From the sequence record NZ_KX832927.1: 64,000 nt of DNA, one strand, 5' to 3'. Position 1 is the stretch's first letter; each line of letters opens with the position of its first letter. The stretch is from a plasmid. The notes below the pieces were generated by a model. It searched no databases, was not told the DNA's origin, and saw only the letters and a program-made list of their open reading frames with translations. Below are positions 1 through 64,000 of the stretch, piece after piece. Made by a program: the position numbers and the translations under genes.

Positions 1-3000
1 GTCGTAAGCGACAACACTGACCGCTTCGGTGTACTTTTCCGCACCTGAGTTGACGTTCACCACCTTGGCCCGAACCTGGTACTCCCCCTTGTCGAAGGTC
101 TTCACAAGCTGATACTTGTATCGATCTTCTGGGATGAACTGCTCCCAGGTTTTACCGTCGTCCTTACTGGTTTCCCACACAACCTGGCCGGTAGCCCGGA
201 GATCCTGACGGTCGTCCAAAGATAGCTTGAACACAGCAGTGAACGGAGCTTCACCAGACAACTTGCGAGCCTCCACGCCAGCACCGATGGCACCACCACG
301 AAGCACTGTCAAGAAGGCAGGTCTGATAGACAACTCTGTGCGGTTGTAACCCTCAACAGGGCTTTCCAGAACAGCCTCAGCAGCGATACGGACGGAGGAA
401 GTATCCACACCAGACAGGTCTACTGAGAACTGAGCTTCACCGTTCGATGCTTCCGCATAATCAGTGAGCGCAACCGTCTCGTTGTAGGCCTTTTGCTGGA
501 TCAGGCGTACTTTCCACACCCCCATCGTGTTAGCGTCATAGTCACCATCAGGTTTGTACTGATCACGGATGAGAACCCTAACCGGCAATGCCTGGGTGTC
601 AATCGCGGTATCACCTTTAACTTCAACGATAGGACGGATACTGTCAGAAGGTGCAGAGATAGCCCGGTAGACAACCTCAGTCTTCACATCAGGCACCTTG
701 TTGTAGGCCGCGTTCACCTTGTAGGTGGTCTCCTCCCACAACGCTCGCTCATCGGTATTGATGCGGCGATACACCTTATTGGTGGCACCCCATCCCGGAG
801 TGAAGGTCTCAGACTCAAGAACATCAGAGTTGCGCGATATGGCAATATCCAGATCAGCTCGTTCAGAGTTGATAATGGCATCACCCAGGTAGTTACCTGT
901 CATCGGCACCAAGTAGATGTTGTCTTTGAAGTTGTAGTCGGAGGCTAGTTCAACGGTCGGAGCTGGTGGGTCAACCGCTTCGACATTGAAAGTCTCGTCG
1001 TTCAACGTCACCCGAGTGCCGTTACGGGTGAAAATACTTACCCGCCACCCCAGAGGGTGATCACCGTTCTCGGCCAGGGAACCTGACAACGAAGGAGATT
1101 CCGATAACGGGTCTTGGACCAGTCCATCGGGGATCTGCTGCCACTCGAACAGACAGGTGCGGCTTGCACTGCCAACAGCTTTGTTCGCGGCCTCGTTTTT
1201 CGCACGGTCAGCACTGAGAGTGATTGAACAATCAGGACCTTTGCTCTGCTTGAAGTTCACATCAAAGTCTTCAATGACGCGATTCACCTGAGCAATGTCA
1301 TCAATCGGGGTGTAACCAACAGAGCCATAGGCAGTAGTTACCGTCAGGTTCTGAGAGCCAGACCCAACTTTTACCTTGGAACCGTCACCACTGAACAGGT
1401 ACAGGCTGTATTCGACAGGTTGTTCACCAATGCTCACAGCCTGCCCCACCAGCCCGGCAACTTTCATCCCGTTGTTGTCCTGCGTAGTTTGTTCAGCCTC
1501 ATCCGGAGTTCTGTCCCATTGGAGCAAACACACCGGGTCACGAATTGGGTCTGCGGCCATAGCCACATCCTCTTTCGTGGTGAACCGGCAAGGCACACCC
1601 GACTCTGGCAGGGCATAGATTTTCACCGGGTCAATAACCTGGCGAATTGTCCATGATTCAGCCGAGAGCTTGGCCGTCCCTTTCCAGGTATTGATGTCCA
1701 CAACCAAGATGGGTGAGTTCGGCGCGGAGGTCATGACAAGAAGACTGGAAGAGCCGACCACATCAGGAACAGCCGGTTTAACCGGAATGCTCAAACGACC
1801 ACCTGACGCACCGAAATCATGTTGGCTCATGATCCCCATTGTCTGGCCCGGCTCGATACGCACCCCATTCACCACCAGCGGCACTTTCGCATCAGAACGG
1901 AGGGTCGCAAACACGTCGTATGAACCTGTCACGACAGCACCATCACTGAGCGTCAGCGGCTTGGTCTCGATGATCCGCTTGCCATCTGCATGAACAAATT
2001 CATGAGTGACAGCGGGGACCATAACCTTGCCATCCATCCCATCCGCCAGCATCACCTGACGCGGTTTGTACTCGAAGCCAACCGCCTTTTGAACCGCGTT
2101 GCCTTGTGCGTCCTCACCGGAAACAGTCAGCGTGTAAGATTCCCCTTCCTTCAAAGACGGGAACATTACCGGGTACTCAAGGCGGAATCGACCTTTCGAC
2201 TCCTCACGCCAAGACAACTGCACCTTGTCATCGGCTGGGCCTCCGACGAGGGCAATAGAGGTCAGCTTAGGACTCGGGTCGGCAGTATCAGTCAAGGTGA
2301 TTACAACATCATCCAAAGACTGGATTGGTGCTCCATCACTGATCGATACGGTTAGTGTCGGCGCTGAATTATCTATGCTCATAGCATATTGGGAGCCAGT
2401 GAATACCTGCTTAACCTCATTACCGAAAGCATCTTTAGCTACGAGAGATATGCCGGTATATGTGCCCTCTGACAGATTCTCAGCAGAAAATGTGAAAAAC
2501 CAATCATTTGTGCTACTACGAAGAACTTCAGTACGAGACAACGGACGTTCTTCGCCAGTCGAGGTTATCGCAGACGCACTTGAGTTGTTAGAAATAACCC
2601 ACTGGTTAACACCCCAACCGTCAAATGAATCAGGCTCACGGAAATGAGCTTTAAAAATCCGCCCATTTCGTTCTAACCCAGCAATTTCAGGAGGGTTAAG
2701 GTCATAGCAGAACGTTGCCCCAATCCGATCAGACGGAAGTTCAGGCTTCCCTTCCGGTCGAGACCAATATCCAGGCCATGAACATGAGCGCCCACTGAAC
2801 GATATATCCGTATCCACTTCTGCATAAGAAGCATTTGCCGGAATTTTAGTAGTAGGCAACCAAGATCCCCATAACTCCTGAGCGTAAGGTCTCGGCTCAA
2901 CATGAAATCTCAGTTTTTTATAATGGTTAACTGAGCTCATATTAATGGTTTCACCGCGGACCCACTGACCATCATCCCTAAGATATTCAACATACTTACC

Positions 3001-4170
3001 GATGGGAGCCAAGCTAACCGATGGATCAGCTTTCACACTGACGGATGTATTACCAAGAGAGTTCATAACCCAGTCGTAAATAATAAACGACTTAGTTTTT
3101 GTCCCATGTTGCTGGAATACATCAGCTTGCGTCTGCCGATAATCATATGTACCGTCTTCGGCAATGATATTGCCTTCAATACAGTTTTTATAATCACACC
3201 AGTTACCGCTTTGAGCACCGTAAGGTGAAGAAGGATAGGAGTTTGTTTTGGGTATCCGGTAGAGCACCCTGTAGGTATCGGAATAAATGGTCATTCCGTT
3301 CTGATAAGGCGCAAAACCTGATAGGGCCTGACCATTAACCTTAAAAGTTGAGGCCTGCGGGTTCTTAGGGTCATACACTGCTACTGGCTCAGGATTCTCT
3401 CCAGACTTTGCACCTACTGAATCCCAAGCAATAGGATAGGCTATTGACCCTTTGTTCCCTGCTTTATCCAGGGCCTCGAAATGAAGCGTATATAGATCCT
3501 CCCCATTAGGGAACACAGTGCTCCAGTTCAACAACTGGCCTTGGCCGTTGGCGTAATTAACCGAGACAACAGGACTCCTCTTGCCTTTGCTATCTACAGC
3601 ATACGCCTGTATAGAGGAAACCGAAGAACCGGCATCAGATGCAGACACATCTATACCTGAAAATCGGTTAGGACCTCGCAGTAGCGTTCCATCAGAAAGC
3701 GCCCGGTTCCATTCCCCTTTTACTGTCACGTTTGCCAAACTTGGCGCTGTCGTATCGACTTGAAGCGGGTATTCATCAGTCTGAACGGAACTTCCGTCTG
3801 ACGCCAGTATTTCGGCCCTTAGTTTGTAGACTCCCTCGGAAGGAGCCGGTAGTTGAAGTTCCGCACCATAGTAGGATTTTCCACCCACTGTGATGCGATC
3901 AGTAGCCCCAAGAAGGTGGCTGGTCGCTGTCGAAACCACTGTTCCATCCGACCGAATCACCGAAATCTTTACCTTTCGGTCGATACCGGCACTCAAGGCA
4001 AACGAGATATTGCCCGTTGGGTTGGCATAGTTGGCATTCGGAGTCAGAGACCGTTGCGTACCATCTGGAGCCTTAAAGGTGTATTCCAGCAGCTCTGCAT
4101 GAGCAGCACCAGCGGTAAGAACCGCCAGAGCCCCAAGCATCGCCGGAATTTTAGGCTTGAAATTGATCAT
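1..4170 (-). CDS. Large secreted protein, N-terminal part (at least 1390 codons). ATG at complement of 4168-4170; the C-terminus lies beyond the window start.
   Basis: Reverse translation from 4170 begins MINFKPKIPAMLGALAVLTAGAAHAELLEY, a signal peptide. Spot checks at 1-60 and 2401-2460 are stop-free in this frame. The region has only short plus-strand shadow ORFs and no competing minus-strand ORF. A Shine-Dalgarno-like ggagaatg precedes the ATG. Confidence 0.5.
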   Translation of the reverse strand, partial: MINFKPKIPAMLGALAVLTAGAAHAELLEYTFKAPDGTQRSLTPNANYANPTGNISFALSAGIDRKVKISVIRSDGTVVSTATSHLLGATDRITVGGKSYYGAELQLPAPSEGVYKLRAEILASDGSSVQTDEYPLQVDTTAPSLANVTVKGEWNRALSDGTLLRGPNRFSGIDVSASDAGSSVSSIQAYAVDSKGKRSPVVSVNYANGQGQLLNWSTVFPNGEDLYTLHFEALDKAGNKGSIAYPIAWDSVGAKSGENPEPVAVYDPKNPQASTFKVNGQALSGFAPYQNGMTIYSDTYRVLYRIPKTNSYPSSPYGAQSGNWCDYKNCIEGNIIAEDGTYDYRQTQADVFQQHGTKTKSFIIYDWVMNSLGNTSVSVKADPSVSLAPIGKYVEYLRDDGQWVRGETINMSSVNHYKKLRFHVEPRPYAQELWGSWLPTTKIPANASYAEVDTDISFSGRSCSWPGYWSRPEGKPELPSDRIGATFCYDLNPPEIAGLERNGRIFKAHFREPDSFDGWGVNQWVISNNSSASAITSTGEERPLSRTEVLRSSTNDWFFTFSAENLSEGTYTGISLVAKDAFGNEVKQVFTGSQYAMSIDNSAPTLTVSISDGAPIQSLDDVVITLTDTADPSPKLTSIALVGGPADDKVQLSWREESKGRFRLEYPVMFPSLKEGESYTLTVSGEDAQGNAVQKAVGFEYKPRQVMLADGMDGKVMVPAVTHEFVHADGKRIIETKPLTLSDGAVVTGSYDVFATLRSDAKVPLVVNGVRIEPGQTMGIMSQHDFGASGGRLSIPVKPAVPDVVGSSSLLVMTSAPNSPILVVDINTWKGTAKLSAESWTIRQVIDPVKIYALPESGVPCRFTTKEDVAMAADPIRDPVCLLQWDRTPDEAEQTTQDNNGMKVAGLVGQAVSIGEQPVEYSLYLFSGDGSKVKVGSGSQNLTVTTAYGSVGYTPIDDIAQVNRVIEDFDVNFKQSKGPDCSITLSADRAKNEAANKAVGSASRTCLFEWQQIPDGLVQDPLSESPSLSGSLAENGDHPLGWRVSIFTRNGTRVTLNDETFNVEAVDPPAPTVELASDYNFKDNIYLVPMTGNYLGDAIINSERADLDIAISRNSDVLESETFTPGWGATNKVYRRINTDERALWEETTYKVNAAYNKVPDVKTEVVYRAISAPSDSIRPIVEVKGDTAIDTQALPVRVLIRDQYKPDGDYDANTMGVWKVRLIQQKAYNETVALTDYAEASNGEAQFSVDLSGVDTSSVRIAAEAVLESPVEGYNRTELSIRPAFLTVLRGGAIGAGVEARKLSGEAPFTAVFKLSLDDRQDLRATGQVVWETSKDDGKTWEQFIPEDRYKYQLVKTFDKGEYQVRAKVVNVNSGAEKYTEAVSVVAYD

Positions 4171-4370
4171 CGCATTCTCCATTCGTTTTGAGTTACAAGA
4201 ACCCAATGCTGGAGGTTACGGGAGGGAGTGCATAAACATGGGCTGTGGAAGTGCCCTTTTTGAGCAAATAAGGAAATAGTTGGAATTTGTTATGACTGGA
4301 CTTTTTGCCAAAAAATAAGGGCAGCTTTTAGGCTGCCCCTATCACCCGTTGATTAACGGCAAGGTGTCTT

Positions 4371-4763
4371 TTACACCCCCAGGCCATTGCTGAGTTGCAC
4401 AACAGCCGGGATGACCTTCTCTGCATGTTCCAGAGTAGCAGACATGATGGATTCCACTACGGTCGGGGAGTTGTACAGGCCCATACCGCCACCGATACCC
4501 ATAGCGAAAGCCATGAGGCTCTGGCGAGCGATACCACCAACAACACCGACCAGGATCATCGCACCCGCAACGATTCGACCCAAAGTACCTTGGGTCCAAT
4601 CCTTGAGAGTTACCCATACGTCGTCAAACGCTGTACCACCAGTACCAGCGTGGGCCTGATCCGGCACGAGCAGGAAGGCTACCACCATCAACCCCAGGAA
4701 GAGGAAGAGTGCGTTGTTTTTACTTGAGGCATTCGCCAACTGATTTGCGTTCATCAAGAACAT
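4371..4763 (-). CDS. traA: F-type propilin TraA
   Basis: 130 aa with a long leader followed by a hydrophobic pilin core (FLFLGLMVVAFLL...AGAMILVGVVGGI). It is the last gene of the traLEKBVA block. Confidence 0.7.
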   Translation of the reverse strand: MFLMNANQLANASSKNNALFLFLGLMVVAFLLVPDQAHAGTGGTAFDDVWVTLKDWTQGTLGRIVAGAMILVGVVGGIARQSLMAFAMGIGGGMGLYNSPTVVESIMSATLEHAEKVIPAVVQLSNGLGV

Positions 4764-4766
4764 CTC

Positions 4767-5345
4767 CTATTTGGTTGTTTCAGACTTCGGTTCGTGTTGT
4801 ACCGTTTGCAGCGGTCTCAAAACTGGCTCACTTTGCGGTGTGCCATCCCCAATCACCCACCTGCGCGGTTCGATTTCGGTATAGACATACCCTGTCACGA
4901 TGAGATCACCATTGGTGTCCTCCCAGGGAGCTACCCAAATCCGCATAACCTGTGCTGGTGTACGAATTGGAATCGGGCGATCCGGAAGACGCGGTGCGAC
5001 ATAGTTGTCAATCACCGGGTCTCCGGAGCTAGATGAGTTCGCTGAAACGTTTGAGGAACCTTCGCCATCCGCTTCCGCTTTGGCCTCGACTTCCTCTGGT
5101 TTCATTGGGCGCGGGACATTTCCGTCATTGGTTGCGGCGTAAACGTCTCGCGCTGACATACACTGAACACCATTCGGCATTCCCGGACAGCTATACTCAT
5201 CCTTGCCGATGTTGAACGTCGAACAGCCCGACAAAATAAGTAGCGCTGCACCCACCCCCAACATCTTTGCGGATCTTACTGCCTGTTCCTTTTGAGCCTC
5301 GCCTCTGGAACTGCCCTTTCTGGTCAAAATGTTCAAATTTTTCAT
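4767..5345 (-). CDS. traV: TraV lipoprotein (outer-membrane pilus assembly)
   Basis: 192 aa with a lipobox LILSGCS near the N-terminus. Its position between traB and traA matches the F-like gene order. Confidence 0.65.
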   Translation of the reverse strand: MKNLNILTRKGSSRGEAQKEQAVRSAKMLGVGAALLILSGCSTFNIGKDEYSCPGMPNGVQCMSARDVYAATNDGNVPRPMKPEEVEAKAEADGEGSSNVSANSSSSGDPVIDNYVAPRLPDRPIPIRTPAQVMRIWVAPWEDTNGDLIVTGYVYTEIEPRRWVIGDGTPQSEPVLRPLQTVQHEPKSETTK

Positions 5346-6658
5346 TTCTTGGTTCCCCCGGTGGAACGAATTTGTAGCTTGGTTCCTTTGGTCACGATGA
5401 TGTCTACCTGACGGCCAGCATCGACCTCGATAACGGGGAAGATGCCTTCGGCCATGTCGATATAGAACTGAGCGATGCGATCTAGCGCCTTACTGGCCCC
5501 CTTCACTGCTGCTCCCTGCAACATCTGGTCGGAGAACACAGACTGGTACTGGGTATTTGAGCCAGGGTTAGTGCTGACGACCGGCACAGGATTGACGTCA
5601 AAGGCTTCGGAAACGCCACCAAGGAAGCCTGCCATCAAGCTCTTGGCGATGATTTGCCCCTGCTTCGATACGACGCGACCACGGACACCGGCCTTACCGT
5701 CTTCACCCACTGCATAGGAATCCAGCTTCGCTTCTATGACCCCCCCATCATCCCGAACGCACGAGAAGGTCTCGCCACGCAGGTACGCTCGCTCTGAACT
5801 GAGATCTCCATAGCCTGAAACAATCAGGAAGCACTCACGAACATCCGCACGGAAGCGGTTAGGCAAAATAGCCTCTTTCTGAATCCTGAGGGTCGAAGGG
5901 AACGGATCTCGACGAGCACCTTGAGATGTTGGTGCGTCCATACCGTTGATGAGCACCCCTGTCAGGATGGAGCCAGAAGGTAGGTAGATAGACTCATCAT
6001 CCTTGTTGTCCTTCTCTTCAACTTCTGGCGCTTTCTGCGAGTAGCTCACTATTTGGATGCCTGGTTTAGTTGCATCACGACCGTCTCCCTTGCCAGTTGC
6101 AGGAGCCCCACCCTTCGAGTCAGGAAGCGGTGCGTCCCGAAAAAAGGATGCTGGATCTTTGTAGTCGAGCTTTTTCTCCATGAACTGACCATCACCACCA
6201 GATGCACCATTAACATCGGCTCTGGCATCCTCTGATGAAGAGGATGTTTTTCCACCAGCAGCGCCGGTTTCGACTTTCTTAGCCAATTCCATGTTCTTCT
6301 GGGTCAGGCGGTCCAAATCTTGACGAAGGCGGGTCATCTCACGGCCAACATCACTGGATTTCCCGGCAGTGGTTTTGGTTTCCTCCAGCTCTTTCTTGAC
6401 TCGTTCCAGCTCCTTTTTCAGGTCGGAGTTTTCACGAGACACCATCTTCACATCGGCAGACAACGAATCTATCCCGATCTCACGGGTGTTTTTGTCTGTG
6501 AGAACGTGCTTGATGGTTTCTTGGCGACCGCGCTTCTCTTCTTTCTTGGGTTCACCAGAGAACATTGTCACGACCGCAAAAAGAACGAAGACGCCGCCAG
6601 CGATAGACACCCAACGCTTCTTGTTGGGGTCTAACTGTGTCCAAAATCGCTTAATCAT
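5342..6658 (-). CDS. traB: TraB (VirB10-like T4SS core protein)
   Basis: 438 aa with an N-terminal transmembrane segment, a coiled-coil/charged region and a C-terminal beta domain. It overlaps traK and traV by 4 bp. Confidence 0.65.
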   Translation of the reverse strand: MIKRFWTQLDPNKKRWVSIAGGVFVLFAVVTMFSGEPKKEEKRGRQETIKHVLTDKNTREIGIDSLSADVKMVSRENSDLKKELERVKKELEETKTTAGKSSDVGREMTRLRQDLDRLTQKNMELAKKVETGAAGGKTSSSSEDARADVNGASGGDGQFMEKKLDYKDPASFFRDAPLPDSKGGAPATGKGDGRDATKPGIQIVSYSQKAPEVEEKDNKDDESIYLPSGSILTGVLINGMDAPTSQGARRDPFPSTLRIQKEAILPNRFRADVRECFLIVSGYGDLSSERAYLRGETFSCVRDDGGVIEAKLDSYAVGEDGKAGVRGRVVSKQGQIIAKSLMAGFLGGVSEAFDVNPVPVVSTNPGSNTQYQSVFSDQMLQGAAVKGASKALDRIAQFYIDMAEGIFPVIEVDAGRQVDIIVTKGTKLQIRSTGGTKK

Positions 6659-7572
6659 TGGGCACCTCCCAGCAGCGATGGACGCTTAGACGTTGGTGCG
6701 AGACCACGCTTCTGCTTCTTCGCCACATAGATCTCCGTCTTCTGGCCGGGCTCAAGCACGTTAAGCGGCCACGTAGTCACCGCAGCCACATCCCAGCTCC
6801 CACACAACGCCTCTTTGAACTCAATAGGCTGATCAGAGACGTTCAGGGCGACACCGATGAACACGTTAAGGTGGTGGCCCATCATGTATTGCCCCTTGCT
6901 AAAATCCACCTTTACCCCAGGATGAGCGCAGCTCGGCACCGCAGCACCAGCAGGGATGCGGTTCAACGTGTAACCTTGAGGGACTTCACCAAGAGCAATC
7001 TTTCGGAATACTGACCGGATGGTTTCGACATAAGGCTGGCTCTGTTCCCAGGTCTCAGCCTTGGTATTGGCAAAAGCACCAGTGATACCTACACCACCAT
7101 CGAGCTTGAGAAAGACTTCTCTGGGCGGAATACGACGGGGAACCATCGTCAGGCTGAGAGCTTGGGCTTCCGAGCCTTTTTCAGTAATGAACATAGTCAC
7201 CGGATACTGCTTATCCGTGGCGACATAGACCACATTCTCTTTGATGCAGACCTCACCACACTGGCCGTTATCCGTCGCCCCGGTCAGAGATGTTGAAACG
7301 ATCTCAGGATTGCTGAAAGGCGTGACGATTCGGTTCGGATGACCAACGGCTATCGGGATGATCTGGTTAACCCCCGGCTTCATCGTCAGTAAGGGGTTTT
7401 CATTCATGCTGCCCACAACCTCATGGGAGCTTTGTCCTGACGTCACAGGGGCAGGAACATCCTTTTTCATAACACTGGCCGGGACAACAGGAATGTCATC
7501 CGAGGCATAGGCCATTGAAGTTCCAAGCGCCAAGGACAGCGCCAGGAGCGAAAGTTTAGCGTTGTTCTTCAT
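6655..7572 (-). CDS. traK: TraK (secretin-like T4SS protein)
   Basis: 305 aa with a signal peptide (MKNNAKLSLLALSLALGTSMAYA). Its start is translationally coupled to the traE stop. Confidence 0.6.
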   Translation of the reverse strand: MKNNAKLSLLALSLALGTSMAYASDDIPVVPASVMKKDVPAPVTSGQSSHEVVGSMNENPLLTMKPGVNQIIPIAVGHPNRIVTPFSNPEIVSTSLTGATDNGQCGEVCIKENVVYVATDKQYPVTMFITEKGSEAQALSLTMVPRRIPPREVFLKLDGGVGITGAFANTKAETWEQSQPYVETIRSVFRKIALGEVPQGYTLNRIPAGAAVPSCAHPGVKVDFSKGQYMMGHHLNVFIGVALNVSDQPIEFKEALCGSWDVAAVTTWPLNVLEPGQKTEIYVAKKQKRGLAPTSKRPSLLGGAQ

Positions 7573-8182
7573 GCTTTCTCCGGTTTTCTTCTTTGCGCTG
7601 GAGTTGCTCCAAAACAGTTTTGGTGCGTGGCTTTCCTACATAGGTGTCGATGTAGTCCAGCACGGGCGCGTAGTTTGAAATCTTGATGGCGAACTCGTAG
7701 GAGCGTTCGCTACGCTCTTCGTTAGAAGAAGCCCCTTTGACGTAGGAATATCCGTAGACAAACACCTTGTCGCTCTTGGGCTCGTACTCAACAAAACGCG
7801 GCTCAAACCGCATGGTTACGCGGTCGTTCTTGATCTGTTGAGCTTGAATTTCGATGGCATCAATCACGTCCTGATAGATGCTCGGGGAGAGAAGCGGGGT
7901 GATCCGTTCTTTCACAAAGTCAACGGTTCCTGGCGTCACATTGCCAAGGAGCTGAGCAAAAGCGAAACCCCAAGCCTCTTTATAGGACTGAGAGGCGTTA
8001 TTTTTCGTCACCCAGGCTTCTTCCGTGAGCGTGAAAGGCTGGATAGTGACGATGGTTTCCTTGCTGAATACTTGGACCACCAGCAGGAAAACGATAGCAA
8101 TAAGACCACCCTGGAAGATTCGTCCCCACTTATTTTCTGTTTGGGTCCCTTCCCAGGTCTTGAGATACTTTTTCAGGTTCAA
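7556..8182 (-). CDS. traE: TraE (F-type pilus assembly inner-membrane protein)
   Basis: 208 aa with a single N-terminal transmembrane segment (GGLIAIVFLLVVQVF), typical of TraE/VirB5-region proteins of MPF-F systems. Confidence 0.65.
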   Translation of the reverse strand: MNLKKYLKTWEGTQTENKWGRIFQGGLIAIVFLLVVQVFSKETIVTIQPFTLTEEAWVTKNNASQSYKEAWGFAFAQLLGNVTPGTVDFVKERITPLLSPSIYQDVIDAIEIQAQQIKNDRVTMRFEPRFVEYEPKSDKVFVYGYSYVKGASSNEERSERSYEFAIKISNYAPVLDYIDTYVGKPRTKTVLEQLQRKEENRRKHEEQR

Positions 8183-8560
8183 GGCAAATACCTCCGGACA
8201 AACGGATTCTTGAGAGATTTGGCCTTGGTCATGATGAACCCGGCCCAGTAGATCATGTGGAGCAGGTATCCATCCGGATGGTTATCCCTGAATCGGCGAT
8301 AAAGGTTGGTTACAAGTAACCCCCCAGAAAGCAGATCAGGGCCTTACCGATGATGACCCCTATCGTTAGCCCCAAAAGCATCGGGGCCAACTCATCTGCG
8401 CTCCACAACAGCAGATGCGGGGGCTCATCGACCCGGCGCGGTATCTTTACAGGCTTCATAGCAACCCTCTTCTTTTCCTAGTGGCCTGTATTCTCATTCA
8501 GGGTCACTGATTTTCTGCCACGGCTTCGCGCCCTTTTCGGGCACTTCCAGCGACAAATAA

Positions 8561-8589
8561 AAAAAGGCGGCCTAAGCCGCCTTTTTTGC
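8561..8589 (-). terminator. Rho-independent terminator-like hairpin (aggcggc-ctaa-gccgcct plus a T/A run)
   Basis: GC-rich perfect stem flanked by A and T runs, so potentially bidirectional. Located 3' of the 8604 gene. Confidence 0.45.
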
Positions 8590-8603
8590 GTTTACTGGAT
8601 CGG

Positions 8604-8981
8604 TTATTGATTTTGAGGAACCGCTTCCGAATGTTTTTCCGAAGCCGCAACGCTAACTTCATTGGCTGGTCGGGCCACCCCCAGAGTTTTCACTTCCTTG
8701 TTAGCATTGGCTTTAAACTTGAACATCAGACTGTACGCCGCCAGCAGGAAGAAGCTGAGAATGCCCCAGTAGGTCTGAACCGTGCCCAGAGCCTTGGCCG
8801 GGTCACTTGCAGCTCTGTTGGCCGTATCAGCAGCCAACTTAACCCACTGACTCCAGTCAAAACCTGCCGCAAAAGCAGACAGCCAAAACGCGACGGCCAC
8901 TGGAACGATGAAGATGCACATCAGCACCGCGTTCATCAAAAACCAGAAAAATTGTTTATTAAGGTTCACACTTCCTCCCAT
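8604..8981 (-). CDS. TraL-like small membrane protein
   Basis: 125 aa with two transmembrane segments. It sits immediately upstream of traE in an F-like operon. Confidence 0.4.
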   Translation of the reverse strand: MGGSVNLNKQFFWFLMNAVLMCIFIVPVAVAFWLSAFAAGFDWSQWVKLAADTANRAASDPAKALGTVQTYWGILSFFLLAAYSLMFKFKANANKEVKTLGVARPANEVSVAASEKHSEAVPQNQ

Positions 8982-9255
8982 TAACCTAGAAAATTGAATG
9001 CGTGTTCCAGGTTCATCCCTGCAACAACACCTATAACGAACATCACCTGCCAGACAAGGAACTGCCAGGAGATGAATGAACCAGATGAGCTTTCTCTGAC
9101 GTGAGCTTGTGCGGACATAGACCCTCCAAATAACTTGTCGTCATCACGGAGTAATCGTCTCTTAATTGATCAATCTAGGAACAGTGCTGTTACGGCCCAT
9201 TTTGGGCACTTTATGGAGGTTTATTCGAGGAGATGATAAGAGCGGGAGGCGAAAA

Positions 9256-9273
9256 ACTTTCACATGTGAAAGT
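9256..9273. promoter_or_regulatory. 18-bp perfect palindrome ACTTTCACATGTGAAAGT, candidate operator or parS-like site, copy 1
   Basis: Exact inverted repeat. The same 18-mer is at 37502-37519, and a 17/18 copy is at 40896-40913 just upstream of parA. Confidence 0.5.
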
Positions 9274-9275
9274 TC

Positions 9276-9298
9276 AAAGCGGCCAATGGCCGCTTGTT
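9276..9298 (-). terminator. Hairpin gcggcc-aatg-gccgc 3' of the 9299 gene
   Basis: Stem-loop followed by a T-rich tract on the minus strand. Confidence 0.4.
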
Positions 9299-9961
9299 TC
9301 ACACTGTTCTATTGTAACGGAGTTCTCGATAAGCATCCCATGCTTGCTCTGATGAGACACCTCGACAACCAACATCTGTGGCGCACTCAAGGTCCATCTT
9401 GTACTGCTTAACCTTCTGGTCTGCTGTATCGCCCCAGCTCATGGCTGATGGGTACTTGGAAACACTAAACACATTTTCAAGTTCAGCCTGATAGTCGTCG
9501 TTTTGTAACAGAGGTTCGGTTTCACCATCATCCCAGCGAATGTAAGCCTTACCCTGGAGAGCCTTCAAATGCAAAGGCACCAGTAAGGTGGAAATCACTT
9601 CGTCAGCCCTGATGTCTTTGTAAGCACACCAGTGAGGTTTAACGGTGATCACACCATTTACCAAAACGATGTCACACGCCAGTGTCGCTTCAACATTATC
9701 GTTAACATCCTGCCGAGCGTAGATCTCCACGAAACCAACCTGCTCTGGAACAACCTTGTCGATGAAGCTCCAAAAGCTGGGGTACGACGTTCCATCGCTG
9801 AGCGTCAACTGACCGTCATGCTCTTTCAGCATACGGTTCAGTTGTGCAGTGAAGAACTCTGCCGACACTTTTCTTGCCAATGGTTCCATATCACTCAGTC
9901 GTAGAGTGGCTCCTGCCCCCCCCTCATACACCTCTCCAAAAAAGAAATCTCTCTTACGCAT
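9299..9961 (-). CDS. Conserved hypothetical protein of the tra region
   Basis: 220-aa ORF coupled to the upstream 9961 gene. No recognisable motif. Confidence 0.4.
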   Translation of the reverse strand: MRKRDFFFGEVYEGGAGATLRLSDMEPLARKVSAEFFTAQLNRMLKEHDGQLTLSDGTSYPSFWSFIDKVVPEQVGFVEIYARQDVNDNVEATLACDIVLVNGVITVKPHWCAYKDIRADEVISTLLVPLHLKALQGKAYIRWDDGETEPLLQNDDYQAELENVFSVSKYPSAMSWGDTADQKVKQYKMDLECATDVGCRGVSSEQAWDAYRELRYNRTV

Positions 9962-10338
9962 TAGACTTTGCCTCCTTTAATCGCTTGCTGGGTCAGCTTG
10001 ATCCAGTTCAACGGGTTTTCACAGTCAACATGGTTGCCAGCGGCACCAACTACCGTTTTGTATGCCTCCGAGCCTGCCGCTGTGTGTACTGCCAGCATAA
10101 ACGAAAACATAGGGTCATTTTGCATGGTGCCAATCATCATTGCACTGGAAGTGTCTTTGAGCTGGCAGTTTTCAACCCGCAGATTGAGTACATCTTTTGC
10201 CACCATCTTACAGTCGGGACACACCTTCTCAAGGTTCTTGAGCTTTGCGTCGTCATTGAGCACATCAGGAGCCGCGATGGCAGTACCGGCCATACACAGC
10301 CCCAGTGCCAGCAGTTTGAGTTTATTGGTTACTTTCAT
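9961..10338 (-). CDS. Small secreted protein with a CPDC (thioredoxin-like CxxC) motif
   Basis: 125 aa with signal peptide MKVTNKLKLLALGLCMAGTAIA. An internal CPDC motif is followed by a further Cys. Confidence 0.4.
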   Translation of the reverse strand: MKVTNKLKLLALGLCMAGTAIAAPDVLNDDAKLKNLEKVCPDCKMVAKDVLNLRVENCQLKDTSSAMMIGTMQNDPMFSFMLAVHTAAGSEAYKTVVGAAGNHVDCENPLNWIKLTQQAIKGGKV

Positions 10339-10347
10339 GGTTCCTCT

Positions 10348-10794
10348 CTATATCGTTCCAATTTCGTTTCGGTAAAAGAACAGTGGCCCAGTGACTGTTC
10401 TGAGTTCCGGCGTTACTTGCTTTACTCTTGAGCAAATATGCTGCTTGAAAAAGTTGTGGTATCCGTACAAAGCTGGGCGTGTAAAAACGGAATAGATAAT
10501 GAGGGTGATGGCCGCACCAGCGGCCCACCCGATCACGTCCGGAGAGATAAGTCCTGGCACGTCTGAGATACGTTCTGGTTCAACCAAGCGGCACACCACC
10601 AGCACCCAGAACCACATTACCGGCATCACAAAGATCATCTTTCCGACGCAAGCAATGAGCACCTTCACCAAATTCAAGCTCTGCGCCCAGTAAAGCCACA
10701 ACGCAGACAAGGATTGGCGACGTATCACCTGGTAGACGTTCAATGGGATGTCGCACAGATGCACCCCATCTTGATTTATAACGGAGTAGCTCAT
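10348..10794 (-). CDS. Membrane protein
   Basis: 148 aa with multiple hydrophobic segments. Confidence 0.35.
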   Translation of the reverse strand: MSYSVINQDGVHLCDIPLNVYQVIRRQSLSALWLYWAQSLNLVKVLIACVGKMIFVMPVMWFWVLVVCRLVEPERISDVPGLISPDVIGWAAGAAITLIIYSVFTRPALYGYHNFFKQHICSRVKQVTPELRTVTGPLFFYRNEIGTI

Positions 10795-10803
10795 CCTCCC
10801 TCC

Positions 10804-11433
10804 CTATACCCGTTTCTGGAGGTTGCCGAACGTCAGGCCAACCAGGACACAGCACGTCATCATTGTCATCGGGATGACAACCGGATCGAGCGCTATGGGG
10901 ATGAAGAACGCGATGAACAATCCGGCCATCAGGTACATCGTTCCGCGAACGCTATAACGATGGAGAACCGGACTCGCATAATCGAAGTTGGTCCGCTTAA
11001 TTCGCCATGTCATCATCCCGTCATATACCGCAGGTACGAACAGGATCAGCATATAGGGAGCCCACGCGGCTAACAGCGCCAACCGTGTGTAGAACTGGTA
11101 AATGACGTTGACAAAGGCTTCCATGCGGCCTTTGACCCACACAAACCAGCCCTTGCCCATATCCTGCATCCCCTTGGACTTCTGGCGCTCCTCTTCTGAT
11201 GGGATCAGCGTTTGGTACATCCCCTCATAGAAGCCTGAATCAATAACGCTCGACCTGAACCAGGTAGATGCTTTGTTCTGTATCCAGTCTCTTGCTTCGA
11301 CACCAAGACTCTGTTCCACCAGCACGGATTCCCTTTTGATGGCTCTGTCTGTCCAGTCGCCAGGGATCAGCAGCAATATTGCCAGCAACTCAATAACCAG
11401 CAGCCATGCGACCAGCAACCACGGCTTCTTCAT
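10804..11433 (-). CDS. Polytopic membrane protein in a TraJ-like position of the tra operon
   Basis: 209 aa with an N-terminal transmembrane segment plus C-terminal transmembrane helices. Confidence 0.4.
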   Translation of the reverse strand: MKKPWLLVAWLLVIELLAILLLIPGDWTDRAIKRESVLVEQSLGVEARDWIQNKASTWFRSSVIDSGFYEGMYQTLIPSEEERQKSKGMQDMGKGWFVWVKGRMEAFVNVIYQFYTRLALLAAWAPYMLILFVPAVYDGMMTWRIKRTNFDYASPVLHRYSVRGTMYLMAGLFIAFFIPIALDPVVIPMTMMTCCVLVGLTFGNLQKRV

Positions 11434-11974
11434 AGTCGGTTCTCCTTAAAACAGTTTTCACGCTCTCACAGGTGATGAGCTCATACAGCAAGCCACGCAA
11501 AGAGGTCTCATCCTCATGGGGCTGCGGGTTAATGGATAGTTCTCCTGGATGGGAAGAAAGCCACAGTGAGAACGACTCTCCTGAATCGACAGACCATGAA
11601 TCACCGCCACTATCGACAATTTGCACTTCCAACGCCCGGCAGGTTTCGGTGATCAGGGTTTCCAGAAATGCCCCAATTCTGGCCGGGTCTTCATATTTCT
11701 CTCTCTGCTCATGAAACACGAGCTGGCTGTAGCGATGCAGAGCTTCTTCAATGATCGGGTAAATCACAGGCTCCTGATTAGCCTTAATCCCGTCTGTGAT
11801 GTAGCAGCTCAGCTTCTCGATGATGGCCTCCGATGCAGGCCAGTCGAATTGGAGGATGCTCAGGATGTGAGCGTTCTTGCGGCCACGACTTTTCAATTCA
11901 TTCATAACCCTGTCGAAAGGGTTCACATCGACCATGATGGCTACCTCGTAATCTCTATACTTCTTGTCACACAT
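11390..11974 (-). CDS. Acidic hypothetical protein downstream of traD
   Basis: 194-aa ORF immediately 3' of traD, overlapping the next gene. Confidence 0.4.
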   Translation of the reverse strand: MCDKKYRDYEVAIMVDVNPFDRVMNELKSRGRKNAHILSILQFDWPASEAIIEKLSCYITDGIKANQEPVIYPIIEEALHRYSQLVFHEQREKYEDPARIGAFLETLITETCRALEVQIVDSGGDSWSVDSGESFSLWLSSHPGELSINPQPHEDETSLRGLLYELITCESVKTVLRRTDYEEAVVAGRMAAGY

Positions 11975-11984
11975 AGCTCTGCTC

Positions 11985-13850
11985 TTACTGGGTCAATATG
12001 GGCAGACGGCCTTTTACGATTGTTCCGCCTGAAATTTTGGCTATGTATTCCAGGTTCGGAAGCATTCCCAATAACTGGGCTGGGAACAGATCAGCTTCCT
12101 CCTCCATCAAACGCTCGCCTTGGTTGCCTCCGTGCATAATGGGCTCCTTGCCATCCGAGTTCTGGCCTTGAGTCCGCATGACGTACTTGAGCCGGGTCTT
12201 CGGCAGGTTATCCGCGATATACTCCTGGGTTTCACCATCGACGATACGCAGAGCAAACGTGTTGTTGATGTTCCCCAACACCTGGAGCGCTTTGTCTTTG
12301 CTACCCAGTCGAGCTGCGAAGTCAGCAAAAGTCTGAGTTGCAACGAAAAGACGAAGTTTCGCACCGCGACCTTTGTTCAGGAGCTGGATGAACGGGTCGT
12401 TGATCACCTCGGCAGCCTCATCAACAAAGATATTTACGGGTCTGTTGTTGACGCCGTAGTTGTATCTGTCACCGGCAACCGCTGTCAGGTCTGACAGGAA
12501 GATGGACCCCATAGCACTACCAACCATGTTGTCGGTCAGGGAGTCGAGCCCCAGATAAGCAACTTGAGCGTTGTTGATGATTTTTGCGGAATCGGTGATC
12601 TGGCGTTCGTCGCTCAGATCAGATGAGTCTGGAGACAGCAGAGGGCCTAGCTCCCCGGACGTCAGCATATTCATGATCGGCAGGAGGTTCGCCACCATCT
12701 TGGAGAAGTGGGTTTGGTCGTGCTGGAACATCGACAGCAAGCCTTCCAGGTCAGAGTTCGGGTGCTCAGGTTGGATGATGTCGTAGTAGAACTTCATCAA
12801 CGCGAAAGCGATCTTCTCACGCGAACCGTTTTTGGCTTTTTCCAAGTAAGCCGCTGCTTCTGCCTCCCAGTCGGGCATAACTCGCTCTGAGTAAGCCTGA
12901 ACGGCCTTGATGACCAAGCCAGCAGCGCCACCTTCAAGGAATCGGCGGAGCTTTGTCAGGTTGGGACGATCATGAGTGATGACCAAGCCCTGAGCGATGT
13001 TGTTCAGTGCCTGCCATCCAAATGATTTGAACGGGTCGGCCCCTGCTTCGGACGGGATCAACGCTGCCAAACGACTTGCGATTTCAGTCACGCGGGTGAA
13101 GTTACGCAGAGGGTCGATACGCACCGACTCTTCCGGGAATGCTGGATGAAATGAGACGAATCTTTCCGGCTGCCCCATAGCTTCACAGGCACGTCGGGCA
13201 TTGTCCCGCATCTCCTTATCCCCTTTCGGGTCTATGATGATCACGGCTTCCCCACGCAGAATGGCCTGTGAAATCAGGATGTCGAACATACGGGTCTTGC
13301 CCGAGCCGGTGGTCCCAACGATCAGCGAATGCCCCTCAGTGTGCTTGAGTGGCTGCATCAGCTTCTCTTCTTTGGGCTCTACCCCGTGAATCCAGGGCTG
13401 GCCGATTGGCAGCTCCTTTTTCTTACCCTGTATCTTCCGGACAACCTTTTTGACCGTGGACTCTCTCCCTACGATGGAAGTCCAGTCGCGTTTCAGGATC
13501 TCAAACACGCGCTGGGCATGGCGGTTTTCCCACAGGAACCCACTACCAAGCCACATATCGTCCGGCGTGTCCTTGATGTACTTTTGGAGCTCCGCAATGG
13601 AAATAAACTCCAGATCACGCCCCTTCAAATGCTTTTGGAGCAGGTGAAGTTTGATAGCCTTGGGCAAACGAGCCATCGCCATCACGCCACAGATCCCCGT
13701 CATCCAATAGAATGGCTCCGGCGGCATCGTGCTGACTTGCTCTACGGCCAAAGCCGCGCCGGAGGCGGCAAGCCAGCCTGCTACAGCATTTTTTTCATAG
13801 TTGGGCCGCCACGGCATCTCGTAGGCGAGCGGGTCATAACTCATTGTCAT
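11985..13850 (-). CDS. traD: Type IV coupling protein TraD (VirD4-like ATPase)
   Basis: 621 aa with an N-terminal transmembrane region, Walker A GTTGSGKT and a Walker B-like IFVDEA. It overlaps the traI stop. Confidence 0.8.
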   Translation of the reverse strand: MTMSYDPLAYEMPWRPNYEKNAVAGWLAASGAALAVEQVSTMPPEPFYWMTGICGVMAMARLPKAIKLHLLQKHLKGRDLEFISIAELQKYIKDTPDDMWLGSGFLWENRHAQRVFEILKRDWTSIVGRESTVKKVVRKIQGKKKELPIGQPWIHGVEPKEEKLMQPLKHTEGHSLIVGTTGSGKTRMFDILISQAILRGEAVIIIDPKGDKEMRDNARRACEAMGQPERFVSFHPAFPEESVRIDPLRNFTRVTEIASRLAALIPSEAGADPFKSFGWQALNNIAQGLVITHDRPNLTKLRRFLEGGAAGLVIKAVQAYSERVMPDWEAEAAAYLEKAKNGSREKIAFALMKFYYDIIQPEHPNSDLEGLLSMFQHDQTHFSKMVANLLPIMNMLTSGELGPLLSPDSSDLSDERQITDSAKIINNAQVAYLGLDSLTDNMVGSAMGSIFLSDLTAVAGDRYNYGVNNRPVNIFVDEAAEVINDPFIQLLNKGRGAKLRLFVATQTFADFAARLGSKDKALQVLGNINNTFALRIVDGETQEYIADNLPKTRLKYVMRTQGQNSDGKEPIMHGGNQGERLMEEEADLFPAQLLGMLPNLEYIAKISGGTIVKGRLPILTQ

Positions 13851-16825
13851 GTTTCATTTACCTCTAAATACAATTTTCCCTGACGTTTCTTGAGCAAAGG
13901 GCGTCTCTGTGCCCGGCTCAGCATCCCGCAGAGGATGTGTTTGCTGATGCCGATGTTTTCACCGGCAATCATGTCGAAGGCTTTGTCACTGGTTACTAAG
14001 CAGCCATCCTCTTCCAGGACAGGTGTCACGAGCCATCGGCCCGAGCGTTTTTGGATCATGTCCTTGAGCATCTGGAGTGCTTTCTGAGGCGTAACACCAG
14101 ACGGCAAGAAATCTTCCGCGTTGATGTCTTTCGGGTTTGTTTTCGCCTTAGGCGGCTCAAACTCCCTAACCTCTGGATCTTCCCTTTCTCGCACCTCGAC
14201 GTGTCCCAATTCCTTCTCACGCTCAACTTTGGGCTCAGGAGCCACCGGTTGAGCCTCCCGCTTAGGAAGGCGAGCCACGTTCTGTTTTTCTTGGACCGGC
14301 TTGCGCTGTTGCTCTTCAACCGGAGAAGTAACATCGACCTTCTTCTCCTTCGGCTGTGGCTGGGAGTCCTTACCTTTCGCCTTTTGTTCAGGCGAGGCTT
14401 TACCGGCATTAACCTCAGGCTTCTGCTGCTGCGCCTTTTTTCGGCTTTGTTGTTTCGGTGCAGACTTATTTTTGCTTGCATCCAAGCCAGGGGGAGAGAC
14501 GAGCTCAAAGGCATCCTGGTATCCACCCATTGACGCCTCGGCATCCTTAATGGCCGCCACGACTGCATCTGAAAGCTGCTCCGCCAGTACAATTGCCTTC
14601 ACTCCGCTGAAATCACGAACTTTGCGACCTGGCATAATCGGGTCCGGAACAATCGCGTTGGCGTGGGACAGCTTCGAGAGAACCTCTGACGGCGCACCCA
14701 GCGACCGAGCGCCATCCGGGTACAAAATGACGGCTTGCCCCTTCATCAGGCATAGGACTTCGCCCAGCGTCGTTTTACCTTCCAAAACAGGCATGATCGC
14801 TTGTTCAAGCAACGCCGATGCTTCCCCGTATCCAGACAACATCTCAACGAGCAAGGTCTTTGCGTCCTTCTCATGCTGATTAACGTTGTCCGTATGCGGC
14901 ATTTCTGGCGTGTGCGTTGGTTGTTCTGGTGCGTCAGTCAGCATAGGGAGCGGCTCAATCGCCCATGATGGCGGTTCATCAGAACCACCGAACATTGGAA
15001 AGTCATCGCCCTGCAGGGAGTTTTGTTCTTGTGGAACGAAGTCCTGTTTTGGCTGCTCCTCTTGCTTTCCGGGCATTGCCACATCTGGGATTTCTGAGTT
15101 TGTTGCGTCAGTGCTGGTTGTCTCTGCCGATGCGTTGAATGCGTCAAACGGGAAGTCGATGTCCCCCAGTCCACCCCCAACATCCTTGAGTGCTTGTAAC
15201 GGATTGTCGTTTGCCAAAGGTGGTGCGTTTTTGGCAATGTCCTGAGGGGACAGATCCTCTTTTGCCTCTGGTTTATGGGGTTGTTTCTCCGTATCACTCT
15301 TCGGTTTTGCTTTGCCCGGTTTGCTCTGCGGCTTACCCTTCTTGCCAGCGTCAGGCTTAGATGATTCCGTTGGTCCCGCATCTTTTTGCTCTGGCTTCTC
15401 CTCGACAGCATCGGAGGTGCTTTTCAGCATCTCCATCGCATCACCAAAGCCAAGGCCAGCTAGAGCTTTCTCTGCTTCCTGCTCTGCGGCCAACATGTCA
15501 TCGTTCAGAGCTGCTTCACCTTCCTCTTGGTCGTCACCGTCATCGGCTTCCTCAGGATCAACGAACTCAATCTCAGCGTCCTCAACATCACCAACAACTT
15601 CCGCAGCAACAGCCGCAGGAGGCTCAGTCGTAAACACCAGGTCGTTTGATTCGAGTCGGAGCATCAAGATCTTCACCGAACCCGCCGCCTCCTGGAGCAT
15701 CTCAGGCAAAACTTCCCAGTAGCGGTAGTACGCACGTTCACCCTTCTCCTGCACCGTGTTTGGTACAGCAAAACCACGTTCGATGAGAATGTCGGCCAGT
15801 GTGTCAGGGTCTCGTGGGATACCGGGGATCTTGTCGTGGCTGATCAAGTCATAAAGGTCCCCAAGCTGTTTCCAGGCAATGAATACACCTTGGTTGAGGT
15901 GCCAGACTTTCGCGCCTGGCTCATTGACCTTCCATTTTCCGGTTTTAACCAGGCGGCGGATGGCATCGAACACGTAACGCTCGACGGGCACACCATAGGA
16001 GAACTCGTCCACATCGAGACGACTCTGGCGAAGGTCCCGTGAGACGCTCTCTTGGTCAGCGCGAAGCATCAGCTTGGTCACAGGCTGATTGACGCTGGTT
16101 CCTGAGATAGCTTCCAGCATCGCTTCCATGATGGACGGGCCAGACTTGGACAGAAACTCCCGAGTCTCAGCCGGAATAATTCGATCCACCGCCAGCAGCG
16201 AGAATTGCTCATGTCTTTTGTGTCGCTTGTCGCGCCACCGGATAAAGTAACGGTCGATTTCGTGACGGTGTGCCCAGTCATGAAGTGACTCCGAATACGG
16301 GTTCCATGTGATTGACCCGTCTTTGTCCGTAATGGACACATCCGAGAGCGGTTTACCCACATCATGCAGCAGCCCAGAGAAACAGCTCGCCAGTCTCCAA
16401 CGCGGCTCATTGTCACGGCGTTCCCGAGGCGTCCCCTCGATGGAAAAGATAACTGACTCAGATGCCTGAGCTGCCCAGAAGGCCACTTCAAGCCCATGTC
16501 GGAACAGACCACCAGCGCCACGGTGGTGGTGTGATTCGGAAGCTGGCAACAGGTGAACAAACGCGGCATACCGCTGGATCACCGGCAAAACAAGCCGGTT
16601 GAAGTCGTCCACAGTGAAACCGAGAGAGTTCCGCACTTTCTCAATCAGTTCAGCTTGGGTTGCCAGTATCTTGTCTAGTGGGGCCACTGGCAGGCCCTTG
16701 GCAAAAGGTGGGTATCGAGGGATTTCTTCATCTTCCACGTCTTTAAGCGGCAACACTCTGGCGCTCGGCGCGGTCTCGATCACTCCACTTCGCCCACCAA
16801 ATAACTTGTTAAGGGCTTTCAGCAT
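13847..16825 (-). CDS. traI: MobH-family relaxase TraI (HD-domain)
   Basis: 992 aa. An N-terminal HD-type metal-binding motif (ASESHHHRGAGGLFRHGLEVA, then LLHDVGK) is followed by a long acidic/lysine-rich low-complexity C-terminal half. This matches the TraI layout of IncA/C and SXT-type MOBH elements. Confidence 0.75.
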   Translation of the reverse strand: MLKALNKLFGGRSGVIETAPSARVLPLKDVEDEEIPRYPPFAKGLPVAPLDKILATQAELIEKVRNSLGFTVDDFNRLVLPVIQRYAAFVHLLPASESHHHRGAGGLFRHGLEVAFWAAQASESVIFSIEGTPRERRDNEPRWRLASCFSGLLHDVGKPLSDVSITDKDGSITWNPYSESLHDWAHRHEIDRYFIRWRDKRHKRHEQFSLLAVDRIIPAETREFLSKSGPSIMEAMLEAISGTSVNQPVTKLMLRADQESVSRDLRQSRLDVDEFSYGVPVERYVFDAIRRLVKTGKWKVNEPGAKVWHLNQGVFIAWKQLGDLYDLISHDKIPGIPRDPDTLADILIERGFAVPNTVQEKGERAYYRYWEVLPEMLQEAAGSVKILMLRLESNDLVFTTEPPAAVAAEVVGDVEDAEIEFVDPEEADDGDDQEEGEAALNDDMLAAEQEAEKALAGLGFGDAMEMLKSTSDAVEEKPEQKDAGPTESSKPDAGKKGKPQSKPGKAKPKSDTEKQPHKPEAKEDLSPQDIAKNAPPLANDNPLQALKDVGGGLGDIDFPFDAFNASAETTSTDATNSEIPDVAMPGKQEEQPKQDFVPQEQNSLQGDDFPMFGGSDEPPSWAIEPLPMLTDAPEQPTHTPEMPHTDNVNQHEKDAKTLLVEMLSGYGEASALLEQAIMPVLEGKTTLGEVLCLMKGQAVILYPDGARSLGAPSEVLSKLSHANAIVPDPIMPGRKVRDFSGVKAIVLAEQLSDAVVAAIKDAEASMGGYQDAFELVSPPGLDASKNKSAPKQQSRKKAQQQKPEVNAGKASPEQKAKGKDSQPQPKEKKVDVTSPVEEQQRKPVQEKQNVARLPKREAQPVAPEPKVEREKELGHVEVREREDPEVREFEPPKAKTNPKDINAEDFLPSGVTPQKALQMLKDMIQKRSGRWLVTPVLEEDGCLVTSDKAFDMIAGENIGISKHILCGMLSRAQRRPLLKKRQGKLYLEVNET

Positions 16826-16992
16826 GTAGGTTGACCATATTCCTATCGTATTTCTCGTCGCTACATGCTCTCAAAACACCTTTAGATCGCACACACGCCT
16901 ATCTGTCCAATTTGGGCAGTTTGAGAAACCAGCTTTCCATCCCCCCCCTTTTAGAATGGGCTCATCGACAATTTTTGATGAGGAACGACACG

Positions 16993-17610
16993 ATGAGACA
17001 ACTGATAGCAATTCTGGGAGTGGCAATTCTGGCCGGGTGTGCCTCTAACGCCCCCGAGCAAAAGCCTCAGCCCCAGACTGCCCCTGCCGAAAATGACAAA
17101 CCTGCCCGAGTTAGCCGGGAACTGTCGATGGCATGGGACAACATGGGGCGCGGTGGTGCTGCATTACGTCAACCTGGTTATATCCATGTGCTGGGCGACG
17201 GTAATGTCAGCGCAACGATGAACAAGGTCAAAGATGACTCCGCTGGTTCAGATAAAACTCCAGCAGGGATCAAGCAGCACGGGGATGTGAACGAAGCCAT
17301 CAATACCTTCAAGTCCATGAATAAAGGCAAAGGCTACTCGCTGTACGAGTTGTCACGCTGGGAACGCTATTGCGATGGCGGCAAAGGTATGGACGAGCAC
17401 GATTGGCGCTTTGTGGAAGCCGAGGGGACTACAAACATCCCCAAGGATGTTGTAACCGGCTGCATACCACCTACCCACACCTATCAAGATTATCTGAATG
17501 CCTGGACGCACTTTTGCACCAGCCAGGCTGTAACTGACGCAGATCGCCGCATTGTGCGCGAGTCCGTGCGTCCCTATTCAGTGGTGAACCCATGCAAAGC
17601 TCTGAAATAA
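16993..17610 (+). CDS. Lipoprotein
   Basis: Begins MRQLIAILGVAILAGCAS, a lipobox. The ORF-track start at 16831 lies upstream, but 16993 is the more plausible start. Confidence 0.5.
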   Translation: MRQLIAILGVAILAGCASNAPEQKPQPQTAPAENDKPARVSRELSMAWDNMGRGGAALRQPGYIHVLGDGNVSATMNKVKDDSAGSDKTPAGIKQHGDVNEAINTFKSMNKGKGYSLYELSRWERYCDGGKGMDEHDWRFVEAEGTTNIPKDVVTGCIPPTHTYQDYLNAWTHFCTSQAVTDADRRIVRESVRPYSVVNPCKALK

Positions 17611-17825
17611 GAAACCAGACAGAGCCAAGCCGTAAGGCTGAGCTCTTCGACGCTTTATCAATCATGCTCCAGGAGGCCGGTTCGAGGGGTAATTCCCGCG
17701 AAGCGGCCTATGTCATTTCTGGAGTCCTCGAAAACCTCTCCAGAGACTACCCCGAAGTCAAAGGTCTGGCCCAAAGCTGGGCTGAGCTGGCGAATCTGGA
17801 ATCAAAGATGAGAGGAGCTGCTTAA
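17592..17825 (+). CDS. Small hypothetical protein
   Basis: 77-aa ORF whose stop overlaps the topB start. Confidence 0.3.
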   Translation: MQSSEIRNQTEPSRKAELFDALSIMLQEAGSRGNSREAAYVISGVLENLSRDYPEVKGLAQSWAELANLESKMRGAA

Positions 17826-20017
17826 TGGACCTTTATATCTGCGAGAAGCCTTCTCAGGCCAAAGATTTGGCTGGCGTAATGAAGGCCTCCCAACGAGGTG
17901 ATGGATTTCTCCATGATGGAGGAAACCGCGTTATTACGTGGGCGTTCGGCCACCTGCTGGAATTGTATATGCCAGACGATTATGACGAACGCTACAAGTC
18001 ATGGTCACTGGAGACCCTCCCTATTGCACCAGAGTCATGGCGGTACAACGTTCGCAAGAGTGCGTTCAAACAGTACAAAATTGTTGAGGGACTGGTCAAA
18101 AAGGCGAGCACCATCTACATCTCAACGGACTACGACCGAGAAGGTGAGGCTATCGCCCGTTCGCTTCTGGATCGATTCCGCTACTCTGGCCCTATTCGCC
18201 GGGTTTGTTTGACGGCTCTCGATGAGTCAAGCATCAAGAAAGCGCTGAACAACGTAAAGGATGGCAAGGATACGGTCTCACTCTACTACGCCGCATTGGC
18301 ACGGCAACGCGCTGACTGGTTGGTAGGCATGAACGTGAGCCGCCTCTACACAGTGCTGGCCCGAGATGTCGGCTTCAACCACACTCTTCACGTTGGCAGG
18401 GTTATCACCCCAACCGTCGCTCTTGTTTGTCAACGGGACCGAGAGATCGCCGGTTTCACCCCCTCACCATACTGGACTCTGGGTGTGAACGTGTCCGTAC
18501 AGAATGGACAGTTTGCCGCCCAATGGATACCACCAGAAGAGTGCAGTGACGAGCAAGGCCGGTGCGTCAATAAGGCCTATGCCGAGCAGGTAGCCTCCCA
18601 GGTCAATGGTGCCAATGCTGTTATCAGCAAAGCAGAAACCAAACCAGGTAAAGAGTCAGCCCCCCTCCCCTTCGATCTAACGTCGCTGCAACAATACGCA
18701 AGCAAACGATGGGGATACACCGCTCAGCAGGTACTGGATGCAGCTCAAGCTCTGTACGAGACGCACAAAGCGACCACCTACCCTCGTACTGATAGTCGTT
18801 ATCTACCCGAGAGCCAAAAGGAAGACATTCCGGACATTCTCCAGGCGCTCATTTTGTCCGATCAGAACGTCTCTGGGCTGGTGGCTGGCGCAGATCCTCA
18901 TCGCAAGGCCAGGGTATTCAATGACGCCAAAGTGACCGCGCACCACGCGATCATTCCAACACCGGCCAGAACAGACATCAGTGCCATGTCTGAGATCGAG
19001 TTCAATCTTTACGACGCCATCCGTCGTTTCTACATCGCGCAGTTCTACAGCGAGTTCGAGTTCACCAAAACCTCCATCGAGGTGCAGTGTGGGCGTCACC
19101 TCTTTGCGGCCTCTGGTAAGACACCTGCCAAACAAGGCTGGAAGGTTTTGTTTGCTTCTGATAGTGAAAGCAGTCCCAAGGACGAGGGGGAAGACACCGA
19201 CGCGCCGGTTGAACAAGAGAAGCTCCCCAGGGTTAGCCAGGGCGAACCCGCTTTGCTTAATGGTGCCGAGCTGGCAAACAAAATGACGCGGCCAGCACCG
19301 CACTTCACCGAAGCCACATTGCTTGCCGCGATGGAGAACATTGCCCGGTTCGTGACTGAGGAGAAGTTCAAGCAAATTCTCAAAGACACAGCCGGTTTAG
19401 GCACTCCAGCAACACGCGCAAGCATCATCCAGGGCGCTGTTGATAAAGGCTACTTCAAACGTCAGAAAAAGGTACTGCTTGCAACTGATAAGGCTCATGC
19501 GCTTATCGCAGTGCTTCCACCAGCCATCAAATCACCCGGCATGACTGCGGCTTGGGAGCAGGAGCTTGAGAAAGTCGCCTCCGGCTCCGGGAATATGTCT
19601 GTCTTCATGAAGCAGATTTCCACCTGGATCTGCCAAATGGTTGAGCAGCTCAAAGTGGCCGCACCGGTTCTGACCAAAGAAGGTGGCGCGATGGCTAAAG
19701 CCTTCGAGGGCGCTAAGCCGCCTTCACACGAATGCTTCAACTGCGGTGGAGAGATGCACCGGATCAAAGGGAAGAACGGATTTTTCTGGGGCTGCCAGAA
19801 CGAGGCTTGCAAGAAGACGTTCCCAGACAACCGAGGGAAACCCGAGAAGCGTATCGCGGCTGAGGATTGTCCAGACTGCCCAGATTGCGGTAGCCCGATG
19901 CGTCTCAGGAAAGGAAAAGCGCCCGGCAAGAAGCGAGCTTCTAAGTTCTGGGGCTGCACCGCCTATCCCGATTGCAAAGGCACTATGCCCTTCAAAAAGT
20001 CGGACTTTATGGATTGA
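17825..20017 (+). CDS. topB: DNA topoisomerase III (type IA) with C-terminal zinc ribbons
   Basis: 730 aa with a Toprim start (MDLYICEKPSQAKDLAGV...ITWAFGHLLEL) and C-terminal repeated zinc-finger motifs (CFNCGGEM...CPDCPDCGSPM...WGCTAYPDCKG). Confidence 0.85.
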   Translation: MDLYICEKPSQAKDLAGVMKASQRGDGFLHDGGNRVITWAFGHLLELYMPDDYDERYKSWSLETLPIAPESWRYNVRKSAFKQYKIVEGLVKKASTIYISTDYDREGEAIARSLLDRFRYSGPIRRVCLTALDESSIKKALNNVKDGKDTVSLYYAALARQRADWLVGMNVSRLYTVLARDVGFNHTLHVGRVITPTVALVCQRDREIAGFTPSPYWTLGVNVSVQNGQFAAQWIPPEECSDEQGRCVNKAYAEQVASQVNGANAVISKAETKPGKESAPLPFDLTSLQQYASKRWGYTAQQVLDAAQALYETHKATTYPRTDSRYLPESQKEDIPDILQALILSDQNVSGLVAGADPHRKARVFNDAKVTAHHAIIPTPARTDISAMSEIEFNLYDAIRRFYIAQFYSEFEFTKTSIEVQCGRHLFAASGKTPAKQGWKVLFASDSESSPKDEGEDTDAPVEQEKLPRVSQGEPALLNGAELANKMTRPAPHFTEATLLAAMENIARFVTEEKFKQILKDTAGLGTPATRASIIQGAVDKGYFKRQKKVLLATDKAHALIAVLPPAIKSPGMTAAWEQELEKVASGSGNMSVFMKQISTWICQMVEQLKVAAPVLTKEGGAMAKAFEGAKPPSHECFNCGGEMHRIKGKNGFFWGCQNEACKKTFPDNRGKPEKRIAAEDCPDCPDCGSPMRLRKGKAPGKKRASKFWGCTAYPDCKGTMPFKKSDFMD

Positions 20018-20030
20018 TAGAGGAATTAAG

Positions 20031-20520
20031 TATGTTTGGAACAATCATTTTAACTGCGATGCTCACCACCAGCTCAGCCACTGCCGAAGATGCAGGGAAG
20101 AACATCGCCTCAGGCTTGGCGGCGGCATCCGCCAGCCAAATGGGGCAGGCCGTAATGCCAACTTTAGCTACCAGCTCGGCCATTGCAAAAAGCGCAGGTA
20201 AAGGCATGGTGTCAGGTTTGGCTGCGGCGACTGCCAGCTACATTCCCCAAGACGAGCTGAGCTTTACTCGAAGCTATAAGAACTCTGAGGCTGTGGATAT
20301 GGCAAAGGGCCTGGGGACATTGAAAGAAGCGCCTGAGTTTCTCTACGTTGTTACAGACGTAAATGCCAACATTGCGGTCAAATGCAAGCGCGTCTGGGAG
20401 CCTCAATCTCTGGCTTTAAGTCCAGTGATTGTTGAGCTGGTGGAACTACGTAAGACGAACAACAAAGACAGCTACGAACAAGCACTATCCCACCTCGATT
20501 GTTCAATGTTCACAGACTAA
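20031..20520 (+). CDS. Small secreted protein with an internal duplicated motif
   Basis: 163 aa preceded by an RBS (aggaattaagtATG). A hydrophobic N-terminus is followed by two copies of GK-x3-SGLAAA-S/T-AS. Confidence 0.45.
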
Positions 20521-20526
20521 AACAAT

Positions 20527-20552
20527 TAAGGGGCCGATGGCCCCTAATTTTT
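20527..20552 (+). terminator. Rho-independent terminator (aggggcc-gat-ggcccct plus a T run)
   Basis: Perfect 7-bp GC stem followed by a T run, immediately 3' of the 20031 gene. Confidence 0.6.
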
Positions 20553-20611
20553 AATAACCCAATTTCTTTTGATACCTGATTTTCCTACCAAGCACAGTTG
20601 TCATACACCAT

Positions 20612-20741
20612 TCAATTCACATGGATAGCGAATACTTCAACCGGACAATCTCCAAAGTGCGGGTGCGTTATAACACTCCTTGAGAAGCCACGCCAAGGGC
20701 GAATCTCTATCCTGGACATATCTCCAGCCTTTGGGTAGCCA
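20612..20741 (-). pseudogene. ASCH-domain protein gene disrupted by Tn10, C-terminal part
   Basis: Joining 31246-31107, one copy of the 9-bp duplication and 20741-20612 restores a 92-aa ORF. That ORF carries the ASCH signature G-x-K-x-x-E-x-R (SGEKPDEYR). Confidence 0.5.
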
Positions 20742-20750
20742 CACTTAACA

Positions 20751-22079
20751 CTGATGAATCCCCTAATGATTTTTATCAAAATCATTAAGTTAAGGTAGAT
20801 ACACATCTTGTCATATGATCAAATGGTTTCGCCAAAAATCAATAATCAGACAACAAAATGTGCGAACTCGATATTTTACACGACTCTCTTTACCAATTCT
20901 GCCCCGAATTACACTTAAAACGACTCAACAGCTTAACGTTGGCTTGCCACGCCTTACTTGACTGTAAAACTCTCACTCTTACCGAACTTGGCCGTAACCT
21001 GCCAACCAAAGCGAGAACAAAACATAACATCAAACGAATCGACCGATTGTTAGGTAATCGTCACCTCCACAAAGAGCGACTCGCTGTATACCGTTGGCAT
21101 GCTAGCTTTATCTGTTCGGGCAATACGATGCCCATTGTACTTGTTGACTGGTCTGATATCCGTGAGCAAAAACGGCTTATGGTATTGCGAGCTTCAGTCG
21201 CACTACACGGTCGTTCTGTTACTCTTTATGAGAAAGCGTTCCCGCTTTCAGAGCAATGTTCAAAGAAAGCTCATGACCAATTTCTAGCCGACCTTGCGAG
21301 CATTCTACCGAGTAACACCACACCGCTCATTGTCAGTGATGCTGGCTTTAAAGTGCCATGGTATAAATCCGTTGAGAAGCTGGGTTGGTACTGGTTAAGT
21401 CGAGTAAGAGGAAAAGTACAATATGCAGACCTAGGAGCGGAAAACTGGAAACCTATCAGCAACTTACATGATATGTCATCTAGTCACTCAAAGACTTTAG
21501 GCTATAAGAGGCTGACTAAAAGCAATCCAATCTCATGCCAAATTCTATTGTATAAATCTCGCTCTAAAGGCCGAAAAAATCAGCGCTCGACACGGACTCA
21601 TTGTCACCACCCGTCACCTAAAATCTACTCAGCGTCGGCAAAGGAGCCATGGATTCTAGCAACTAACTTACCTGTTGAAATTCGAACACCCAAACAACTT
21701 GTTAATATCTATTCGAAGCGAATGCAGATTGAAGAAACCTTCCGAGACTTGAAAAGTCCTGCCTACGGACTAGGCCTACGCCATAGCCGAACGAGCAGCT
21801 CAGAGCGTTTTGATATCATGCTGCTAATCGCCCTGATGCTTCAACTAACATGTTGGCTTGCGGGCGTTCATGCTCAGAAACAAGGTTGGGACAAGCACTT
21901 CCAGGCTAACACAGTCAGAAATCGAAACGTACTCTCAACAGTTCGCTTAGGCATGGAAGTTTTGCGGCATTCTGGCTACACAATAACAAGGGAAGACTCA
22001 CTCGTGGCTGCAACCCTGCTTACTCATAATCTATTCACACATGGTTACGTTTTGGGGAAATTATGAGGGGATCTCTCAG
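20751..22079 (+). mobile_element. IS10-left
   Basis: About 1329 bp, with the outside end at 20751 and the inside end (ttatgaggggatctctcag) at about 22079. Confidence 0.85.
20858..22066 (+). CDS. tnp: IS10 transposase (IS4 family), IS10L copy
   Basis: 402 aa, MCELDILHDSLYQFCPELHLKRLNS...HGYVLGKL. Its C-terminus differs slightly from the IS10R fragment (TLLTHNLF versus TLLAQNLF), as expected for IS10L versus IS10R. Confidence 0.9.
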   Translation: MCELDILHDSLYQFCPELHLKRLNSLTLACHALLDCKTLTLTELGRNLPTKARTKHNIKRIDRLLGNRHLHKERLAVYRWHASFICSGNTMPIVLVDWSDIREQKRLMVLRASVALHGRSVTLYEKAFPLSEQCSKKAHDQFLADLASILPSNTTPLIVSDAGFKVPWYKSVEKLGWYWLSRVRGKVQYADLGAENWKPISNLHDMSSSHSKTLGYKRLTKSNPISCQILLYKSRSKGRKNQRSTRTHCHHPSPKIYSASAKEPWILATNLPVEIRTPKQLVNIYSKRMQIEETFRDLKSPAYGLGLRHSRTSSSERFDIMLLIALMLQLTCWLAGVHAQKQGWDKHFQANTVRNRNVLSTVRLGMEVLRHSGYTITREDSLVAATLLTHNLFTHGYVLGKL

Positions 22080-22431
22080 TGCTCAGCATGTTTGAGTGCT
22101 TTACTCGCCGCGGGTTGAGAAATATGTAAAACTTCAGCCGCACGCGTTAAGGAACCACAAGTCATTACAGCATAAAAGATATCGAGATGTCTTAATTTCA
22201 TTCCATGTAGCCTACTGATTATTTATTTCTACGGACTATTCTAACGAATAAAGTATAAATAATCAGATATACTCGTCATAATTCAAATTTTGGTTTAGTT
22301 GTCACGAGAATTAATTCGTAAACGTGCAAGCTAAATAGATTGACTAGGGGAATATACGGGGTAAGAAAGCGGCTCGGCATACTGCCCTATAATAAATTGT
22401 TAGGAGAAGTACGCCGAGTAGTGTGTAGCTA

Positions 22432-23637
22432 TTAGGTAAAGTATGTACCAATTTCAATAAATATTTTAATTAAGATACTGTTTGAAATATCAACAATAAA
22501 GGCACCGACCATAGGAACGACAAGGAAAGCTTTATGTGATGGTCCAAATGCTTTTGTGACTGTTTGCATATTCGCAATTGCTGTTGGTGTTGCTCCCATA
22601 CCAAAGCCACAGTGACCCGCGCTGATCACGACAGCATCATAATCTTTGCCCATCATTTTGAAGGTGACAAAGCAGGCAAATAGCACCATGACAACAGTTT
22701 GTACAGCAATGATAATTAATACTGGCCCTGCCATGCTTGCCAATTGACCAAATTTTAATGACATTAACGCCATTGCCAAGAAAAGCGATAAAGCAACGCT
22801 ACCTAATACATCGACGGTCGGCTCAAACACTTCGTGTTTAAATACATGAGTCAGTGTATTACGGATAATAATACCGACAAATAAACACCAGACAAAAGTA
22901 GGCAGTTGCAGAAAAGTATCTTTAAACAATGCACTGATATAGCCACCAACAACAATACAGATAATCAGCATTGAAATGGTTTCAATAACGTTATTTGCAT
23001 TGATTTTTCTTTTGACGCTTGGTTGCTCAAAAGCTTCAACGATAGTGTCGCGCTCTTGCTCGGTTGTTTTAGGAATAGAGACCTTTTTCAAAAGATGACG
23101 GGCAACAGGGCCGCCAACTAAACCACCCAACACTAATCCAAGTGTTGCACAAGCCATCGCTAATTCAACGGCGCCTGTTACACCATATTTATCAGCGAGA
23201 ATAGGGCCCCATGCTCCGGCATTACCATGACCACCTGTTAGAGTAATTGAACCTGCAATTAAGCCAATAAATGGACTTTCATTCATCATGACAGCCATAC
23301 TCATGCCGACAGTATTTTGAATGGCGATTAGGATCGTTACTGCAATAGTTAATAGAACTAACGGCTTTCCTCCTTTAATCAGTCGAGAAAAGTCAGAACT
23401 TAGCCCGATAGAGGAAAAGAATGTGAGCATTAATAAACTTTGCAATGAAGCATCAAAAGTAAACGAATAACCTGATGTTTTATCAATAATTAACAGAACA
23501 ATTGCAACAATAAAGCCACCAACGACGGCTTCTGGTATGTGGTTTTTTTGTAGGAACGGGGTAAATTTTACGACAAACATTCCTATGAGTAGCGCGATAC
23601 ATGCGACTAATAATGTATAACTGGCATCTAGGATCAT
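22432..23637 (-). CDS. jemA: Sodium/glutamate symporter GltS-like permease (Tn10 JemA)
   Basis: 401-aa polytopic membrane protein at the Tn10 position next to IS10L. Confidence 0.75.
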   Translation of the reverse strand: MILDASYTLLVACIALLIGMFVVKFTPFLQKNHIPEAVVGGFIVAIVLLIIDKTSGYSFTFDASLQSLLMLTFFSSIGLSSDFSRLIKGGKPLVLLTIAVTILIAIQNTVGMSMAVMMNESPFIGLIAGSITLTGGHGNAGAWGPILADKYGVTGAVELAMACATLGLVLGGLVGGPVARHLLKKVSIPKTTEQERDTIVEAFEQPSVKRKINANNVIETISMLIICIVVGGYISALFKDTFLQLPTFVWCLFVGIIIRNTLTHVFKHEVFEPTVDVLGSVALSLFLAMALMSLKFGQLASMAGPVLIIIAVQTVVMVLFACFVTFKMMGKDYDAVVISAGHCGFGMGATPTAIANMQTVTKAFGPSHKAFLVVPMVGAFIVDISNSILIKIFIEIGTYFT

Positions 23638-24080
23638 TTTTTTACCTCTATTAGTTTACCAGAATTTTCACTATAACAATTTAACAATAGTGAAAAATGA
23701 AGTTACTTTGGTTAACTAATCTTTAACAATGAGTTTTATTAGGGTATCCATAACTTTTAGTTAATAGGGTCATAATTTTAGTGTGATCTTAATCATGAAA
23801 TATTAAAAAGATTAAAATAACAACAATGGTATTTAATGATGGGTAAACCTAAATACCATGCGGGATCCGCACTATTTTCGGTGATAGCAAAAAATAAAAA
23901 AGTATAAATAATAAACAAAATTATAAGAGAAGGAGAACATGATAAGCGCAGGCCGAGCAATTTAAAGAAGTGTGATATACAACATAAAACAGCAGCATGA
24001 CCTTTCTATATTTCGTTGCTTATCGAAGTGTTAATTTTCGGGTGGATTACTCTGTTTGTTGATTAATAACGGAGAAAAAT

Positions 24081-24780
<700 letters not shown>

Positions 24781-24787
24781 ACTTGCG

Positions 24788-26084
<1,297 letters not shown>

Positions 26085-26098
26085 CTAATTTTTGTTGA

Positions 26099-26150
26099 CA
26101 CTCTATCATTGATAGAGTTATTTTACCACTCCCTATCAGTGATAGAGAAA
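26099..26150. promoter_or_regulatory. tetO operators (two palindromic TCTATCA-TGATAGAG-type sites) in the tetR-tetA intergenic region
   Basis: cactctatcattgatagagt and ccctatcagtgatagagaa lie between the divergent tetR and tetA starts. Confidence 0.8.
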
Positions 26151-26156
26151 AGTGAA

Positions 26157-27362
26157 ATGAATAGTTCGACAAAGATCGCATTGGTAATTACGTTACTCGA
26201 TGCCATGGGGATTGGCCTTATCATGCCAGTCTTGCCAACGTTATTACGTGAATTTATTGCTTCGGAAGATATCGCTAACCACTTTGGCGTATTGCTTGCA
26301 CTTTATGCGTTAATGCAGGTTATCTTTGCTCCTTGGCTTGGAAAAATGTCTGACCGATTTGGTCGGCGCCCAGTGCTGTTGTTGTCATTAATAGGCGCAT
26401 CGCTGGATTACTTATTGCTGGCTTTTTCAAGTGCGCTTTGGATGCTGTATTTAGGCCGTTTGCTTTCAGGGATCACAGGAGCTACTGGGGCTGTCGCGGC
26501 ATCGGTCATTGCCGATACCACCTCAGCTTCTCAACGCGTGAAGTGGTTCGGTTGGTTAGGGGCAAGTTTTGGGCTTGGTTTAATAGCGGGGCCTATTATT
26601 GGTGGTTTTGCAGGAGAGATTTCACCGCATAGTCCCTTTTTTATCGCTGCGTTGCTAAATATTGTCGCTTTCCTTGTGGTTATGTTTTGGTTCCGTGAAA
26701 CCAAAAATACACGTGATAATACAGATACCGAAGTAGGGGTTGAGACGCAATCGAATTCGGTATACATCACTTTATTTAAAACGATGCCCATTTTGTTGAT
26801 TATTTATTTTTCAGCGCAATTGATAGGCCAAATTCCCGCAACGGTGTGGGTGCTATTTACCGAAAATCGTTTTGGATGGAATAGCATGATGGTTGGCTTT
26901 TCATTAGCGGGTCTTGGTCTTTTACACTCAGTATTCCAAGCCTTTGTGGCAGGAAGAATAGCCACTAAATGGGGCGAAAAAACGGCAGTACTGCTCGGAT
27001 TTATTGCAGATAGTAGTGCATTTGCCTTTTTAGCGTTTATATCTGAAGGTTGGTTAGTTTTCCCTGTTTTAATTTTATTGGCTGGTGGTGGGATCGCTTT
27101 ACCTGCATTACAGGGAGTGATGTCTATCCAAACAAAGAGTCATCAGCAAGGTGCTTTACAGGGATTATTGGTGAGCCTTACCAATGCAACCGGTGTTATT
27201 GGCCCATTACTGTTTGCTGTTATTTATAATCATTCACTACCAATTTGGGATGGCTGGATTTGGATTATTGGTTTAGCGTTTTACTGTATTATTATCCTGC
27301 TATCGATGACCTTCATGTTAACCCCTCAAGCTCAGGGGAGTAAACAGGAGACAAGTGCTTAG
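26157..27362 (+). CDS. tetA: Tetracycline efflux MFS transporter TetA, class B
   Basis: Start MNSSTKIALVITLLDAMGIGLIMPVLPTLLREF. A 401-aa MFS transporter. The ORF-track start at 26109 runs through the operators and is too far upstream. Confidence 0.9.
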   Translation: MNSSTKIALVITLLDAMGIGLIMPVLPTLLREFIASEDIANHFGVLLALYALMQVIFAPWLGKMSDRFGRRPVLLLSLIGASLDYLLLAFSSALWMLYLGRLLSGITGATGAVAASVIADTTSASQRVKWFGWLGASFGLGLIAGPIIGGFAGEISPHSPFFIAALLNIVAFLVVMFWFRETKNTRDNTDTEVGVETQSNSVYITLFKTMPILLIIYFSAQLIGQIPATVWVLFTENRFGWNSMMVGFSLAGLGLLHSVFQAFVAGRIATKWGEKTAVLLGFIADSSAFAFLAFISEGWLVFPVLILLAGGGIALPALQGVMSIQTKSHQQGALQGLLVSLTNATGVIGPLLFAVIYNHSLPIWDGWIWIIGLAFYCIIILLSMTFMLTPQAQGSKQETSA

Positions 27363-27474
27363 TTATTTCGTCACCAAATGATGTTATTCCTCGAAATATA
27401 ATGACCCTCTTGATAACCCAAGAGGGCATTTTTTACGATAAAGAAGATTTAGCTTCAAATAAAACCTATCTATT

Positions 27475-28143
27475 TTATTTATCTTTCAAGCTCAATAAAA
27501 AGCCGCGGTAAATAGCAATAAATTGGCCTTTTTTATCGGCAAGCTCTTTTAGGTTTTTCGCATGTATTGCGATATGCATAAACCAGCCATTGAGTAAGTT
27601 TTTAAGCACATCATCATCATAAGCTTTAAGTTGGTTCTCTTGGATCAATTTGCTGACAATGGCGTTTACCTTACCAGTAATGTATTCAAGGCTAATTTTT
27701 TCAAGTTCATTCCAACCAATGATAGGCATCACTTCTTGGATAGGGATAAGGTTTTTATTATTATCAATAATATAATCAAGATAATGTTCAAATATACTTT
27801 CTAAGGCAGACCAACCATTTGTTAAATCAGTTTTTGTTGTGATGTAGGCATCAATCATAATTAATTGCTGCTTATAACAGGCACTGAGTAATTGTTTTTT
27901 ATTTTTAAAGTGATGATAAAAGGCACCTTTGGTCACCAACGCTTTTCCCGAGATCTCATCTATTGAAACAGCTTGATAGCCTTTTTCAACAAACAATATT
28001 CGTGCTGAGTTAACCAGTGATTGATAGGTACTCTTAAAATTTTCTTGTTGATGATTTTTATTTTCCATGATAGATTTAAAATAACATACCGTCAGTATGT
28101 TTATGGTATCATGATGATGTGGTCGTGACAATCTTAAGAACAT
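27475..28143 (-). CDS. tetC: TetC (TetR-family regulator of Tn10)
   Basis: Divergent from tetD at the canonical Tn10 position. The true start is probably internal to the 222-aa ORF. Confidence 0.7.
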   Translation of the reverse strand: MFLRLSRPHHHDTINILTVCYFKSIMENKNHQQENFKSTYQSLVNSARILFVEKGYQAVSIDEISGKALVTKGAFYHHFKNKKQLLSACYKQQLIMIDAYITTKTDLTNGWSALESIFEHYLDYIIDNNKNLIPIQEVMPIIGWNELEKISLEYITGKVNAIVSKLIQENQLKAYDDDVLKNLLNGWFMHIAIHAKNLKELADKKGQFIAIYRGFLLSLKDK

Positions 28144-28155
28144 TTAGGTTATTTT

Positions 28156-28572
28156 ATGTATATTGAACAGCATTCTCGCTATCAAAATAAAGCTAATAAC
28201 ATCCAATTAAGATATGATGATAAGCAGTTTCATACAACGGTTATCAAAGATGTTCTATTATGGATTGAACATAATTTAGATCAGTCTTTACTGCTTGATG
28301 ATGTGGCGAATAAAGCGGGTTATACCAAGTGGTATTTTCAGCGGCTGTTCAAAAAAGTAACAGGGGTCACACTGGCTAGCTATATTCGTGCTCGTCGTTT
28401 GACGAAAGCGGCTGTTGAGTTGAGGTTGACGAAAAAAACTATCCTTGAGATCGCATTAAAATATCAATTTGATTCCCAACAATCTTTTACACGTCGATTT
28501 AAGTACATTTTTAAGGTTACACCAAGTTATTATCGGCGTAATAAATTATGGGAATTGGAGGCAATGCACTGA
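28156..28572 (+). CDS. tetD: TetD (AraC/MarA-family regulator of Tn10)
   Basis: 138 aa with an AraC-type HTH. Its stop overlaps the IS10R inside end. Confidence 0.8.
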   Translation: MYIEQHSRYQNKANNIQLRYDDKQFHTTVIKDVLLWIEHNLDQSLLLDDVANKAGYTKWYFQRLFKKVTGVTLASYIRARRLTKAAVELRLTKKTILEIALKYQFDSQQSFTRRFKYIFKVTPSYYRRNKLWELEAMH

Positions 28573-28581
28573 GAGATCCCC

Positions 28582-28742
28582 TCATAATTTCCCCAAAGCG
28601 TAACCATGTGTGAATAAATTTTGAGCTAGTAGGGTTGCAGCCACGAGTAAGTCTTCCCTTGTTATTGTGTAGCCAGAATGCCGCAAAACTTCCATGCCTA
28701 AGCGAACTGTTGAGAGTACGTTTCGATTTCTGACTGTGTTAG
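28582..28742 (-). pseudogene. IS10R transposase, C-terminal fragment (split by IS5)
   Basis: Encodes ...NRNVLSTVRLGMEVLRHSGYTITREDLLVAATLLAQNLFTHGYALGKL, the IS10 transposase C-terminus. Confidence 0.8.
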
Positions 28743-29938
<1,196 letters not shown>

Positions 29939-30990
29939 TTAGCCTGGAAGTGCTTGTCCCAACCTTGTTTCTGAGCATGAACGCCCGCAAGCCAACATGT
30001 TAGTTGAAGCATCAGGGCGATTAGCAGCATGATATCAAAACGCTCTGAGCTGCTCGTTCGGCTATGGCGTAGGCCTAGTCCGTAGGCAGGACTTTTCAAG
30101 TCTCGGAAGGTTTCTTCAATCTGCATTCGCTTCGAATAGATATTAACAAGTTGTTTGGGTGTTCGAATTTCAACAGGTAAGTTAGTTGCTAGAACCCATG
30201 GCTCCTTTGCCGACGCTGAGTAGATTTTAGGTGACGGGTGGTGACAATGAGTCCGTGTCGAGCGCTGATTTTTTCGGCCTTTAGAGCGAGATTTATACAA
30301 TAGAATTTGGCATGAGATTGGATTGCTTTTAGTCAGCCTCTTATAGCCTAAAGTCTTTGAGTGACTAGATGACATATCATGTAAGTTGCTGATAGGTTTC
30401 CAGTTTTCCGCTCCTAGGTCTGCATATTGTACTTTTCCTCTTACTCGACTTAACCAGTACCAACCCAGCTTCTCAACGGATTTATACCATGGCACTTTAA
30501 AGCCAGCATCACTGACAATGAGCGGTGTGGTGTTACTCGGTAGAATGCTCGCAAGGTCGGCTAGAAATTGGTCATGAGCTTTCTTTGAACATTGCTCTGA
30601 AAGCGGGAACGCTTTCTCATAAAGAGTAACAGAACGACCGTGTAGTGCGACTGAAGCTCGCAATACCATAAGTCGTTTTTGCTCACGAATATCAGACCAG
30701 TCAACAAGTACAATGGGCATCGTATTGCCCGAACAGATAAAGCTAGCATGCCAACGGTATACAGCGAGTCGCTCTTTGTGGAGGTGACGATTACCTAACA
30801 ATCGGTCGATTCGTTTGATGTTATGTTTTGTTCTCGCTTTGGTTGGCAGGTTACGGCCAAGTTCGGTAAGAGTGAGAGTTTTACAGTCAAGTAATGCGTG
30901 GCAAGCCAACGTTAAGCTGTTGAGTCGTTTTAAGTGTAATTCGGGGCAGAATTGGTAAAGAGAGTCGTGTAAAATATCGAGTTCGCACAT
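29939..30990 (-). pseudogene. IS10R transposase, N-terminal part (reading frame runs into IS5)
   Basis: The N-terminal roughly 350 aa are identical to the IS10L transposase. The divergent C-terminal tail in the ORF track (ORF 29830..30990) is read from IS5 sequence. Confidence 0.8.
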
Positions 30991-31106
30991 CTTGTTGTCT
31001 GATTATTGATTTTTCGCGAAACCATTTGATCATATGACAAGATGTGTATCCACCTTAACTTAATGATTTTTACCAAAATCATTAGGGGATTCATCAGCAC
31101 TTAACA

Positions 31107-31246
31107 TGGACTTCATCATACTCGCGCCCCTCTAGTCTTTTTATCCAGTAGTCTGTAACGAGGCGATATTCATCTGGTTTTTCTCCAGATTTGATCTGAT
31201 CGAAGTAAATCTTTTTTACGGGCAGATGAAGTATTCTCTTTTTCAT
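31107..31246 (-). pseudogene. ASCH-domain protein gene disrupted by Tn10, N-terminal part
   Basis: Encodes MKKRILHLPVKKIYFDQIKSGEKPDEYRLVTDYWIKRLEGREYDEVHVK, in frame with 20741-20612 across the insertion. Confidence 0.5.
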
Positions 31247-31271
31247 AATCACCACCTGATAGCCCATCAGA

Positions 31272-31478
31272 CTATCTAACTATTCGACAAAACATCCCTT
31301 TTTCAATTTCTGTCTCTCTCGCCTCATGGGCCAATACAATATCCGCGATAACACGAATATTCCCTTCATAGTTGCGAATGGCCGCATCCCTCATCGTGTC
31401 TAAAGTGTCCTGACACTTCGCTCGCCTGAATTTAACGAGCCAACTTTGCCGATCTATCTTGTCCACACCAAATCCCAT
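31272..31478 (-). CDS. Small hypothetical protein
   Basis: 68-aa ORF between the P-loop gene and the ASCH gene. Confidence 0.3.
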   Translation of the reverse strand: MGFGVDKIDRQSWLVKFRRAKCQDTLDTMRDAAIRNYEGNIRVIADIVLAHEARETEIEKGMFCRIVR

Positions 31479-32096
31479 TTAGCGAACCATGTATCCAGCT
31501 TTTTTGGCCGCAGCATCAAGCTCGGAGGAGAAGTTAACGTCGGACTTTTCTGCCGCGTTATAGAGGGCTCCACACTTGGGCCATGAGCGTCCTACCAGTT
31601 TCATCGCCAACGCATCCGCCAGCATTTCTCGGATCTGTGTTTCAGCCTCACCAAAATCGGCCAGAGTTTCGTCTATGCCCGACTCTTCCATCAGCTCGAT
31701 GAGCTGTGGTTGTTTGAGCCAGACGCCTGTTTGCATTTCCAACTGATCTCTTGCATCGGCCACCAATTGGCGTTCAAGGGTTACGCCATTCACGGTCTTA
31801 ACAAATTGCTTTGGCTGACGCTTTACCTTTTTTGGCCTGGACACATCAGAGATAACCGTCACCGGCTTCCCACGCAGTTCACGCGGCAACGGTCCACTTA
31901 GCCCCAGAACTAAGCGACGAGCGTACTCATGCTCGTATGGTTTCAACCCTCGACCTTCACGGTACATTTCAGTATCCACCAGCAGATCACCGCGCAGCCT
32001 CGCATTTTTCCGCACTTGTTCGGACAAGACCGATTTACCCTTCCCGCTGGCTCCCATTACGAGCGAGTGAGATTCTACTTTGTTATCAAAAAACAT
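31479..32096 (-). CDS. P-loop NTPase (kinase-like)
   Basis: 205 aa with Walker A GASGKGKSV near the N-terminus. Confidence 0.45.
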   Translation of the reverse strand: MFFDNKVESHSLVMGASGKGKSVLSEQVRKNARLRGDLLVDTEMYREGRGLKPYEHEYARRLVLGLSGPLPRELRGKPVTVISDVSRPKKVKRQPKQFVKTVNGVTLERQLVADARDQLEMQTGVWLKQPQLIELMEESGIDETLADFGEAETQIREMLADALAMKLVGRSWPKCGALYNAAEKSDVNFSSELDAAAKKAGYMVR

Positions 32097-32189
32097 AATT
32101 CCGCCCCCAAGGAGGTGTTGCTATAAAACATGGTTTGAACATCCGTATTTTCACGGCAATAACCGCCGGATAATGCAAGACTCCCAAAC

Positions 32190-32408
32190 CTAAATAGGTC
32201 TCCAGGTGATGACATCGAAGTCATAGCTGACTTCCGAGTTGTCGTCCGCCGTTCGCCACGAACAATCATCTTCCTGAACATGGATCAAGTCGTACTCAAC
32301 AATTTTGCCCGACCAACATCCTTTAAGCTGGCAATGAACAGGCACACCGACGACCGGCATCTTGTCGTTGACGCTGATCCACGGTTCTTGCTTTTGATCC
32401 AGATCCAC
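32190..32408 (-). CDS. Small hypothetical protein
   Basis: 72-aa ORF. Confidence 0.25.
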   Translation of the reverse strand: MDLDQKQEPWISVNDKMPVVGVPVHCQLKGCWSGKIVEYDLIHVQEDDCSWRTADDNSEVSYDFDVITWRPI

Positions 32409-32411
32409 CGG

Positions 32412-32693
32412 TTAGTCCTCTATGAACGATTTAATGGATCGCCCATCAAAAAACAGTTTCCCAGTTCCTGATACCGAATGTACTTCTGGAGCTGCCTTCC
32501 CTTTCAGGAGTTTCTGATAGCGCACCGCGTCTTTGAGCTCAGAGATCCTGACGCCAATGAGTGTGGCCGTCTCCTCAACTGTTAAAATACGGTCCCAAAA
32601 GCTGGTGGCGCTGTTATTGCGCCCACCGATACTCTGGGCAACGCACTCTGTTCTGGCCGCTTTTCCCTTTGCCATTGGCAATGTCCTCTTCAT
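32412..32693 (-). CDS. Small putative DNA-binding protein
   Basis: 93-aa ORF. It partly overlaps the upstream 218-aa ORF in another frame, so one of the two starts is likely internal. Confidence 0.3.
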   Translation of the reverse strand: MKRTLPMAKGKAARTECVAQSIGGRNNSATSFWDRILTVEETATLIGVRISELKDAVRYQKLLKGKAAPEVHSVSGTGKLFFDGRSIKSFIED

Positions 32694-33270
32694 TCTTCTC
32701 AGCCCCCAGCTTACTCAGTATTTCAGCTTTTGTAGCGCGATGGCCGCGCATTAAAAGAGCATTCAGCAGGTATCCAGTGAACACCTCTGTACTCGGCATA
32801 CGGTCAAGCAACTCAACATACTGCTCATCCGTCAAATCATGGATCTCACAATATTTTTCCACCGCCTTTTCGTAGGCTTCTGCGTAGCCATGAGTGGAAA
32901 TCCTGAAAGCAATATCCCCATTGCCGTAGCCTGGCTTTGTGACGAGAAAACAAGGCGCGAAGTAGGTTCTCTTCACCCCCATCCGGCTCCGGTTCTCAAT
33001 GCTGATATAAGCCCTCAGCCCCTCAGCAATGATGTTTGGCCCGGAGTTGCGTCGCCGCTTACAAGTTTTATTCTGACGCTTCACCTCTTCTGCCTCAGCT
33101 TCCCACTTTCGGTCCAAGCTGTAGGCCAGCCGGTGAGCTGTTGCGTAGGAATACTCTCTCAAGGAGAAGTATTCCTGCCGGTAATCATCCGCCACCCCAA
33201 CTGTTCGTGCGACACGGAACCCGACGAAACCGGCGTCATGGGTTCCCTCGCCGTAGTAAATGACTGCCAT
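32614..33270 (-). CDS. Hypothetical protein
   Basis: 218-aa ORF coupled to the methyltransferase gene stop. No recognisable motif. Confidence 0.35.
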   Translation of the reverse strand: MAVIYYGEGTHDAGFVGFRVARTVGVADDYRQEYFSLREYSYATAHRLAYSLDRKWEAEAEEVKRQNKTCKRRRNSGPNIIAEGLRAYISIENRSRMGVKRTYFAPCFLVTKPGYGNGDIAFRISTHGYAEAYEKAVEKYCEIHDLTDEQYVELLDRMPSTEVFTGYLLNALLMRGHRATKAEILSKLGAEKNEEDIANGKGKSGQNRVRCPEYRWAQ

Positions 33271-34697
33271 TATCTACCTTCCTTACTTCTGATACCGTGC
33301 TGCACCACGGTATGGCGACCGCAATTCACATTCAGGTGATCCCGAACTGCGGCCATGACCGCTGAATGCAATCTGTAATCCACACTCTGCCCAAGCGTTT
33401 CTGTCGCTTGTTCTTTTGCCATCCACGAAACATCAAAGCTATCAGGTATCGACATCAACTCCTGAACCAGATCGACCGATGGCTTGTAAATGCGGCCACC
33501 GTCTTGGATGTACACTGCATCCTTTACCCCACGATCCTGAGACTTGAGGATGGTCGGGCAACTGGTGCTTTCTCTCGTCAAGAACGCAGGCATCCTGCGA
33601 GAAGTTGACTCTCTGGCCTGAATTGACTTCAACACTGTGACGTCAGCACAATCCCCGAGGTGCTTCTCGATCACCGGCCACAATCGTCCACCAGCTCTCT
33701 GCTCAGGTTTCGGTGGAACGAACCCAGGGAAGACCGACGCCACCATGTAATAGCGTTCTCGCCCCTGGTAAGCGCCGAAATCCAGACCGTTCAAGACCAT
33801 CTCAGTGAGGAAGTACCCCATCCGCCGCAGTGTCGTTCCCATCATCGCCCCGGCTCCGGATGCTTTGAAGTTCGGGACGTTTTCCACCAGCACGACGGCA
33901 GGGTTCACGACCTCGATCTGTTTTAGTGCCGGGTAAACCATGTCGAGCATGGTGGAGAGATCCTCAAGAGAACGCTCTTTGTCCCTTGGACTTTTGGCGT
34001 TTGAGTGGTCATCACACCCCAACGAGTAATGGGCCAAACCAATTGGTGGGCACTCCGCCAGCAAGGCTCCAAGGCGATCCAGCTCCAGGTGATGAATGTC
34101 TTCATTCAGCAGGATACGCGGGGAGCTGTTCACCAGCGTATTGAGCGCATGTACTTCACTCAGGTTCCGCCCGGATGCTCTGTCTCTGGCTTCAACTGGA
34201 CGATGCTCCAAAACAATCTCAGCCTTCCAGCCAAGCGCTTCCATAACATGAATGTCTACCCCGCCAGTCAATGCCACAAAGGCACGGAAAGGGCTGGTTT
34301 TTCTGAACCGATCCGCAATGGCAAAGGCTCTGTTTGCGACAGGAGTGAAGACTACTCGGCCTTTTCGCATTTCGACGTGGAAACGCTCTGTATAGCGAGG
34401 GAAGCACTTATCTATGAGCCCTTGTCCAGAAAACTCAATAACGGTTTCCAGCGGGTTGTTGGAGCGACTCTTTGGTTGATACCGGCGCTGATAAACCTGG
34501 TGTGTCTGTAGTTCATCGGTCGCTGGGATCACCGAAAAACCGCCCATCCCCTCCCCTGGCTCAACGGCGATGCCCATACCTGGCTTGAACCCCATAACAT
34601 CCAAAAAGTTGGACGAAACCCTAACCTTGCGTTTATCGCCTACTCGATTGAACGCAAGTTGTTTGGTTACTACGGAGGGGGAGACGATCGGTAACAT
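33270..34697 (-). CDS. dcm: DNA (cytosine-5) methyltransferase-like protein
   Basis: 475 aa with C5-methyltransferase motif order: motif I-like ALTGGVD, ENV motif VLVENVPNF, and QxRxR motif QGRERYY. Motif IV is atypical (LGCDD rather than PCQ). Confidence 0.6.
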   Translation of the reverse strand: MLPIVSPSVVTKQLAFNRVGDKRKVRVSSNFLDVMGFKPGMGIAVEPGEGMGGFSVIPATDELQTHQVYQRRYQPKSRSNNPLETVIEFSGQGLIDKCFPRYTERFHVEMRKGRVVFTPVANRAFAIADRFRKTSPFRAFVALTGGVDIHVMEALGWKAEIVLEHRPVEARDRASGRNLSEVHALNTLVNSSPRILLNEDIHHLELDRLGALLAECPPIGLAHYSLGCDDHSNAKSPRDKERSLEDLSTMLDMVYPALKQIEVVNPAVVLVENVPNFKASGAGAMMGTTLRRMGYFLTEMVLNGLDFGAYQGRERYYMVASVFPGFVPPKPEQRAGGRLWPVIEKHLGDCADVTVLKSIQARESTSRRMPAFLTRESTSCPTILKSQDRGVKDAVYIQDGGRIYKPSVDLVQELMSIPDSFDVSWMAKEQATETLGQSVDYRLHSAVMAAVRDHLNVNCGRHTVVQHGIRSKEGR

Positions 34698-34700
34698 TGG

Positions 34701-35201
34701 TCAACCTCTTTTCTTCTTGTTTTGCTCGCGCTTCACCATTGCTCCAGCAGCTTTCAGAAGTCTCTGGTTCTCCGCCAGCTCCTCTTGGAGTTCCTGAGTA
34801 TCCTCTTCTGTCTGAGGCTTTTTCAGCTCGGCCTCGCAATATTGGACCTCTTCCTGCAAGCTGACTTTCGCAAACTTGAGAGCGGCCAGTCGCGTCGTAT
34901 AAACGCCAAAAGGCAATTCGCCACCTTCCCGGAACTGCTTCAAACACCAGCTCGGTATAGATGGCAACCAACCAAAGTCCCCATTCTTCCGTGACCTTTT
35001 CCCCCACGTAATCCCATCTAACTTTTGGGCAAGATTGACATAGCGTTGATCGCTGGTTGAGTTGCGTCGTTTCTGAATAGAGCGAACTATCCACTCTGTA
35101 ACCTCGACCTTTGCTTTATCATCATCAGAGATGTAATAAAGGGCTGCGTACAACACAGCGCCTTTACGAATGACTGATGGTGGGTATGCCTGGGCTTTCA
35201 T
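34701..35201 (-). CDS. Hypothetical protein
   Basis: 166-aa ORF. Confidence 0.35.
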   Translation of the reverse strand: MKAQAYPPSVIRKGAVLYAALYYISDDDKAKVEVTEWIVRSIQKRRNSTSDQRYVNLAQKLDGITWGKRSRKNGDFGWLPSIPSWCLKQFREGGELPFGVYTTRLAALKFAKVSLQEEVQYCEAELKKPQTEEDTQELQEELAENQRLLKAAGAMVKREQNKKKRG

Positions 35202-35209
35202 CTATCCCC

Positions 35210-35542
35210 CTATCGCTTTTTCTGTCCGACAAGACGGAGATGATCGGCGGCCAAGTCATACTGCTCGTTTTTGTCGCGGCGGCGGAATCTGTCAAAAAAC
35301 TTCCCTCGTGGCAGGGTTTCTTCCATAGCGATCAGGCGGTTCAGCCACACTTCTTGAGGTAGCATCCCTGCTGGAGTCGGCCCGAGCTTACGTCCTTCCT
35401 TGACGTGCTCCATTGTTTGCGTGGCAGTAAAAATCGCACCACCAAACTTTCTCCACTTGAATTGCAGGGGCATATCTGGAGACTCATCCAGCATCAATTT
35501 CTTATTGGTTTGTTCTGTCACGACAATTACTCCACCATCCAT
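35210..35542 (-). CDS. Hypothetical protein
   Basis: 110-aa ORF. Confidence 0.3.
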   Translation of the reverse strand: MDGGVIVVTEQTNKKLMLDESPDMPLQFKWRKFGGAIFTATQTMEHVKEGRKLGPTPAGMLPQEVWLNRLIAMEETLPRGKFFDRFRRRDKNEQYDLAADHLRLVGQKKR

Positions 35543-36051
35543 TCTTCACTAAGCAGGAACGCCCAGCGCTCTTCTGCTTTTTCTGGGTTGTCTTTGGCCT
35601 GTTTGATCATGATCTCGGCGGCGTTAAAGCCTACCTCTCCACTGAACCGGCCCCATGAATGGCTATGCCACTCGCGCATCACACTTCGGCCAAGCGATGC
35701 AAGTTCTGGACTTACACCCTCATGGAGGGCATAGAGCTCCCAAGCATCCCACCCGTATCGTAATAGGTTGTGCCCTGGGGCGTTAAAGGCCTGAGCAGCC
35801 TTGAACCGCTCTCCAGGCTCCTTCCCTCTAACATCCACACCCTGGAGCACCAACCCCATTACCACTTCAATGACCGGCTCGCGTTGCTTCTTTGCCAGCT
35901 CGATGGCAGCCACCAGCATTGCTTTGGCGTCAGCAAATTTCCCATGCCCTTGGCACATACCGCAGGTTTCTTTGGAAGGGGAAAAGTCATAAACACCGGA
36001 ACCAGCACAGAGGCGGCATGTCATGTCAATCATGGGCTCTTCTCTCCTCAT
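35527..36051 (-). CDS. Protein with N-terminal DnaJ-type zinc finger repeats (CxxCxGxG x2)
   Basis: The N-terminus MTCRLCAGSGVYDFSPSKETCGMCQGHGKF has two CxxCxGxG units. Confidence 0.4.
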   Translation of the reverse strand: MRREEPMIDMTCRLCAGSGVYDFSPSKETCGMCQGHGKFADAKAMLVAAIELAKKQREPVIEVVMGLVLQGVDVRGKEPGERFKAAQAFNAPGHNLLRYGWDAWELYALHEGVSPELASLGRSVMREWHSHSWGRFSGEVGFNAAEIMIKQAKDNPEKAEERWAFLLSEEWMVE

Positions 36052-36733
36052 ACTCTTCGATGCGCTCTTTCAGACGCTGAACCACTGGTGCGAGCTCAGG
36101 GATAGCTTCCGCTTCCTCAAGCGTGTATCGCTTGTCTTCCTGGTAATCGACTATTTGAGGAGGCCTTGGCTGTTTAGGGAACTCAGCAAAGTCATTCAGC
36201 GACATCGAGGTAGGAAGTCCTCCTTCAATCTCACCTTTTTCGTTGAGTGACTGGGTGACGATAAGCTGTGTTCCGCCCACCTCGGTATCAAAGCGGTCAT
36301 CAAAGCGCTCACCGATAGTCCAGCCGCCACGGCCAAGAACACAGGTCGTACTCATACGTAGGCGATTGAATGCTTTAGCGTCATCCCAGTTCAAAGGATT
36401 TTCATCCATGAGGAAAAAAGGCGCTTCGTCCCGAACGAACACCTTGGACTTGGCGTTATCGAAGATCGGCCCAAACACCCCCTGCTGGAGGTATGGTTCG
36501 ACCTTCTCTGCAAGATCCTGGTGCCCTTGAGAACGCAGCGCCTCATAGAGCTGGGTGATTGTTTGTTTGCCGGTGCCCGGAAGGCAGGACAATACTGTCT
36601 GCTTTTCCTCGTCACTCAGGCTTACCATTCTGGACAAAAAGCTGACTACCAGCTCGTTGTGCCCATCGACCGTTTCAATGTTGAGCTTGTTCTCGTCCAT
36701 CTTCTTCCTCAGTAATCGGTTCGATAAATTCAA
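36026..36733 (-). CDS. Hypothetical protein
   Basis: 235-aa ORF overlapping its neighbours by a few codons. Confidence 0.35.
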   Translation of the reverse strand: MNLSNRLLRKKMDENKLNIETVDGHNELVVSFLSRMVSLSDEEKQTVLSCLPGTGKQTITQLYEALRSQGHQDLAEKVEPYLQQGVFGPIFDNAKSKVFVRDEAPFFLMDENPLNWDDAKAFNRLRMSTTCVLGRGGWTIGERFDDRFDTEVGGTQLIVTQSLNEKGEIEGGLPTSMSLNDFAEFPKQPRPPQIVDYQEDKRYTLEEAEAIPELAPVVQRLKERIEEYEERRAHD

Positions 36734-37043
36734 TGGAGTCCATGCTTACATGACTGATAATGGCTTTCAGGCCGCAGCAGTCGCATGGTTCAAAGGTCAG
36801 TTCTGATCCCTTGGGAGACTGATGCGTGACCGTTGCCACAGCCCCTAGAGGGATCACCCCCCAGCCGTTTTTTAGTACCCGAGTAGTTCTGACCAGCCGA
36901 CCTTTGTACTCTCGTTTCAGTTTCGGATGCGGCACTACCGCATATCGCTTACTCATTTCGGTCCCCTTGTACCAAAGGCTCGACAACCAGCTCTTGAGCT
37001 TCGTCCCAGTCGGACACCTTTGCATCACCAAACGCAAAGGCAA
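36675..37043 (-). CDS. Hypothetical protein
   Basis: 122-aa ORF. The start may be internal, because it overlaps the downstream ORF. Confidence 0.3.
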   Translation of the reverse strand: MPLRLVMQRCPTGTKLKSWLSSLWYKGTEMSKRYAVVPHPKLKREYKGRLVRTTRVLKNGWGVIPLGAVATVTHQSPKGSELTFEPCDCCGLKAIISHVSMDSIEFIEPITEEEDGREQAQH

Positions 37044-37335
37044 TTCGCATAGCCACTGTCGGCCTGCCTATTTTCATCAAGTAAGCCGCAGCACCGGCAC
37101 ACATCGACTCTTGTCCCGAAGGTGCATAGTTACCCTCTTCATCCCATTCACCACCTGACTTTGAATGCACGGTCTTGTGGCAATGAAACGTCGTCATGTC
37201 GTTTTCAACGATGTCGTTGATGATGCCTTCTAATCGCCCAGGGACCAGCTCGATAGCGCCCTCCTTCCGGAATGGACAGTTGGCGCAAGGTTTCTTCAAA
37301 CGGAGATGATTTGCTTGCTTTGGCATACATATCAC
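36949..37335 (-). CDS. Small Cys/His-rich protein
   Basis: 128 aa containing CANCPF...FHCHKTVH. It is the first gene of the minus-strand cluster downstream of the 37502 palindrome. Confidence 0.35.
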   Translation of the reverse strand: MICMPKQANHLRLKKPCANCPFRKEGAIELVPGRLEGIINDIVENDMTTFHCHKTVHSKSGGEWDEEGNYAPSGQESMCAGAAAYLMKIGRPTVAMRIAFAFGDAKVSDWDEAQELVVEPLVQGDRNE

Positions 37336-37501
37336 TTTTACAGTATCATTTTATGATTCTATGATATAGCCATATTCCGTGTAGTCAATATCTCACTAAC
37401 AATTACTTTCTATCGGACGCTTACGCGCCCATTTTGGGCAGATAGACAAGTTATTTGGGCGTTTGGAGTGTGCGAGGTGGACAGCGGGGAGACTTTCACA
37501 T

Positions 37502-37519
37502 GTGAAAGTTTTGTTTCTT
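37502..37519. promoter_or_regulatory. 18-bp perfect palindrome ACTTTCACATGTGAAAGT, copy 2, about 170 bp upstream of the 37335 operon start
   Basis: Identical to 9256-9273. It shares upstream boxes with that copy (gcccattttgggca, then agcggg(a)gag). Confidence 0.5.
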
Positions 37520-37846
37520 GGTATCGTTTTATTGTCCCTTGATATTATTTTATGATGCTGTAATAATCATAAATAAGGGCCGCATCGCTCTTCGACCTTC
37601 GTTGCAGCCCTTACAACACAATCAAGCAATTAAGGAGCTTTGTTATGCTGCAAGGCAATACTAACACGAATAAGCGCATCCCGCTCGCGGCGTTCATGAA
37701 ATGGCCGCTGGCGAAACGTCAGGACTTCATCGACCGGGAAATGTCCGGTTGCCCCGACTTTATCAAGACGTCTTTGCTTCGGCATTAAGGCGATCAGGCA
37801 GGAAAGCAAAGAACCTCGCTTCGGCGGGGTTCTTCGTTTCTACCTC

Positions 37847-38515
37847 TTGAATGTTTCGTCAGAACAAACTGGAGCGCTTATGTCACCAGAAACACAGCAA
37901 CTTACATCCAAGGCTTTATCTCTCATCGAGCAGTCCCGATACAGAATGGGCACATCTCGGTTTGTTGAGGCCTTTATTGACCAGTGGGCATACTTGCAGA
38001 CTGGCCTATACCCAGCCAAGGAGGAGATCCCGGAAGAACTTCAGCCGGTCGCCTTCGAGCTCTCTCACGTCCTGTCTGCCGCCATTAAGCGCGACCCCAC
38101 CAGCGATGTTTTGGGTTACGTCCTAAGCATGTCTGGCTTCCACAAGAAGGGCACCAATTACTTCCCCACTCCTCCAGAGATTGGCCGCTTGATGTCACTC
38201 ATTGTTGGCTCACAGTCTTCGGCAGACTTTTATGAGCCCTGCTGTGGTTCTGGCATCAACGCCATTCACTGGATGGAAAACCTGATCGAGAACCACGGTC
38301 CCGAAGCATTGAGAGAAGCCTCAATCTACCTGGAAGACATCGATCCGTTGATGGTGAAGTGCTGCATGATCCAGCTATTCCATTATTTCGAGTCCCGCAA
38401 TACCACTCCCAAAACGCTGAGTATCGTCGGCATAGACACCCTTAGCAGACGAACCAAGAACATCGCCTACTACGCCGAAAAACCTCCAGCAACCGCCGCT
38501 ACCGTGGCAGCATAA
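37847..38515 (+). CDS. N6-adenine methyltransferase-like protein, N-terminal half only (SAM-binding motifs, no NPPY/F)
   Basis: 222 aa with NYFPTPPEIGRLM (motif X-like, compare HsdM GQYFTP), EPCCGSG (motif I) and EDIDPLMVKCCMIQL (motif II/III region). The protein ends before any D/NPP(Y/F) catalytic motif. Confidence 0.5.
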   Translation: MNVSSEQTGALMSPETQQLTSKALSLIEQSRYRMGTSRFVEAFIDQWAYLQTGLYPAKEEIPEELQPVAFELSHVLSAAIKRDPTSDVLGYVLSMSGFHKKGTNYFPTPPEIGRLMSLIVGSQSSADFYEPCCGSGINAIHWMENLIENHGPEALREASIYLEDIDPLMVKCCMIQLFHYFESRNTTPKTLSIVGIDTLSRRTKNIAYYAEKPPATAATVAA

Positions 38516-38520
38516 AAAAA

Positions 38521-38546
38521 CCCGCCGATTGGCGGGTTTTGCATTC
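38521..38546 (+). terminator. Rho-independent terminator (cccgcc-gatt-ggcggg plus a T run)
   Basis: Lies immediately 3' of the 37847 gene. Confidence 0.55.
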
Positions 38547-38567
38547 AATGCGCTGCTCTATGGCACC

Positions 38568-38846
38568 TTACAGTTTTCCGTACCGGTTCAAGAACGAAGA
38601 CCTGTCTAAGATCCCCCAGTCTGTCAGCATGTAGTAGCCGGTGGCACCTCGTTCGCCGGTAGACTCCCTGACGAACAAGATATTCATTCCGAACTCATCA
38701 CGCAGGGCAGACAACTGTCTCTTGATCGTTGATTCAGGAATATTTGTTGCCTTGTGAAGGTCTTGGAGACTTGGCTTCTCCGTTTTAGACAGGGCATTCA
38801 CCAAAGCAAATTTTCTTTTCATGTCCTGTGAGATCTTCATATTCAC
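38568..38846 (-). CDS. Small HTH DNA-binding protein, third gene of the par operon
   Basis: 92 aa located directly downstream of parB on the same strand. Confidence 0.45.
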   Translation of the reverse strand: MNMKISQDMKRKFALVNALSKTEKPSLQDLHKATNIPESTIKRQLSALRDEFGMNILFVRESTGERGATGYYMLTDWGILDRSSFLNRYGKL

Positions 38847-38888
38847 CTGTTCTTGACAGGCCCAACCTCTCTGGCTGGGCCTCCTTTA

Positions 38889-40070
38889 TTAGCCTTCGAC
38901 ACTCAGGAGTTCAATGTCTGACACAGGCACATGAACATGCTTTTCCTTGCCTTCGCCATCGAGCGTTTTAACCCAGACAGTAGACGGAACCAGAGCAACA
39001 CGGTCGGTCATGATGACTCCACGTTTGGTCTCGCCATCCAGGTTAACGTTGACAGCAAAAATCAAACTGTCAGCCCGGACGTTCTTCCATTCCTTGTCCT
39101 TCGGCAGAGGAGGAAGAGCATCACCGCCTTCTTCATCTTTGTCCTTGCCGCTGTTATCTGGCTGCTTGACAGGATCTTTGTGCTCACCCTCTTCATCACG
39201 CAAAGGGTCTTCGTCATCATCGTCCTGACCATTGGAATTTTTACCCCCTTCCAGTTCCTCCTGGGCAAGGTTCAGGTCGTCATTCCCGGTTTGTTCCGAC
39301 GTACCATCCCCACCCGAGTTGAGGGATTGCTCGTCGGTGTTGCCAGCGCCAAGCTCATCATTCTGGTGGGAGCCAGTCAGTGGGCCTTTTTCCATTTCGT
39401 CTTTGATACGTTTGGCATCATTCAGCAGCTCACGGCTTTGTTTACGAGTAATCCCGTCAGACATAGCCACCGCGCAGACGGCGCGACATCTTTCTTCATT
39501 CAGATCGAACAAGAGACGAAGGTTATTCAAGGTCTCTGTATCAGAACATACTTCATTATCGTATAACTCACGCACACAGTCAGGTAGCTTGAGCAACGAC
39601 AGATGCGTAGATACGAAAGTGATATTCTTACCGAGCCGATCAGCAATATCCTTTTGCTTCCAACCTTCTTCAATAAACAGGTTTAACGCCTCGGCAATCT
39701 CTACCGGAGTCAAGTCATCCCGCTGGATGTTTTCGATCAGCTCACCAGCAGTCTCGTCCAAGTTGTTCTGGACCTTATCATTCACCACCAAGTCAATGGT
39801 CTCGATACCAGCGTGTTTACACGCTCTCCAACGCCGCTCCCCTTTTTGGATGACGAACTTGCCTTCTTCGTTCTTCGGGAACACGATGATCGGAGACTGC
39901 TGCCCTTCGGTCAGCAAGGTTGCCGCCAGCTCTTCAATGTTACGGAAGCGCTTACGAACCTGGACCTTGGATACAACGTCGTCAACAGGTACGGTAAGAA
40001 CCTCTTTGCCTTTCTTGCCTTTGGCGGCTTTAGCAAGTTCGGACAGGCCTTTTAAATTGTTCAATGCCAT
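38889..40070 (-). CDS. parB: ParB/KorB-family partition protein
   Basis: 393 aa with an N-terminal ParB/Srx fold region (VQVRKRFRNIEELAATLLTEGQQSPII) and a C-terminal acidic low-complexity tail. Confidence 0.75.
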   Translation of the reverse strand: MALNNLKGLSELAKAAKGKKGKEVLTVPVDDVVSKVQVRKRFRNIEELAATLLTEGQQSPIIVFPKNEEGKFVIQKGERRWRACKHAGIETIDLVVNDKVQNNLDETAGELIENIQRDDLTPVEIAEALNLFIEEGWKQKDIADRLGKNITFVSTHLSLLKLPDCVRELYDNEVCSDTETLNNLRLLFDLNEERCRAVCAVAMSDGITRKQSRELLNDAKRIKDEMEKGPLTGSHQNDELGAGNTDEQSLNSGGDGTSEQTGNDDLNLAQEELEGGKNSNGQDDDDEDPLRDEEGEHKDPVKQPDNSGKDKDEEGGDALPPLPKDKEWKNVRADSLIFAVNVNLDGETKRGVIMTDRVALVPSTVWVKTLDGEGKEKHVHVPVSDIELLSVEG

Positions 40071-40073
40071 CGC

Positions 40074-40865
40074 TTAGCCCACCTTCTCTAATAGTTCTTC
40101 CAACACCGCCTCAACTTCTTTGGCCGCGACATGTCCATAGCGAAGCTCCCAGACAGGGATGCCATCAGTCGTCGCCGTATCGAGCGGAGGCCGGTGCATA
40201 ATTTTGTTCTCAAACAACAGATCCGGAACTGTGTTCTCCAGCGACTTGAGGGCTTTGTCGTGATTGACAGAGCGGTCCATGTCGTTGATCACGATGCCCA
40301 GGATCTCCAAATCTTGGTTGTACGCCTCGCGCACACCAATAATCGTGTTCAGGAGACCTTCTACGCCGTCCACAGCGAAGCCAGAGAGCTTTACTGGACA
40401 TGCCACATGGGTAGACATCACCAACGCTGCCACCAGCTTTCTGCCGAGGCTAGGCGGACAATCAATCAGCACGTAGTCGTAGTTCTCAAACAGCTCAGCC
40501 AAATGGCGAGCCGGATTCATGGCCTGGTCAAGAGGCACAGCCTCCATCTCAAACAGATCCGGGTCGTTTTTCGGCGTATGAATGAGGTCTGCACCGCAAG
40601 GGCAGTGCATGACCTCAATGCCGTCCAGCTCGTAAGCGAACAGCTCTGCGGTTTTGGTTCCTGTGAGGATGGGCTCGTAGTCACCATCCTCAAGCTCTCG
40701 TCTGGGGGCCAGTCGAGAGGACGTGTTCCCCTGACCATCCATATCCAAGACCAGCACTTTCTTTTTCTTCTGTAACGCCAGATAAAAGGCCTGCTGGATA
40801 CAGAGGGTACTCTTACCCACTCCGCCTTTCTGGTTGGCGAAGCTGATTACTTTTGCCATACCCAC
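40074..40865 (-). CDS. parA: ParA-family partition ATPase
   Basis: 263 aa with the deviant Walker A NQKGGVGKST. Confidence 0.85.
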   Translation of the reverse strand: MGMAKVISFANQKGGVGKSTLCIQQAFYLALQKKKKVLVLDMDGQGNTSSRLAPRRELEDGDYEPILTGTKTAELFAYELDGIEVMHCPCGADLIHTPKNDPDLFEMEAVPLDQAMNPARHLAELFENYDYVLIDCPPSLGRKLVAALVMSTHVACPVKLSGFAVDGVEGLLNTIIGVREAYNQDLEILGIVINDMDRSVNHDKALKSLENTVPDLLFENKIMHRPPLDTATTDGIPVWELRYGHVAAKEVEAVLEELLEKVG

Positions 40866-40895
40866 CTCTATTTTGGTTTCTCGCAGGTGATCAAG

Positions 40896-40913
40896 ACCAC
40901 CCCCAAACTTTCA
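40896..40913. promoter_or_regulatory. Palindrome ACTTTCACATGTGAAAGA (17/18 match), copy 3, in the parA promoter region
   Basis: Sits 30 bp upstream of the parA start codon on the transcribed side. Confidence 0.45.
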
Positions 40914-40990
40914 CATGTGAAAGATTGTAGCGATCATAAAATGATACTGCAATATCTAATTATGGTTCTGTTAAAACAAACTTTAAACAA

Positions 40991-41013
40991 AAAAACGGCC
41001 ATGAAGGCCGCTT
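40991..41013 (-). terminator. Hairpin cggcc-atgaa-ggccg plus a T run, 3' of the 41033 gene
   Basis: Stem-loop with a T-rich tail on the minus strand. Confidence 0.4.
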
Positions 41014-41032
41014 ATTGACAAGGTTTGTGCTG

Positions 41033-41344
41033 TCAGCGCAATTGATTTGCTGCTCCAAGCCCATTCGCCAATAACTGCATCGCATCGTTGAACAGCGCGG
41101 AGCCCCGTTCCGGTGTGAGCAATTCCGGCATATCTTCTCGCGGCCAAGTACCGGCTACTTGAATGAGCAAACTGGCAGCCCAGTGGATCTGCTTTTCTTC
41201 ACTTTCATCGGCCAGAGTGCATACGACGGGGAAACCGTACTTACGCCCCCAGCGACTCACCTCTTTGAACGATACCAGCTCAGGCTTTTGCAAATCCCGG
41301 CTGTAGGCCTCAGCTATCATGTGGTTCAGTTCTTTAGCGTCCAT
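41033..41344 (-). CDS. Hypothetical protein, the last backbone gene before the resistance island
   Basis: 103-aa ORF. Composition changes and a duplicated ISCR2-flank sequence begin at 41345. Confidence 0.35.
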   Translation of the reverse strand: MDAKELNHMIAEAYSRDLQKPELVSFKEVSRWGRKYGFPVVCTLADESEEKQIHWAASLLIQVAGTWPREDMPELLTPERGSALFNDAMQLLANGLGAANQLR

Positions 41345-41440
41345 TTATCCCACTCTATTGTAAACAAGACATTTTTATCTTTTATATTCAATGGCTTATT
41401 TTCCTGCTAATTGGTAATACCATGAAAAATACCATGCTCA
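41345..41440. repeat. Short sequence duplicated next to the ISCR2 end (compare 45111-45200), probably an ISCR2-associated end remnant upstream of sul2
   Basis: ccactc(t/g)attgtaaacaag and catgaaaaataccatg occur at 41345-41436 and again at 45111-45196. Confidence 0.35.
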
Positions 41441-41650
41441 GAAAAGGCTTAACAATATTTTGAAAAATTGCCTACTGAGCGCTGCCGCACAGCTCCATAG
41501 GCCGCTTTCCTGGCTTTGCTTCCAGATGTATGCTATTCTGCTCCTGCAGCTAATGGATCACCGCAAACAGGTTACTCGCCTGGGGATTCCCTTTCGACCC
41601 GAGCATCCGTATGAGACTCATGCTCGATTATTATTATTATAGAAGCCCCC

Positions 41651-42313
41651 ATGAATAAATCGCTCATCATTTTCGGCATCGTCAACATAACCTCGGACAG
41701 TTTCTCCGATGGAGGCCGGTATCTGGCGCCAGACGCAGCCATTGCGCAGGCGCGTAAGCTGATGGCCGAGGGGGCAGATGTGATCGACCTCGGTCCGGCA
41801 TCCAGCAATCCCGACGCCGCGCCTGTTTCGTCCGACACAGAAATCGCGCGTATCGCGCCGGTGCTGGACGCGCTCAAGGCAGATGGCATTCCCGTCTCGC
41901 TCGACAGTTATCAACCCGCGACGCAAGCCTATGCCTTGTCGCGTGGTGTGGCCTATCTCAATGATATTCGCGGTTTTCCAGACGCTGCGTTCTATCCGCA
42001 ATTGGCGAAATCATCTGCCAAACTCGTCGTTATGCATTCGGTGCAAGACGGGCAGGCAGATCGGCGCGAGGCACCCGCTGGCGACATCATGGATCACATT
42101 GCGGCGTTCTTTGACGCGCGCATCGCGGCGCTGACGGGTGCCGGTATCAAACGCAACCGCCTTGTCCTTGATCCCGGCATGGGGTTTTTTCTGGGGGCTG
42201 CTCCCGAAACCTCGCTCTCGGTGCTGGCGCGGTTCGATGAATTGCGGCTGCGCTTCGATTTGCCGGTGCTTCTGAAGGCTCAAATAAGGAAAACTTATGG
42301 AAAGAAATATTAA
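41651..42313 (+). pseudogene. sul2: sul2 (sulfonamide-resistant dihydropteroate synthase), 3'-truncated after about codon 208
   Basis: MNKSLIIFGIVNITSDSFSDGGRYLAPDAAIAQARKLMAEGADVIDLG...RFDLPVLL is followed by a foreign low-GC tail (KAQIRKTYGKKY*) from about 42275. Confidence 0.85.
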
Positions 42314-43166
42314 AGACTCTCAAAACTTTTTACATAATAAAAAATTGGTTCAAAAACTTGTTGAAGAGAGTAATCTCTCTAAAGAAGATACAGTATATGA
42401 AATAGGTCCCGGAAAAGGTATGATTACAGAACAATTATTGGCTAGATGTAAAAATGTTATAGCTATAGAATTGGATAACAAATTATATCAATTATTACAG
42501 GATAAATTTAAAAATCCTAAACTGACACTTATAAATGAAGACTTCATGTTAACGAATCTACCAGATGAAAAGTATAAAGTTTTTTCAAATATTCCATTTA
42601 ATATGACAGCAGAGATTTTAACAAAATTATTAACTGCACCTAATCCGCCACAGGATATGTATATTATTATGCAATATGAAGCGATGCTAAAATATGCGGG
42701 AGCTCCATATTATAAAGATAGTTTAAAGTCACTTATGTTTAAACCAATGTACGATATTAAAATGGTTCACGAATTTGACTCAGCCGATTTTACACCTAAA
42801 CCAAATGTTTCTATAGTAATGGTACATTTTCATAAAAAGAAATATTGCGATATAAAGAAAGCCACAATGTTAGAGTTTTGGGATTTTTTATCGTATGTGT
42901 ACGCTGCTCCTGGGAAATTTTTTAAAGAAAAAACCAAAAAAGTTTTTTCTTATGAACAACAAAAGCGTTTAAGAAAATCTATTAATCTAGACGAAGATGT
43001 TACTTTCTCCGAATGGACTTATTTGCAATGGGTTGAGATATTTAATACCTACAAACAGTTTGTATCTGATGATAAAAAAAAGTTTGTTATAGGCTCTTAT
43101 GCCAAATTGTTATTAGAACAATCTAAATTAAATAGAATGCACAGGAACAGACAACAAAAGTATTAA
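42297..43166 (+). CDS. erm(42): Erm-family 23S rRNA (adenine-N6) methyltransferase, consistent with erm(42)
   Basis: 289 aa with KsgA/Erm fold motifs (QNFLHNKKLVQKLV, EIGPGKGMITEQL, NIPFNMTAEI). The gene is strongly AT-rich against a GC-rich neighbourhood, and its RBS lies within the sul2 junction. Confidence 0.75.
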   Translation: MERNIKDSQNFLHNKKLVQKLVEESNLSKEDTVYEIGPGKGMITEQLLARCKNVIAIELDNKLYQLLQDKFKNPKLTLINEDFMLTNLPDEKYKVFSNIPFNMTAEILTKLLTAPNPPQDMYIIMQYEAMLKYAGAPYYKDSLKSLMFKPMYDIKMVHEFDSADFTPKPNVSIVMVHFHKKKYCDIKKATMLEFWDFLSYVYAAPGKFFKEKTKKVFSYEQQKRLRKSINLDEDVTFSEWTYLQWVEIFNTYKQFVSDDKKKFVIGSYAKLLLEQSKLNRMHRNRQQKY

Positions 43167-43216
43167 TAAATTTTTTAAAATCAGTTTATAAAATAGTAAA
43201 ATGTTATAGGAGCAGT

Positions 43217-43265
43217 ATGAAAAAGATAGTTTTCTTTTCAATTCCATTGTTTGGACATGTTAAAC
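43217..43265 (+). pseudogene. Remnant N-terminus of a macrolide glycosyltransferase-like gene (MKKIVFFSIPLFGHV)
   Basis: A low-GC ATG-initiated stretch resembles the GT1/MGT N-terminal motif (...S(I/A)P..GHV). The sequence switches to GC-rich ISCR2-associated DNA after about 43265. Confidence 0.3.
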
Positions 43266-43439
43266 GTATAGGAAGAATAAACGCCCTTTTCACCCAAGTC
43301 CAACAGCTTTGGACCGCAGTTGACTCTTTCGACACCCCTGCGATGCAACCCAATCCGGCTGACGGGGAGCCAGCAACGCTGAAAATTTACCCTCCTCTTT
43401 CCCACTAGCGGCTCCTTTTCCGACAACCAGCACGGCGGA

Positions 43440-45140
43440 TCCCTGCCGCGGCGCTGTGAACGCAGCATTTTGATTGGTATCGTTGGCCTTCAGGCTCGTC
43501 AGTCAAACAGACCCAGGAGCAGCTCAGCCGGTGGCGCCCGGCTTTCGGGTAACGCCCTGGTCCCGCTGGTTTCGGCTTTGTGCTTCAGGTGATCAAGGAT
43601 CTGCTTGATCACTATAGGGTCTTCAATGCAGGCGATGACTTTCATGGCGCCGCCGCAGCCGCTGCAGGTCTCGATGTCGATATTGAAAACACGCTTGAGC
43701 CGTTGCGCCCATGTCATCGACGCTCGCCGTTGTGCTGGTGTTGCCGGTTCATCAGCCACCCTGACCTTGTTGCCCCTGCCCCGTTTTGCCGGCGTGACCA
43801 ACGCCCGGTGCCGACTGTTGGGTGCGAACACCCCGTGGAAGCGGGTTAGGTTGACTCTGGGCTTCGGTACCAGGGCGGCCAGCCTTGCAATGAAATCCAA
43901 TGGTTCGAAAATGACGTGCGTGGTGCCGTCCCGGTACGGCGTCTTGAGCTGGTAGCGCACGTTGCCGCCTCGTGTTAACGACAGCCGCTTCTCGGATACC
44001 GCCGGGCGGCTGATGTACCGGCACAGCCGTTCGAGCTTCTTGCGTTCATCGGCCCTGGCCGCCACGCCGGCGTGCAGGCTGGACCCGGCTACCTTGCCAA
44101 TCCCGTCACCGAACGGATCACCACTGGTCGGCAGAGTTTGCAAAGTGAACACCTTTCGCCCCGCCTGTGAACCGACAGCGATACGGTAAGTGATCGAGTG
44201 CCCCAGCAGGGGTGTCATCGGGTCGTCATCCACCGCATCCGAGGCCAGATAGCTGTTTTCGACATCCCGTTCCAGCAGGCCTTGCCGTTCCAGATAGCGA
44301 CCCACCCGGTGGGCGATGGTGTGCGTCAGCTGGGTGAGCTCTGGGCTGGTCGGCGCCTTGACCCAGCGGAAACGCGCTGAGCCGTGGGATTGCTCGACAT
44401 ACACACCGTCGAGAAACAGCATGTGGAAGTGAACATTCAGATTGAGCGCCGATCCAAAACGCTGGATCAGGGTGACCGCGCCCGTCTTGGCCACTTGGTG
44501 GGTATGGCCCGCTTTCTTGACCAGGTGCGTGGCAATGACGCGGTAAACGATGCCCAGCACCCACCCCATGATCTCGGGCCGGCTGGCAAACAGGAAACGC
44601 AGCTGAAACGGGAAGCTCAACACCCACTGACGCATGGGTTGTTCAGGCAGTACTTCATCAACCAGCAAGGCGGCACTTTCGGCCATCCGCCGCGCCCCAC
44701 AGCTCGGGCAGAAACCGCGACGCTTACAGCTGAAAGCGACCAGGTGCTCGGCGTGGCAAGACTCGCAGCGAACCCGTAGAAAGCCATGCTCCAGCCGCCC
44801 GCATTGGAGAAATTCTTCAAATTCCCGTTGCACATAGCCCGGCAATTCCTTTCCCTGCTCTGCCATAAGCGCAGCGAATGCCGGGTAATACTCGTCAACG
44901 ATCTGATAGAGAAGGGTTTGCTCGGGTCGGTGGCTCTGGTAACGACCAGTATCCCGATCCCGGCTGGCCGTCCTGGCCGCCACATGAGGCATGTTCCGCG
45001 TCCTTGCAATACTGTGTTTACATACAGTCTATCGCTTAGCGGAAAGTTCTTTTACCCTCAGCCGAAATGCCTGCCGTTGCTAGACATTGCCAGCCAGTGC
45101 CCGTCACTCCCACTCGATTGTAAACAAGCACACAAAACCC
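43440..45140 (-). mobile_element. ISCR2 (IS91-like rolling-circle element). Boundaries are approximate.
   Basis: Contains the Rcr2 transposase gene. The flank at 45111-45200 is repeated at 41345-41440. Confidence 0.6.
43499..44992 (-). CDS. rcr2: ISCR2 transposase (IS91-family HUH rolling-circle transposase)
   Basis: 497 aa with an N-terminal zinc-binding Cys cluster (CESCHAEH...CKRRGFCPSCG) and the HUH motif region (NLNVHFHMLFLDGVY). Confidence 0.85.
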   Translation of the reverse strand: MPHVAARTASRDRDTGRYQSHRPEQTLLYQIVDEYYPAFAALMAEQGKELPGYVQREFEEFLQCGRLEHGFLRVRCESCHAEHLVAFSCKRRGFCPSCGARRMAESAALLVDEVLPEQPMRQWVLSFPFQLRFLFASRPEIMGWVLGIVYRVIATHLVKKAGHTHQVAKTGAVTLIQRFGSALNLNVHFHMLFLDGVYVEQSHGSARFRWVKAPTSPELTQLTHTIAHRVGRYLERQGLLERDVENSYLASDAVDDDPMTPLLGHSITYRIAVGSQAGRKVFTLQTLPTSGDPFGDGIGKVAGSSLHAGVAARADERKKLERLCRYISRPAVSEKRLSLTRGGNVRYQLKTPYRDGTTHVIFEPLDFIARLAALVPKPRVNLTRFHGVFAPNSRHRALVTPAKRGRGNKVRVADEPATPAQRRASMTWAQRLKRVFNIDIETCSGCGGAMKVIACIEDPIVIKQILDHLKHKAETSGTRALPESRAPPAELLLGLFD

Positions 45141-45202
45141 TTTAGTGACAACAATTTGCAAGAACTATCAGGCTCAGTGCCATGAAAAATACCATGACCA
45201 GA

Positions 45203-45427
45203 TCATGAGGTTGAACACGGCTTGCGCCGGCAGCGTTCACGCTCCTGGTCGGCGATCTCGCCCGGCTGCAATGCTAGCTCAGCATCGGTCATGCGCTCCA
45301 GCACGTCGCGTAGGCGGATGGTGCAAGGAATGGGCGGCAGCTCGAACTCATAGCCGCCGGCGATCATTTCGGCCGCAATCTCCTCGGTGATGAAAAACGG
45401 CTCGTCGTCTTGGTTCGGCTTCTTCAT
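45203..45427 (-). CDS. Small hypothetical protein
   Basis: 74-aa ORF overlapping the stop of the recombinase gene. Confidence 0.3.
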   Translation of the reverse strand: MKKPNQDDEPFFITEEIAAEMIAGGYEFELPPIPCTIRLRDVLERMTDAELALQPGEIADQERERCRRKPCSTS

Positions 45428-46161
45428 GCCCTTTCCTCCTGGCGCTCATCCTGGCCGACAGCGGCCAGGGCATCGGCTTCCGTCAATGCGTCCTCCACGA
45501 ACGCGCCGTGCTGCTTCGCTTCGGCCTGGCTGACCTCGGCCCATATCCGTTTCACCTGGGCCGCACTGTACCCGGCCAGCTCGGCGGTCTTGTTGATGCT
45601 GTAGCCGGACTTGCGCAGCGCGACAACTTGGGCGCGGCGCTTCGGATCAGCACGGCGGCCCTTGTACCGCCCGGCCTGGCGGGCCAACTCAATGCCTTGG
45701 CGCTGGCGTTCGCGCCTGTCCTCGTAGTCGTCGCGGGCCATCTGCAAGGCCAGGCGAAAAAGCATGATCTGCACGGCTTCCAGCACGATCTTGGCGACGC
45801 CCTGGGCCTCGGCCGCCAGGTCGGATAGATCGACCACGCCAGGGACGGCCAGGCTTGCGCCTTTGGCCTGTATCGAGGCCACCAGGCGCTCGGCCTCGGG
45901 CAAAGGTAGGCGGCTGATGCGGTCGATCTTCTCGGCAATGACCACCTCGCCGGGCTGTAGGTCGCCGATCATGCGCAGCAGCTCAGGCCGGTCGGCGCGT
46001 GCGCCGGATGCCTTCTCACGGTAGATGCCGGCGACGTAGTAGCCGGCGGCCTTCGCGGCCGTAGTGATCGCCTCTTGGCGTTCCAAGTCCTGCGCGTCGG
46101 TGCTGACGCGCAGATAGACCCGCGCCACCATCGGCGCGGCTACTGGCTTCGTCCTGCGCAT
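45424..46161 (-). CDS. Serine recombinase (resolvase/invertase family)
   Basis: 245 aa with the N-terminal catalytic motif VYLRVSTDAQDLERQ and a C-terminal HTH (SINKTAELAGYSAAQVKRI). It lies just outside the integron IRt. Confidence 0.55.
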   Translation of the reverse strand: MRRTKPVAAPMVARVYLRVSTDAQDLERQEAITTAAKAAGYYVAGIYREKASGARADRPELLRMIGDLQPGEVVIAEKIDRISRLPLPEAERLVASIQAKGASLAVPGVVDLSDLAAEAQGVAKIVLEAVQIMLFRLALQMARDDYEDRRERQRQGIELARQAGRYKGRRADPKRRAQVVALRKSGYSINKTAELAGYSAAQVKRIWAEVSQAEAKQHGAFVEDALTEADALAAVGQDERQEERA

Positions 46162-46195
46162 ACTTGCGGGCTCCTTTGGGCATACTCAAATGCAC

Positions 46196-46353
46196 CCATC
46201 TTAAATGTCATTTTCAGAAGACGACTGCACCAGTTGATTGGGCGTAATGGCTGTTGTGCAGCCAGCTCCTGACAGTTCAATATCAGAAGTGATCTGCACC
46301 AATCTCGACTATGCTCAATACTCGTGTGCACCAAAGCGAGGTGAGCATGGCGA
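46196..46353. repeat. IRt-end copy (longer 152-bp-type copy including the 25-bp IRt TGTCATTTTCAGAAGACGACTGCAC), outer end at about 46208
   Basis: Reverse complement of 47560-47688, plus an extra 29 bp (caccaaagcgaggtgagcatggcgacgga) abutting the IS6100 IR. Confidence 0.6.
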
Positions 46354-46678
46354 CGGAGGCTCTGTTGCAAAGATTGGCGGCAGTCAGAGGTAGGCTGTCG
46401 CTCTGCGCCGATCAGGCGGCTGCTGCGAAATGGTGGTTGAGCATGCCCATGGCCTCCGTCAGCGCCGAGGGCCCAATGCCAAAAGCTCTCTCCACAAGGC
46501 GCACCTCGCCCCTGATGCCGGGCTGCAGGCACCAGGGGCGAGCCTGTCCTTTGCGCAGGGCTCGCATGACTTCGAATCCCTTGATCGTGGCATAGGCCGT
46601 GGGGATCGATTTGAAACCGCGCACCGGCTTGATCAGTATCTTGAGCTTTCCGTGATCGGCCTCGATCACGTTATTGAG
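46354..46678 (-). mobile_element. Partial IS6100 copy (first about 325 bp from the IR), in tandem and in direct orientation with the complete IS6100
   Basis: 46354-46677 is identical to 46679-47002. Both begin with the IS6100 IR GGCTCTGTTGCAAA. Confidence 0.65.
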
Positions 46679-47559
46679 GGCTCTGTTGCAAAGATTGGCG
46701 GCAGTCAGAGGTAGGCTGTCGCTCTGCGCCGATCAGGCGGCTGCTGCGAAATGGTGGTTGAGCATGCCCATGGCCTCCGTCAGCGCCGAGGGCCCAATGC
46801 CAAAAGCTCTCTCCACAAGGCGCACCTCGCCCCTGATGCCGGGCTGCAGGCACCAGGGGCGAGCCTGTCCTTTGCGCAGGGCTCGCATGACTTCGAATCC
46901 CTTGATCGTGGCATAGGCCGTGGGGATCGATTTGAAACCGCGCACCGGCTTGATCAGTATCTTGAGCTTTCCGTGATCGGCCTCGATCACGTTATTGAGA
47001 TACTTCACCTGCCGGTGGGCCGTCTCCCGGTCCAGCTTTCCTTCGCGCTTCAATTCGGTGATCGCTGCACCATAGCTCGGCGCTTTGTCGGTATTGAGCG
47101 TGGCAGGCTTTTCCCAGTGCTTCAGGCCTCGCAGGGCCTTGCCCAGGAACCGCTTCGCTGCCTTGGCGCTGCGGGTCGGCGACAGGTAGAAATCGATCGT
47201 GTCGCCCCGCTTGTCGACTGCCCGGTACAGGTAGGTCCACTTGCCCCGCACCTTGACGTAGGTTTCATCCAGGCGCCAGCTCGGATCAAAGCCACGCCGC
47301 CAGAACCAGCGCAGCCGCTTCTCCATCTCCGGGGCGTAGCACTGGACCCAGCGATAGATCGTCGTATGGTCGACCGAAATGCCGCGTTCCGCCAGCATTT
47401 CCTCAAGGTCGCGATAGCTGATCGGATAGCGACAATACCAGCGCACCGCCCACAGGATCACATCACCCTGGAAATGGCGCCACTTGAAATCCGTCATCGT
47501 TCCGTCCGTCCAATCTCCGCCAAGCATGCTCAAGCTTCACGATTTTTGCAACAGAGCCC
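46679..47559 (-). mobile_element. IS6100 (IS6 family)
   Basis: 881 bp bounded by the 14-bp IRs GGCTCTGTTGCAAA and TTTGCAACAGAGCC. Confidence 0.85.
46733..47497 (-). CDS. tnpA: IS6100 transposase
   Basis: MTDFKWRHFQGDVILWAVRWYCRYPISYRDLEEMLAERGISVDHTTIYRWVQ..., a 254-aa IS6-family DDE transposase. The ORF-track start at 47533 is upstream of the likely ATG. Confidence 0.85.
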   Translation of the reverse strand: MTDFKWRHFQGDVILWAVRWYCRYPISYRDLEEMLAERGISVDHTTIYRWVQCYAPEMEKRLRWFWRRGFDPSWRLDETYVKVRGKWTYLYRAVDKRGDTIDFYLSPTRSAKAAKRFLGKALRGLKHWEKPATLNTDKAPSYGAAITELKREGKLDRETAHRQVKYLNNVIEADHGKLKILIKPVRGFKSIPTAYATIKGFEVMRALRKGQARPWCLQPGIRGEVRLVERAFGIGPSALTEAMGMLNHHFAAAA

Positions 47560-47688
47560 ACACGAGTATTGAGCATAGTCGAGATTGGTGCAGATCACTT
47601 CTGATATTGAACTGTCAGGAGCTGGCTGCACAACAGCCATTACGCCCAATCAACTGGTGCAGTCGTCTTCTGAAAATGACATTTGGTA
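47560..47688. repeat. IRt-end copy (shorter 123-bp-type), inverted relative to 46196-46353
   Basis: Reverse complement of 46208-46330. It ends with gtgcagtcgtcttctgaaaatgaca. Confidence 0.6.
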
Positions 47689-48003
47689 TCTCTCATAAAC
47701 GGATGTTTTTGAGAGAACTATCTTCGGCCTTCACACGCACGAAAGGCGGCGAAGCTCCGCCGTTAATCCGTCCGCCGGAGATCTCGCCCAGGCAGGCTGA
47801 AGGCCGAGCAAGCCTGACAGGCCCGAAAAGCCCGGCACGGGCGTCGGCGGCGATGACGGCGGCGGCATTATCCAGGGTTGATGATGGAAGTGGAGGATAT
47901 CGACAACCTCTCGCGCAACCAAGACATCGCGGTCGGACTGCAAGTGATCTTGAAGCCACGGGCCCGTCCCACCCCGACATGGACCTCGATGCCCGAACGG
48001 ACG

Positions 48004-48504
48004 TTAGATTTCGAGTTCTAGGCGTTCTGCGATGAAGGTTGGATCCCAGCCGGGATTGAAAGTGTCGACGTGGGTGAATCCGAGCCGCTCGTATAGGCCA
48101 CGCAGGTTCGGGTGGCAGTCGAGCCGCAGCTTGGCGCACCCCTGCGTTCGCGCGGCATGGCGGCAAGCCTCGATCAGCGCGGAGCTGACACCCCGGCCCG
48201 CATGTGTCCGTCGCACCGCGAGCTTGTGCAGATATGCGGCCTCCCCCTTGAGGGCGTCGGGCCAGAACTCGGGATCCTCGGCCGACAAGGTGCAACAGCC
48301 GACGATGCCGTCGCTGCAACTCGCGACTAGGAGCTCGGATCTCAGGACGAAGGTCTCCGCGAATGTCCGGTCGATCCGCGCGACGTCCCAGGCGGGCGTT
48401 CCCTTGGCGGACATCCACGCCGCAGCGTCGTGCATCAGCCGCACAACCTCGTCGATATCACCCGAGCAGGCGACCCGAACGTTCGGAGGCTCCTCGCTGT
48501 CCAT
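48004..48504 (-). CDS. orf5: orf5 of the 3'-conserved segment (GNAT acetyltransferase-like)
   Basis: 166-aa GNAT-fold ORF immediately 3' of sul1. Confidence 0.7.
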   Translation of the reverse strand: MDSEEPPNVRVACSGDIDEVVRLMHDAAAWMSAKGTPAWDVARIDRTFAETFVLRSELLVASCSDGIVGCCTLSAEDPEFWPDALKGEAAYLHKLAVRRTHAGRGVSSALIEACRHAARTQGCAKLRLDCHPNLRGLYERLGFTHVDTFNPGWDPTFIAERLELEI

Positions 48505-48631
48505 TCGCTCCCCTGGCGCGGTATGAACCGCCGCCTCATAGTGCAGTTTGATCCTGACGAGCCCAGCATGTCTGCGCCCACCTTCGCGGAACCTGACCAG
48601 GGTCCGCTAGCGGGCGGCCGGAAGGTGAATG

Positions 48632-49471
48632 CTAGGCATGATCTAACCCTCGGTCTCTGGCGTCGCGACTGCGAAATTTCGCGAGGGTTTCCGAGAAGGT
48701 GATTGCGCTTCGCAGATCTCCAGGCGCGTGGGTGCGGACGTAGTCAGCGCCATTGCCGATCGCGTGAAGTTCCGCCGCAAGGCTCGCTGGACCCAGATCC
48801 TTTACAGGAAGGCCAACGGTGGCGCCCAAGAAGGATTTCCGCGACACCGAGACCAATAGCGGAAGCCCCAACGCCGACTTCAGCTTTTGAAGGTTCGACA
48901 GCACGTGCAGCGATGTTTCCGGTGCGGGGCTCAAGAAAAATCCCATCCCCGGATCGAGGATGAGCCGGTCGGCAGCGACCCCGCTCCGTCGCAAGGCGGA
49001 AACCCGCGCCTCGAAGAACCGCACAATCTCGTCGAGCGCGTCTTCGGGTCGAAGGTGACCGGTGCGGGTGGCGATGCCATCCCGCTGCGCTGAGTGCATA
49101 ACCACCAGCCTGCAGTCCGCCTCAGCAATATCGGGATAGAGCGCAGGGTCAGGAAATCCTTGGATATCGTTCAGGTAGCCCACGCCGCGCTTGAGCGCAT
49201 AGCGCTGGGTTTCCGGTTGGAAGCTGTCGATTGAAACACGGTGCATCTGATCGGACAGGGCGTCTAAGAGCGGCGCAATACGTCTGATCTCATCGGCCGG
49301 CGATACAGGCCTCGCGTCCGGATGGCTGGCGGCCGGTCCGACATCCACGACGTCTGATCCGACTCGCAGCATTTCGATCGCCGCGGTGACAGCGCCGGCG
49401 GGGTCTAGCCGCCGGCTCTCATCGAAGAAGGAGTCCTCGGTGAGATTCAGAATGCCGAACACCGTCACCAT
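48632..49471 (-). CDS. sul1: Sulfonamide-resistant dihydropteroate synthase Sul1
   Basis: [55 protein letters not shown]... It overlaps the qacEdelta1 3' end as in the 3'-CS. The 308-aa ORF-track version has an extended false start. Confidence 0.9.
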
Positions 49472-49812
49472 GGCGTCGGCCTCCGCAGCGACTTCCACGA
49501 TGGGGATCGGGCGAGCAAAAAGGCAGCAATTATGAGCCCCATACCTACAAAGCCCCACGCATCAAGCTTTTGCCCATGAAGCAACCAGGCAATGGCTGTA
49601 ATTATGACGACGCCGAGTCCCGACCAGACTGCATAAGCAACACCGACAGGGATGGATTTCAGAACCAGAGAAAGAAAATAAAATGCGATGCCATAACCGA
49701 TTATGACAACGGCGGAAGGGGCAAGCTTAGTAAAGCCCTCGCTAGATTTTAATGCGGATGTTGCGATTACTTCGCCAACTATTGCGATAACAAGAAAAAG
49801 CCAGCCTTTCAT
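49465..49812 (-). CDS. qacEdelta1: QacEdelta1 (truncated SMR efflux protein)
   Basis: [30 protein letters not shown]..., 115 aa. Confidence 0.9.
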
Positions 49813-49928
49813 GATATATCTCCCAATTTGTGTAGGGCTTATTATGCACGCTTAAAAATAATAAAAGCAGACTTGACCTGATAGTTTGGCTGTGAGCAAT
49901 TATGTGCTTAGTGCATCTAACGCCTGAA

Positions 49929-50774
49929 TTAAGCCGCGCCGCGAAGCGGCGTCGGCTTGAATGAATTGTTAGACATCATTGGCGTGGCACCAAGCAGTTT
50001 AGTGGCTTCATGCTTCACGAAGTGAACAAACGCCTCTAACTGATCCGTGAGCGAAGCCAAGCAATCTTCTCCTTGTCCAAGATAAGCCTGCCGGGCTTCA
50101 AGCAGCACGGGCTGATGTTGAACTGGCAAACGCTCCATTACCCAGTTGGCGGCAACATCCTTCGGCGCGATCTTGCCGGTTGCTGCGCTGTACCAAATAC
50201 GAGACAAAGTAAGCACTACATTCCGCTCGTCACCTATCCAATCCGGCTGTGAGTTCCATAGTTTCAGGGTGTCGGCCAGTGCCTTGAATAGATCGCTTTC
50301 CGGGACTGGGTTGAAGAAATCTTCCGCAGCCGAACCGGCCAAGGCAAGGCTATGTTGCCTTGCTTTTGTTAGCAGAATGGCTAGATCAACATCGGTTGTC
50401 GCAGGCTCGAAGATGCCCGCAAGAATGTCTTTGCGCTGCCACTCCCCGAATTGCAGTTCCCGTCTGGCCGGATAGCGCCAAGGAACGATGTCACTGTGCA
50501 CGACAATGGTAACTTCCAAGGCGCGGAGAACTCTGCTTTGACCAGGGAAAACGGAAACCCCCAAGAGATCGACGAACAGAGCTTGCCGCACACTCTCATC
50601 GAGCCGTGCGGTCACAGTAACCAGCAAATCAATATCACTGTATGGCTTCAGGCCACCGTCGAGTGCAGAGCCATACAAATGCATGGCCAGCAACGTCGAT
50701 CCCAGATGATGCTCGATGACGTTGAGTGCCTGTGATAACTGTACCGAAATCTCGGCGGGCACTGTGTTTATCAT
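49929..50774 (-). CDS. aadA: Aminoglycoside (3'') adenylyltransferase cassette, an aadA-family variant (not aadA1/aadA2)
   Basis: Conserved ANT(3'') core (LHLYGSALDGGLKPYSDIDLLVTV...VVHSDIVPWRYPARRELQFGEWQR...NVVLTLSRIWYSAATGKIAPKDVAA). The start is set at MINTVPAEI. The C-terminal extension reads through the attC region. Confidence 0.75.
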   Translation of the reverse strand: MINTVPAEISVQLSQALNVIEHHLGSTLLAMHLYGSALDGGLKPYSDIDLLVTVTARLDESVRQALFVDLLGVSVFPGQSRVLRALEVTIVVHSDIVPWRYPARRELQFGEWQRKDILAGIFEPATTDVDLAILLTKARQHSLALAGSAAEDFFNPVPESDLFKALADTLKLWNSQPDWIGDERNVVLTLSRIWYSAATGKIAPKDVAANWVMERLPVQHQPVLLEARQAYLGQGEDCLASLTDQLEAFVHFVKHEATKLLGATPMMSNNSFKPTPLRGAA

Positions 50775-50866
50775 GATGTCTAACGCCTGGCACAGCGGAT
50801 CGCAAACCTGGCGCGGCTTTTGGTACAAAAGGCGTGACAGGTTTGCGAATCCGTTGCTGCCACTTG

Positions 50867-51340
50867 TTAACCCTTTTGCCAGATTTGGTAACTATAATTT
50901 ATGTTAGAGGCGAAGTCTTGGGTAAAAACTGGCCTAAAATTGCTGGGGATTTCAGGAAAGTAAACATCACCTTCCGGCTCGATGTCTATTGTAGATATAT
51001 GTAGTGTATCTACTTGATCGATCAGGCTTTTGTATATCTCCCCACCACCTGAAACAATGACATGATCCGTTATTTTCTTTAGGTTGGTTAAAGCATCTTT
51101 AATTGATGGAAAGATCACTACGTTCTCATTGTCAGATGTAAAACTTGAACGTGTTACGACCGCATACTTTCGGTTGGGTAATGCTCCCATTGATTCAAAA
51201 GTCTTGCGTCCAACCAACAGCCATTGGTTATAGGTAATAGCTTTAAACAGGAGCTGTTCACCTTTGGCACTCCATGGAATATCAGGGCCATTCCCGATAA
51301 CTCCATTCTTCGATATAGCTACCATTAGTGATAGTTTCAC
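50867..51340 (-). CDS. dfrA1: Trimethoprim-resistant dihydrofolate reductase DfrA1 cassette
   Basis: [67 protein letters not shown]...QIWQKG, 157 aa. Confidence 0.9.
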
Positions 51341-51500
51341 AATTCTTCCTCAGAGGTTAACTTTGTTTTAGGGCGACTGCCCTGCTGCGTAACATCGTTG
51401 CTGCTCCATAACATCAAACATCGACCCACGGCGTAACGCGCTTGCTGCTTGGATGCCCGAGGCATAGACTGTACCCCAAAAAAACAGTCATAACAAGCCC
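51341..51500. promoter_or_regulatory. attI1 recombination site and Pc/Pint promoter region between dfrA1 and intI1
   Basis: Lies between the divergent first cassette and intI1. Contains the typical 5'-CS sequence (gttaacc...ctaaaacaaagtt on the minus strand). Confidence 0.6.
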
Positions 51501-52514
51501 ATGAAAACCGCCACTGCGCCGTTACCACCGCTGCGTTCGGTCAAGGTTCTGGACCAGTTGCGTGAGCGCATACGCTACTTGCATTACAGCTTACGAACCG
51601 AACAGGCTTATGTCCACTGGGTTCGTGCCTTCATCCGTTTCCACGGTGTGCGTCACCCGGCAACCTTGGGCAGCAGCGAAGTCGAGGCATTTCTGTCCTG
51701 GCTGGCGAACGAGCGCAAGGTTTCGGTCTCCACGCATCGTCAGGCATTGGCGGCCTTGCTGTTCTTCTACGGCAAGGTGCTGTGCACGGATCTGCCCTGG
51801 CTTCAGGAGATCGGAAGACCTCGGCCGTCGCGGCGCTTGCCGGTGGTGCTGACCCCGGATGAAGTGGTTCGCATCCTCGGTTTTCTGGAAGGCGAGCATC
51901 GTTTGTTCGCCCAGCTTCTGTATGGAACGGGCATGCGGATCAGTGAGGGTTTGCAACTGCGGGTCAAGGATCTGGATTTCGATCACGGCACGATCATCGT
52001 GCGGGAGGGCAAGGGCTCCAAGGATCGGGCCTTGATGTTACCCGAGAGCTTGGCACCCAGCCTGCGCGAGCAGCTGTCGCGTGCACGGGCATGGTGGCTG
52101 AAGGACCAGGCCGAGGGCCGCAGCGGCGTTGCGCTTCCCGACGCCCTTGAGCGGAAGTATCCGCGCGCCGGGCATTCCTGGCCGTGGTTCTGGGTTTTTG
52201 CGCAGCACACGCATTCGACCGATCCACGGAGCGGTGTCGTGCGTCGCCATCACATGTATGACCAGACCTTTCAGCGCGCCTTCAAACGTGCCGTAGAACA
52301 AGCAGGCATCACGAAGCCCGCCACACCGCACACCCTCCGCCACTCGTTCGCGACGGCCTTGCTCCGCAGCGGTTACGACATTCGAACCGTGCAGGATCTG
52401 CTCGGCCATTCCGACGTCTCTACGACGATGATTTACACGCATGTGCTGAAAGTTGGCGGTGCCGGAGTGCGCTCACCGCTTGATGCGCTGCCGCCCCTCA
52501 CTAGTGAGAGGTAG
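51501..52514 (+). CDS. intI1: Class 1 integron integrase IntI1
   Basis: 337 aa, [75 protein letters not shown]..., a tyrosine recombinase. Confidence 0.9.
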
Positions 52515-52693
52515 GGCAGCGCAAGTCAATCCTGGCGGATTCACTACCCCTGCGCGAAGGCCATCGGTGCCGCATCGAACGGCCGGTTGCGGAAAGTCCT
52601 CCCTGCGTCCGCTGATGGCCGGCAGCAGCCCGTCGTTGCCTGATGGATCCAACCCCTCCGCTGCTATAGTGCAGTCGGCTTCTGACGTTCAGT

Positions 52694-52718
52694 GCAGCCG
52701 TCTTCTGAAAACGACACC
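52694..52718. repeat. IRi, the 25-bp inverted repeat of the class 1 integron (intI1 end)
   Basis: Reverse complement reads TGTCGTTTTCAGAAGACGGCTGCAC. Confidence 0.7.
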
Positions 52719-52804
52719 ACCCTGCCCTTTCCCTGGCGTTTTTTGTCGCGTGTTTTAGTTGCATGAAATAGAATACTTGCGACTAGAACCGGAGACATTA
52801 CGCC

Positions 52805-52856
52805 ATGAAAGACAAGAGCGCCGCCGCTGGCCTGCTGCTGGGATATGCCCGCGTCA
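52805..52856 (+). pseudogene. First about 17 codons of a resolvase-like gene (MKDKSAAAGLLLGYARV...), cut by IS26
   Basis: ATG at 52805. GYARVS is the typical serine-recombinase N-terminus. The frame runs directly into the IS26 IR. Confidence 0.35.
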
Positions 52857-53676
52857 GGGCACTGTTGCAAAGTTAGCGATGAGGCAGCCTTTTGTCTTAT
52901 TCAAAGGCCTTACATTTCAAAAACTCTGCTTACCAGGCGCATTTCGCCCAGGGGATCACCATAATAAAATGCTGAGGCCTGGCCTTTGCGTAGTGCACGC
53001 ATCACCTCAATACCTTTGATGGTGGCGTAAGCCGTCTTCATGGATTTAAATCCCAGCGTGGCGCCGATTATCCGTTTCAGTTTGCCATGATCGCATTCAA
53101 TCACGTTGTTCCGGTACTTAATCTGTCGGTGTTCAACGTCAGACGGGCACCGGCCTTCGCGTTTGAGCAGAGCAAGCGCGCGACCATAGGCGGGCGCTTT
53201 ATCCGTGTTGATGAATCGCGGGATCTGCCACTTCTTCACGTTGTTGAGGATTTTACCCAGAAACCGGTATGCAGCTTTGCTGTTACGACGGGAGGAGAGA
53301 TAAAAATCGACAGTGCGGCCCCGGCTGTCGACGGCCCGGTACAGATACGCCCAGCGGCCATTGACCTTCACGTAGGTTTCATCCATGTGCCACGGGCAAA
53401 GATCGGAAGGGTTACGCCAGTACCAGCGCAGCCGTTTTTCCATTTCAGGCGCATAACGCTGAACCCAGCGGTAAATCGTGGAGTGATCGACATTCACTCC
53501 GCGTTCAGCCAGCATCTCCTGCAGCTCACGGTAACTGATGCCGTATTTGCAGTACCAGCGTACGGCCCACAGAATGATGTCACGCTGAAAATGCCGGCCT
53601 TTGAATGGGTTCATGTGCAGCTCCATCAGCAAAAGGGGATGATAAGTTTATCACCACCGACTATTTGCAACAGTGC
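52857..53676 (-). mobile_element. IS26
   Basis: 820 bp bounded by 14-bp IRs GGCACTGTTGCAAA and TTTGCAACAGTGCC. Confidence 0.85.
52910..53614 (-). CDS. tnp26: IS26 transposase Tnp26
   Basis: MNPFKGRHFQRDIILWAVRWYCKYGISYRELQEMLAERGVNVDHSTIYRWVQRYAPEMEK..., 234 aa. Confidence 0.9.
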   Translation of the reverse strand: MNPFKGRHFQRDIILWAVRWYCKYGISYRELQEMLAERGVNVDHSTIYRWVQRYAPEMEKRLRWYWRNPSDLCPWHMDETYVKVNGRWAYLYRAVDSRGRTVDFYLSSRRNSKAAYRFLGKILNNVKKWQIPRFINTDKAPAYGRALALLKREGRCPSDVEHRQIKYRNNVIECDHGKLKRIIGATLGFKSMKTAYATIKGIEVMRALRKGQASAFYYGDPLGEMRLVSRVFEM

Positions 53677-55012
53677 CCTTTATTTAATGAGATGGTCACT
53701 CCCTCCTTCCCGGTACTATGCTGAGGACAGGCTTTCATTCGGAGAACTATCATGGAAAACATTGCGCTCATTGGTATCGATCTGGGTAAAAACTCTTTCC
53801 ATATTCATTGCCAGGATCGTCGCGGGAAGGCTGTTTACCGTAAAAAATTTACCCGGCCAAAGTTGATCGAATTTTTGGCGACATGCCCCGCTACAACCAT
53901 CGCAATGGAAGCCTGTGGCGGTTCTCACTTTATGGCACGCAAGTTGGAAGAGTTGGGGCATTCCCCAAAGCTGATATCACCACAATTTGTCCGCCCGTTC
54001 GTTAAAAGCAATAAAAACGACTTTGTCGACGCCGAAGCTATTTGTGAAGCTGCATCGCGTCCGTCTATGCGTTTTGTGCAGCCCAGAACGGAATCTCAGC
54101 AGGCAATGCGGGCTCTGCATCGTGTCCGTGAATCCCTGGTTCAGGATAAGGTAAAAACAACCAATCAAATGCATGCTTTTCTGCTGGAATTTGGCATTAG
54201 CGTTCCCCGAGGAGCTGCCGTTATTAGCCGACTGAGTACCATTCTTGAGGATAATAGTTTGCCTCTTTACCTCAGCCAGTTATTGCTGAAATTACAACAG
54301 CATTATCACTATCTTGTTGAGCAGATTAAAGATTTGGAATCCCAGTTGAAACGAAAGTTGGACGAAGATGAGGTTGGACAGCGCTTGCTGAGCATTCCCT
54401 GCGTCGGAACACTGACAGCGAGTACTATTTCAACTGAGATTGGCGACGGGAAGCAGTACGCCAGCAGCCGTGACTTTGCGGCGGCAACAGGGCTTGTACC
54501 TCGGCAGTACAGCACGGGAGGTAGGACGACATTGCTGGGAATTAGTAAGCGAGGTAATAAAAAGATCCGAACTTTGTTGGTTCAATGTGCCAGGGTATTC
54601 ATACAAAAACTGGAACACCAGTCTGGCAAATTGGCCGATTGGGTCAGGGATTTACTGTGCCGGAAAAGCAACTTTGTCGTCACTTGTGCTCTGGCAAACA
54701 AGCTGGCCAGAATAGCCTGGGCCCTAACGGCACGACAGCAAACTTATGTAGCATAACGGCAGAAATACACCGGTTTAAAGAATTACTGATCTGGTTTTGC
54801 GAATACTGATATTGATGATACTAACGGCCCACCGGCCTGTTGAGGAACCTGTAAAACGGAAAGGCTCATTGAAGCCGTATATTTTCTGGAGGTTCATCAG
54901 GCGCGGAACTCATCAAGGCGCGGGAATAAAATCCCATTCAGACGCCGGATAGATTCAAGCAAGCCAACTTGTCGTCAAAATCGGTGTTGCAAAAACGGGA
55001 GTGACCATAGAT
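53677..55012 (+). mobile_element. IS4321/IS5075-like element (IS110 family, IS1111 group), its left end abutted by IS26
   Basis: Subterminal repeats atggtcactccc at both ends and a 334-aa IS110-family transposase. The right end lies inside a Tn21-family 38-bp IR at the characteristic position (22 bp of IR remain). Confidence 0.65.
53752..54756 (+). CDS. IS110-family transposase (IS4321/IS5075 type)
   Basis: 334 aa, MENIALIGIDLGKNSFHIHCQDRRGKAVYRKKF..., with an N-terminal DEDD (RuvC-like) start typical of the IS110 family. Confidence 0.8.
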   Translation: MENIALIGIDLGKNSFHIHCQDRRGKAVYRKKFTRPKLIEFLATCPATTIAMEACGGSHFMARKLEELGHSPKLISPQFVRPFVKSNKNDFVDAEAICEAASRPSMRFVQPRTESQQAMRALHRVRESLVQDKVKTTNQMHAFLLEFGISVPRGAAVISRLSTILEDNSLPLYLSQLLLKLQQHYHYLVEQIKDLESQLKRKLDEDEVGQRLLSIPCVGTLTASTISTEIGDGKQYASSRDFAAATGLVPRQYSTGGRTTLLGISKRGNKKIRTLLVQCARVFIQKLEHQSGKLADWVRDLLCRKSNFVVTCALANKLARIAWALTARQQTYVA

Positions 55013-55034
55013 TCCGTTTTCTGAGGCGACCCCC
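55013..55034 (-). repeat. 22-bp outer part of a Tn21-family 38-bp terminal inverted repeat (GGGGTCGCCTCAGAAAACGGAA on the minus strand)
   Basis: A GGGG-initiated IR whose outer end faces right. IS4321-like elements target exactly this position in the IR. Confidence 0.5.
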
Positions 55035-55870
55035 AGTATTCCGGCTTTCACGGCATCGTTATCCCCGGTACGTTGCGTGACTCTATCTTTGTGCTGGAAG
55101 GGCTTCTGGAGCAGCAGACGGGGCTGAATCCGGTGGAGATTATGACGGACACTGGAGGGTCCAGCGACATTATCTTTGGCCTGTTCTGGCTGCTGGGCTA
55201 CCAGTTTTCGCCCCGCCTGGCAGATGCCGGTGAGGCGGTATTTTGGCGTGCAGATAAAAATGCGAACTACGGGGTACTGGATGAGCTGGCGCGGGGATGC
55301 GTTGAACTGTCAAAGATAGAAACCCAATGGGATGAAATGATGAGGGTTTCCGGTTCTCTGAAGCTGGGTACAGTCCACGCCTCAGAACTTGTGGGCTCGC
55401 TTTTAAAAAGTTCCCGTCCGTCAGGGCTGGCGCAGGCGATTATGGAGGTGGGACGGGTCAACAAGACGCTGTACCTCCTCAACTACATTGATGATGAAGA
55501 ATATCGTCGCAGGATACTGACTCAGCTTAACCGGGGAGAAGGCCGTCACGCCGTGGCAAGGGCGATCTGTTACGGCCAACGTGGTGAGATTAGAAAACGT
55601 TACCGTGAGGGGCAGGAGGATCAACTGGGTGCGCTGGGGCTTGTCACTAACGCAGTTGTATTGTGGAACACGCTTTATATGCAGGAAGCGCTATCACATT
55701 TGCGCAGCGCTGGTGAGATCCCGGAAGACGAGCATATCTCACGCCTGTCGCCACTGATGTACGGTCATATCAACATGCTGGGACATTATACGTTCACGCT
55801 GCCGGAAAATATTCTGAAGGGAGAGTTGAGGCCATTAAATTTCAATTCAAACAATGAATTATTGCCTTAA
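55035..55870 (+). pseudogene. tnpA: C-terminal roughly 275 codons of a Tn3-family transposase TnpA (5' part removed)
   Basis: In-frame ORF running from the IR junction to a stop inside a Tn3-family terminal IR. The 5' boundary is approximate. Confidence 0.55.
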
Positions 55871-55903
55871 CGTGGTTTTTTACACGATTGAACCTCGAAC
55901 CCC
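55867..55903. repeat. Tn3-family 38-bp terminal inverted repeat (GGGGTTCGAGGTTCAATCGTGTAAAAAACCACGTTAA on the minus strand)
   Basis: GGGG...ACGTTAA architecture with the tnpA stop codon inside. GC content drops sharply immediately beyond it. Confidence 0.55.
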
Positions 55904-56840
55904 TAGTACGAACTGAGCGAGGGATTAATGCTTAAACAACTCTTTCGATTTTTAATCGGTGATAAATTTATTCCATTGAATAAACTGAATAAAATTGATT
56001 TTGAACGTATTTCTGATTTTGAATCAATAGATTGGAGAGTCGGTGTTATCCGGAATGGTGGGCTCTATAAAAGAGATTGGTTAAAACTCAAAGACAATGA
56101 AAAAAAGGAATTAAAAAGCAATCGAAAATAAAAACTGAAAGAATAAAAATCTCTAAAAGTGACTACGACATAATAGCAAAGATAATTAATATAGAGGATC
56201 AATTTAATTTCCTTGCTAGGGATAAAATAGGTCGATTATCAAAAGTGGATAGGATGCTATTAGAGCATCTTTCTGATGATACTAAAAAGGAATTATTACA
56301 TTCAAAGTTAAGCTCTTTTAGCCTTGACGATATTGAATATATTCATTTATTAGTCTTTTTTGATAATGCAATCATTACTTAAAAAAATGAAAAAACATAA
56401 TTAAAATATAATGTTATAATTACCAATAAATAGTATGTCTCTTAATAATAATCTGATAATATCGTCTTGGGTGCTTGAATCATTTTGGTTCGAGCATTGC
56501 TAAGAGCCAAAAAGACGAAAGCCCCGAATCTTGATGTTAATCTCAATTCGAGGCAGTCTACAAACTTCGCAATTTGATTCTGTCTCCTTTTACTCAAGGA
56601 GTCAAGAGAAATGAGCAAATTTGCCCTGATAGGGCTGATTGCTGTGTGCATCACAGTTCTGTGCTTCTCATTGTTAATGCGTGATCGCTTATGTTCACTA
56701 AATTTCACAAGCGGAGGCACAGTGGTTCAAGCAACGTTATCTTGTGATAAGTAACGTTGCTCTTGTGGGGGAAACCCCCACATTTTCTCTTTTACAGATT
56801 ACGATAGTTTGGTGATACAAGCACCCTTTTATTCGGTTAA

Positions 56841-57110
56841 CTATGGTTTACTCTTTTTGCTATCAATCATGCCACTTTCGTTGAATAGATAGATAAGCCA
56901 GTATATTAAATATAATGCTGTTGTAATCATGCCTATATTGATCATCAATAATCCGAATCGCGGTGTATTATTAATATCAAACAGTAAATCATCTCTGATA
57001 AAATAACTAAAGAGTAAAAATACAACTGATATACCAGAATAACCAAATGCAAATTTGAATAGTCTTGATTTCGATTTAGCGAAAATCATTATTAAAATTA
57101 TCAAAAACAA
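56841..57110 (-). CDS. Small membrane protein
   Basis: 89 aa, two transmembrane segments, AT-rich. Confidence 0.3.
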   Translation of the reverse strand: MFLIILIMIFAKSKSRLFKFAFGYSGISVVFLLFSYFIRDDLLFDINNTPRFGLLMINIGMITTALYLIYWLIYLFNESGMIDSKKSKP

Positions 57111-57154
57111 AACATAATCATTTACAGAGAAAATAACATCTAAAATAGAGCTTA

Positions 57155-57179
57155 GAACCTATCCCAATAGGTTTTTATT
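57155..57179. repeat. 25-bp sequence GAACCTATCCCAATAGGTTTTTATT, a solo copy of the terminal sequence of the IS at 63174
   Basis: Identical to 63174-63198 in direct orientation. It contains a 7-bp inverted repeat, aacctat/ataggtt. Confidence 0.5.
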
Positions 57180-57268
57180 ATAGTTGTTTAATAGAACTAT
57201 CATACATTTATTATAGTTCTATTTTATAGGTAATTTTCATATCAATTGTAATTAAGATAAAAAAATTA

Positions 57269-58183
57269 CTATCTCAACTCAATCTCTTTCGCCAACTTAT
57301 TGTATTTGTAATTCGTAATTTGGCCATTTACTAATAATTCAACGGCTTGTTGAATCACATTTAAAGGCGCAATAAACCACTCTTTAGGTTGATGATTTTT
57401 ACCATCTTTATCTGCAACAAATAAATCAAGGCAAGACTCACCAAAGAAAGCATGTAAGTAATATTCAAATTTCTGTGGGTTAATATTGAATGCTTGATAC
57501 TCAGCAATTACGTCAACATCAGCCATCAAATAGGTAGGTTCTTTTTTTGCATTAGCAATACGTTTTTCAACAGTTGTAGTTGCAAATCCAATTTTATAGA
57601 GGTGATCAAGTGACTGAATACGTGGATCTTTACTTTGTGACTTTAGGATATAAATATAACCTGTAGATGTATCATCTTCGGTAATACCGCCAAAATGAGT
57701 ATAGAAATTGGAGTTTTCTTGCTCATTCGTTTCTGAAACAATACGTCCATCTTTATACAATGCTTTAGCTAGTGAGCGATAAAGCATAGTTGATTCGGTG
57801 CCATTCTCAAAGATGGTTCGTGTCCGACCATCTTTACGAAAACGCTTGCCATCCACGGTTTTAGCCTCAGACGTAAAATTGATATCTGCAAGATAAACCA
57901 GCAAGCCATTTAAAACATAGTAATTACCTTCAACTAGTTGGTATCCCTTATCGTTGAAAGGTAATAACTTACGTTTACCTTCCCGAAGCTCTTGATGAAC
58001 ATTTTTAAATAGATGTTCAAATTGATCAAAGTCCTTACAGCGTTTGCGTTTAGCAACCTCGTCTGCAGCAGCACGTTGGGCAGTAACATGTTTAATCTTA
58101 AAGATGTCACCATCTTGACCATCATCTAGTAGACCTAGATCATCATCATTAAAAATATCTTCGAGAGATTTAATCTCAGACAT
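57269..58183 (-). CDS. T5orf172 / GIY-YIG-like domain protein (candidate nuclease of the operon)
   Basis: 304 aa. C-terminal GYIYILKSQSK...LYKIGFATTTVEKRIANAK matches the T5orf172 (GIY-YIG-like) pattern. The N-terminal acidic DDDLGLL motif is shared with the upstream 95-aa protein. Confidence 0.55.
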   Translation of the reverse strand: MSEIKSLEDIFNDDDLGLLDDGQDGDIFKIKHVTAQRAAADEVAKRKRCKDFDQFEHLFKNVHQELREGKRKLLPFNDKGYQLVEGNYYVLNGLLVYLADINFTSEAKTVDGKRFRKDGRTRTIFENGTESTMLYRSLAKALYKDGRIVSETNEQENSNFYTHFGGITEDDTSTGYIYILKSQSKDPRIQSLDHLYKIGFATTTVEKRIANAKKEPTYLMADVDVIAEYQAFNINPQKFEYYLHAFFGESCLDLFVADKDGKNHQPKEWFIAPLNVIQQAVELLVNGQITNYKYNKLAKEIELR

Positions 58184-58186
58184 GTT

Positions 58187-58474
58187 TTAGTCCTGCTGTT
58201 CTGGGAGCAAATTATGTTCATCGTAATCTGCCAAAGCCATATATTGCTCTGGATTACTCTTGATCGATTCTAGACGACTCGCAAGCATAAACTCCGAAAT
58301 GTTTGCCATATTTTTGGTAGGTACACGTCCATGCTGTGTCATAAAGTTATTGATTTCATTAAATTTAGAGACTAATTGTTCATCAGCAGTTAGGGCTGAA
58401 GTCTTTTTCTTAACTTTTAAAAGCCCCAAATCGTCATCAGCAATCATATCGTGAAGCCAGTCAAAATCTTCCAT
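58187..58474 (-). CDS. Small acidic protein with an N-terminal DDDLGLL motif
   Basis: 95 aa, separated by 3-4 bp from both neighbouring genes. Its N-terminus resembles that of the T5orf172 protein. Confidence 0.45.
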   Translation of the reverse strand: MEDFDWLHDMIADDDLGLLKVKKKTSALTADEQLVSKFNEINNFMTQHGRVPTKNMANISEFMLASRLESIKSNPEQYMALADYDEHNLLPEQQD

Positions 58475-58477
58475 GTT

Positions 58478-60409
58478 TTACACTCCAGCTCGTCTACGTT
58501 GTTCACGAATATAGATTAAGCATTCAGCTAGTCGCTTCTCAATTAAGTTACTTGACTCTAGACTAGGTTCACGTCCTGTTTGTTTAGTGAAGGCTTTGAG
58601 TTTAGGCCACAGCTCAATTGCTTCTTCCTGAGTCATACTAATTTTAGTTGCTTCAATTGCTTCTTTAATCAATTTCAAAACATTCACTGTGACATCCTTT
58701 GACAGAATCTCAAAAGCCTTTTGGAATGGATTCACAGATTGAATAAGATCAATATTGAGATCATCAATATTGACAAACTTATCCGCCATACGAATAAATT
58801 TCTTATCACCGACTTCTTTTACTTCTGCTGTACTAATCACTGAGTCAACTACTAAATATTGACTCACTTCCTCAAGCTCTGATTTTGTTAAATCTGGATA
58901 TTTAGTTTGGATAATCTTTGGAATAAGGACCTTATTGACTACTTCAGGCTCAACCTTTCCAGCAGAGCCAGCGATCACTTTGGCATCTTGAAGAATTGCT
59001 GCTTTTAGATCCACAAGATCATTTTCAATAATCGCTTTTGTTTTTGCTGTACTTGGTTCTTTAAATCCTTTGATGGTTAAAGTGCCTGGTGGAACAATAT
59101 CCTCATCATCTCGTTTAGTTTTAAACTTGAAGTTTGGTGCAAGGATCTGCTCCATGAGCAAAGATGCAGTAATTGCTTTAAGCATGTTATTTACTGCAAA
59201 TTTGACTTCAGTATCTTGAGCATCAGGTTGTGCAATAAGATTTGTGAACTGTGCATGTGATTTGTTTGAGCTATCACGAGTACAGCGACCTACGATTTGC
59301 ACAATTTCTGTCAAAGATCCCCGATAACCAATCGTTAAGGCATGTTCACAGAATTGCCAGTCAAACCCTTCTTTTGCCATTCCAAGAGCAATAATTAGAT
59401 CAAGATCATCGACTGTTTTGATATTTCGTAGATATTCAACAACTTTGTCGCGCCCATCTTCTTCAACTAGATCAGCTACTTTTAAAATCTTACCATCTGG
59501 ACGTTTGATGGTAATAATGCCAGTATCGGGGGCTTTAGCAATGAACTCGCCAATAATTTCGAGAATGGCATCAACTTCATCATATTTATCTTTGGTTGAT
59601 TCACCTGAATTTACATTTGGAATATGAATGATGGTCTTTTTGTCGGTATCTAATACATACTCAAGAGCAATATTACCTTCATCATCTTTAGTAAAATAAC
59701 GACCTTTATAAAAGTGATATCCTATGCCAAGTGATTTTAAGTAAGTGTAACCATTTAATTGTTCATAATAGTTGAACGAAACTTTATCAAACTTGGCTTC
59801 ATCTTCAGGGGTAAGTACAGGAACGCTATCACCACGGAAGTAAGAGCCTGTCATTGCAATAATATGAGCTGTGGTATTGTCCATCAGAGATTTAAGAACA
59901 GTACCTAAAATATTATCGGCATCTGCTGATACATGATGGAATTCATCAATTGCGACTAATGTGTTGTCAAATACCTTATCTTCAAGCTCTTCAAAAGCGA
60001 ATCTTAATGTAGCATGGGTACACACCAAGATCTGATCAGAGTCTTCTATAAAGCGTTTAAAGGCTTTTACTTTGCTTTTGTCCCCACCAGCAGTACATAA
60101 GTTGTTTTCAGGTTTAATATCCCAATCTGCAAAAAAACCATTTTCTGTAAGCTTAGTGTTAGCAAATGAACCACCGATAGAGCGTTCAGGTACAGCTACG
60201 ATAACTTTTTTAATACCTTGATTATGCAGTTTATCCAACGCTAGGAACATTAATGCACGAGATTTACCTGAAGCGGGTGGTGCTTTTAACAATAAATATT
60301 GTGAGTTGCGAGATGCGTAAGCACGAGCTTGCATAGCCCGCATACCCATGTTGTTTGTTGAGGTGCTTTCACCAGTTTGCTGGTAACAAACATCAATTAT
60401 ATTAATCAT
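58478..60409 (-). CDS. SF2 DEAD/DEAH-box helicase (restriction-type translocase/helicase)
   Basis: 643 aa with motif I LLKAPPASGKS, motif II AIDEFHH, motif III-like AMTGSY and motif VI QIVGRCTR. It overlaps the methyltransferase gene stop by 8 bp. Confidence 0.7.
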   Translation of the reverse strand: MINIIDVCYQQTGESTSTNNMGMRAMQARAYASRNSQYLLLKAPPASGKSRALMFLALDKLHNQGIKKVIVAVPERSIGGSFANTKLTENGFFADWDIKPENNLCTAGGDKSKVKAFKRFIEDSDQILVCTHATLRFAFEELEDKVFDNTLVAIDEFHHVSADADNILGTVLKSLMDNTTAHIIAMTGSYFRGDSVPVLTPEDEAKFDKVSFNYYEQLNGYTYLKSLGIGYHFYKGRYFTKDDEGNIALEYVLDTDKKTIIHIPNVNSGESTKDKYDEVDAILEIIGEFIAKAPDTGIITIKRPDGKILKVADLVEEDGRDKVVEYLRNIKTVDDLDLIIALGMAKEGFDWQFCEHALTIGYRGSLTEIVQIVGRCTRDSSNKSHAQFTNLIAQPDAQDTEVKFAVNNMLKAITASLLMEQILAPNFKFKTKRDDEDIVPPGTLTIKGFKEPSTAKTKAIIENDLVDLKAAILQDAKVIAGSAGKVEPEVVNKVLIPKIIQTKYPDLTKSELEEVSQYLVVDSVISTAEVKEVGDKKFIRMADKFVNIDDLNIDLIQSVNPFQKAFEILSKDVTVNVLKLIKEAIEATKISMTQEEAIELWPKLKAFTKQTGREPSLESSNLIEKRLAECLIYIREQRRRAGV

Positions 60410-63122
60410 TTAAACGCTCCTCCTCAATCATCTTATTATAAAGATTAAAAAGGTGCTCAAGTCTTTCTTCATCTGAATCTAATGTTTTTTTATAATAGCA
60501 CTGCTCAACAATTCTATCATTTTCCTGATGTGCTAATAATAGATCTAATGGCATAGTATCTGGATCATATAATTTAGACATTGGTAAATTTGAATATGTT
60601 TCTCTAATCGTTAAGATGTTAAATGCTGATGCAACTAACTCCTCCTTTAACTCCTTAGTAATTTTAGGAAATGGGAATGTATTGTAGCAAAGCACCGATG
60701 AATACCTTAAACGTGTCTCAAGTGCCCCTCCGACAGCTCTTACCCAAAGCATGTGCATTTTGGATGTTAGAAGGGAAAATACATAAGGTTCTGGATTATA
60801 TATAGCAAACGCAAGATTATTAATTATGATCGAATCATCTAAAAAACCTATCGGAATATATGGACGACGTTCCGAAGATGTTCCTGGAATAATTATAGCT
60901 GAACCTGCTTGGTGTCTAATCTCAATAAAACGATATGGACGATCGGCAAATTGTTGATATGACTTTTTTTTACTTTGTGCACGCTCGACATACACTGAAT
61001 TTAACCGCTCTTGCATTGGTGGAATATCCTTAATTTCATGTAAATCTCCTTCTGATATCCATAAACACCATCTGTCTATGCCTTTAATAAACTCATTAGA
61101 ACCAACAACTTTTTTAATAAATGGTTTTAATTTTGGATACTCATTAATTAATTGATCCTTTTCTTCTGTTGAAAAATGCAAATATCCCCAATCATTAGGC
61201 ATATTTCCTAAAACCATTTTAGGTAAATTTGATAGAACTTTTGTTCTTTTAGAGACAGTAGGAGTATTTAAAGAGGTTAAATAAGGACTAATATTTTTGC
61301 AAACTAGGACTCTATTTTCCTGATAAAGCTTTCTATTTAAAGGCAAGTATTCGTTATTAATCAATCCAACAATAATACATGTAACACCTGCATTAGATTT
61401 TGCACTATTAGTCCATTTAAAAGCTTTATGTGCAAAATGTATATCTACATTATTTTGATAAATGAGAGGCCAAAGTAATGAAACTTGCTCCCCTTGAGAT
61501 AAAGAGTTTGTTGAAACAAATGCAAGAGAGCCTTTAGTACTTTTAATATATTGTGAACCTTTAATAAACCAACAGGATATATAATCTAATTTCGTAGTTG
61601 AACCAATTACAGCATATAAATCATTTTTTTGACTTTCTGATTGTTGTGAAAAACCTTTGTAAGGAGGGTTCCCTAGCACGAAGACTTCATCGTTTTCTGT
61701 AATTGGACATAGATCTGACCAACTTATTTGGACGGCATTTGCATTTATGATATTACCTCCTTTTTTAAGAGGTAAGGATGGTAAAGATTCTCCAAATTCA
61801 TCTTTAAAAGCAATATTCATTTGGTGTTCAGCTAACCATAAAGATAATATGGCTATTTCATGTGCAAAATCATCAATTTCTATACCATAAAATTGAGAAA
61901 CCTGAATCACTGAAAATGGTTTTGAAAGCTGACCTGTTTTATCAAGTTCAAGCTCTTGAATACGTTTTAAAAGCTCCTTTTCAAACTTACGAAGCTCTTT
62001 ATAAGCAATAATAAGAAAGTTTCCTGAACCACATGCAGGGTCAAAAATTTTCAATTGCCCTAAACGCTGCTGTAGCTGCAATAATTTATTTATGCTGTCC
62101 TGATTCTTTTCTAGTTCTTCGTAAAGGTCATTCAAAAATAAAGGTTCAATAACCTTCATAATATTTGGAACAGACGTATAGTGCTGTCCCATATTGCTAC
62201 GTTGTTCCGTATGAACAACTGCTTGGAACATTGAACCAAAAATATCAGGATTAATATCAGACCAATCTAATTCTGCACCACATTCAATCAAGATTTGGCG
62301 TGATTTACGGTTAAATTTAGGAACTTGGATATCATCCTTAAAGAGACCACCATTTACATAAGGAAAATCTGATAAGTAGTCTGGTAGATCTTTAGGGCGT
62401 TGCTGTTTTGATTGATTTAAAACAACAAACAATCGCTTTAAATAGTCTGATAGATCTGAACCATCTTGTTTTGTATGAGAACCAATAGCATCAGAAAACT
62501 GTTTATCTTTGAAAATTTCTGTATCTTCAGCAAAATAACAAAACAGTAATCGTGATAAGAAAATATTGAGTTGATGTAAATTCTCTTTATTATTTAAGCC
62601 ATCTTCATCGAAATTATCTGCTTTAATTTCGTCAAAGAGCTTTGCCAATTTTTCGGCTGCTTTAACATCCGCTGGGTTTTCACCCTGATATACAGCTTTC
62701 TCCATCCCAGCCCATGGTAGGAAGAAATCAAATTTTTTAGCTAAATCACTAAACTCGATATCCAAACTATCATTTGTTTTGGTATCAATAGCTAATAATT
62801 TTTTAAAATCCGTGACTATTAAGAAACGAATCTTATTGCCTTCAGTTCGTCTTTCTTGCTTCATTTGGTCAATGAGACCATATAGATCTTGTTGTTTTGC
62901 AATTTTAAAATAGAGTTGGCGCTTCCAAAAAACAGAGTTTTCCTTATCTTCAGCTAAATTTCGCTCACCAGAGCGCACACGCCCCACAGACTGACTGCGA
63001 TGTCCATAAGCTAAAAGCAACTCATAGATAAAGTCTTGTTTGTTTAACTCATCTTGAGTAATTTTACTGATGATCTGTTTAACATTTTCTTCGATTTGGA
63101 CAATATTCATGTGACATGACAA
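60402..63122 (-). CDS. MmeI-family N6-adenine DNA methyltransferase with a degenerate N-terminal nuclease-like region
   Basis: 906 aa. Methyltransferase motif I FDPACGSGNFL and motif IV LGNPPY are present. There is extended collinear similarity to the MmeI family (LSRLLFCYFAEDTEIF, HYTSVPNIMKVIEPLFL, FVSTNSLSQGEQVSLLWPL, GGALETRLRYSSVLCYNTFPFP). The region that aligns with the MmeI PD-ExK motif reads NSVFWKRQLYFKIAK and lacks the Asp and Glu. Confidence 0.75.
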   Translation of the reverse strand: MSCHMNIVQIEENVKQIISKITQDELNKQDFIYELLLAYGHRSQSVGRVRSGERNLAEDKENSVFWKRQLYFKIAKQQDLYGLIDQMKQERRTEGNKIRFLIVTDFKKLLAIDTKTNDSLDIEFSDLAKKFDFFLPWAGMEKAVYQGENPADVKAAEKLAKLFDEIKADNFDEDGLNNKENLHQLNIFLSRLLFCYFAEDTEIFKDKQFSDAIGSHTKQDGSDLSDYLKRLFVVLNQSKQQRPKDLPDYLSDFPYVNGGLFKDDIQVPKFNRKSRQILIECGAELDWSDINPDIFGSMFQAVVHTEQRSNMGQHYTSVPNIMKVIEPLFLNDLYEELEKNQDSINKLLQLQQRLGQLKIFDPACGSGNFLIIAYKELRKFEKELLKRIQELELDKTGQLSKPFSVIQVSQFYGIEIDDFAHEIAILSLWLAEHQMNIAFKDEFGESLPSLPLKKGGNIINANAVQISWSDLCPITENDEVFVLGNPPYKGFSQQSESQKNDLYAVIGSTTKLDYISCWFIKGSQYIKSTKGSLAFVSTNSLSQGEQVSLLWPLIYQNNVDIHFAHKAFKWTNSAKSNAGVTCIIVGLINNEYLPLNRKLYQENRVLVCKNISPYLTSLNTPTVSKRTKVLSNLPKMVLGNMPNDWGYLHFSTEEKDQLINEYPKLKPFIKKVVGSNEFIKGIDRWCLWISEGDLHEIKDIPPMQERLNSVYVERAQSKKKSYQQFADRPYRFIEIRHQAGSAIIIPGTSSERRPYIPIGFLDDSIIINNLAFAIYNPEPYVFSLLTSKMHMLWVRAVGGALETRLRYSSVLCYNTFPFPKITKELKEELVASAFNILTIRETYSNLPMSKLYDPDTMPLDLLLAHQENDRIVEQCYYKKTLDSDEERLEHLFNLYNKMIEEERLND

Positions 63123-63173
63123 CCATTTTTAAGCTGATAATTTGTTAAATAAACAATGAGTTAATATGACTAA

Positions 63174-63198
63174 GAACCTATCCCAATAGGTTTTTATT
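63174..63198. repeat. 25-bp GAACCTATCCCAATAGGTTTTTATT at the terminus of the adjacent IS (identical to 57155-57179)
   Basis: Exact repeat. The IS orfB stop codon lies inside it. Confidence 0.5.
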
Positions 63199-63450
63199 CC
63201 AGACAATGACACCACAGGCAAAATGCAGCATCGCCTCATAATTCTCGACTTTCTTCTCCCAACGAGTCAGGACACGACGATAGCGATTCATCCAACTGTG
63301 TGTTCTCTCTACAACCCAGCGGTGAGCCTTAAAATCCGTGTTTTTGATGGCTTCTGACTCATCCTTCCGTGACTGGATATGAGGTTCATAGCGACGACTT
63401 TTCAGATACGATTTCAACCATTCCGCTTCATACCCTTTGTCCATGCACAA
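63178..63450 (-). CDS. IS5-family transposase OrfB, C-terminal DDE part
   Basis: 90-aa ORF in a different frame from orfA. A frameshift fusion with the upstream frame (which starts at about 63570) is likely. Confidence 0.45.
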   Translation of the reverse strand: MCMDKGYEAEWLKSYLKSRRYEPHIQSRKDESEAIKNTDFKAHRWVVERTHSWMNRYRRVLTRWEKKVENYEAMLHFACGVIVWNKNLLG

Positions 63451-63571
63451 CCGGAGCCTCTTGCATGGTCTGCCCGTCTGGAGGGCATCGAGCGTATCCG
63501 CAACCAGCTTTATGTTCCGGCTACAACCAGTGCAAGCGGAAGCCTGTTCGCGTCAGTCATCAGACTGCGCT

Positions 63572-63970
63572 TTACTCCCTGTTTCCCACGGTCTGTAGGG
63601 TTCCGGCCTGTTTTTTTGAGCCTGCCAGGGGTGATTTTGTCATACAACCATCAATCGACAGCCACGACCAGTCAATAGCGTCCAGCTGTTCGCTGGCAAG
63701 CAACCCGTTTTGCCAGAAGCGTTCAAATACGCCAGCATCCCGCCACTCTTGAAATCGGCGGTGAGCAGAGCTTGACGAGCATATACCGGTGGCATTCAGC
63801 GCATTCCACTGGCAACCCGTCCTGAGTACGAAGAAGATGGCGTTCATTGCAGCGCGATTATCAACCCGCTTGCGGTGCGTACCCAGAGGATGGTGAGTTT
63901 TATGCTCCGGAATCAGTTGAGCCATTTTCTCCCAGAGTCCATCACTGATCTGCCACTTGTTGCCCGTCAC
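63572..63970 (-). CDS. IS5-family transposase OrfA (HTH part)
   Basis: 132 aa. The gene begins 30 bp inside the window edge. Confidence 0.5.
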   Translation of the reverse strand: MTGNKWQISDGLWEKMAQLIPEHKTHHPLGTHRKRVDNRAAMNAIFFVLRTGCQWNALNATGICSSSSAHRRFQEWRDAGVFERFWQNGLLASEQLDAIDWSWLSIDGCMTKSPLAGSKKQAGTLQTVGNRE

Positions 63971-64000
63971 GCTTCGCCTTCAGAAATTATCATTATGTAT

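What the first reader, a model, noticed from the sequence alone, without database searches (positions are those of the whole stretch)
57269..63122. Candidate uncharacterised defence operon: MmeI-like methyltransferase, SF2 helicase, small acidic protein, T5orf172/GIY-YIG-like protein
Four tightly packed minus-strand genes sit in an AT-rich segment of about 33% GC that is embedded in GC-rich resistance DNA. The genes have overlapping stops and starts or 3-4 bp spacers.

- The first gene is a 906-aa MmeI-family N6-adenine methyltransferase. Its motifs I and IV are intact, but its N-terminal nuclease-like region lacks the PD-ExK acidic residues.
- It is followed by a 643-aa DEAD/DEAH helicase, a 95-aa acidic protein and a 304-aa T5orf172 (GIY-YIG-like) protein.
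- This looks like a split restriction-modification-like system: the methyltransferase marks self DNA, the helicase translocates, and a separate GIY-YIG-type protein could cut.
- BREX PglX proteins are MmeI-like, but I see no PglZ, BrxC or BrxL here. I also see no DISARM DrmB/DrmC-type genes, and no Hma-type ATPase.
- I cannot match this gene set to a described system.
Basis: partly seen in the sequence, partly recalled or inferred. Interest (0 to 1): 0.85.

Follow-up and report, generated by a model that had tools for sequence, protein, structure and literature searches.

The report
Plasmid copy of YeeA-YeeB-YeeC restriction-like cassette
The four genes are a real, intact copy of a widespread restriction-like cassette first described in 2009 (a methyltransferase without its nuclease, a helicase and a GIY-YIG nuclease); it is not a new system, and its "small acidic protein" is the front part of the nuclease gene, which is split in two in this lineage.

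Summary
Four packed minus-strand genes lie at 57269-63122 in 30-38% GC DNA. The MmeI-like methyltransferase has all five MmeI domains and intact motifs I and IV, but lacks the PD-ExK catalytic residues.

The claim that it matches no described system is wrong. This is the YeeA(DnmA)/YeeB/YeeC cluster. Morgan et al. 2009 described nuclease-less MmeI homologues "invariably" flanked by a DEAD helicase and a GIY-YIG protein, and proposed the same split restriction-modification model. A Vibrio crassostreae homologue protects against phage. The Bacillus subtilis copy shows no defence phenotype. No biochemistry was found for any copy.

New here:
- The 95-aa and 304-aa proteins are one YeeC gene split at a linker. 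YeeC is a single ORF in 65 of 73 related loci. Both pieces are under purifying selection (dN/dS 0.04-0.14).
- An acidic DDxLGLL-type motif occurs twice in YeeC, and each split piece begins with one copy.
- The 95-aa domain shares a module with the helicase C-terminal tail.
- The methyltransferase's target-recognition domain diverges far faster than the helicase.
- Related loci carry the same embedded genes as type I restriction operons.

Verdict: new member of a known kind, moderate interest.

The parts
60402..63110 (-). yeeA/dnmA-like gene. It encodes an MmeI-family gamma-class N6-adenine DNA methyltransferase with a TRD and a nuclease-dead N-terminal domain. It is 902 aa from the ATG at 63110; the mechanical ORF starts at the TTG at 63122.
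   Evidence: Pfam finds MmeI_N, MmeI_hel, MmeI_Mtase (E 4e-100), MmeI_TRD and MmeI_C. The match to MmeI 5HR4 has E 3.5e-195, with E80 aligned to K73 and K82 to a gap. In 45 cassette-linked MTases, E80 is K or R in 44 and K82 is deleted in 42. DPACGSGNF and NPPY are present. The start is set by the conserved MNIVQIEEN N-terminus.
58478..60409 (-). yeeB-like gene. It encodes an SF2 DEAD/DEAH-type (DEFH) helicase or translocase of 643 aa, with a C-terminal HA-like tail.
   Evidence: Pfam finds DEAD, ResIII and Helicase_C. Motifs I, II, III and VI are intact. Homologues at 71-72% identity are named 'ATP-dependent helicase YeeB' by UniRef. Identity is 59-94% in 80 loci from many phyla. The C-terminal tail is homologous to the YeeC N-domain (hhalign probability 94%). 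GGAGG lies upstream of the start.
58187..58474 (-). yeeC part 1. It encodes a 95-aa acidic protein (pI 4.6), which is the split-off N-terminal domain of YeeC. It consists of the first DDDLGLL motif followed by an HA-like helical module.
   Evidence: It lies in the same ORF as the T5orf172 part in 65 of 73 loci. The colinear alignment is. dN/dS is 0.07-0.135. It hits the N-terminus of YeeC-length proteins in the 1.8-billion-protein library (348 hits).
57269..58183 (-). yeeC part 2. It encodes a 304-aa protein with the second DDDLGLL motif, a beta-rich middle domain and a C-terminal T5orf172 (GIY-YIG superfamily) domain.
63111..63168 (-). A short remnant of the native upstream region of the cassette, about 58 nt, between the MTase ATG and the end of the IS5-family element.
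   Evidence: Homology with the Acinetobacter lwoffii upstream region covers only about 55 nt. No sigma-70-like site was found here on the minus strand.
63169..64000 (-). An IS5-family insertion sequence that abuts the cassette and has the same orientation. It is not part of the system but may affect its expression.
   Evidence: It is 94% identical to annotated IS5-family transposase genes on Vibrio plasmids, and the identical junction occurs in pDZa and Proteus plasmids.

Best explanation
The block at 57269-63110 is a plasmid-borne, sequence-intact copy of the YeeA(DnmA)/YeeB/YeeC cassette. This is an ATP-dependent, restriction-modification-like defence module built from separate subunits.

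Most likely mechanism (every step below is inferred from sequence and context, none was shown here):
1. The MmeI-like YeeA recognises a short asymmetric site through its TRD and methylates one adenine on one strand, which marks self DNA.
2. YeeA's N-terminal domain has lost the PD-ExK active site and instead serves as the docking surface for the partner proteins.
3. On unmodified foreign DNA, the YeeA-bound SF2 motor YeeB hydrolyses ATP and translocates.
4. The GIY-YIG (T5orf172) domain of YeeC nicks or cuts the DNA, probably at a distance or on collision, as in type I and type ISP enzymes.

In the Acinetobacter/Morganellaceae clade to which this copy belongs, yeeC is split at an interdomain linker into a 95-aa adaptor piece and a 304-aa nuclease piece. 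Each piece starts with one copy of a conserved acidic DDxLGLL-type motif. This motif is plausibly a tether to YeeB or YeeA.
For: Known family:
- Morgan 2009 (PMC2731913) described the cluster and this model.
- DnmA methylates GACGAG in vivo and in vitro (PMC7261158).
- Inactivating yeeAB in V. crassostreae restores sensitivity to one phage group.

- The MTase has the full MmeI architecture but lacks ExK.
- The order MT, helicase, YeeC is conserved in loci from Pseudomonadota, Bacteroidota, Campylobacterota, Bacillota, Actinomycetota, Saccharibacteria, Nitrospirae and Elusimicrobia.
- All catalytic-type motifs of the MTase, helicase and GIY-YIG domain are intact here, and the GIY-YIG core is invariant family-wide.
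- dN/dS is 0.03-0.14 for the helicase and both YeeC pieces.
- Against close relatives (L005, L006), the TRD is only 46% identical, while the helicase is 94% and the MTase N-domain 85-90%. This is the pattern expected of a swappable specificity subunit whose N-domain co-evolves with the motor.
- Related loci carry RhuM, Fic/DOC, DUF1016, AlbA_2, KAP and PrrC-like AAA_13 genes between the MTase and the helicase. From my own knowledge, these are the same passengers found in type I R-M operons.
- The split junction TAA-NNN-ATG is conserved, and AGGA lies upstream of the second start.
Against: - No biochemical demonstration of cleavage, translocation or complex formation exists for any YeeABC in the literature searched.
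- B. subtilis yeeB and yeeC deletions show no phage phenotype, and dnmA deletion has no effect on transformation or growth.
- The DnmA site is not depleted in Bacillus phage genomes.
- YeeA and MslORFHP expressed alone show no endonuclease activity. This is expected under the model, but it is not positive evidence.
- In this window an IS5-family element sits 59 nt upstream of the MTase start, and no promoter-like site was found between them. Expression of this particular copy is therefore unproven.
- The helicase AlphaFold model was of low confidence (pLDDT 58.9).
- The YeeC structure searches gave only weak matches.
Confidence: 0.6

Rival explanations
1. It is a relic. The methyltransferase works as an orphan epigenetic enzyme and the helicase and YeeC genes no longer restrict anything. 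This is the conclusion reached for B. subtilis dnmA-yeeB-yeeC.
For: In B. subtilis there is no phage, transformation or growth phenotype (PMC9973331 and PMC7261158). In this window the native upstream region is replaced by an IS5-family element 59 nt from the start codon, with no promoter-like site. Sister copies are visibly decaying: ISVsa5 is inserted in pDZa, IS26 truncates the copy in pG32-177, and ISAba1 truncates the copy in Tn2009.
Against: All four ORFs in the window are full length with intact catalytic motifs. Purifying selection on the helicase and both YeeC pieces is strong (dN/dS 0.03-0.14 at dS 0.6-1.2). The helicase is 59% identical or more across phyla, which is hard to reconcile with general loss of function. 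The Vibrio homologue defends against phage.
Confidence: 0.2
2. It is an ordinary single-chain type IIL/IIG restriction-modification enzyme (like MmeI) that happens to sit next to unrelated helicase and nuclease genes.
For: PADLOC's type IIG model matches end to end (E 5.5e-301). [quoted passage not shown] The match to MmeI 5HR4 has E 3.5e-195.
Against: The ExK part of the catalytic motif is absent here and in 44 of 45 cassette-linked homologues. Two such proteins showed no endonuclease activity when expressed. The neighbours are not random: the helicase and YeeC follow in fixed order in every locus that is long enough, with overlapping or 3-nt junctions here.
Confidence: 0.03
3. It is a methylation-guided exclusion system that does not cut DNA, in the manner proposed for BREX. 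The helicase and YeeC would block replication or remodel invading DNA, and the T5orf172 domain would act as a DNA-binding module and not as a nuclease.
For: The MmeI-like MTase is related to PglX and DrmMI (weak PADLOC and NCBIfam hits). T5orf172 has been described as a DNA-binding domain. The DnmA site is not avoided by Bacillus phages.
Against: The GIY-YIG catalytic-type residues (Y178, R208, E268 and others) are invariant in 68 YeeC proteins. No PglZ, BrxC, BrxL or DrmA/B/C match was found for any of the cassette proteins. One chimera replaces the end of YeeC with an Mrr-type nuclease, which suggests the position is a nuclease slot. That locus is a single example and is damaged.
Confidence: 0.12
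4. The helicase-YeeC module is an autonomous unit that pairs with various upstream partners, and the MTase is only one optional neighbour.
For: In some loci no MmeI-like gene was found within 6 kb upstream (L028, L029, L032, L048). In L038 the MTase lies downstream.
Against: Where the upstream region could be read, the gap is filled by co-directional passenger genes, and an MmeI-like gene lies beyond them in most loci. The 6-kb flank limit explains the misses. Morgan 2009 and Fernandez 2023 both report consistent co-occurrence. The MTase N-domain tracks helicase identity.
Confidence: 0.05

Closest known systems
YeeA(DnmA)/YeeB/YeeC cluster of Bacillus subtilis and its homologues (Morgan et al. 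2009; Nye et al. 2020; Fernandez et al. 2023; Vibrio crassostreae yeeAB, Piel et al. 2021 preprint)
   Same: The MTase is MmeI-like but lacks PD-ExK. A DEAD-family helicase follows directly and then a T5orf172/GIY-YIG protein, all on one strand. The block lies in low-GC, horizontally acquired DNA.
   Different: yeeC is split into 95-aa and 304-aa ORFs, which is specific to this clade. The copy is plasmid-borne among resistance and IS elements. Its recognition sequence is unknown, and its TRD is only 32-46% identical to those of the relatives compared.
Type IIL enzymes (MmeI family, PDB 5HR4)
   Same: The helical spacer, gamma-class MTase, TRD and C-terminal domains are shared, and the N-terminal domain fold family (Pfam MmeI_N) is still recognisable. 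Methylation is probably on one strand of an asymmetric site.
   Different: The catalytic E80 and K82 equivalents are missing and D70 is replaced by S. Cleavage, if any, must come from a separate protein and should depend on ATP.
Type ISP enzymes (LlaGI, LlaBIII)
   Same: They combine the same activities: a nuclease, an SF2 motor, a gamma-class adenine MTase and a TRD, with single-strand modification. They are the most likely mechanistic analogue (translocation and collision).
   Different: In type ISP all activities are in one polypeptide and the nuclease is Mrr-type PD-(D/E)xK. Here there are three or four polypeptides and the nuclease is of the GIY-YIG superfamily.
Type I restriction-modification systems (HsdM/HsdS/HsdR)
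   Same: The subunits are separate, the motor is ATP-dependent, the specificity module is swappable, and related loci carry the same embedded passenger genes (RhuM, Fic, DUF1016, PrrC-like).
   Different: There is no separate S subunit. The nuclease is not fused to the motor. The MTase-TRD is a single chain, so sites are likely asymmetric and hemimethylated.
Tn2009 / Tn6206 blaOXA-23 transposons of Acinetobacter baumannii
   Same: They carry an 85%-identical copy of the helicase (truncated) and both YeeC pieces, already labelled yeeB and yeeC in that literature.
   Different: There the cassette is a remnant, because ISAba1 removes the MTase and the 5' end of the helicase. The copy in this window is complete.

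Membership tests
YeeA/YeeB/YeeC (nuclease-less MmeI homologue cluster, Morgan 2009) | The MTase is similar to MmeI along its whole length except for roughly the first 100 residues. | tested here: met
   All five MmeI Pfam domains are present. phmmer against 5HR4 gives E 3.5e-195 and covers residues 65-899.
YeeA/YeeB/YeeC (nuclease-less MmeI homologue cluster, Morgan 2009) | The PD-ExK motif (MmeI D70, E80, K82) is absent. | tested here: met
   E80 aligns to K73 and K82 to a gap. D70 corresponds to S63 by register (MmeI residues 1-71 were recalled from memory, and residues from 72 onward were checked).
YeeA/YeeB/YeeC (nuclease-less MmeI homologue cluster, Morgan 2009) | A DEAD-superfamily helicase gene (YeeB-like) lies immediately downstream on the same strand. 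| tested here: met
   Pfam finds DEAD and ResIII. The gene overlaps the MTase by 8 nt. Homologues at 71-72% identity are named YeeB by UniRef.
YeeA/YeeB/YeeC (nuclease-less MmeI homologue cluster, Morgan 2009) | A GIY-YIG/T5orf172 protein gene (YeeC-like) follows the helicase. | tested here: met
   Pfam finds T5orf172 and MUG113. The two ORFs joined end to end align colinearly with single 381-410-aa YeeC proteins, including those of the Bacillus and Aneurinibacillus loci L062-L064.
YeeA/YeeB/YeeC (nuclease-less MmeI homologue cluster, Morgan 2009) | Direct sequence homology to the B. subtilis 168/PY79 YeeA, YeeB and YeeC proteins themselves. | not tested
The link rests on source-given names, on the Bacillaceae loci L062-L064 and on the published descriptions.
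YeeA/YeeB/YeeC (nuclease-less MmeI homologue cluster, Morgan 2009) | m6A methylation of one strand of a short asymmetric site. | not testable with these tools
   This needs SMRT or nanopore methylome data from a host carrying the plasmid.
Type IIL single-chain R-M enzyme (MmeI family proper) | An intact N-terminal PD-ExK endonuclease active site. | tested here: not met
   Morgan 2009 lists D70, E80 and K82 as completely conserved in active enzymes.
Type ISP R-M enzyme | A single polypeptide with an Mrr nuclease, an SF2 helicase, an MTase and a TRD. | tested here: not met
   The activities lie on separate ORFs. No Mrr domain was found. The nuclease candidate is T5orf172.
Type I R-M system | A separate HsdS specificity subunit and an HsdR with the nuclease fused to the motor. 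| tested here: not met
   The TRD is part of the MTase chain. The helicase has no nuclease domain match. There is no HsdS-like ORF in 55.9-63.2 kb.
BREX | PglZ phosphatase and a BrxC ATPase (with BrxL, PglW and others) accompany PglX. | tested here: not met
   The PADLOC scan of the four cassette proteins and two neighbouring ORFs gave no PglZ, BrxC or BrxL match. The PglX models hit only the MTase core weakly (E 1e-5 to 1e-7). The flanks are hok/sok and an IS element.
DISARM | A DrmA helicase, DrmB (DUF1998) and DrmC or DrmD accompany the MTase. | tested here: not met
   The helicase gives no DrmA or DrmD match at E 0.01 or better. Only DrmMI models partially hit the MTase.

The most novel reading that the evidence does not exclude
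YeeABC would be a distinct, still uncharacterised class of ATP-dependent restriction-modification enzyme. Three features would define it:
- A nuclease-dead MmeI-like MTase-TRD recruits an exceptionally conserved SF2 motor and a GIY-YIG nuclease.
- The complex is held together by short acidic DDxLGLL tethers and HA-like modules, both noted here for the first time as far as the searched literature shows.
- The clade on Acinetobacter and Morganellaceae resistance plasmids has turned YeeC into two subunits.

This intact plasmid copy would then be an active barrier to phage or to incoming plasmids in clinical Enterobacterales and Acinetobacter.
Probability: 0.4. Interest if true: 0.55.

Novelty: new member of a known kind. 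Interest (0 to 1): 0.35.

Why it matters
- The cassette family is very widespread. The 2023 PADLOC database and NCBIfam have no model for the helicase or for either YeeC piece, and no biochemistry was found in the library searched.
- An intact copy on a resistance plasmid of clinical relevance is a convenient starting point for reconstitution.
- The split-YeeC form offers a natural dissection of adaptor and nuclease.
- Automated tools will label such loci 'type IIG R-M' on the strength of the MTase alone, although that protein cannot cut.
- Remnants of the same cassette travel with blaOXA-23 in Tn2009-type transposons. The history of this block is therefore tied to the spread of carbapenem resistance in Acinetobacter.
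- None of this makes the locus a new kind of system. The gene set and the proposed mechanism were published in 2009.

Tried and rejected
- PADLOC and NCBIfam scans for a named multi-gene system found only type IIG, DrmMI and PglX-type hits to the MTase. The helicase gave weak Cas3 and PbeA hits. The YeeC pieces gave nothing useful.
- PDB sequence searches with the helicase and the 304-aa protein gave no hits.
- The AlphaFold2 model of the helicase had pLDDT 58.9 because the alignment was shallow. It was too poor to search with, so I did not use it.
- BLASTP of the 95-aa protein against its two neighbours found nothing. The relationship to the helicase tail appeared only with profile-profile comparison.
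- Pfam at relaxed thresholds gave no family for the 95-aa domain or the helicase tail.
- The promoter and terminator scan found fewer promoter-like sites than in shuffled sequence and none upstream of the MTase.
- The cassette has no match in complete E. coli genomes at megablast sensitivity.
- I considered the 95-aa protein as an independent fourth component, such as an antitoxin or regulator. I rejected this because it is fused to YeeC in 65 of 73 loci.
- I considered the 89-aa membrane ORF at 56841-57110 as a fifth gene. I rejected this because the block shared with Acinetobacter ends at 57268.

Full report
**1. Observation**

The ORF list shows four minus-strand ORFs at exactly the stated coordinates: 60402-63122 (906 aa), 58478-60409 (643 aa), 58187-58474 (95 aa) and 57269-58183 (304 aa). 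The first two overlap by 8 nt and the other two junctions are 3-nt spacers. GC is 0.30-0.38 across the block and 0.48-0.64 in the DNA at 50-55.5 kb.

Pfam finds all five MmeI domains in the first protein. It finds DEAD, ResIII and Helicase_C in the second, nothing in the third, and T5orf172 and MUG113 in the fourth. MTase motifs I and IV and helicase motifs I, II, III and VI are intact.

The first protein matches solved MmeI (5HR4) at E 3.5e-195. The alignment begins only at MmeI F72. It puts K73 opposite the catalytic E80 and a gap opposite K82, and D70 corresponds by register to S63.

There is one correction. The N-terminus MNIVQIEEN is conserved in homologues, so translation starts at the ATG at 63110 and not at the TTG at 63122.

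**2. What it is**

A plasmid search found the block in several places:
- At 100% identity in Morganella morganii pDZa, where ISVsa5 interrupts the 3' end of the MTase.
- At 99.9% in Proteus terrae plasmids, where IS26 truncates the MTase.
- At 85% in Acinetobacter plasmids.
- In the pABTJ1/Tn2009 blaOXA-23 transposon, where ISAba1 has removed the MTase and the 5' end of the helicase.

The Acinetobacter literature labels those remnants yeeB and yeeC (PMC3691203). That name leads to the key paper. Morgan et al. 2009 (PMC2731913) split MmeI homologues into two sets. The second set lacks PD-ExK, differs in the first ~100 residues, and is 'invariably' flanked by a DEAD-family helicase (YeeB) and a GIY-YIG protein (YeeC). 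They proposed that the MmeI-like subunit gives specificity and protective single-strand methylation, and that its N-terminal domain recruits separate helicase and endonuclease subunits.

Later work adds the following:
- YeeA, renamed DnmA, methylates GACGAG (PMC7261158).
- The synteny is conserved. B. subtilis yeeB and yeeC deletions have no phage phenotype, and dnmA deletion has no effect on transformation or growth, so the authors call the locus a relic (PMC9973331).
- In Vibrio crassostreae 7F1_18, inactivating yeeAB restores sensitivity to one phage group (bioRxiv 10.1101/2021.05.05.442762).
- I found no paper with biochemistry of the complex, and no new system name.
- PADLOC and NCBIfam have no model for the helicase or YeeC. 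PADLOC's type IIG model matches the MTase end to end at E 5.5e-301, so automated annotation would call a stand-alone type IIG enzyme. That label is misleading.

**3. Own comparative analysis**

A scan of one genome per species with the helicase found 157 relatives, of which 80 loci were kept. Identity is 59-94%, across Pseudomonadota, Bacteroidota, Campylobacterota, Bacillota, Actinomycetota, Saccharibacteria, Nitrospirae and Elusimicrobia. tblastn of the four window proteins shows the order MTase, helicase, YeeC throughout.

The '95-aa acidic protein' is not a separate component. In 65 of 73 loci with both hits, it and the T5orf172 protein are one ORF of about 381-410 aa. The two window proteins joined end to end align colinearly with these fused YeeC proteins. 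The split form is confined to one clade: the window, Acinetobacter spp., one Pseudomonas contig and one Flavobacteriaceae MAG. In the protein database every homologue of the 304-aa protein at 66% identity or more is 304 aa long, apart from a few shorter fragments. Almost every one at 61% or less is 383-446 aa.

The split is functional and not decay:
- The junction GAC-TAA-AAN-ATG is conserved.
- An AGGA lies upstream of the second start.
- dN/dS against Acinetobacter copies is 0.07-0.135 for the 95-aa piece and 0.04-0.10 for the 304-aa piece, at dS 0.6-1.2.

**4. Features bearing on mechanism**

- (a) In 45 cassette-linked MTases, MmeI E80 is K or R in 44 and K82 is deleted in 42. Loss of the active site is therefore ancestral to the subfamily.
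- (b) The GIY-YIG-type core of YeeC (G175, Y178, K197, G199, R208, E240, H244, E268, W269) is invariant in 68 sequences. This favours a working nuclease.
- (c) Against close relatives (L005, L006), the helicase is 94% identical and the MTase N-domain 85-90%, but the TRD is only 46% and the C-domain 42%. The TRD is being swapped, as in specificity subunits. The dead-nuclease N-domain tracks the motor, as expected if it is the docking surface.
- (d) An acidic motif of the form [LI]xDIxxDDxLGLL occurs twice in every YeeC, once at the N-terminus and once just after the linker. The split falls so that each polypeptide begins with one copy. I infer that it is a tethering peptide, but this is untested.
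- (e) The core of the 95-aa domain is homologous to the last ~45 residues of the helicase (hhalign probability 94%, E 1.2e-7). It resembles Pfam HA 'helicase-associated' repeats more weakly (probability 70%; phmmer E 1e-8 to a six-HA-repeat protein).
- (f) In many Bacteroidota and Campylobacterota loci, 1-5 kb of co-directional genes lie between the MTase and the helicase. These are AlbA_2-Schlafen/HATPase_c_4, RhuM, Bro-N, KAP NTPase, Fic/DOC, DUF1016/YhcG, PrrC-like AAA_13 and Mrr-nSTAND3. From my own knowledge of type I R-M loci, for example prrC in EcoprrI, these are the same passengers that are embedded in hsd operons. This is contextual support for an R-M-like defence locus.
- (g) One metagenomic locus (L085) has a YeeC whose C-terminal part is replaced by an Mrr-type nuclease. 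The helicase there is interrupted by a transposase gene, so this single case carries little weight.

**5. Structure attempts**

**6. State of this copy**

All four ORFs are full length, unlike the copies in pDZa, pG32-177 and Tn2009. However, an IS5-family element in the same orientation ends 59 nt upstream of the MTase ATG, at a junction shared with pDZa and Proteus plasmids. Only about 55 nt of native upstream sequence remain, and no sigma-70-like site was found there. Expression is therefore unproven. On the other side lie a hok/sok module (sok at 75 bits, 56469-56621; hok ORF 56611-56754) and then Tn3-family and IS110-family remnants. The block shared with Acinetobacter runs from 57268 to about 63163, which defines the mobile unit as the cassette alone.

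**7. Mechanism, rivals and confidence**

*Best explanation (confidence about 0.6).* This is a split, ATP-dependent, R-M-like defence module. YeeA reads and methylates one strand of an asymmetric site. On unmodified DNA it engages YeeB, which translocates, and YeeC cuts through its GIY-YIG domain. Type ISP enzymes are the closest mechanistic analogue. Shown in the literature for homologues: methylation by DnmA, and phage protection in Vibrio. Shown here: architecture, motif integrity, selection, synteny and TRD swapping. Inferred: complex formation, translocation, cleavage and the role of the motifs.

*Rivals:*
- A relic with an orphan MTase, as in B. subtilis (0.2).
- A non-cleaving exclusion system in the manner of BREX (0.12).
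- An autonomous helicase-YeeC module (0.05).
- An ordinary single-chain type IIL enzyme (0.03; refuted by the missing ExK).

**8. Novelty and score**

The gene set, its conserved synteny and the proposed mechanism have been in the literature since 2009. This locus is a new, intact, plasmid-borne member of that family.

As far as the searched literature shows, the following appear to be new:
- The recognition that the 'fourth gene' is a split YeeC domain.
- The duplicated acidic motif.
- The HA-like module shared with the helicase tail.
- The type-I-like embedded passengers.

These are refinements within a known kind. The family remains biochemically uncharacterised and is poorly served by defence-annotation tools, which gives it moderate value as an experimental target. 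Interest is 0.35.

Noticed in passing
window 56469-56754 (+): A hok/sok-type toxin-antitoxin module lies about 500 bp beyond the end of yeeC. Rfam sok (RF01794) scores 75 bits at 56469-56621. A 47-aa Hok/Gef-like ORF lies at 56611-56754.
   Followed up: partly
window 63169-64000 (-): An IS5-family insertion sequence abuts the cassette 59 nt upstream of the MTase start, in the same orientation. The identical junction is present in Morganella pDZa and in Proteus plasmids. It may supply or block transcription of the operon.
   Followed up: partly
window 60402-63110; PADLOC model PDLC03598: PADLOC's 'type IIG restriction enzyme-methyltransferase' model scores 999 bits end to end on this protein, although the endonuclease motif is missing. 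Automated defence annotation will probably report a stand-alone type IIG R-M system here and at other YeeA loci.
   Followed up: no
L018, L021-L024, L026-L029, L031-L035, L040, L041, L045, L048, L050-L052, L056, L059-L061, L066, L071, L074 (between MTase and helicase): Co-directional passenger genes are embedded between yeeA and yeeB in Bacteroidota and Campylobacterota. They include AlbA_2-Schlafen/HATPase_c_4 (11 loci), RhuM (7), Bro-N (6), KAP NTPase (4), Fic/DOC, DUF1016/YhcG, AAA_13 (PrrC-like) and Mrr-nSTAND3. Several families had no Pfam match (for example 310-aa, 283-aa and 350-aa proteins, and a 1213-aa protein in L048).
   Followed up: partly
L085 8001-9665 (protein P0311): This is a chimeric YeeC. 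The N-terminal adaptor, both acidic motifs and the first half of the T5orf172 domain are followed by an Mrr-type PD-(D/E)xK nuclease domain. It sits in a yeeA-yeeB locus whose helicase is interrupted by a transposase gene.
   Followed up: partly
L001 (pABTJ1) 9749-12365; window 57268-60361: The Tn2009-type blaOXA-23 transposon of A. baumannii carries an 85%-identical remnant of this cassette (a truncated helicase and both YeeC pieces) between blaOXA-23 and the second ISAba1 copy. More than 70 Acinetobacter plasmid records match.
   Followed up: partly
window 56841-57110 (-): An 89-aa strongly hydrophobic ORF lies 158 bp downstream of yeeC on the same strand, with no family match. It lies outside the block shared with Acinetobacter, so it is probably not part of the cassette.
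   Followed up: partly
window 53752-55870: An IS110-family (IS4321/IS5075-like) transposase gene at 53752-54756 and a truncated Tn3-family transposase fragment at 55073-55870 mark the boundary between the GC-rich resistance region and the low-GC plasmid-backbone fragment that holds the cassette.
   Followed up: no
window 58478-60409 and loci L005-L084: The helicase is unusually conserved for a defence gene. It is 59% identical between this copy and Streptococcus mitis, and 62% with Saccharibacteria. The partner MTase's TRD is only 32-46% identical to the window's in every relative compared, close or distant.
   Followed up: partly
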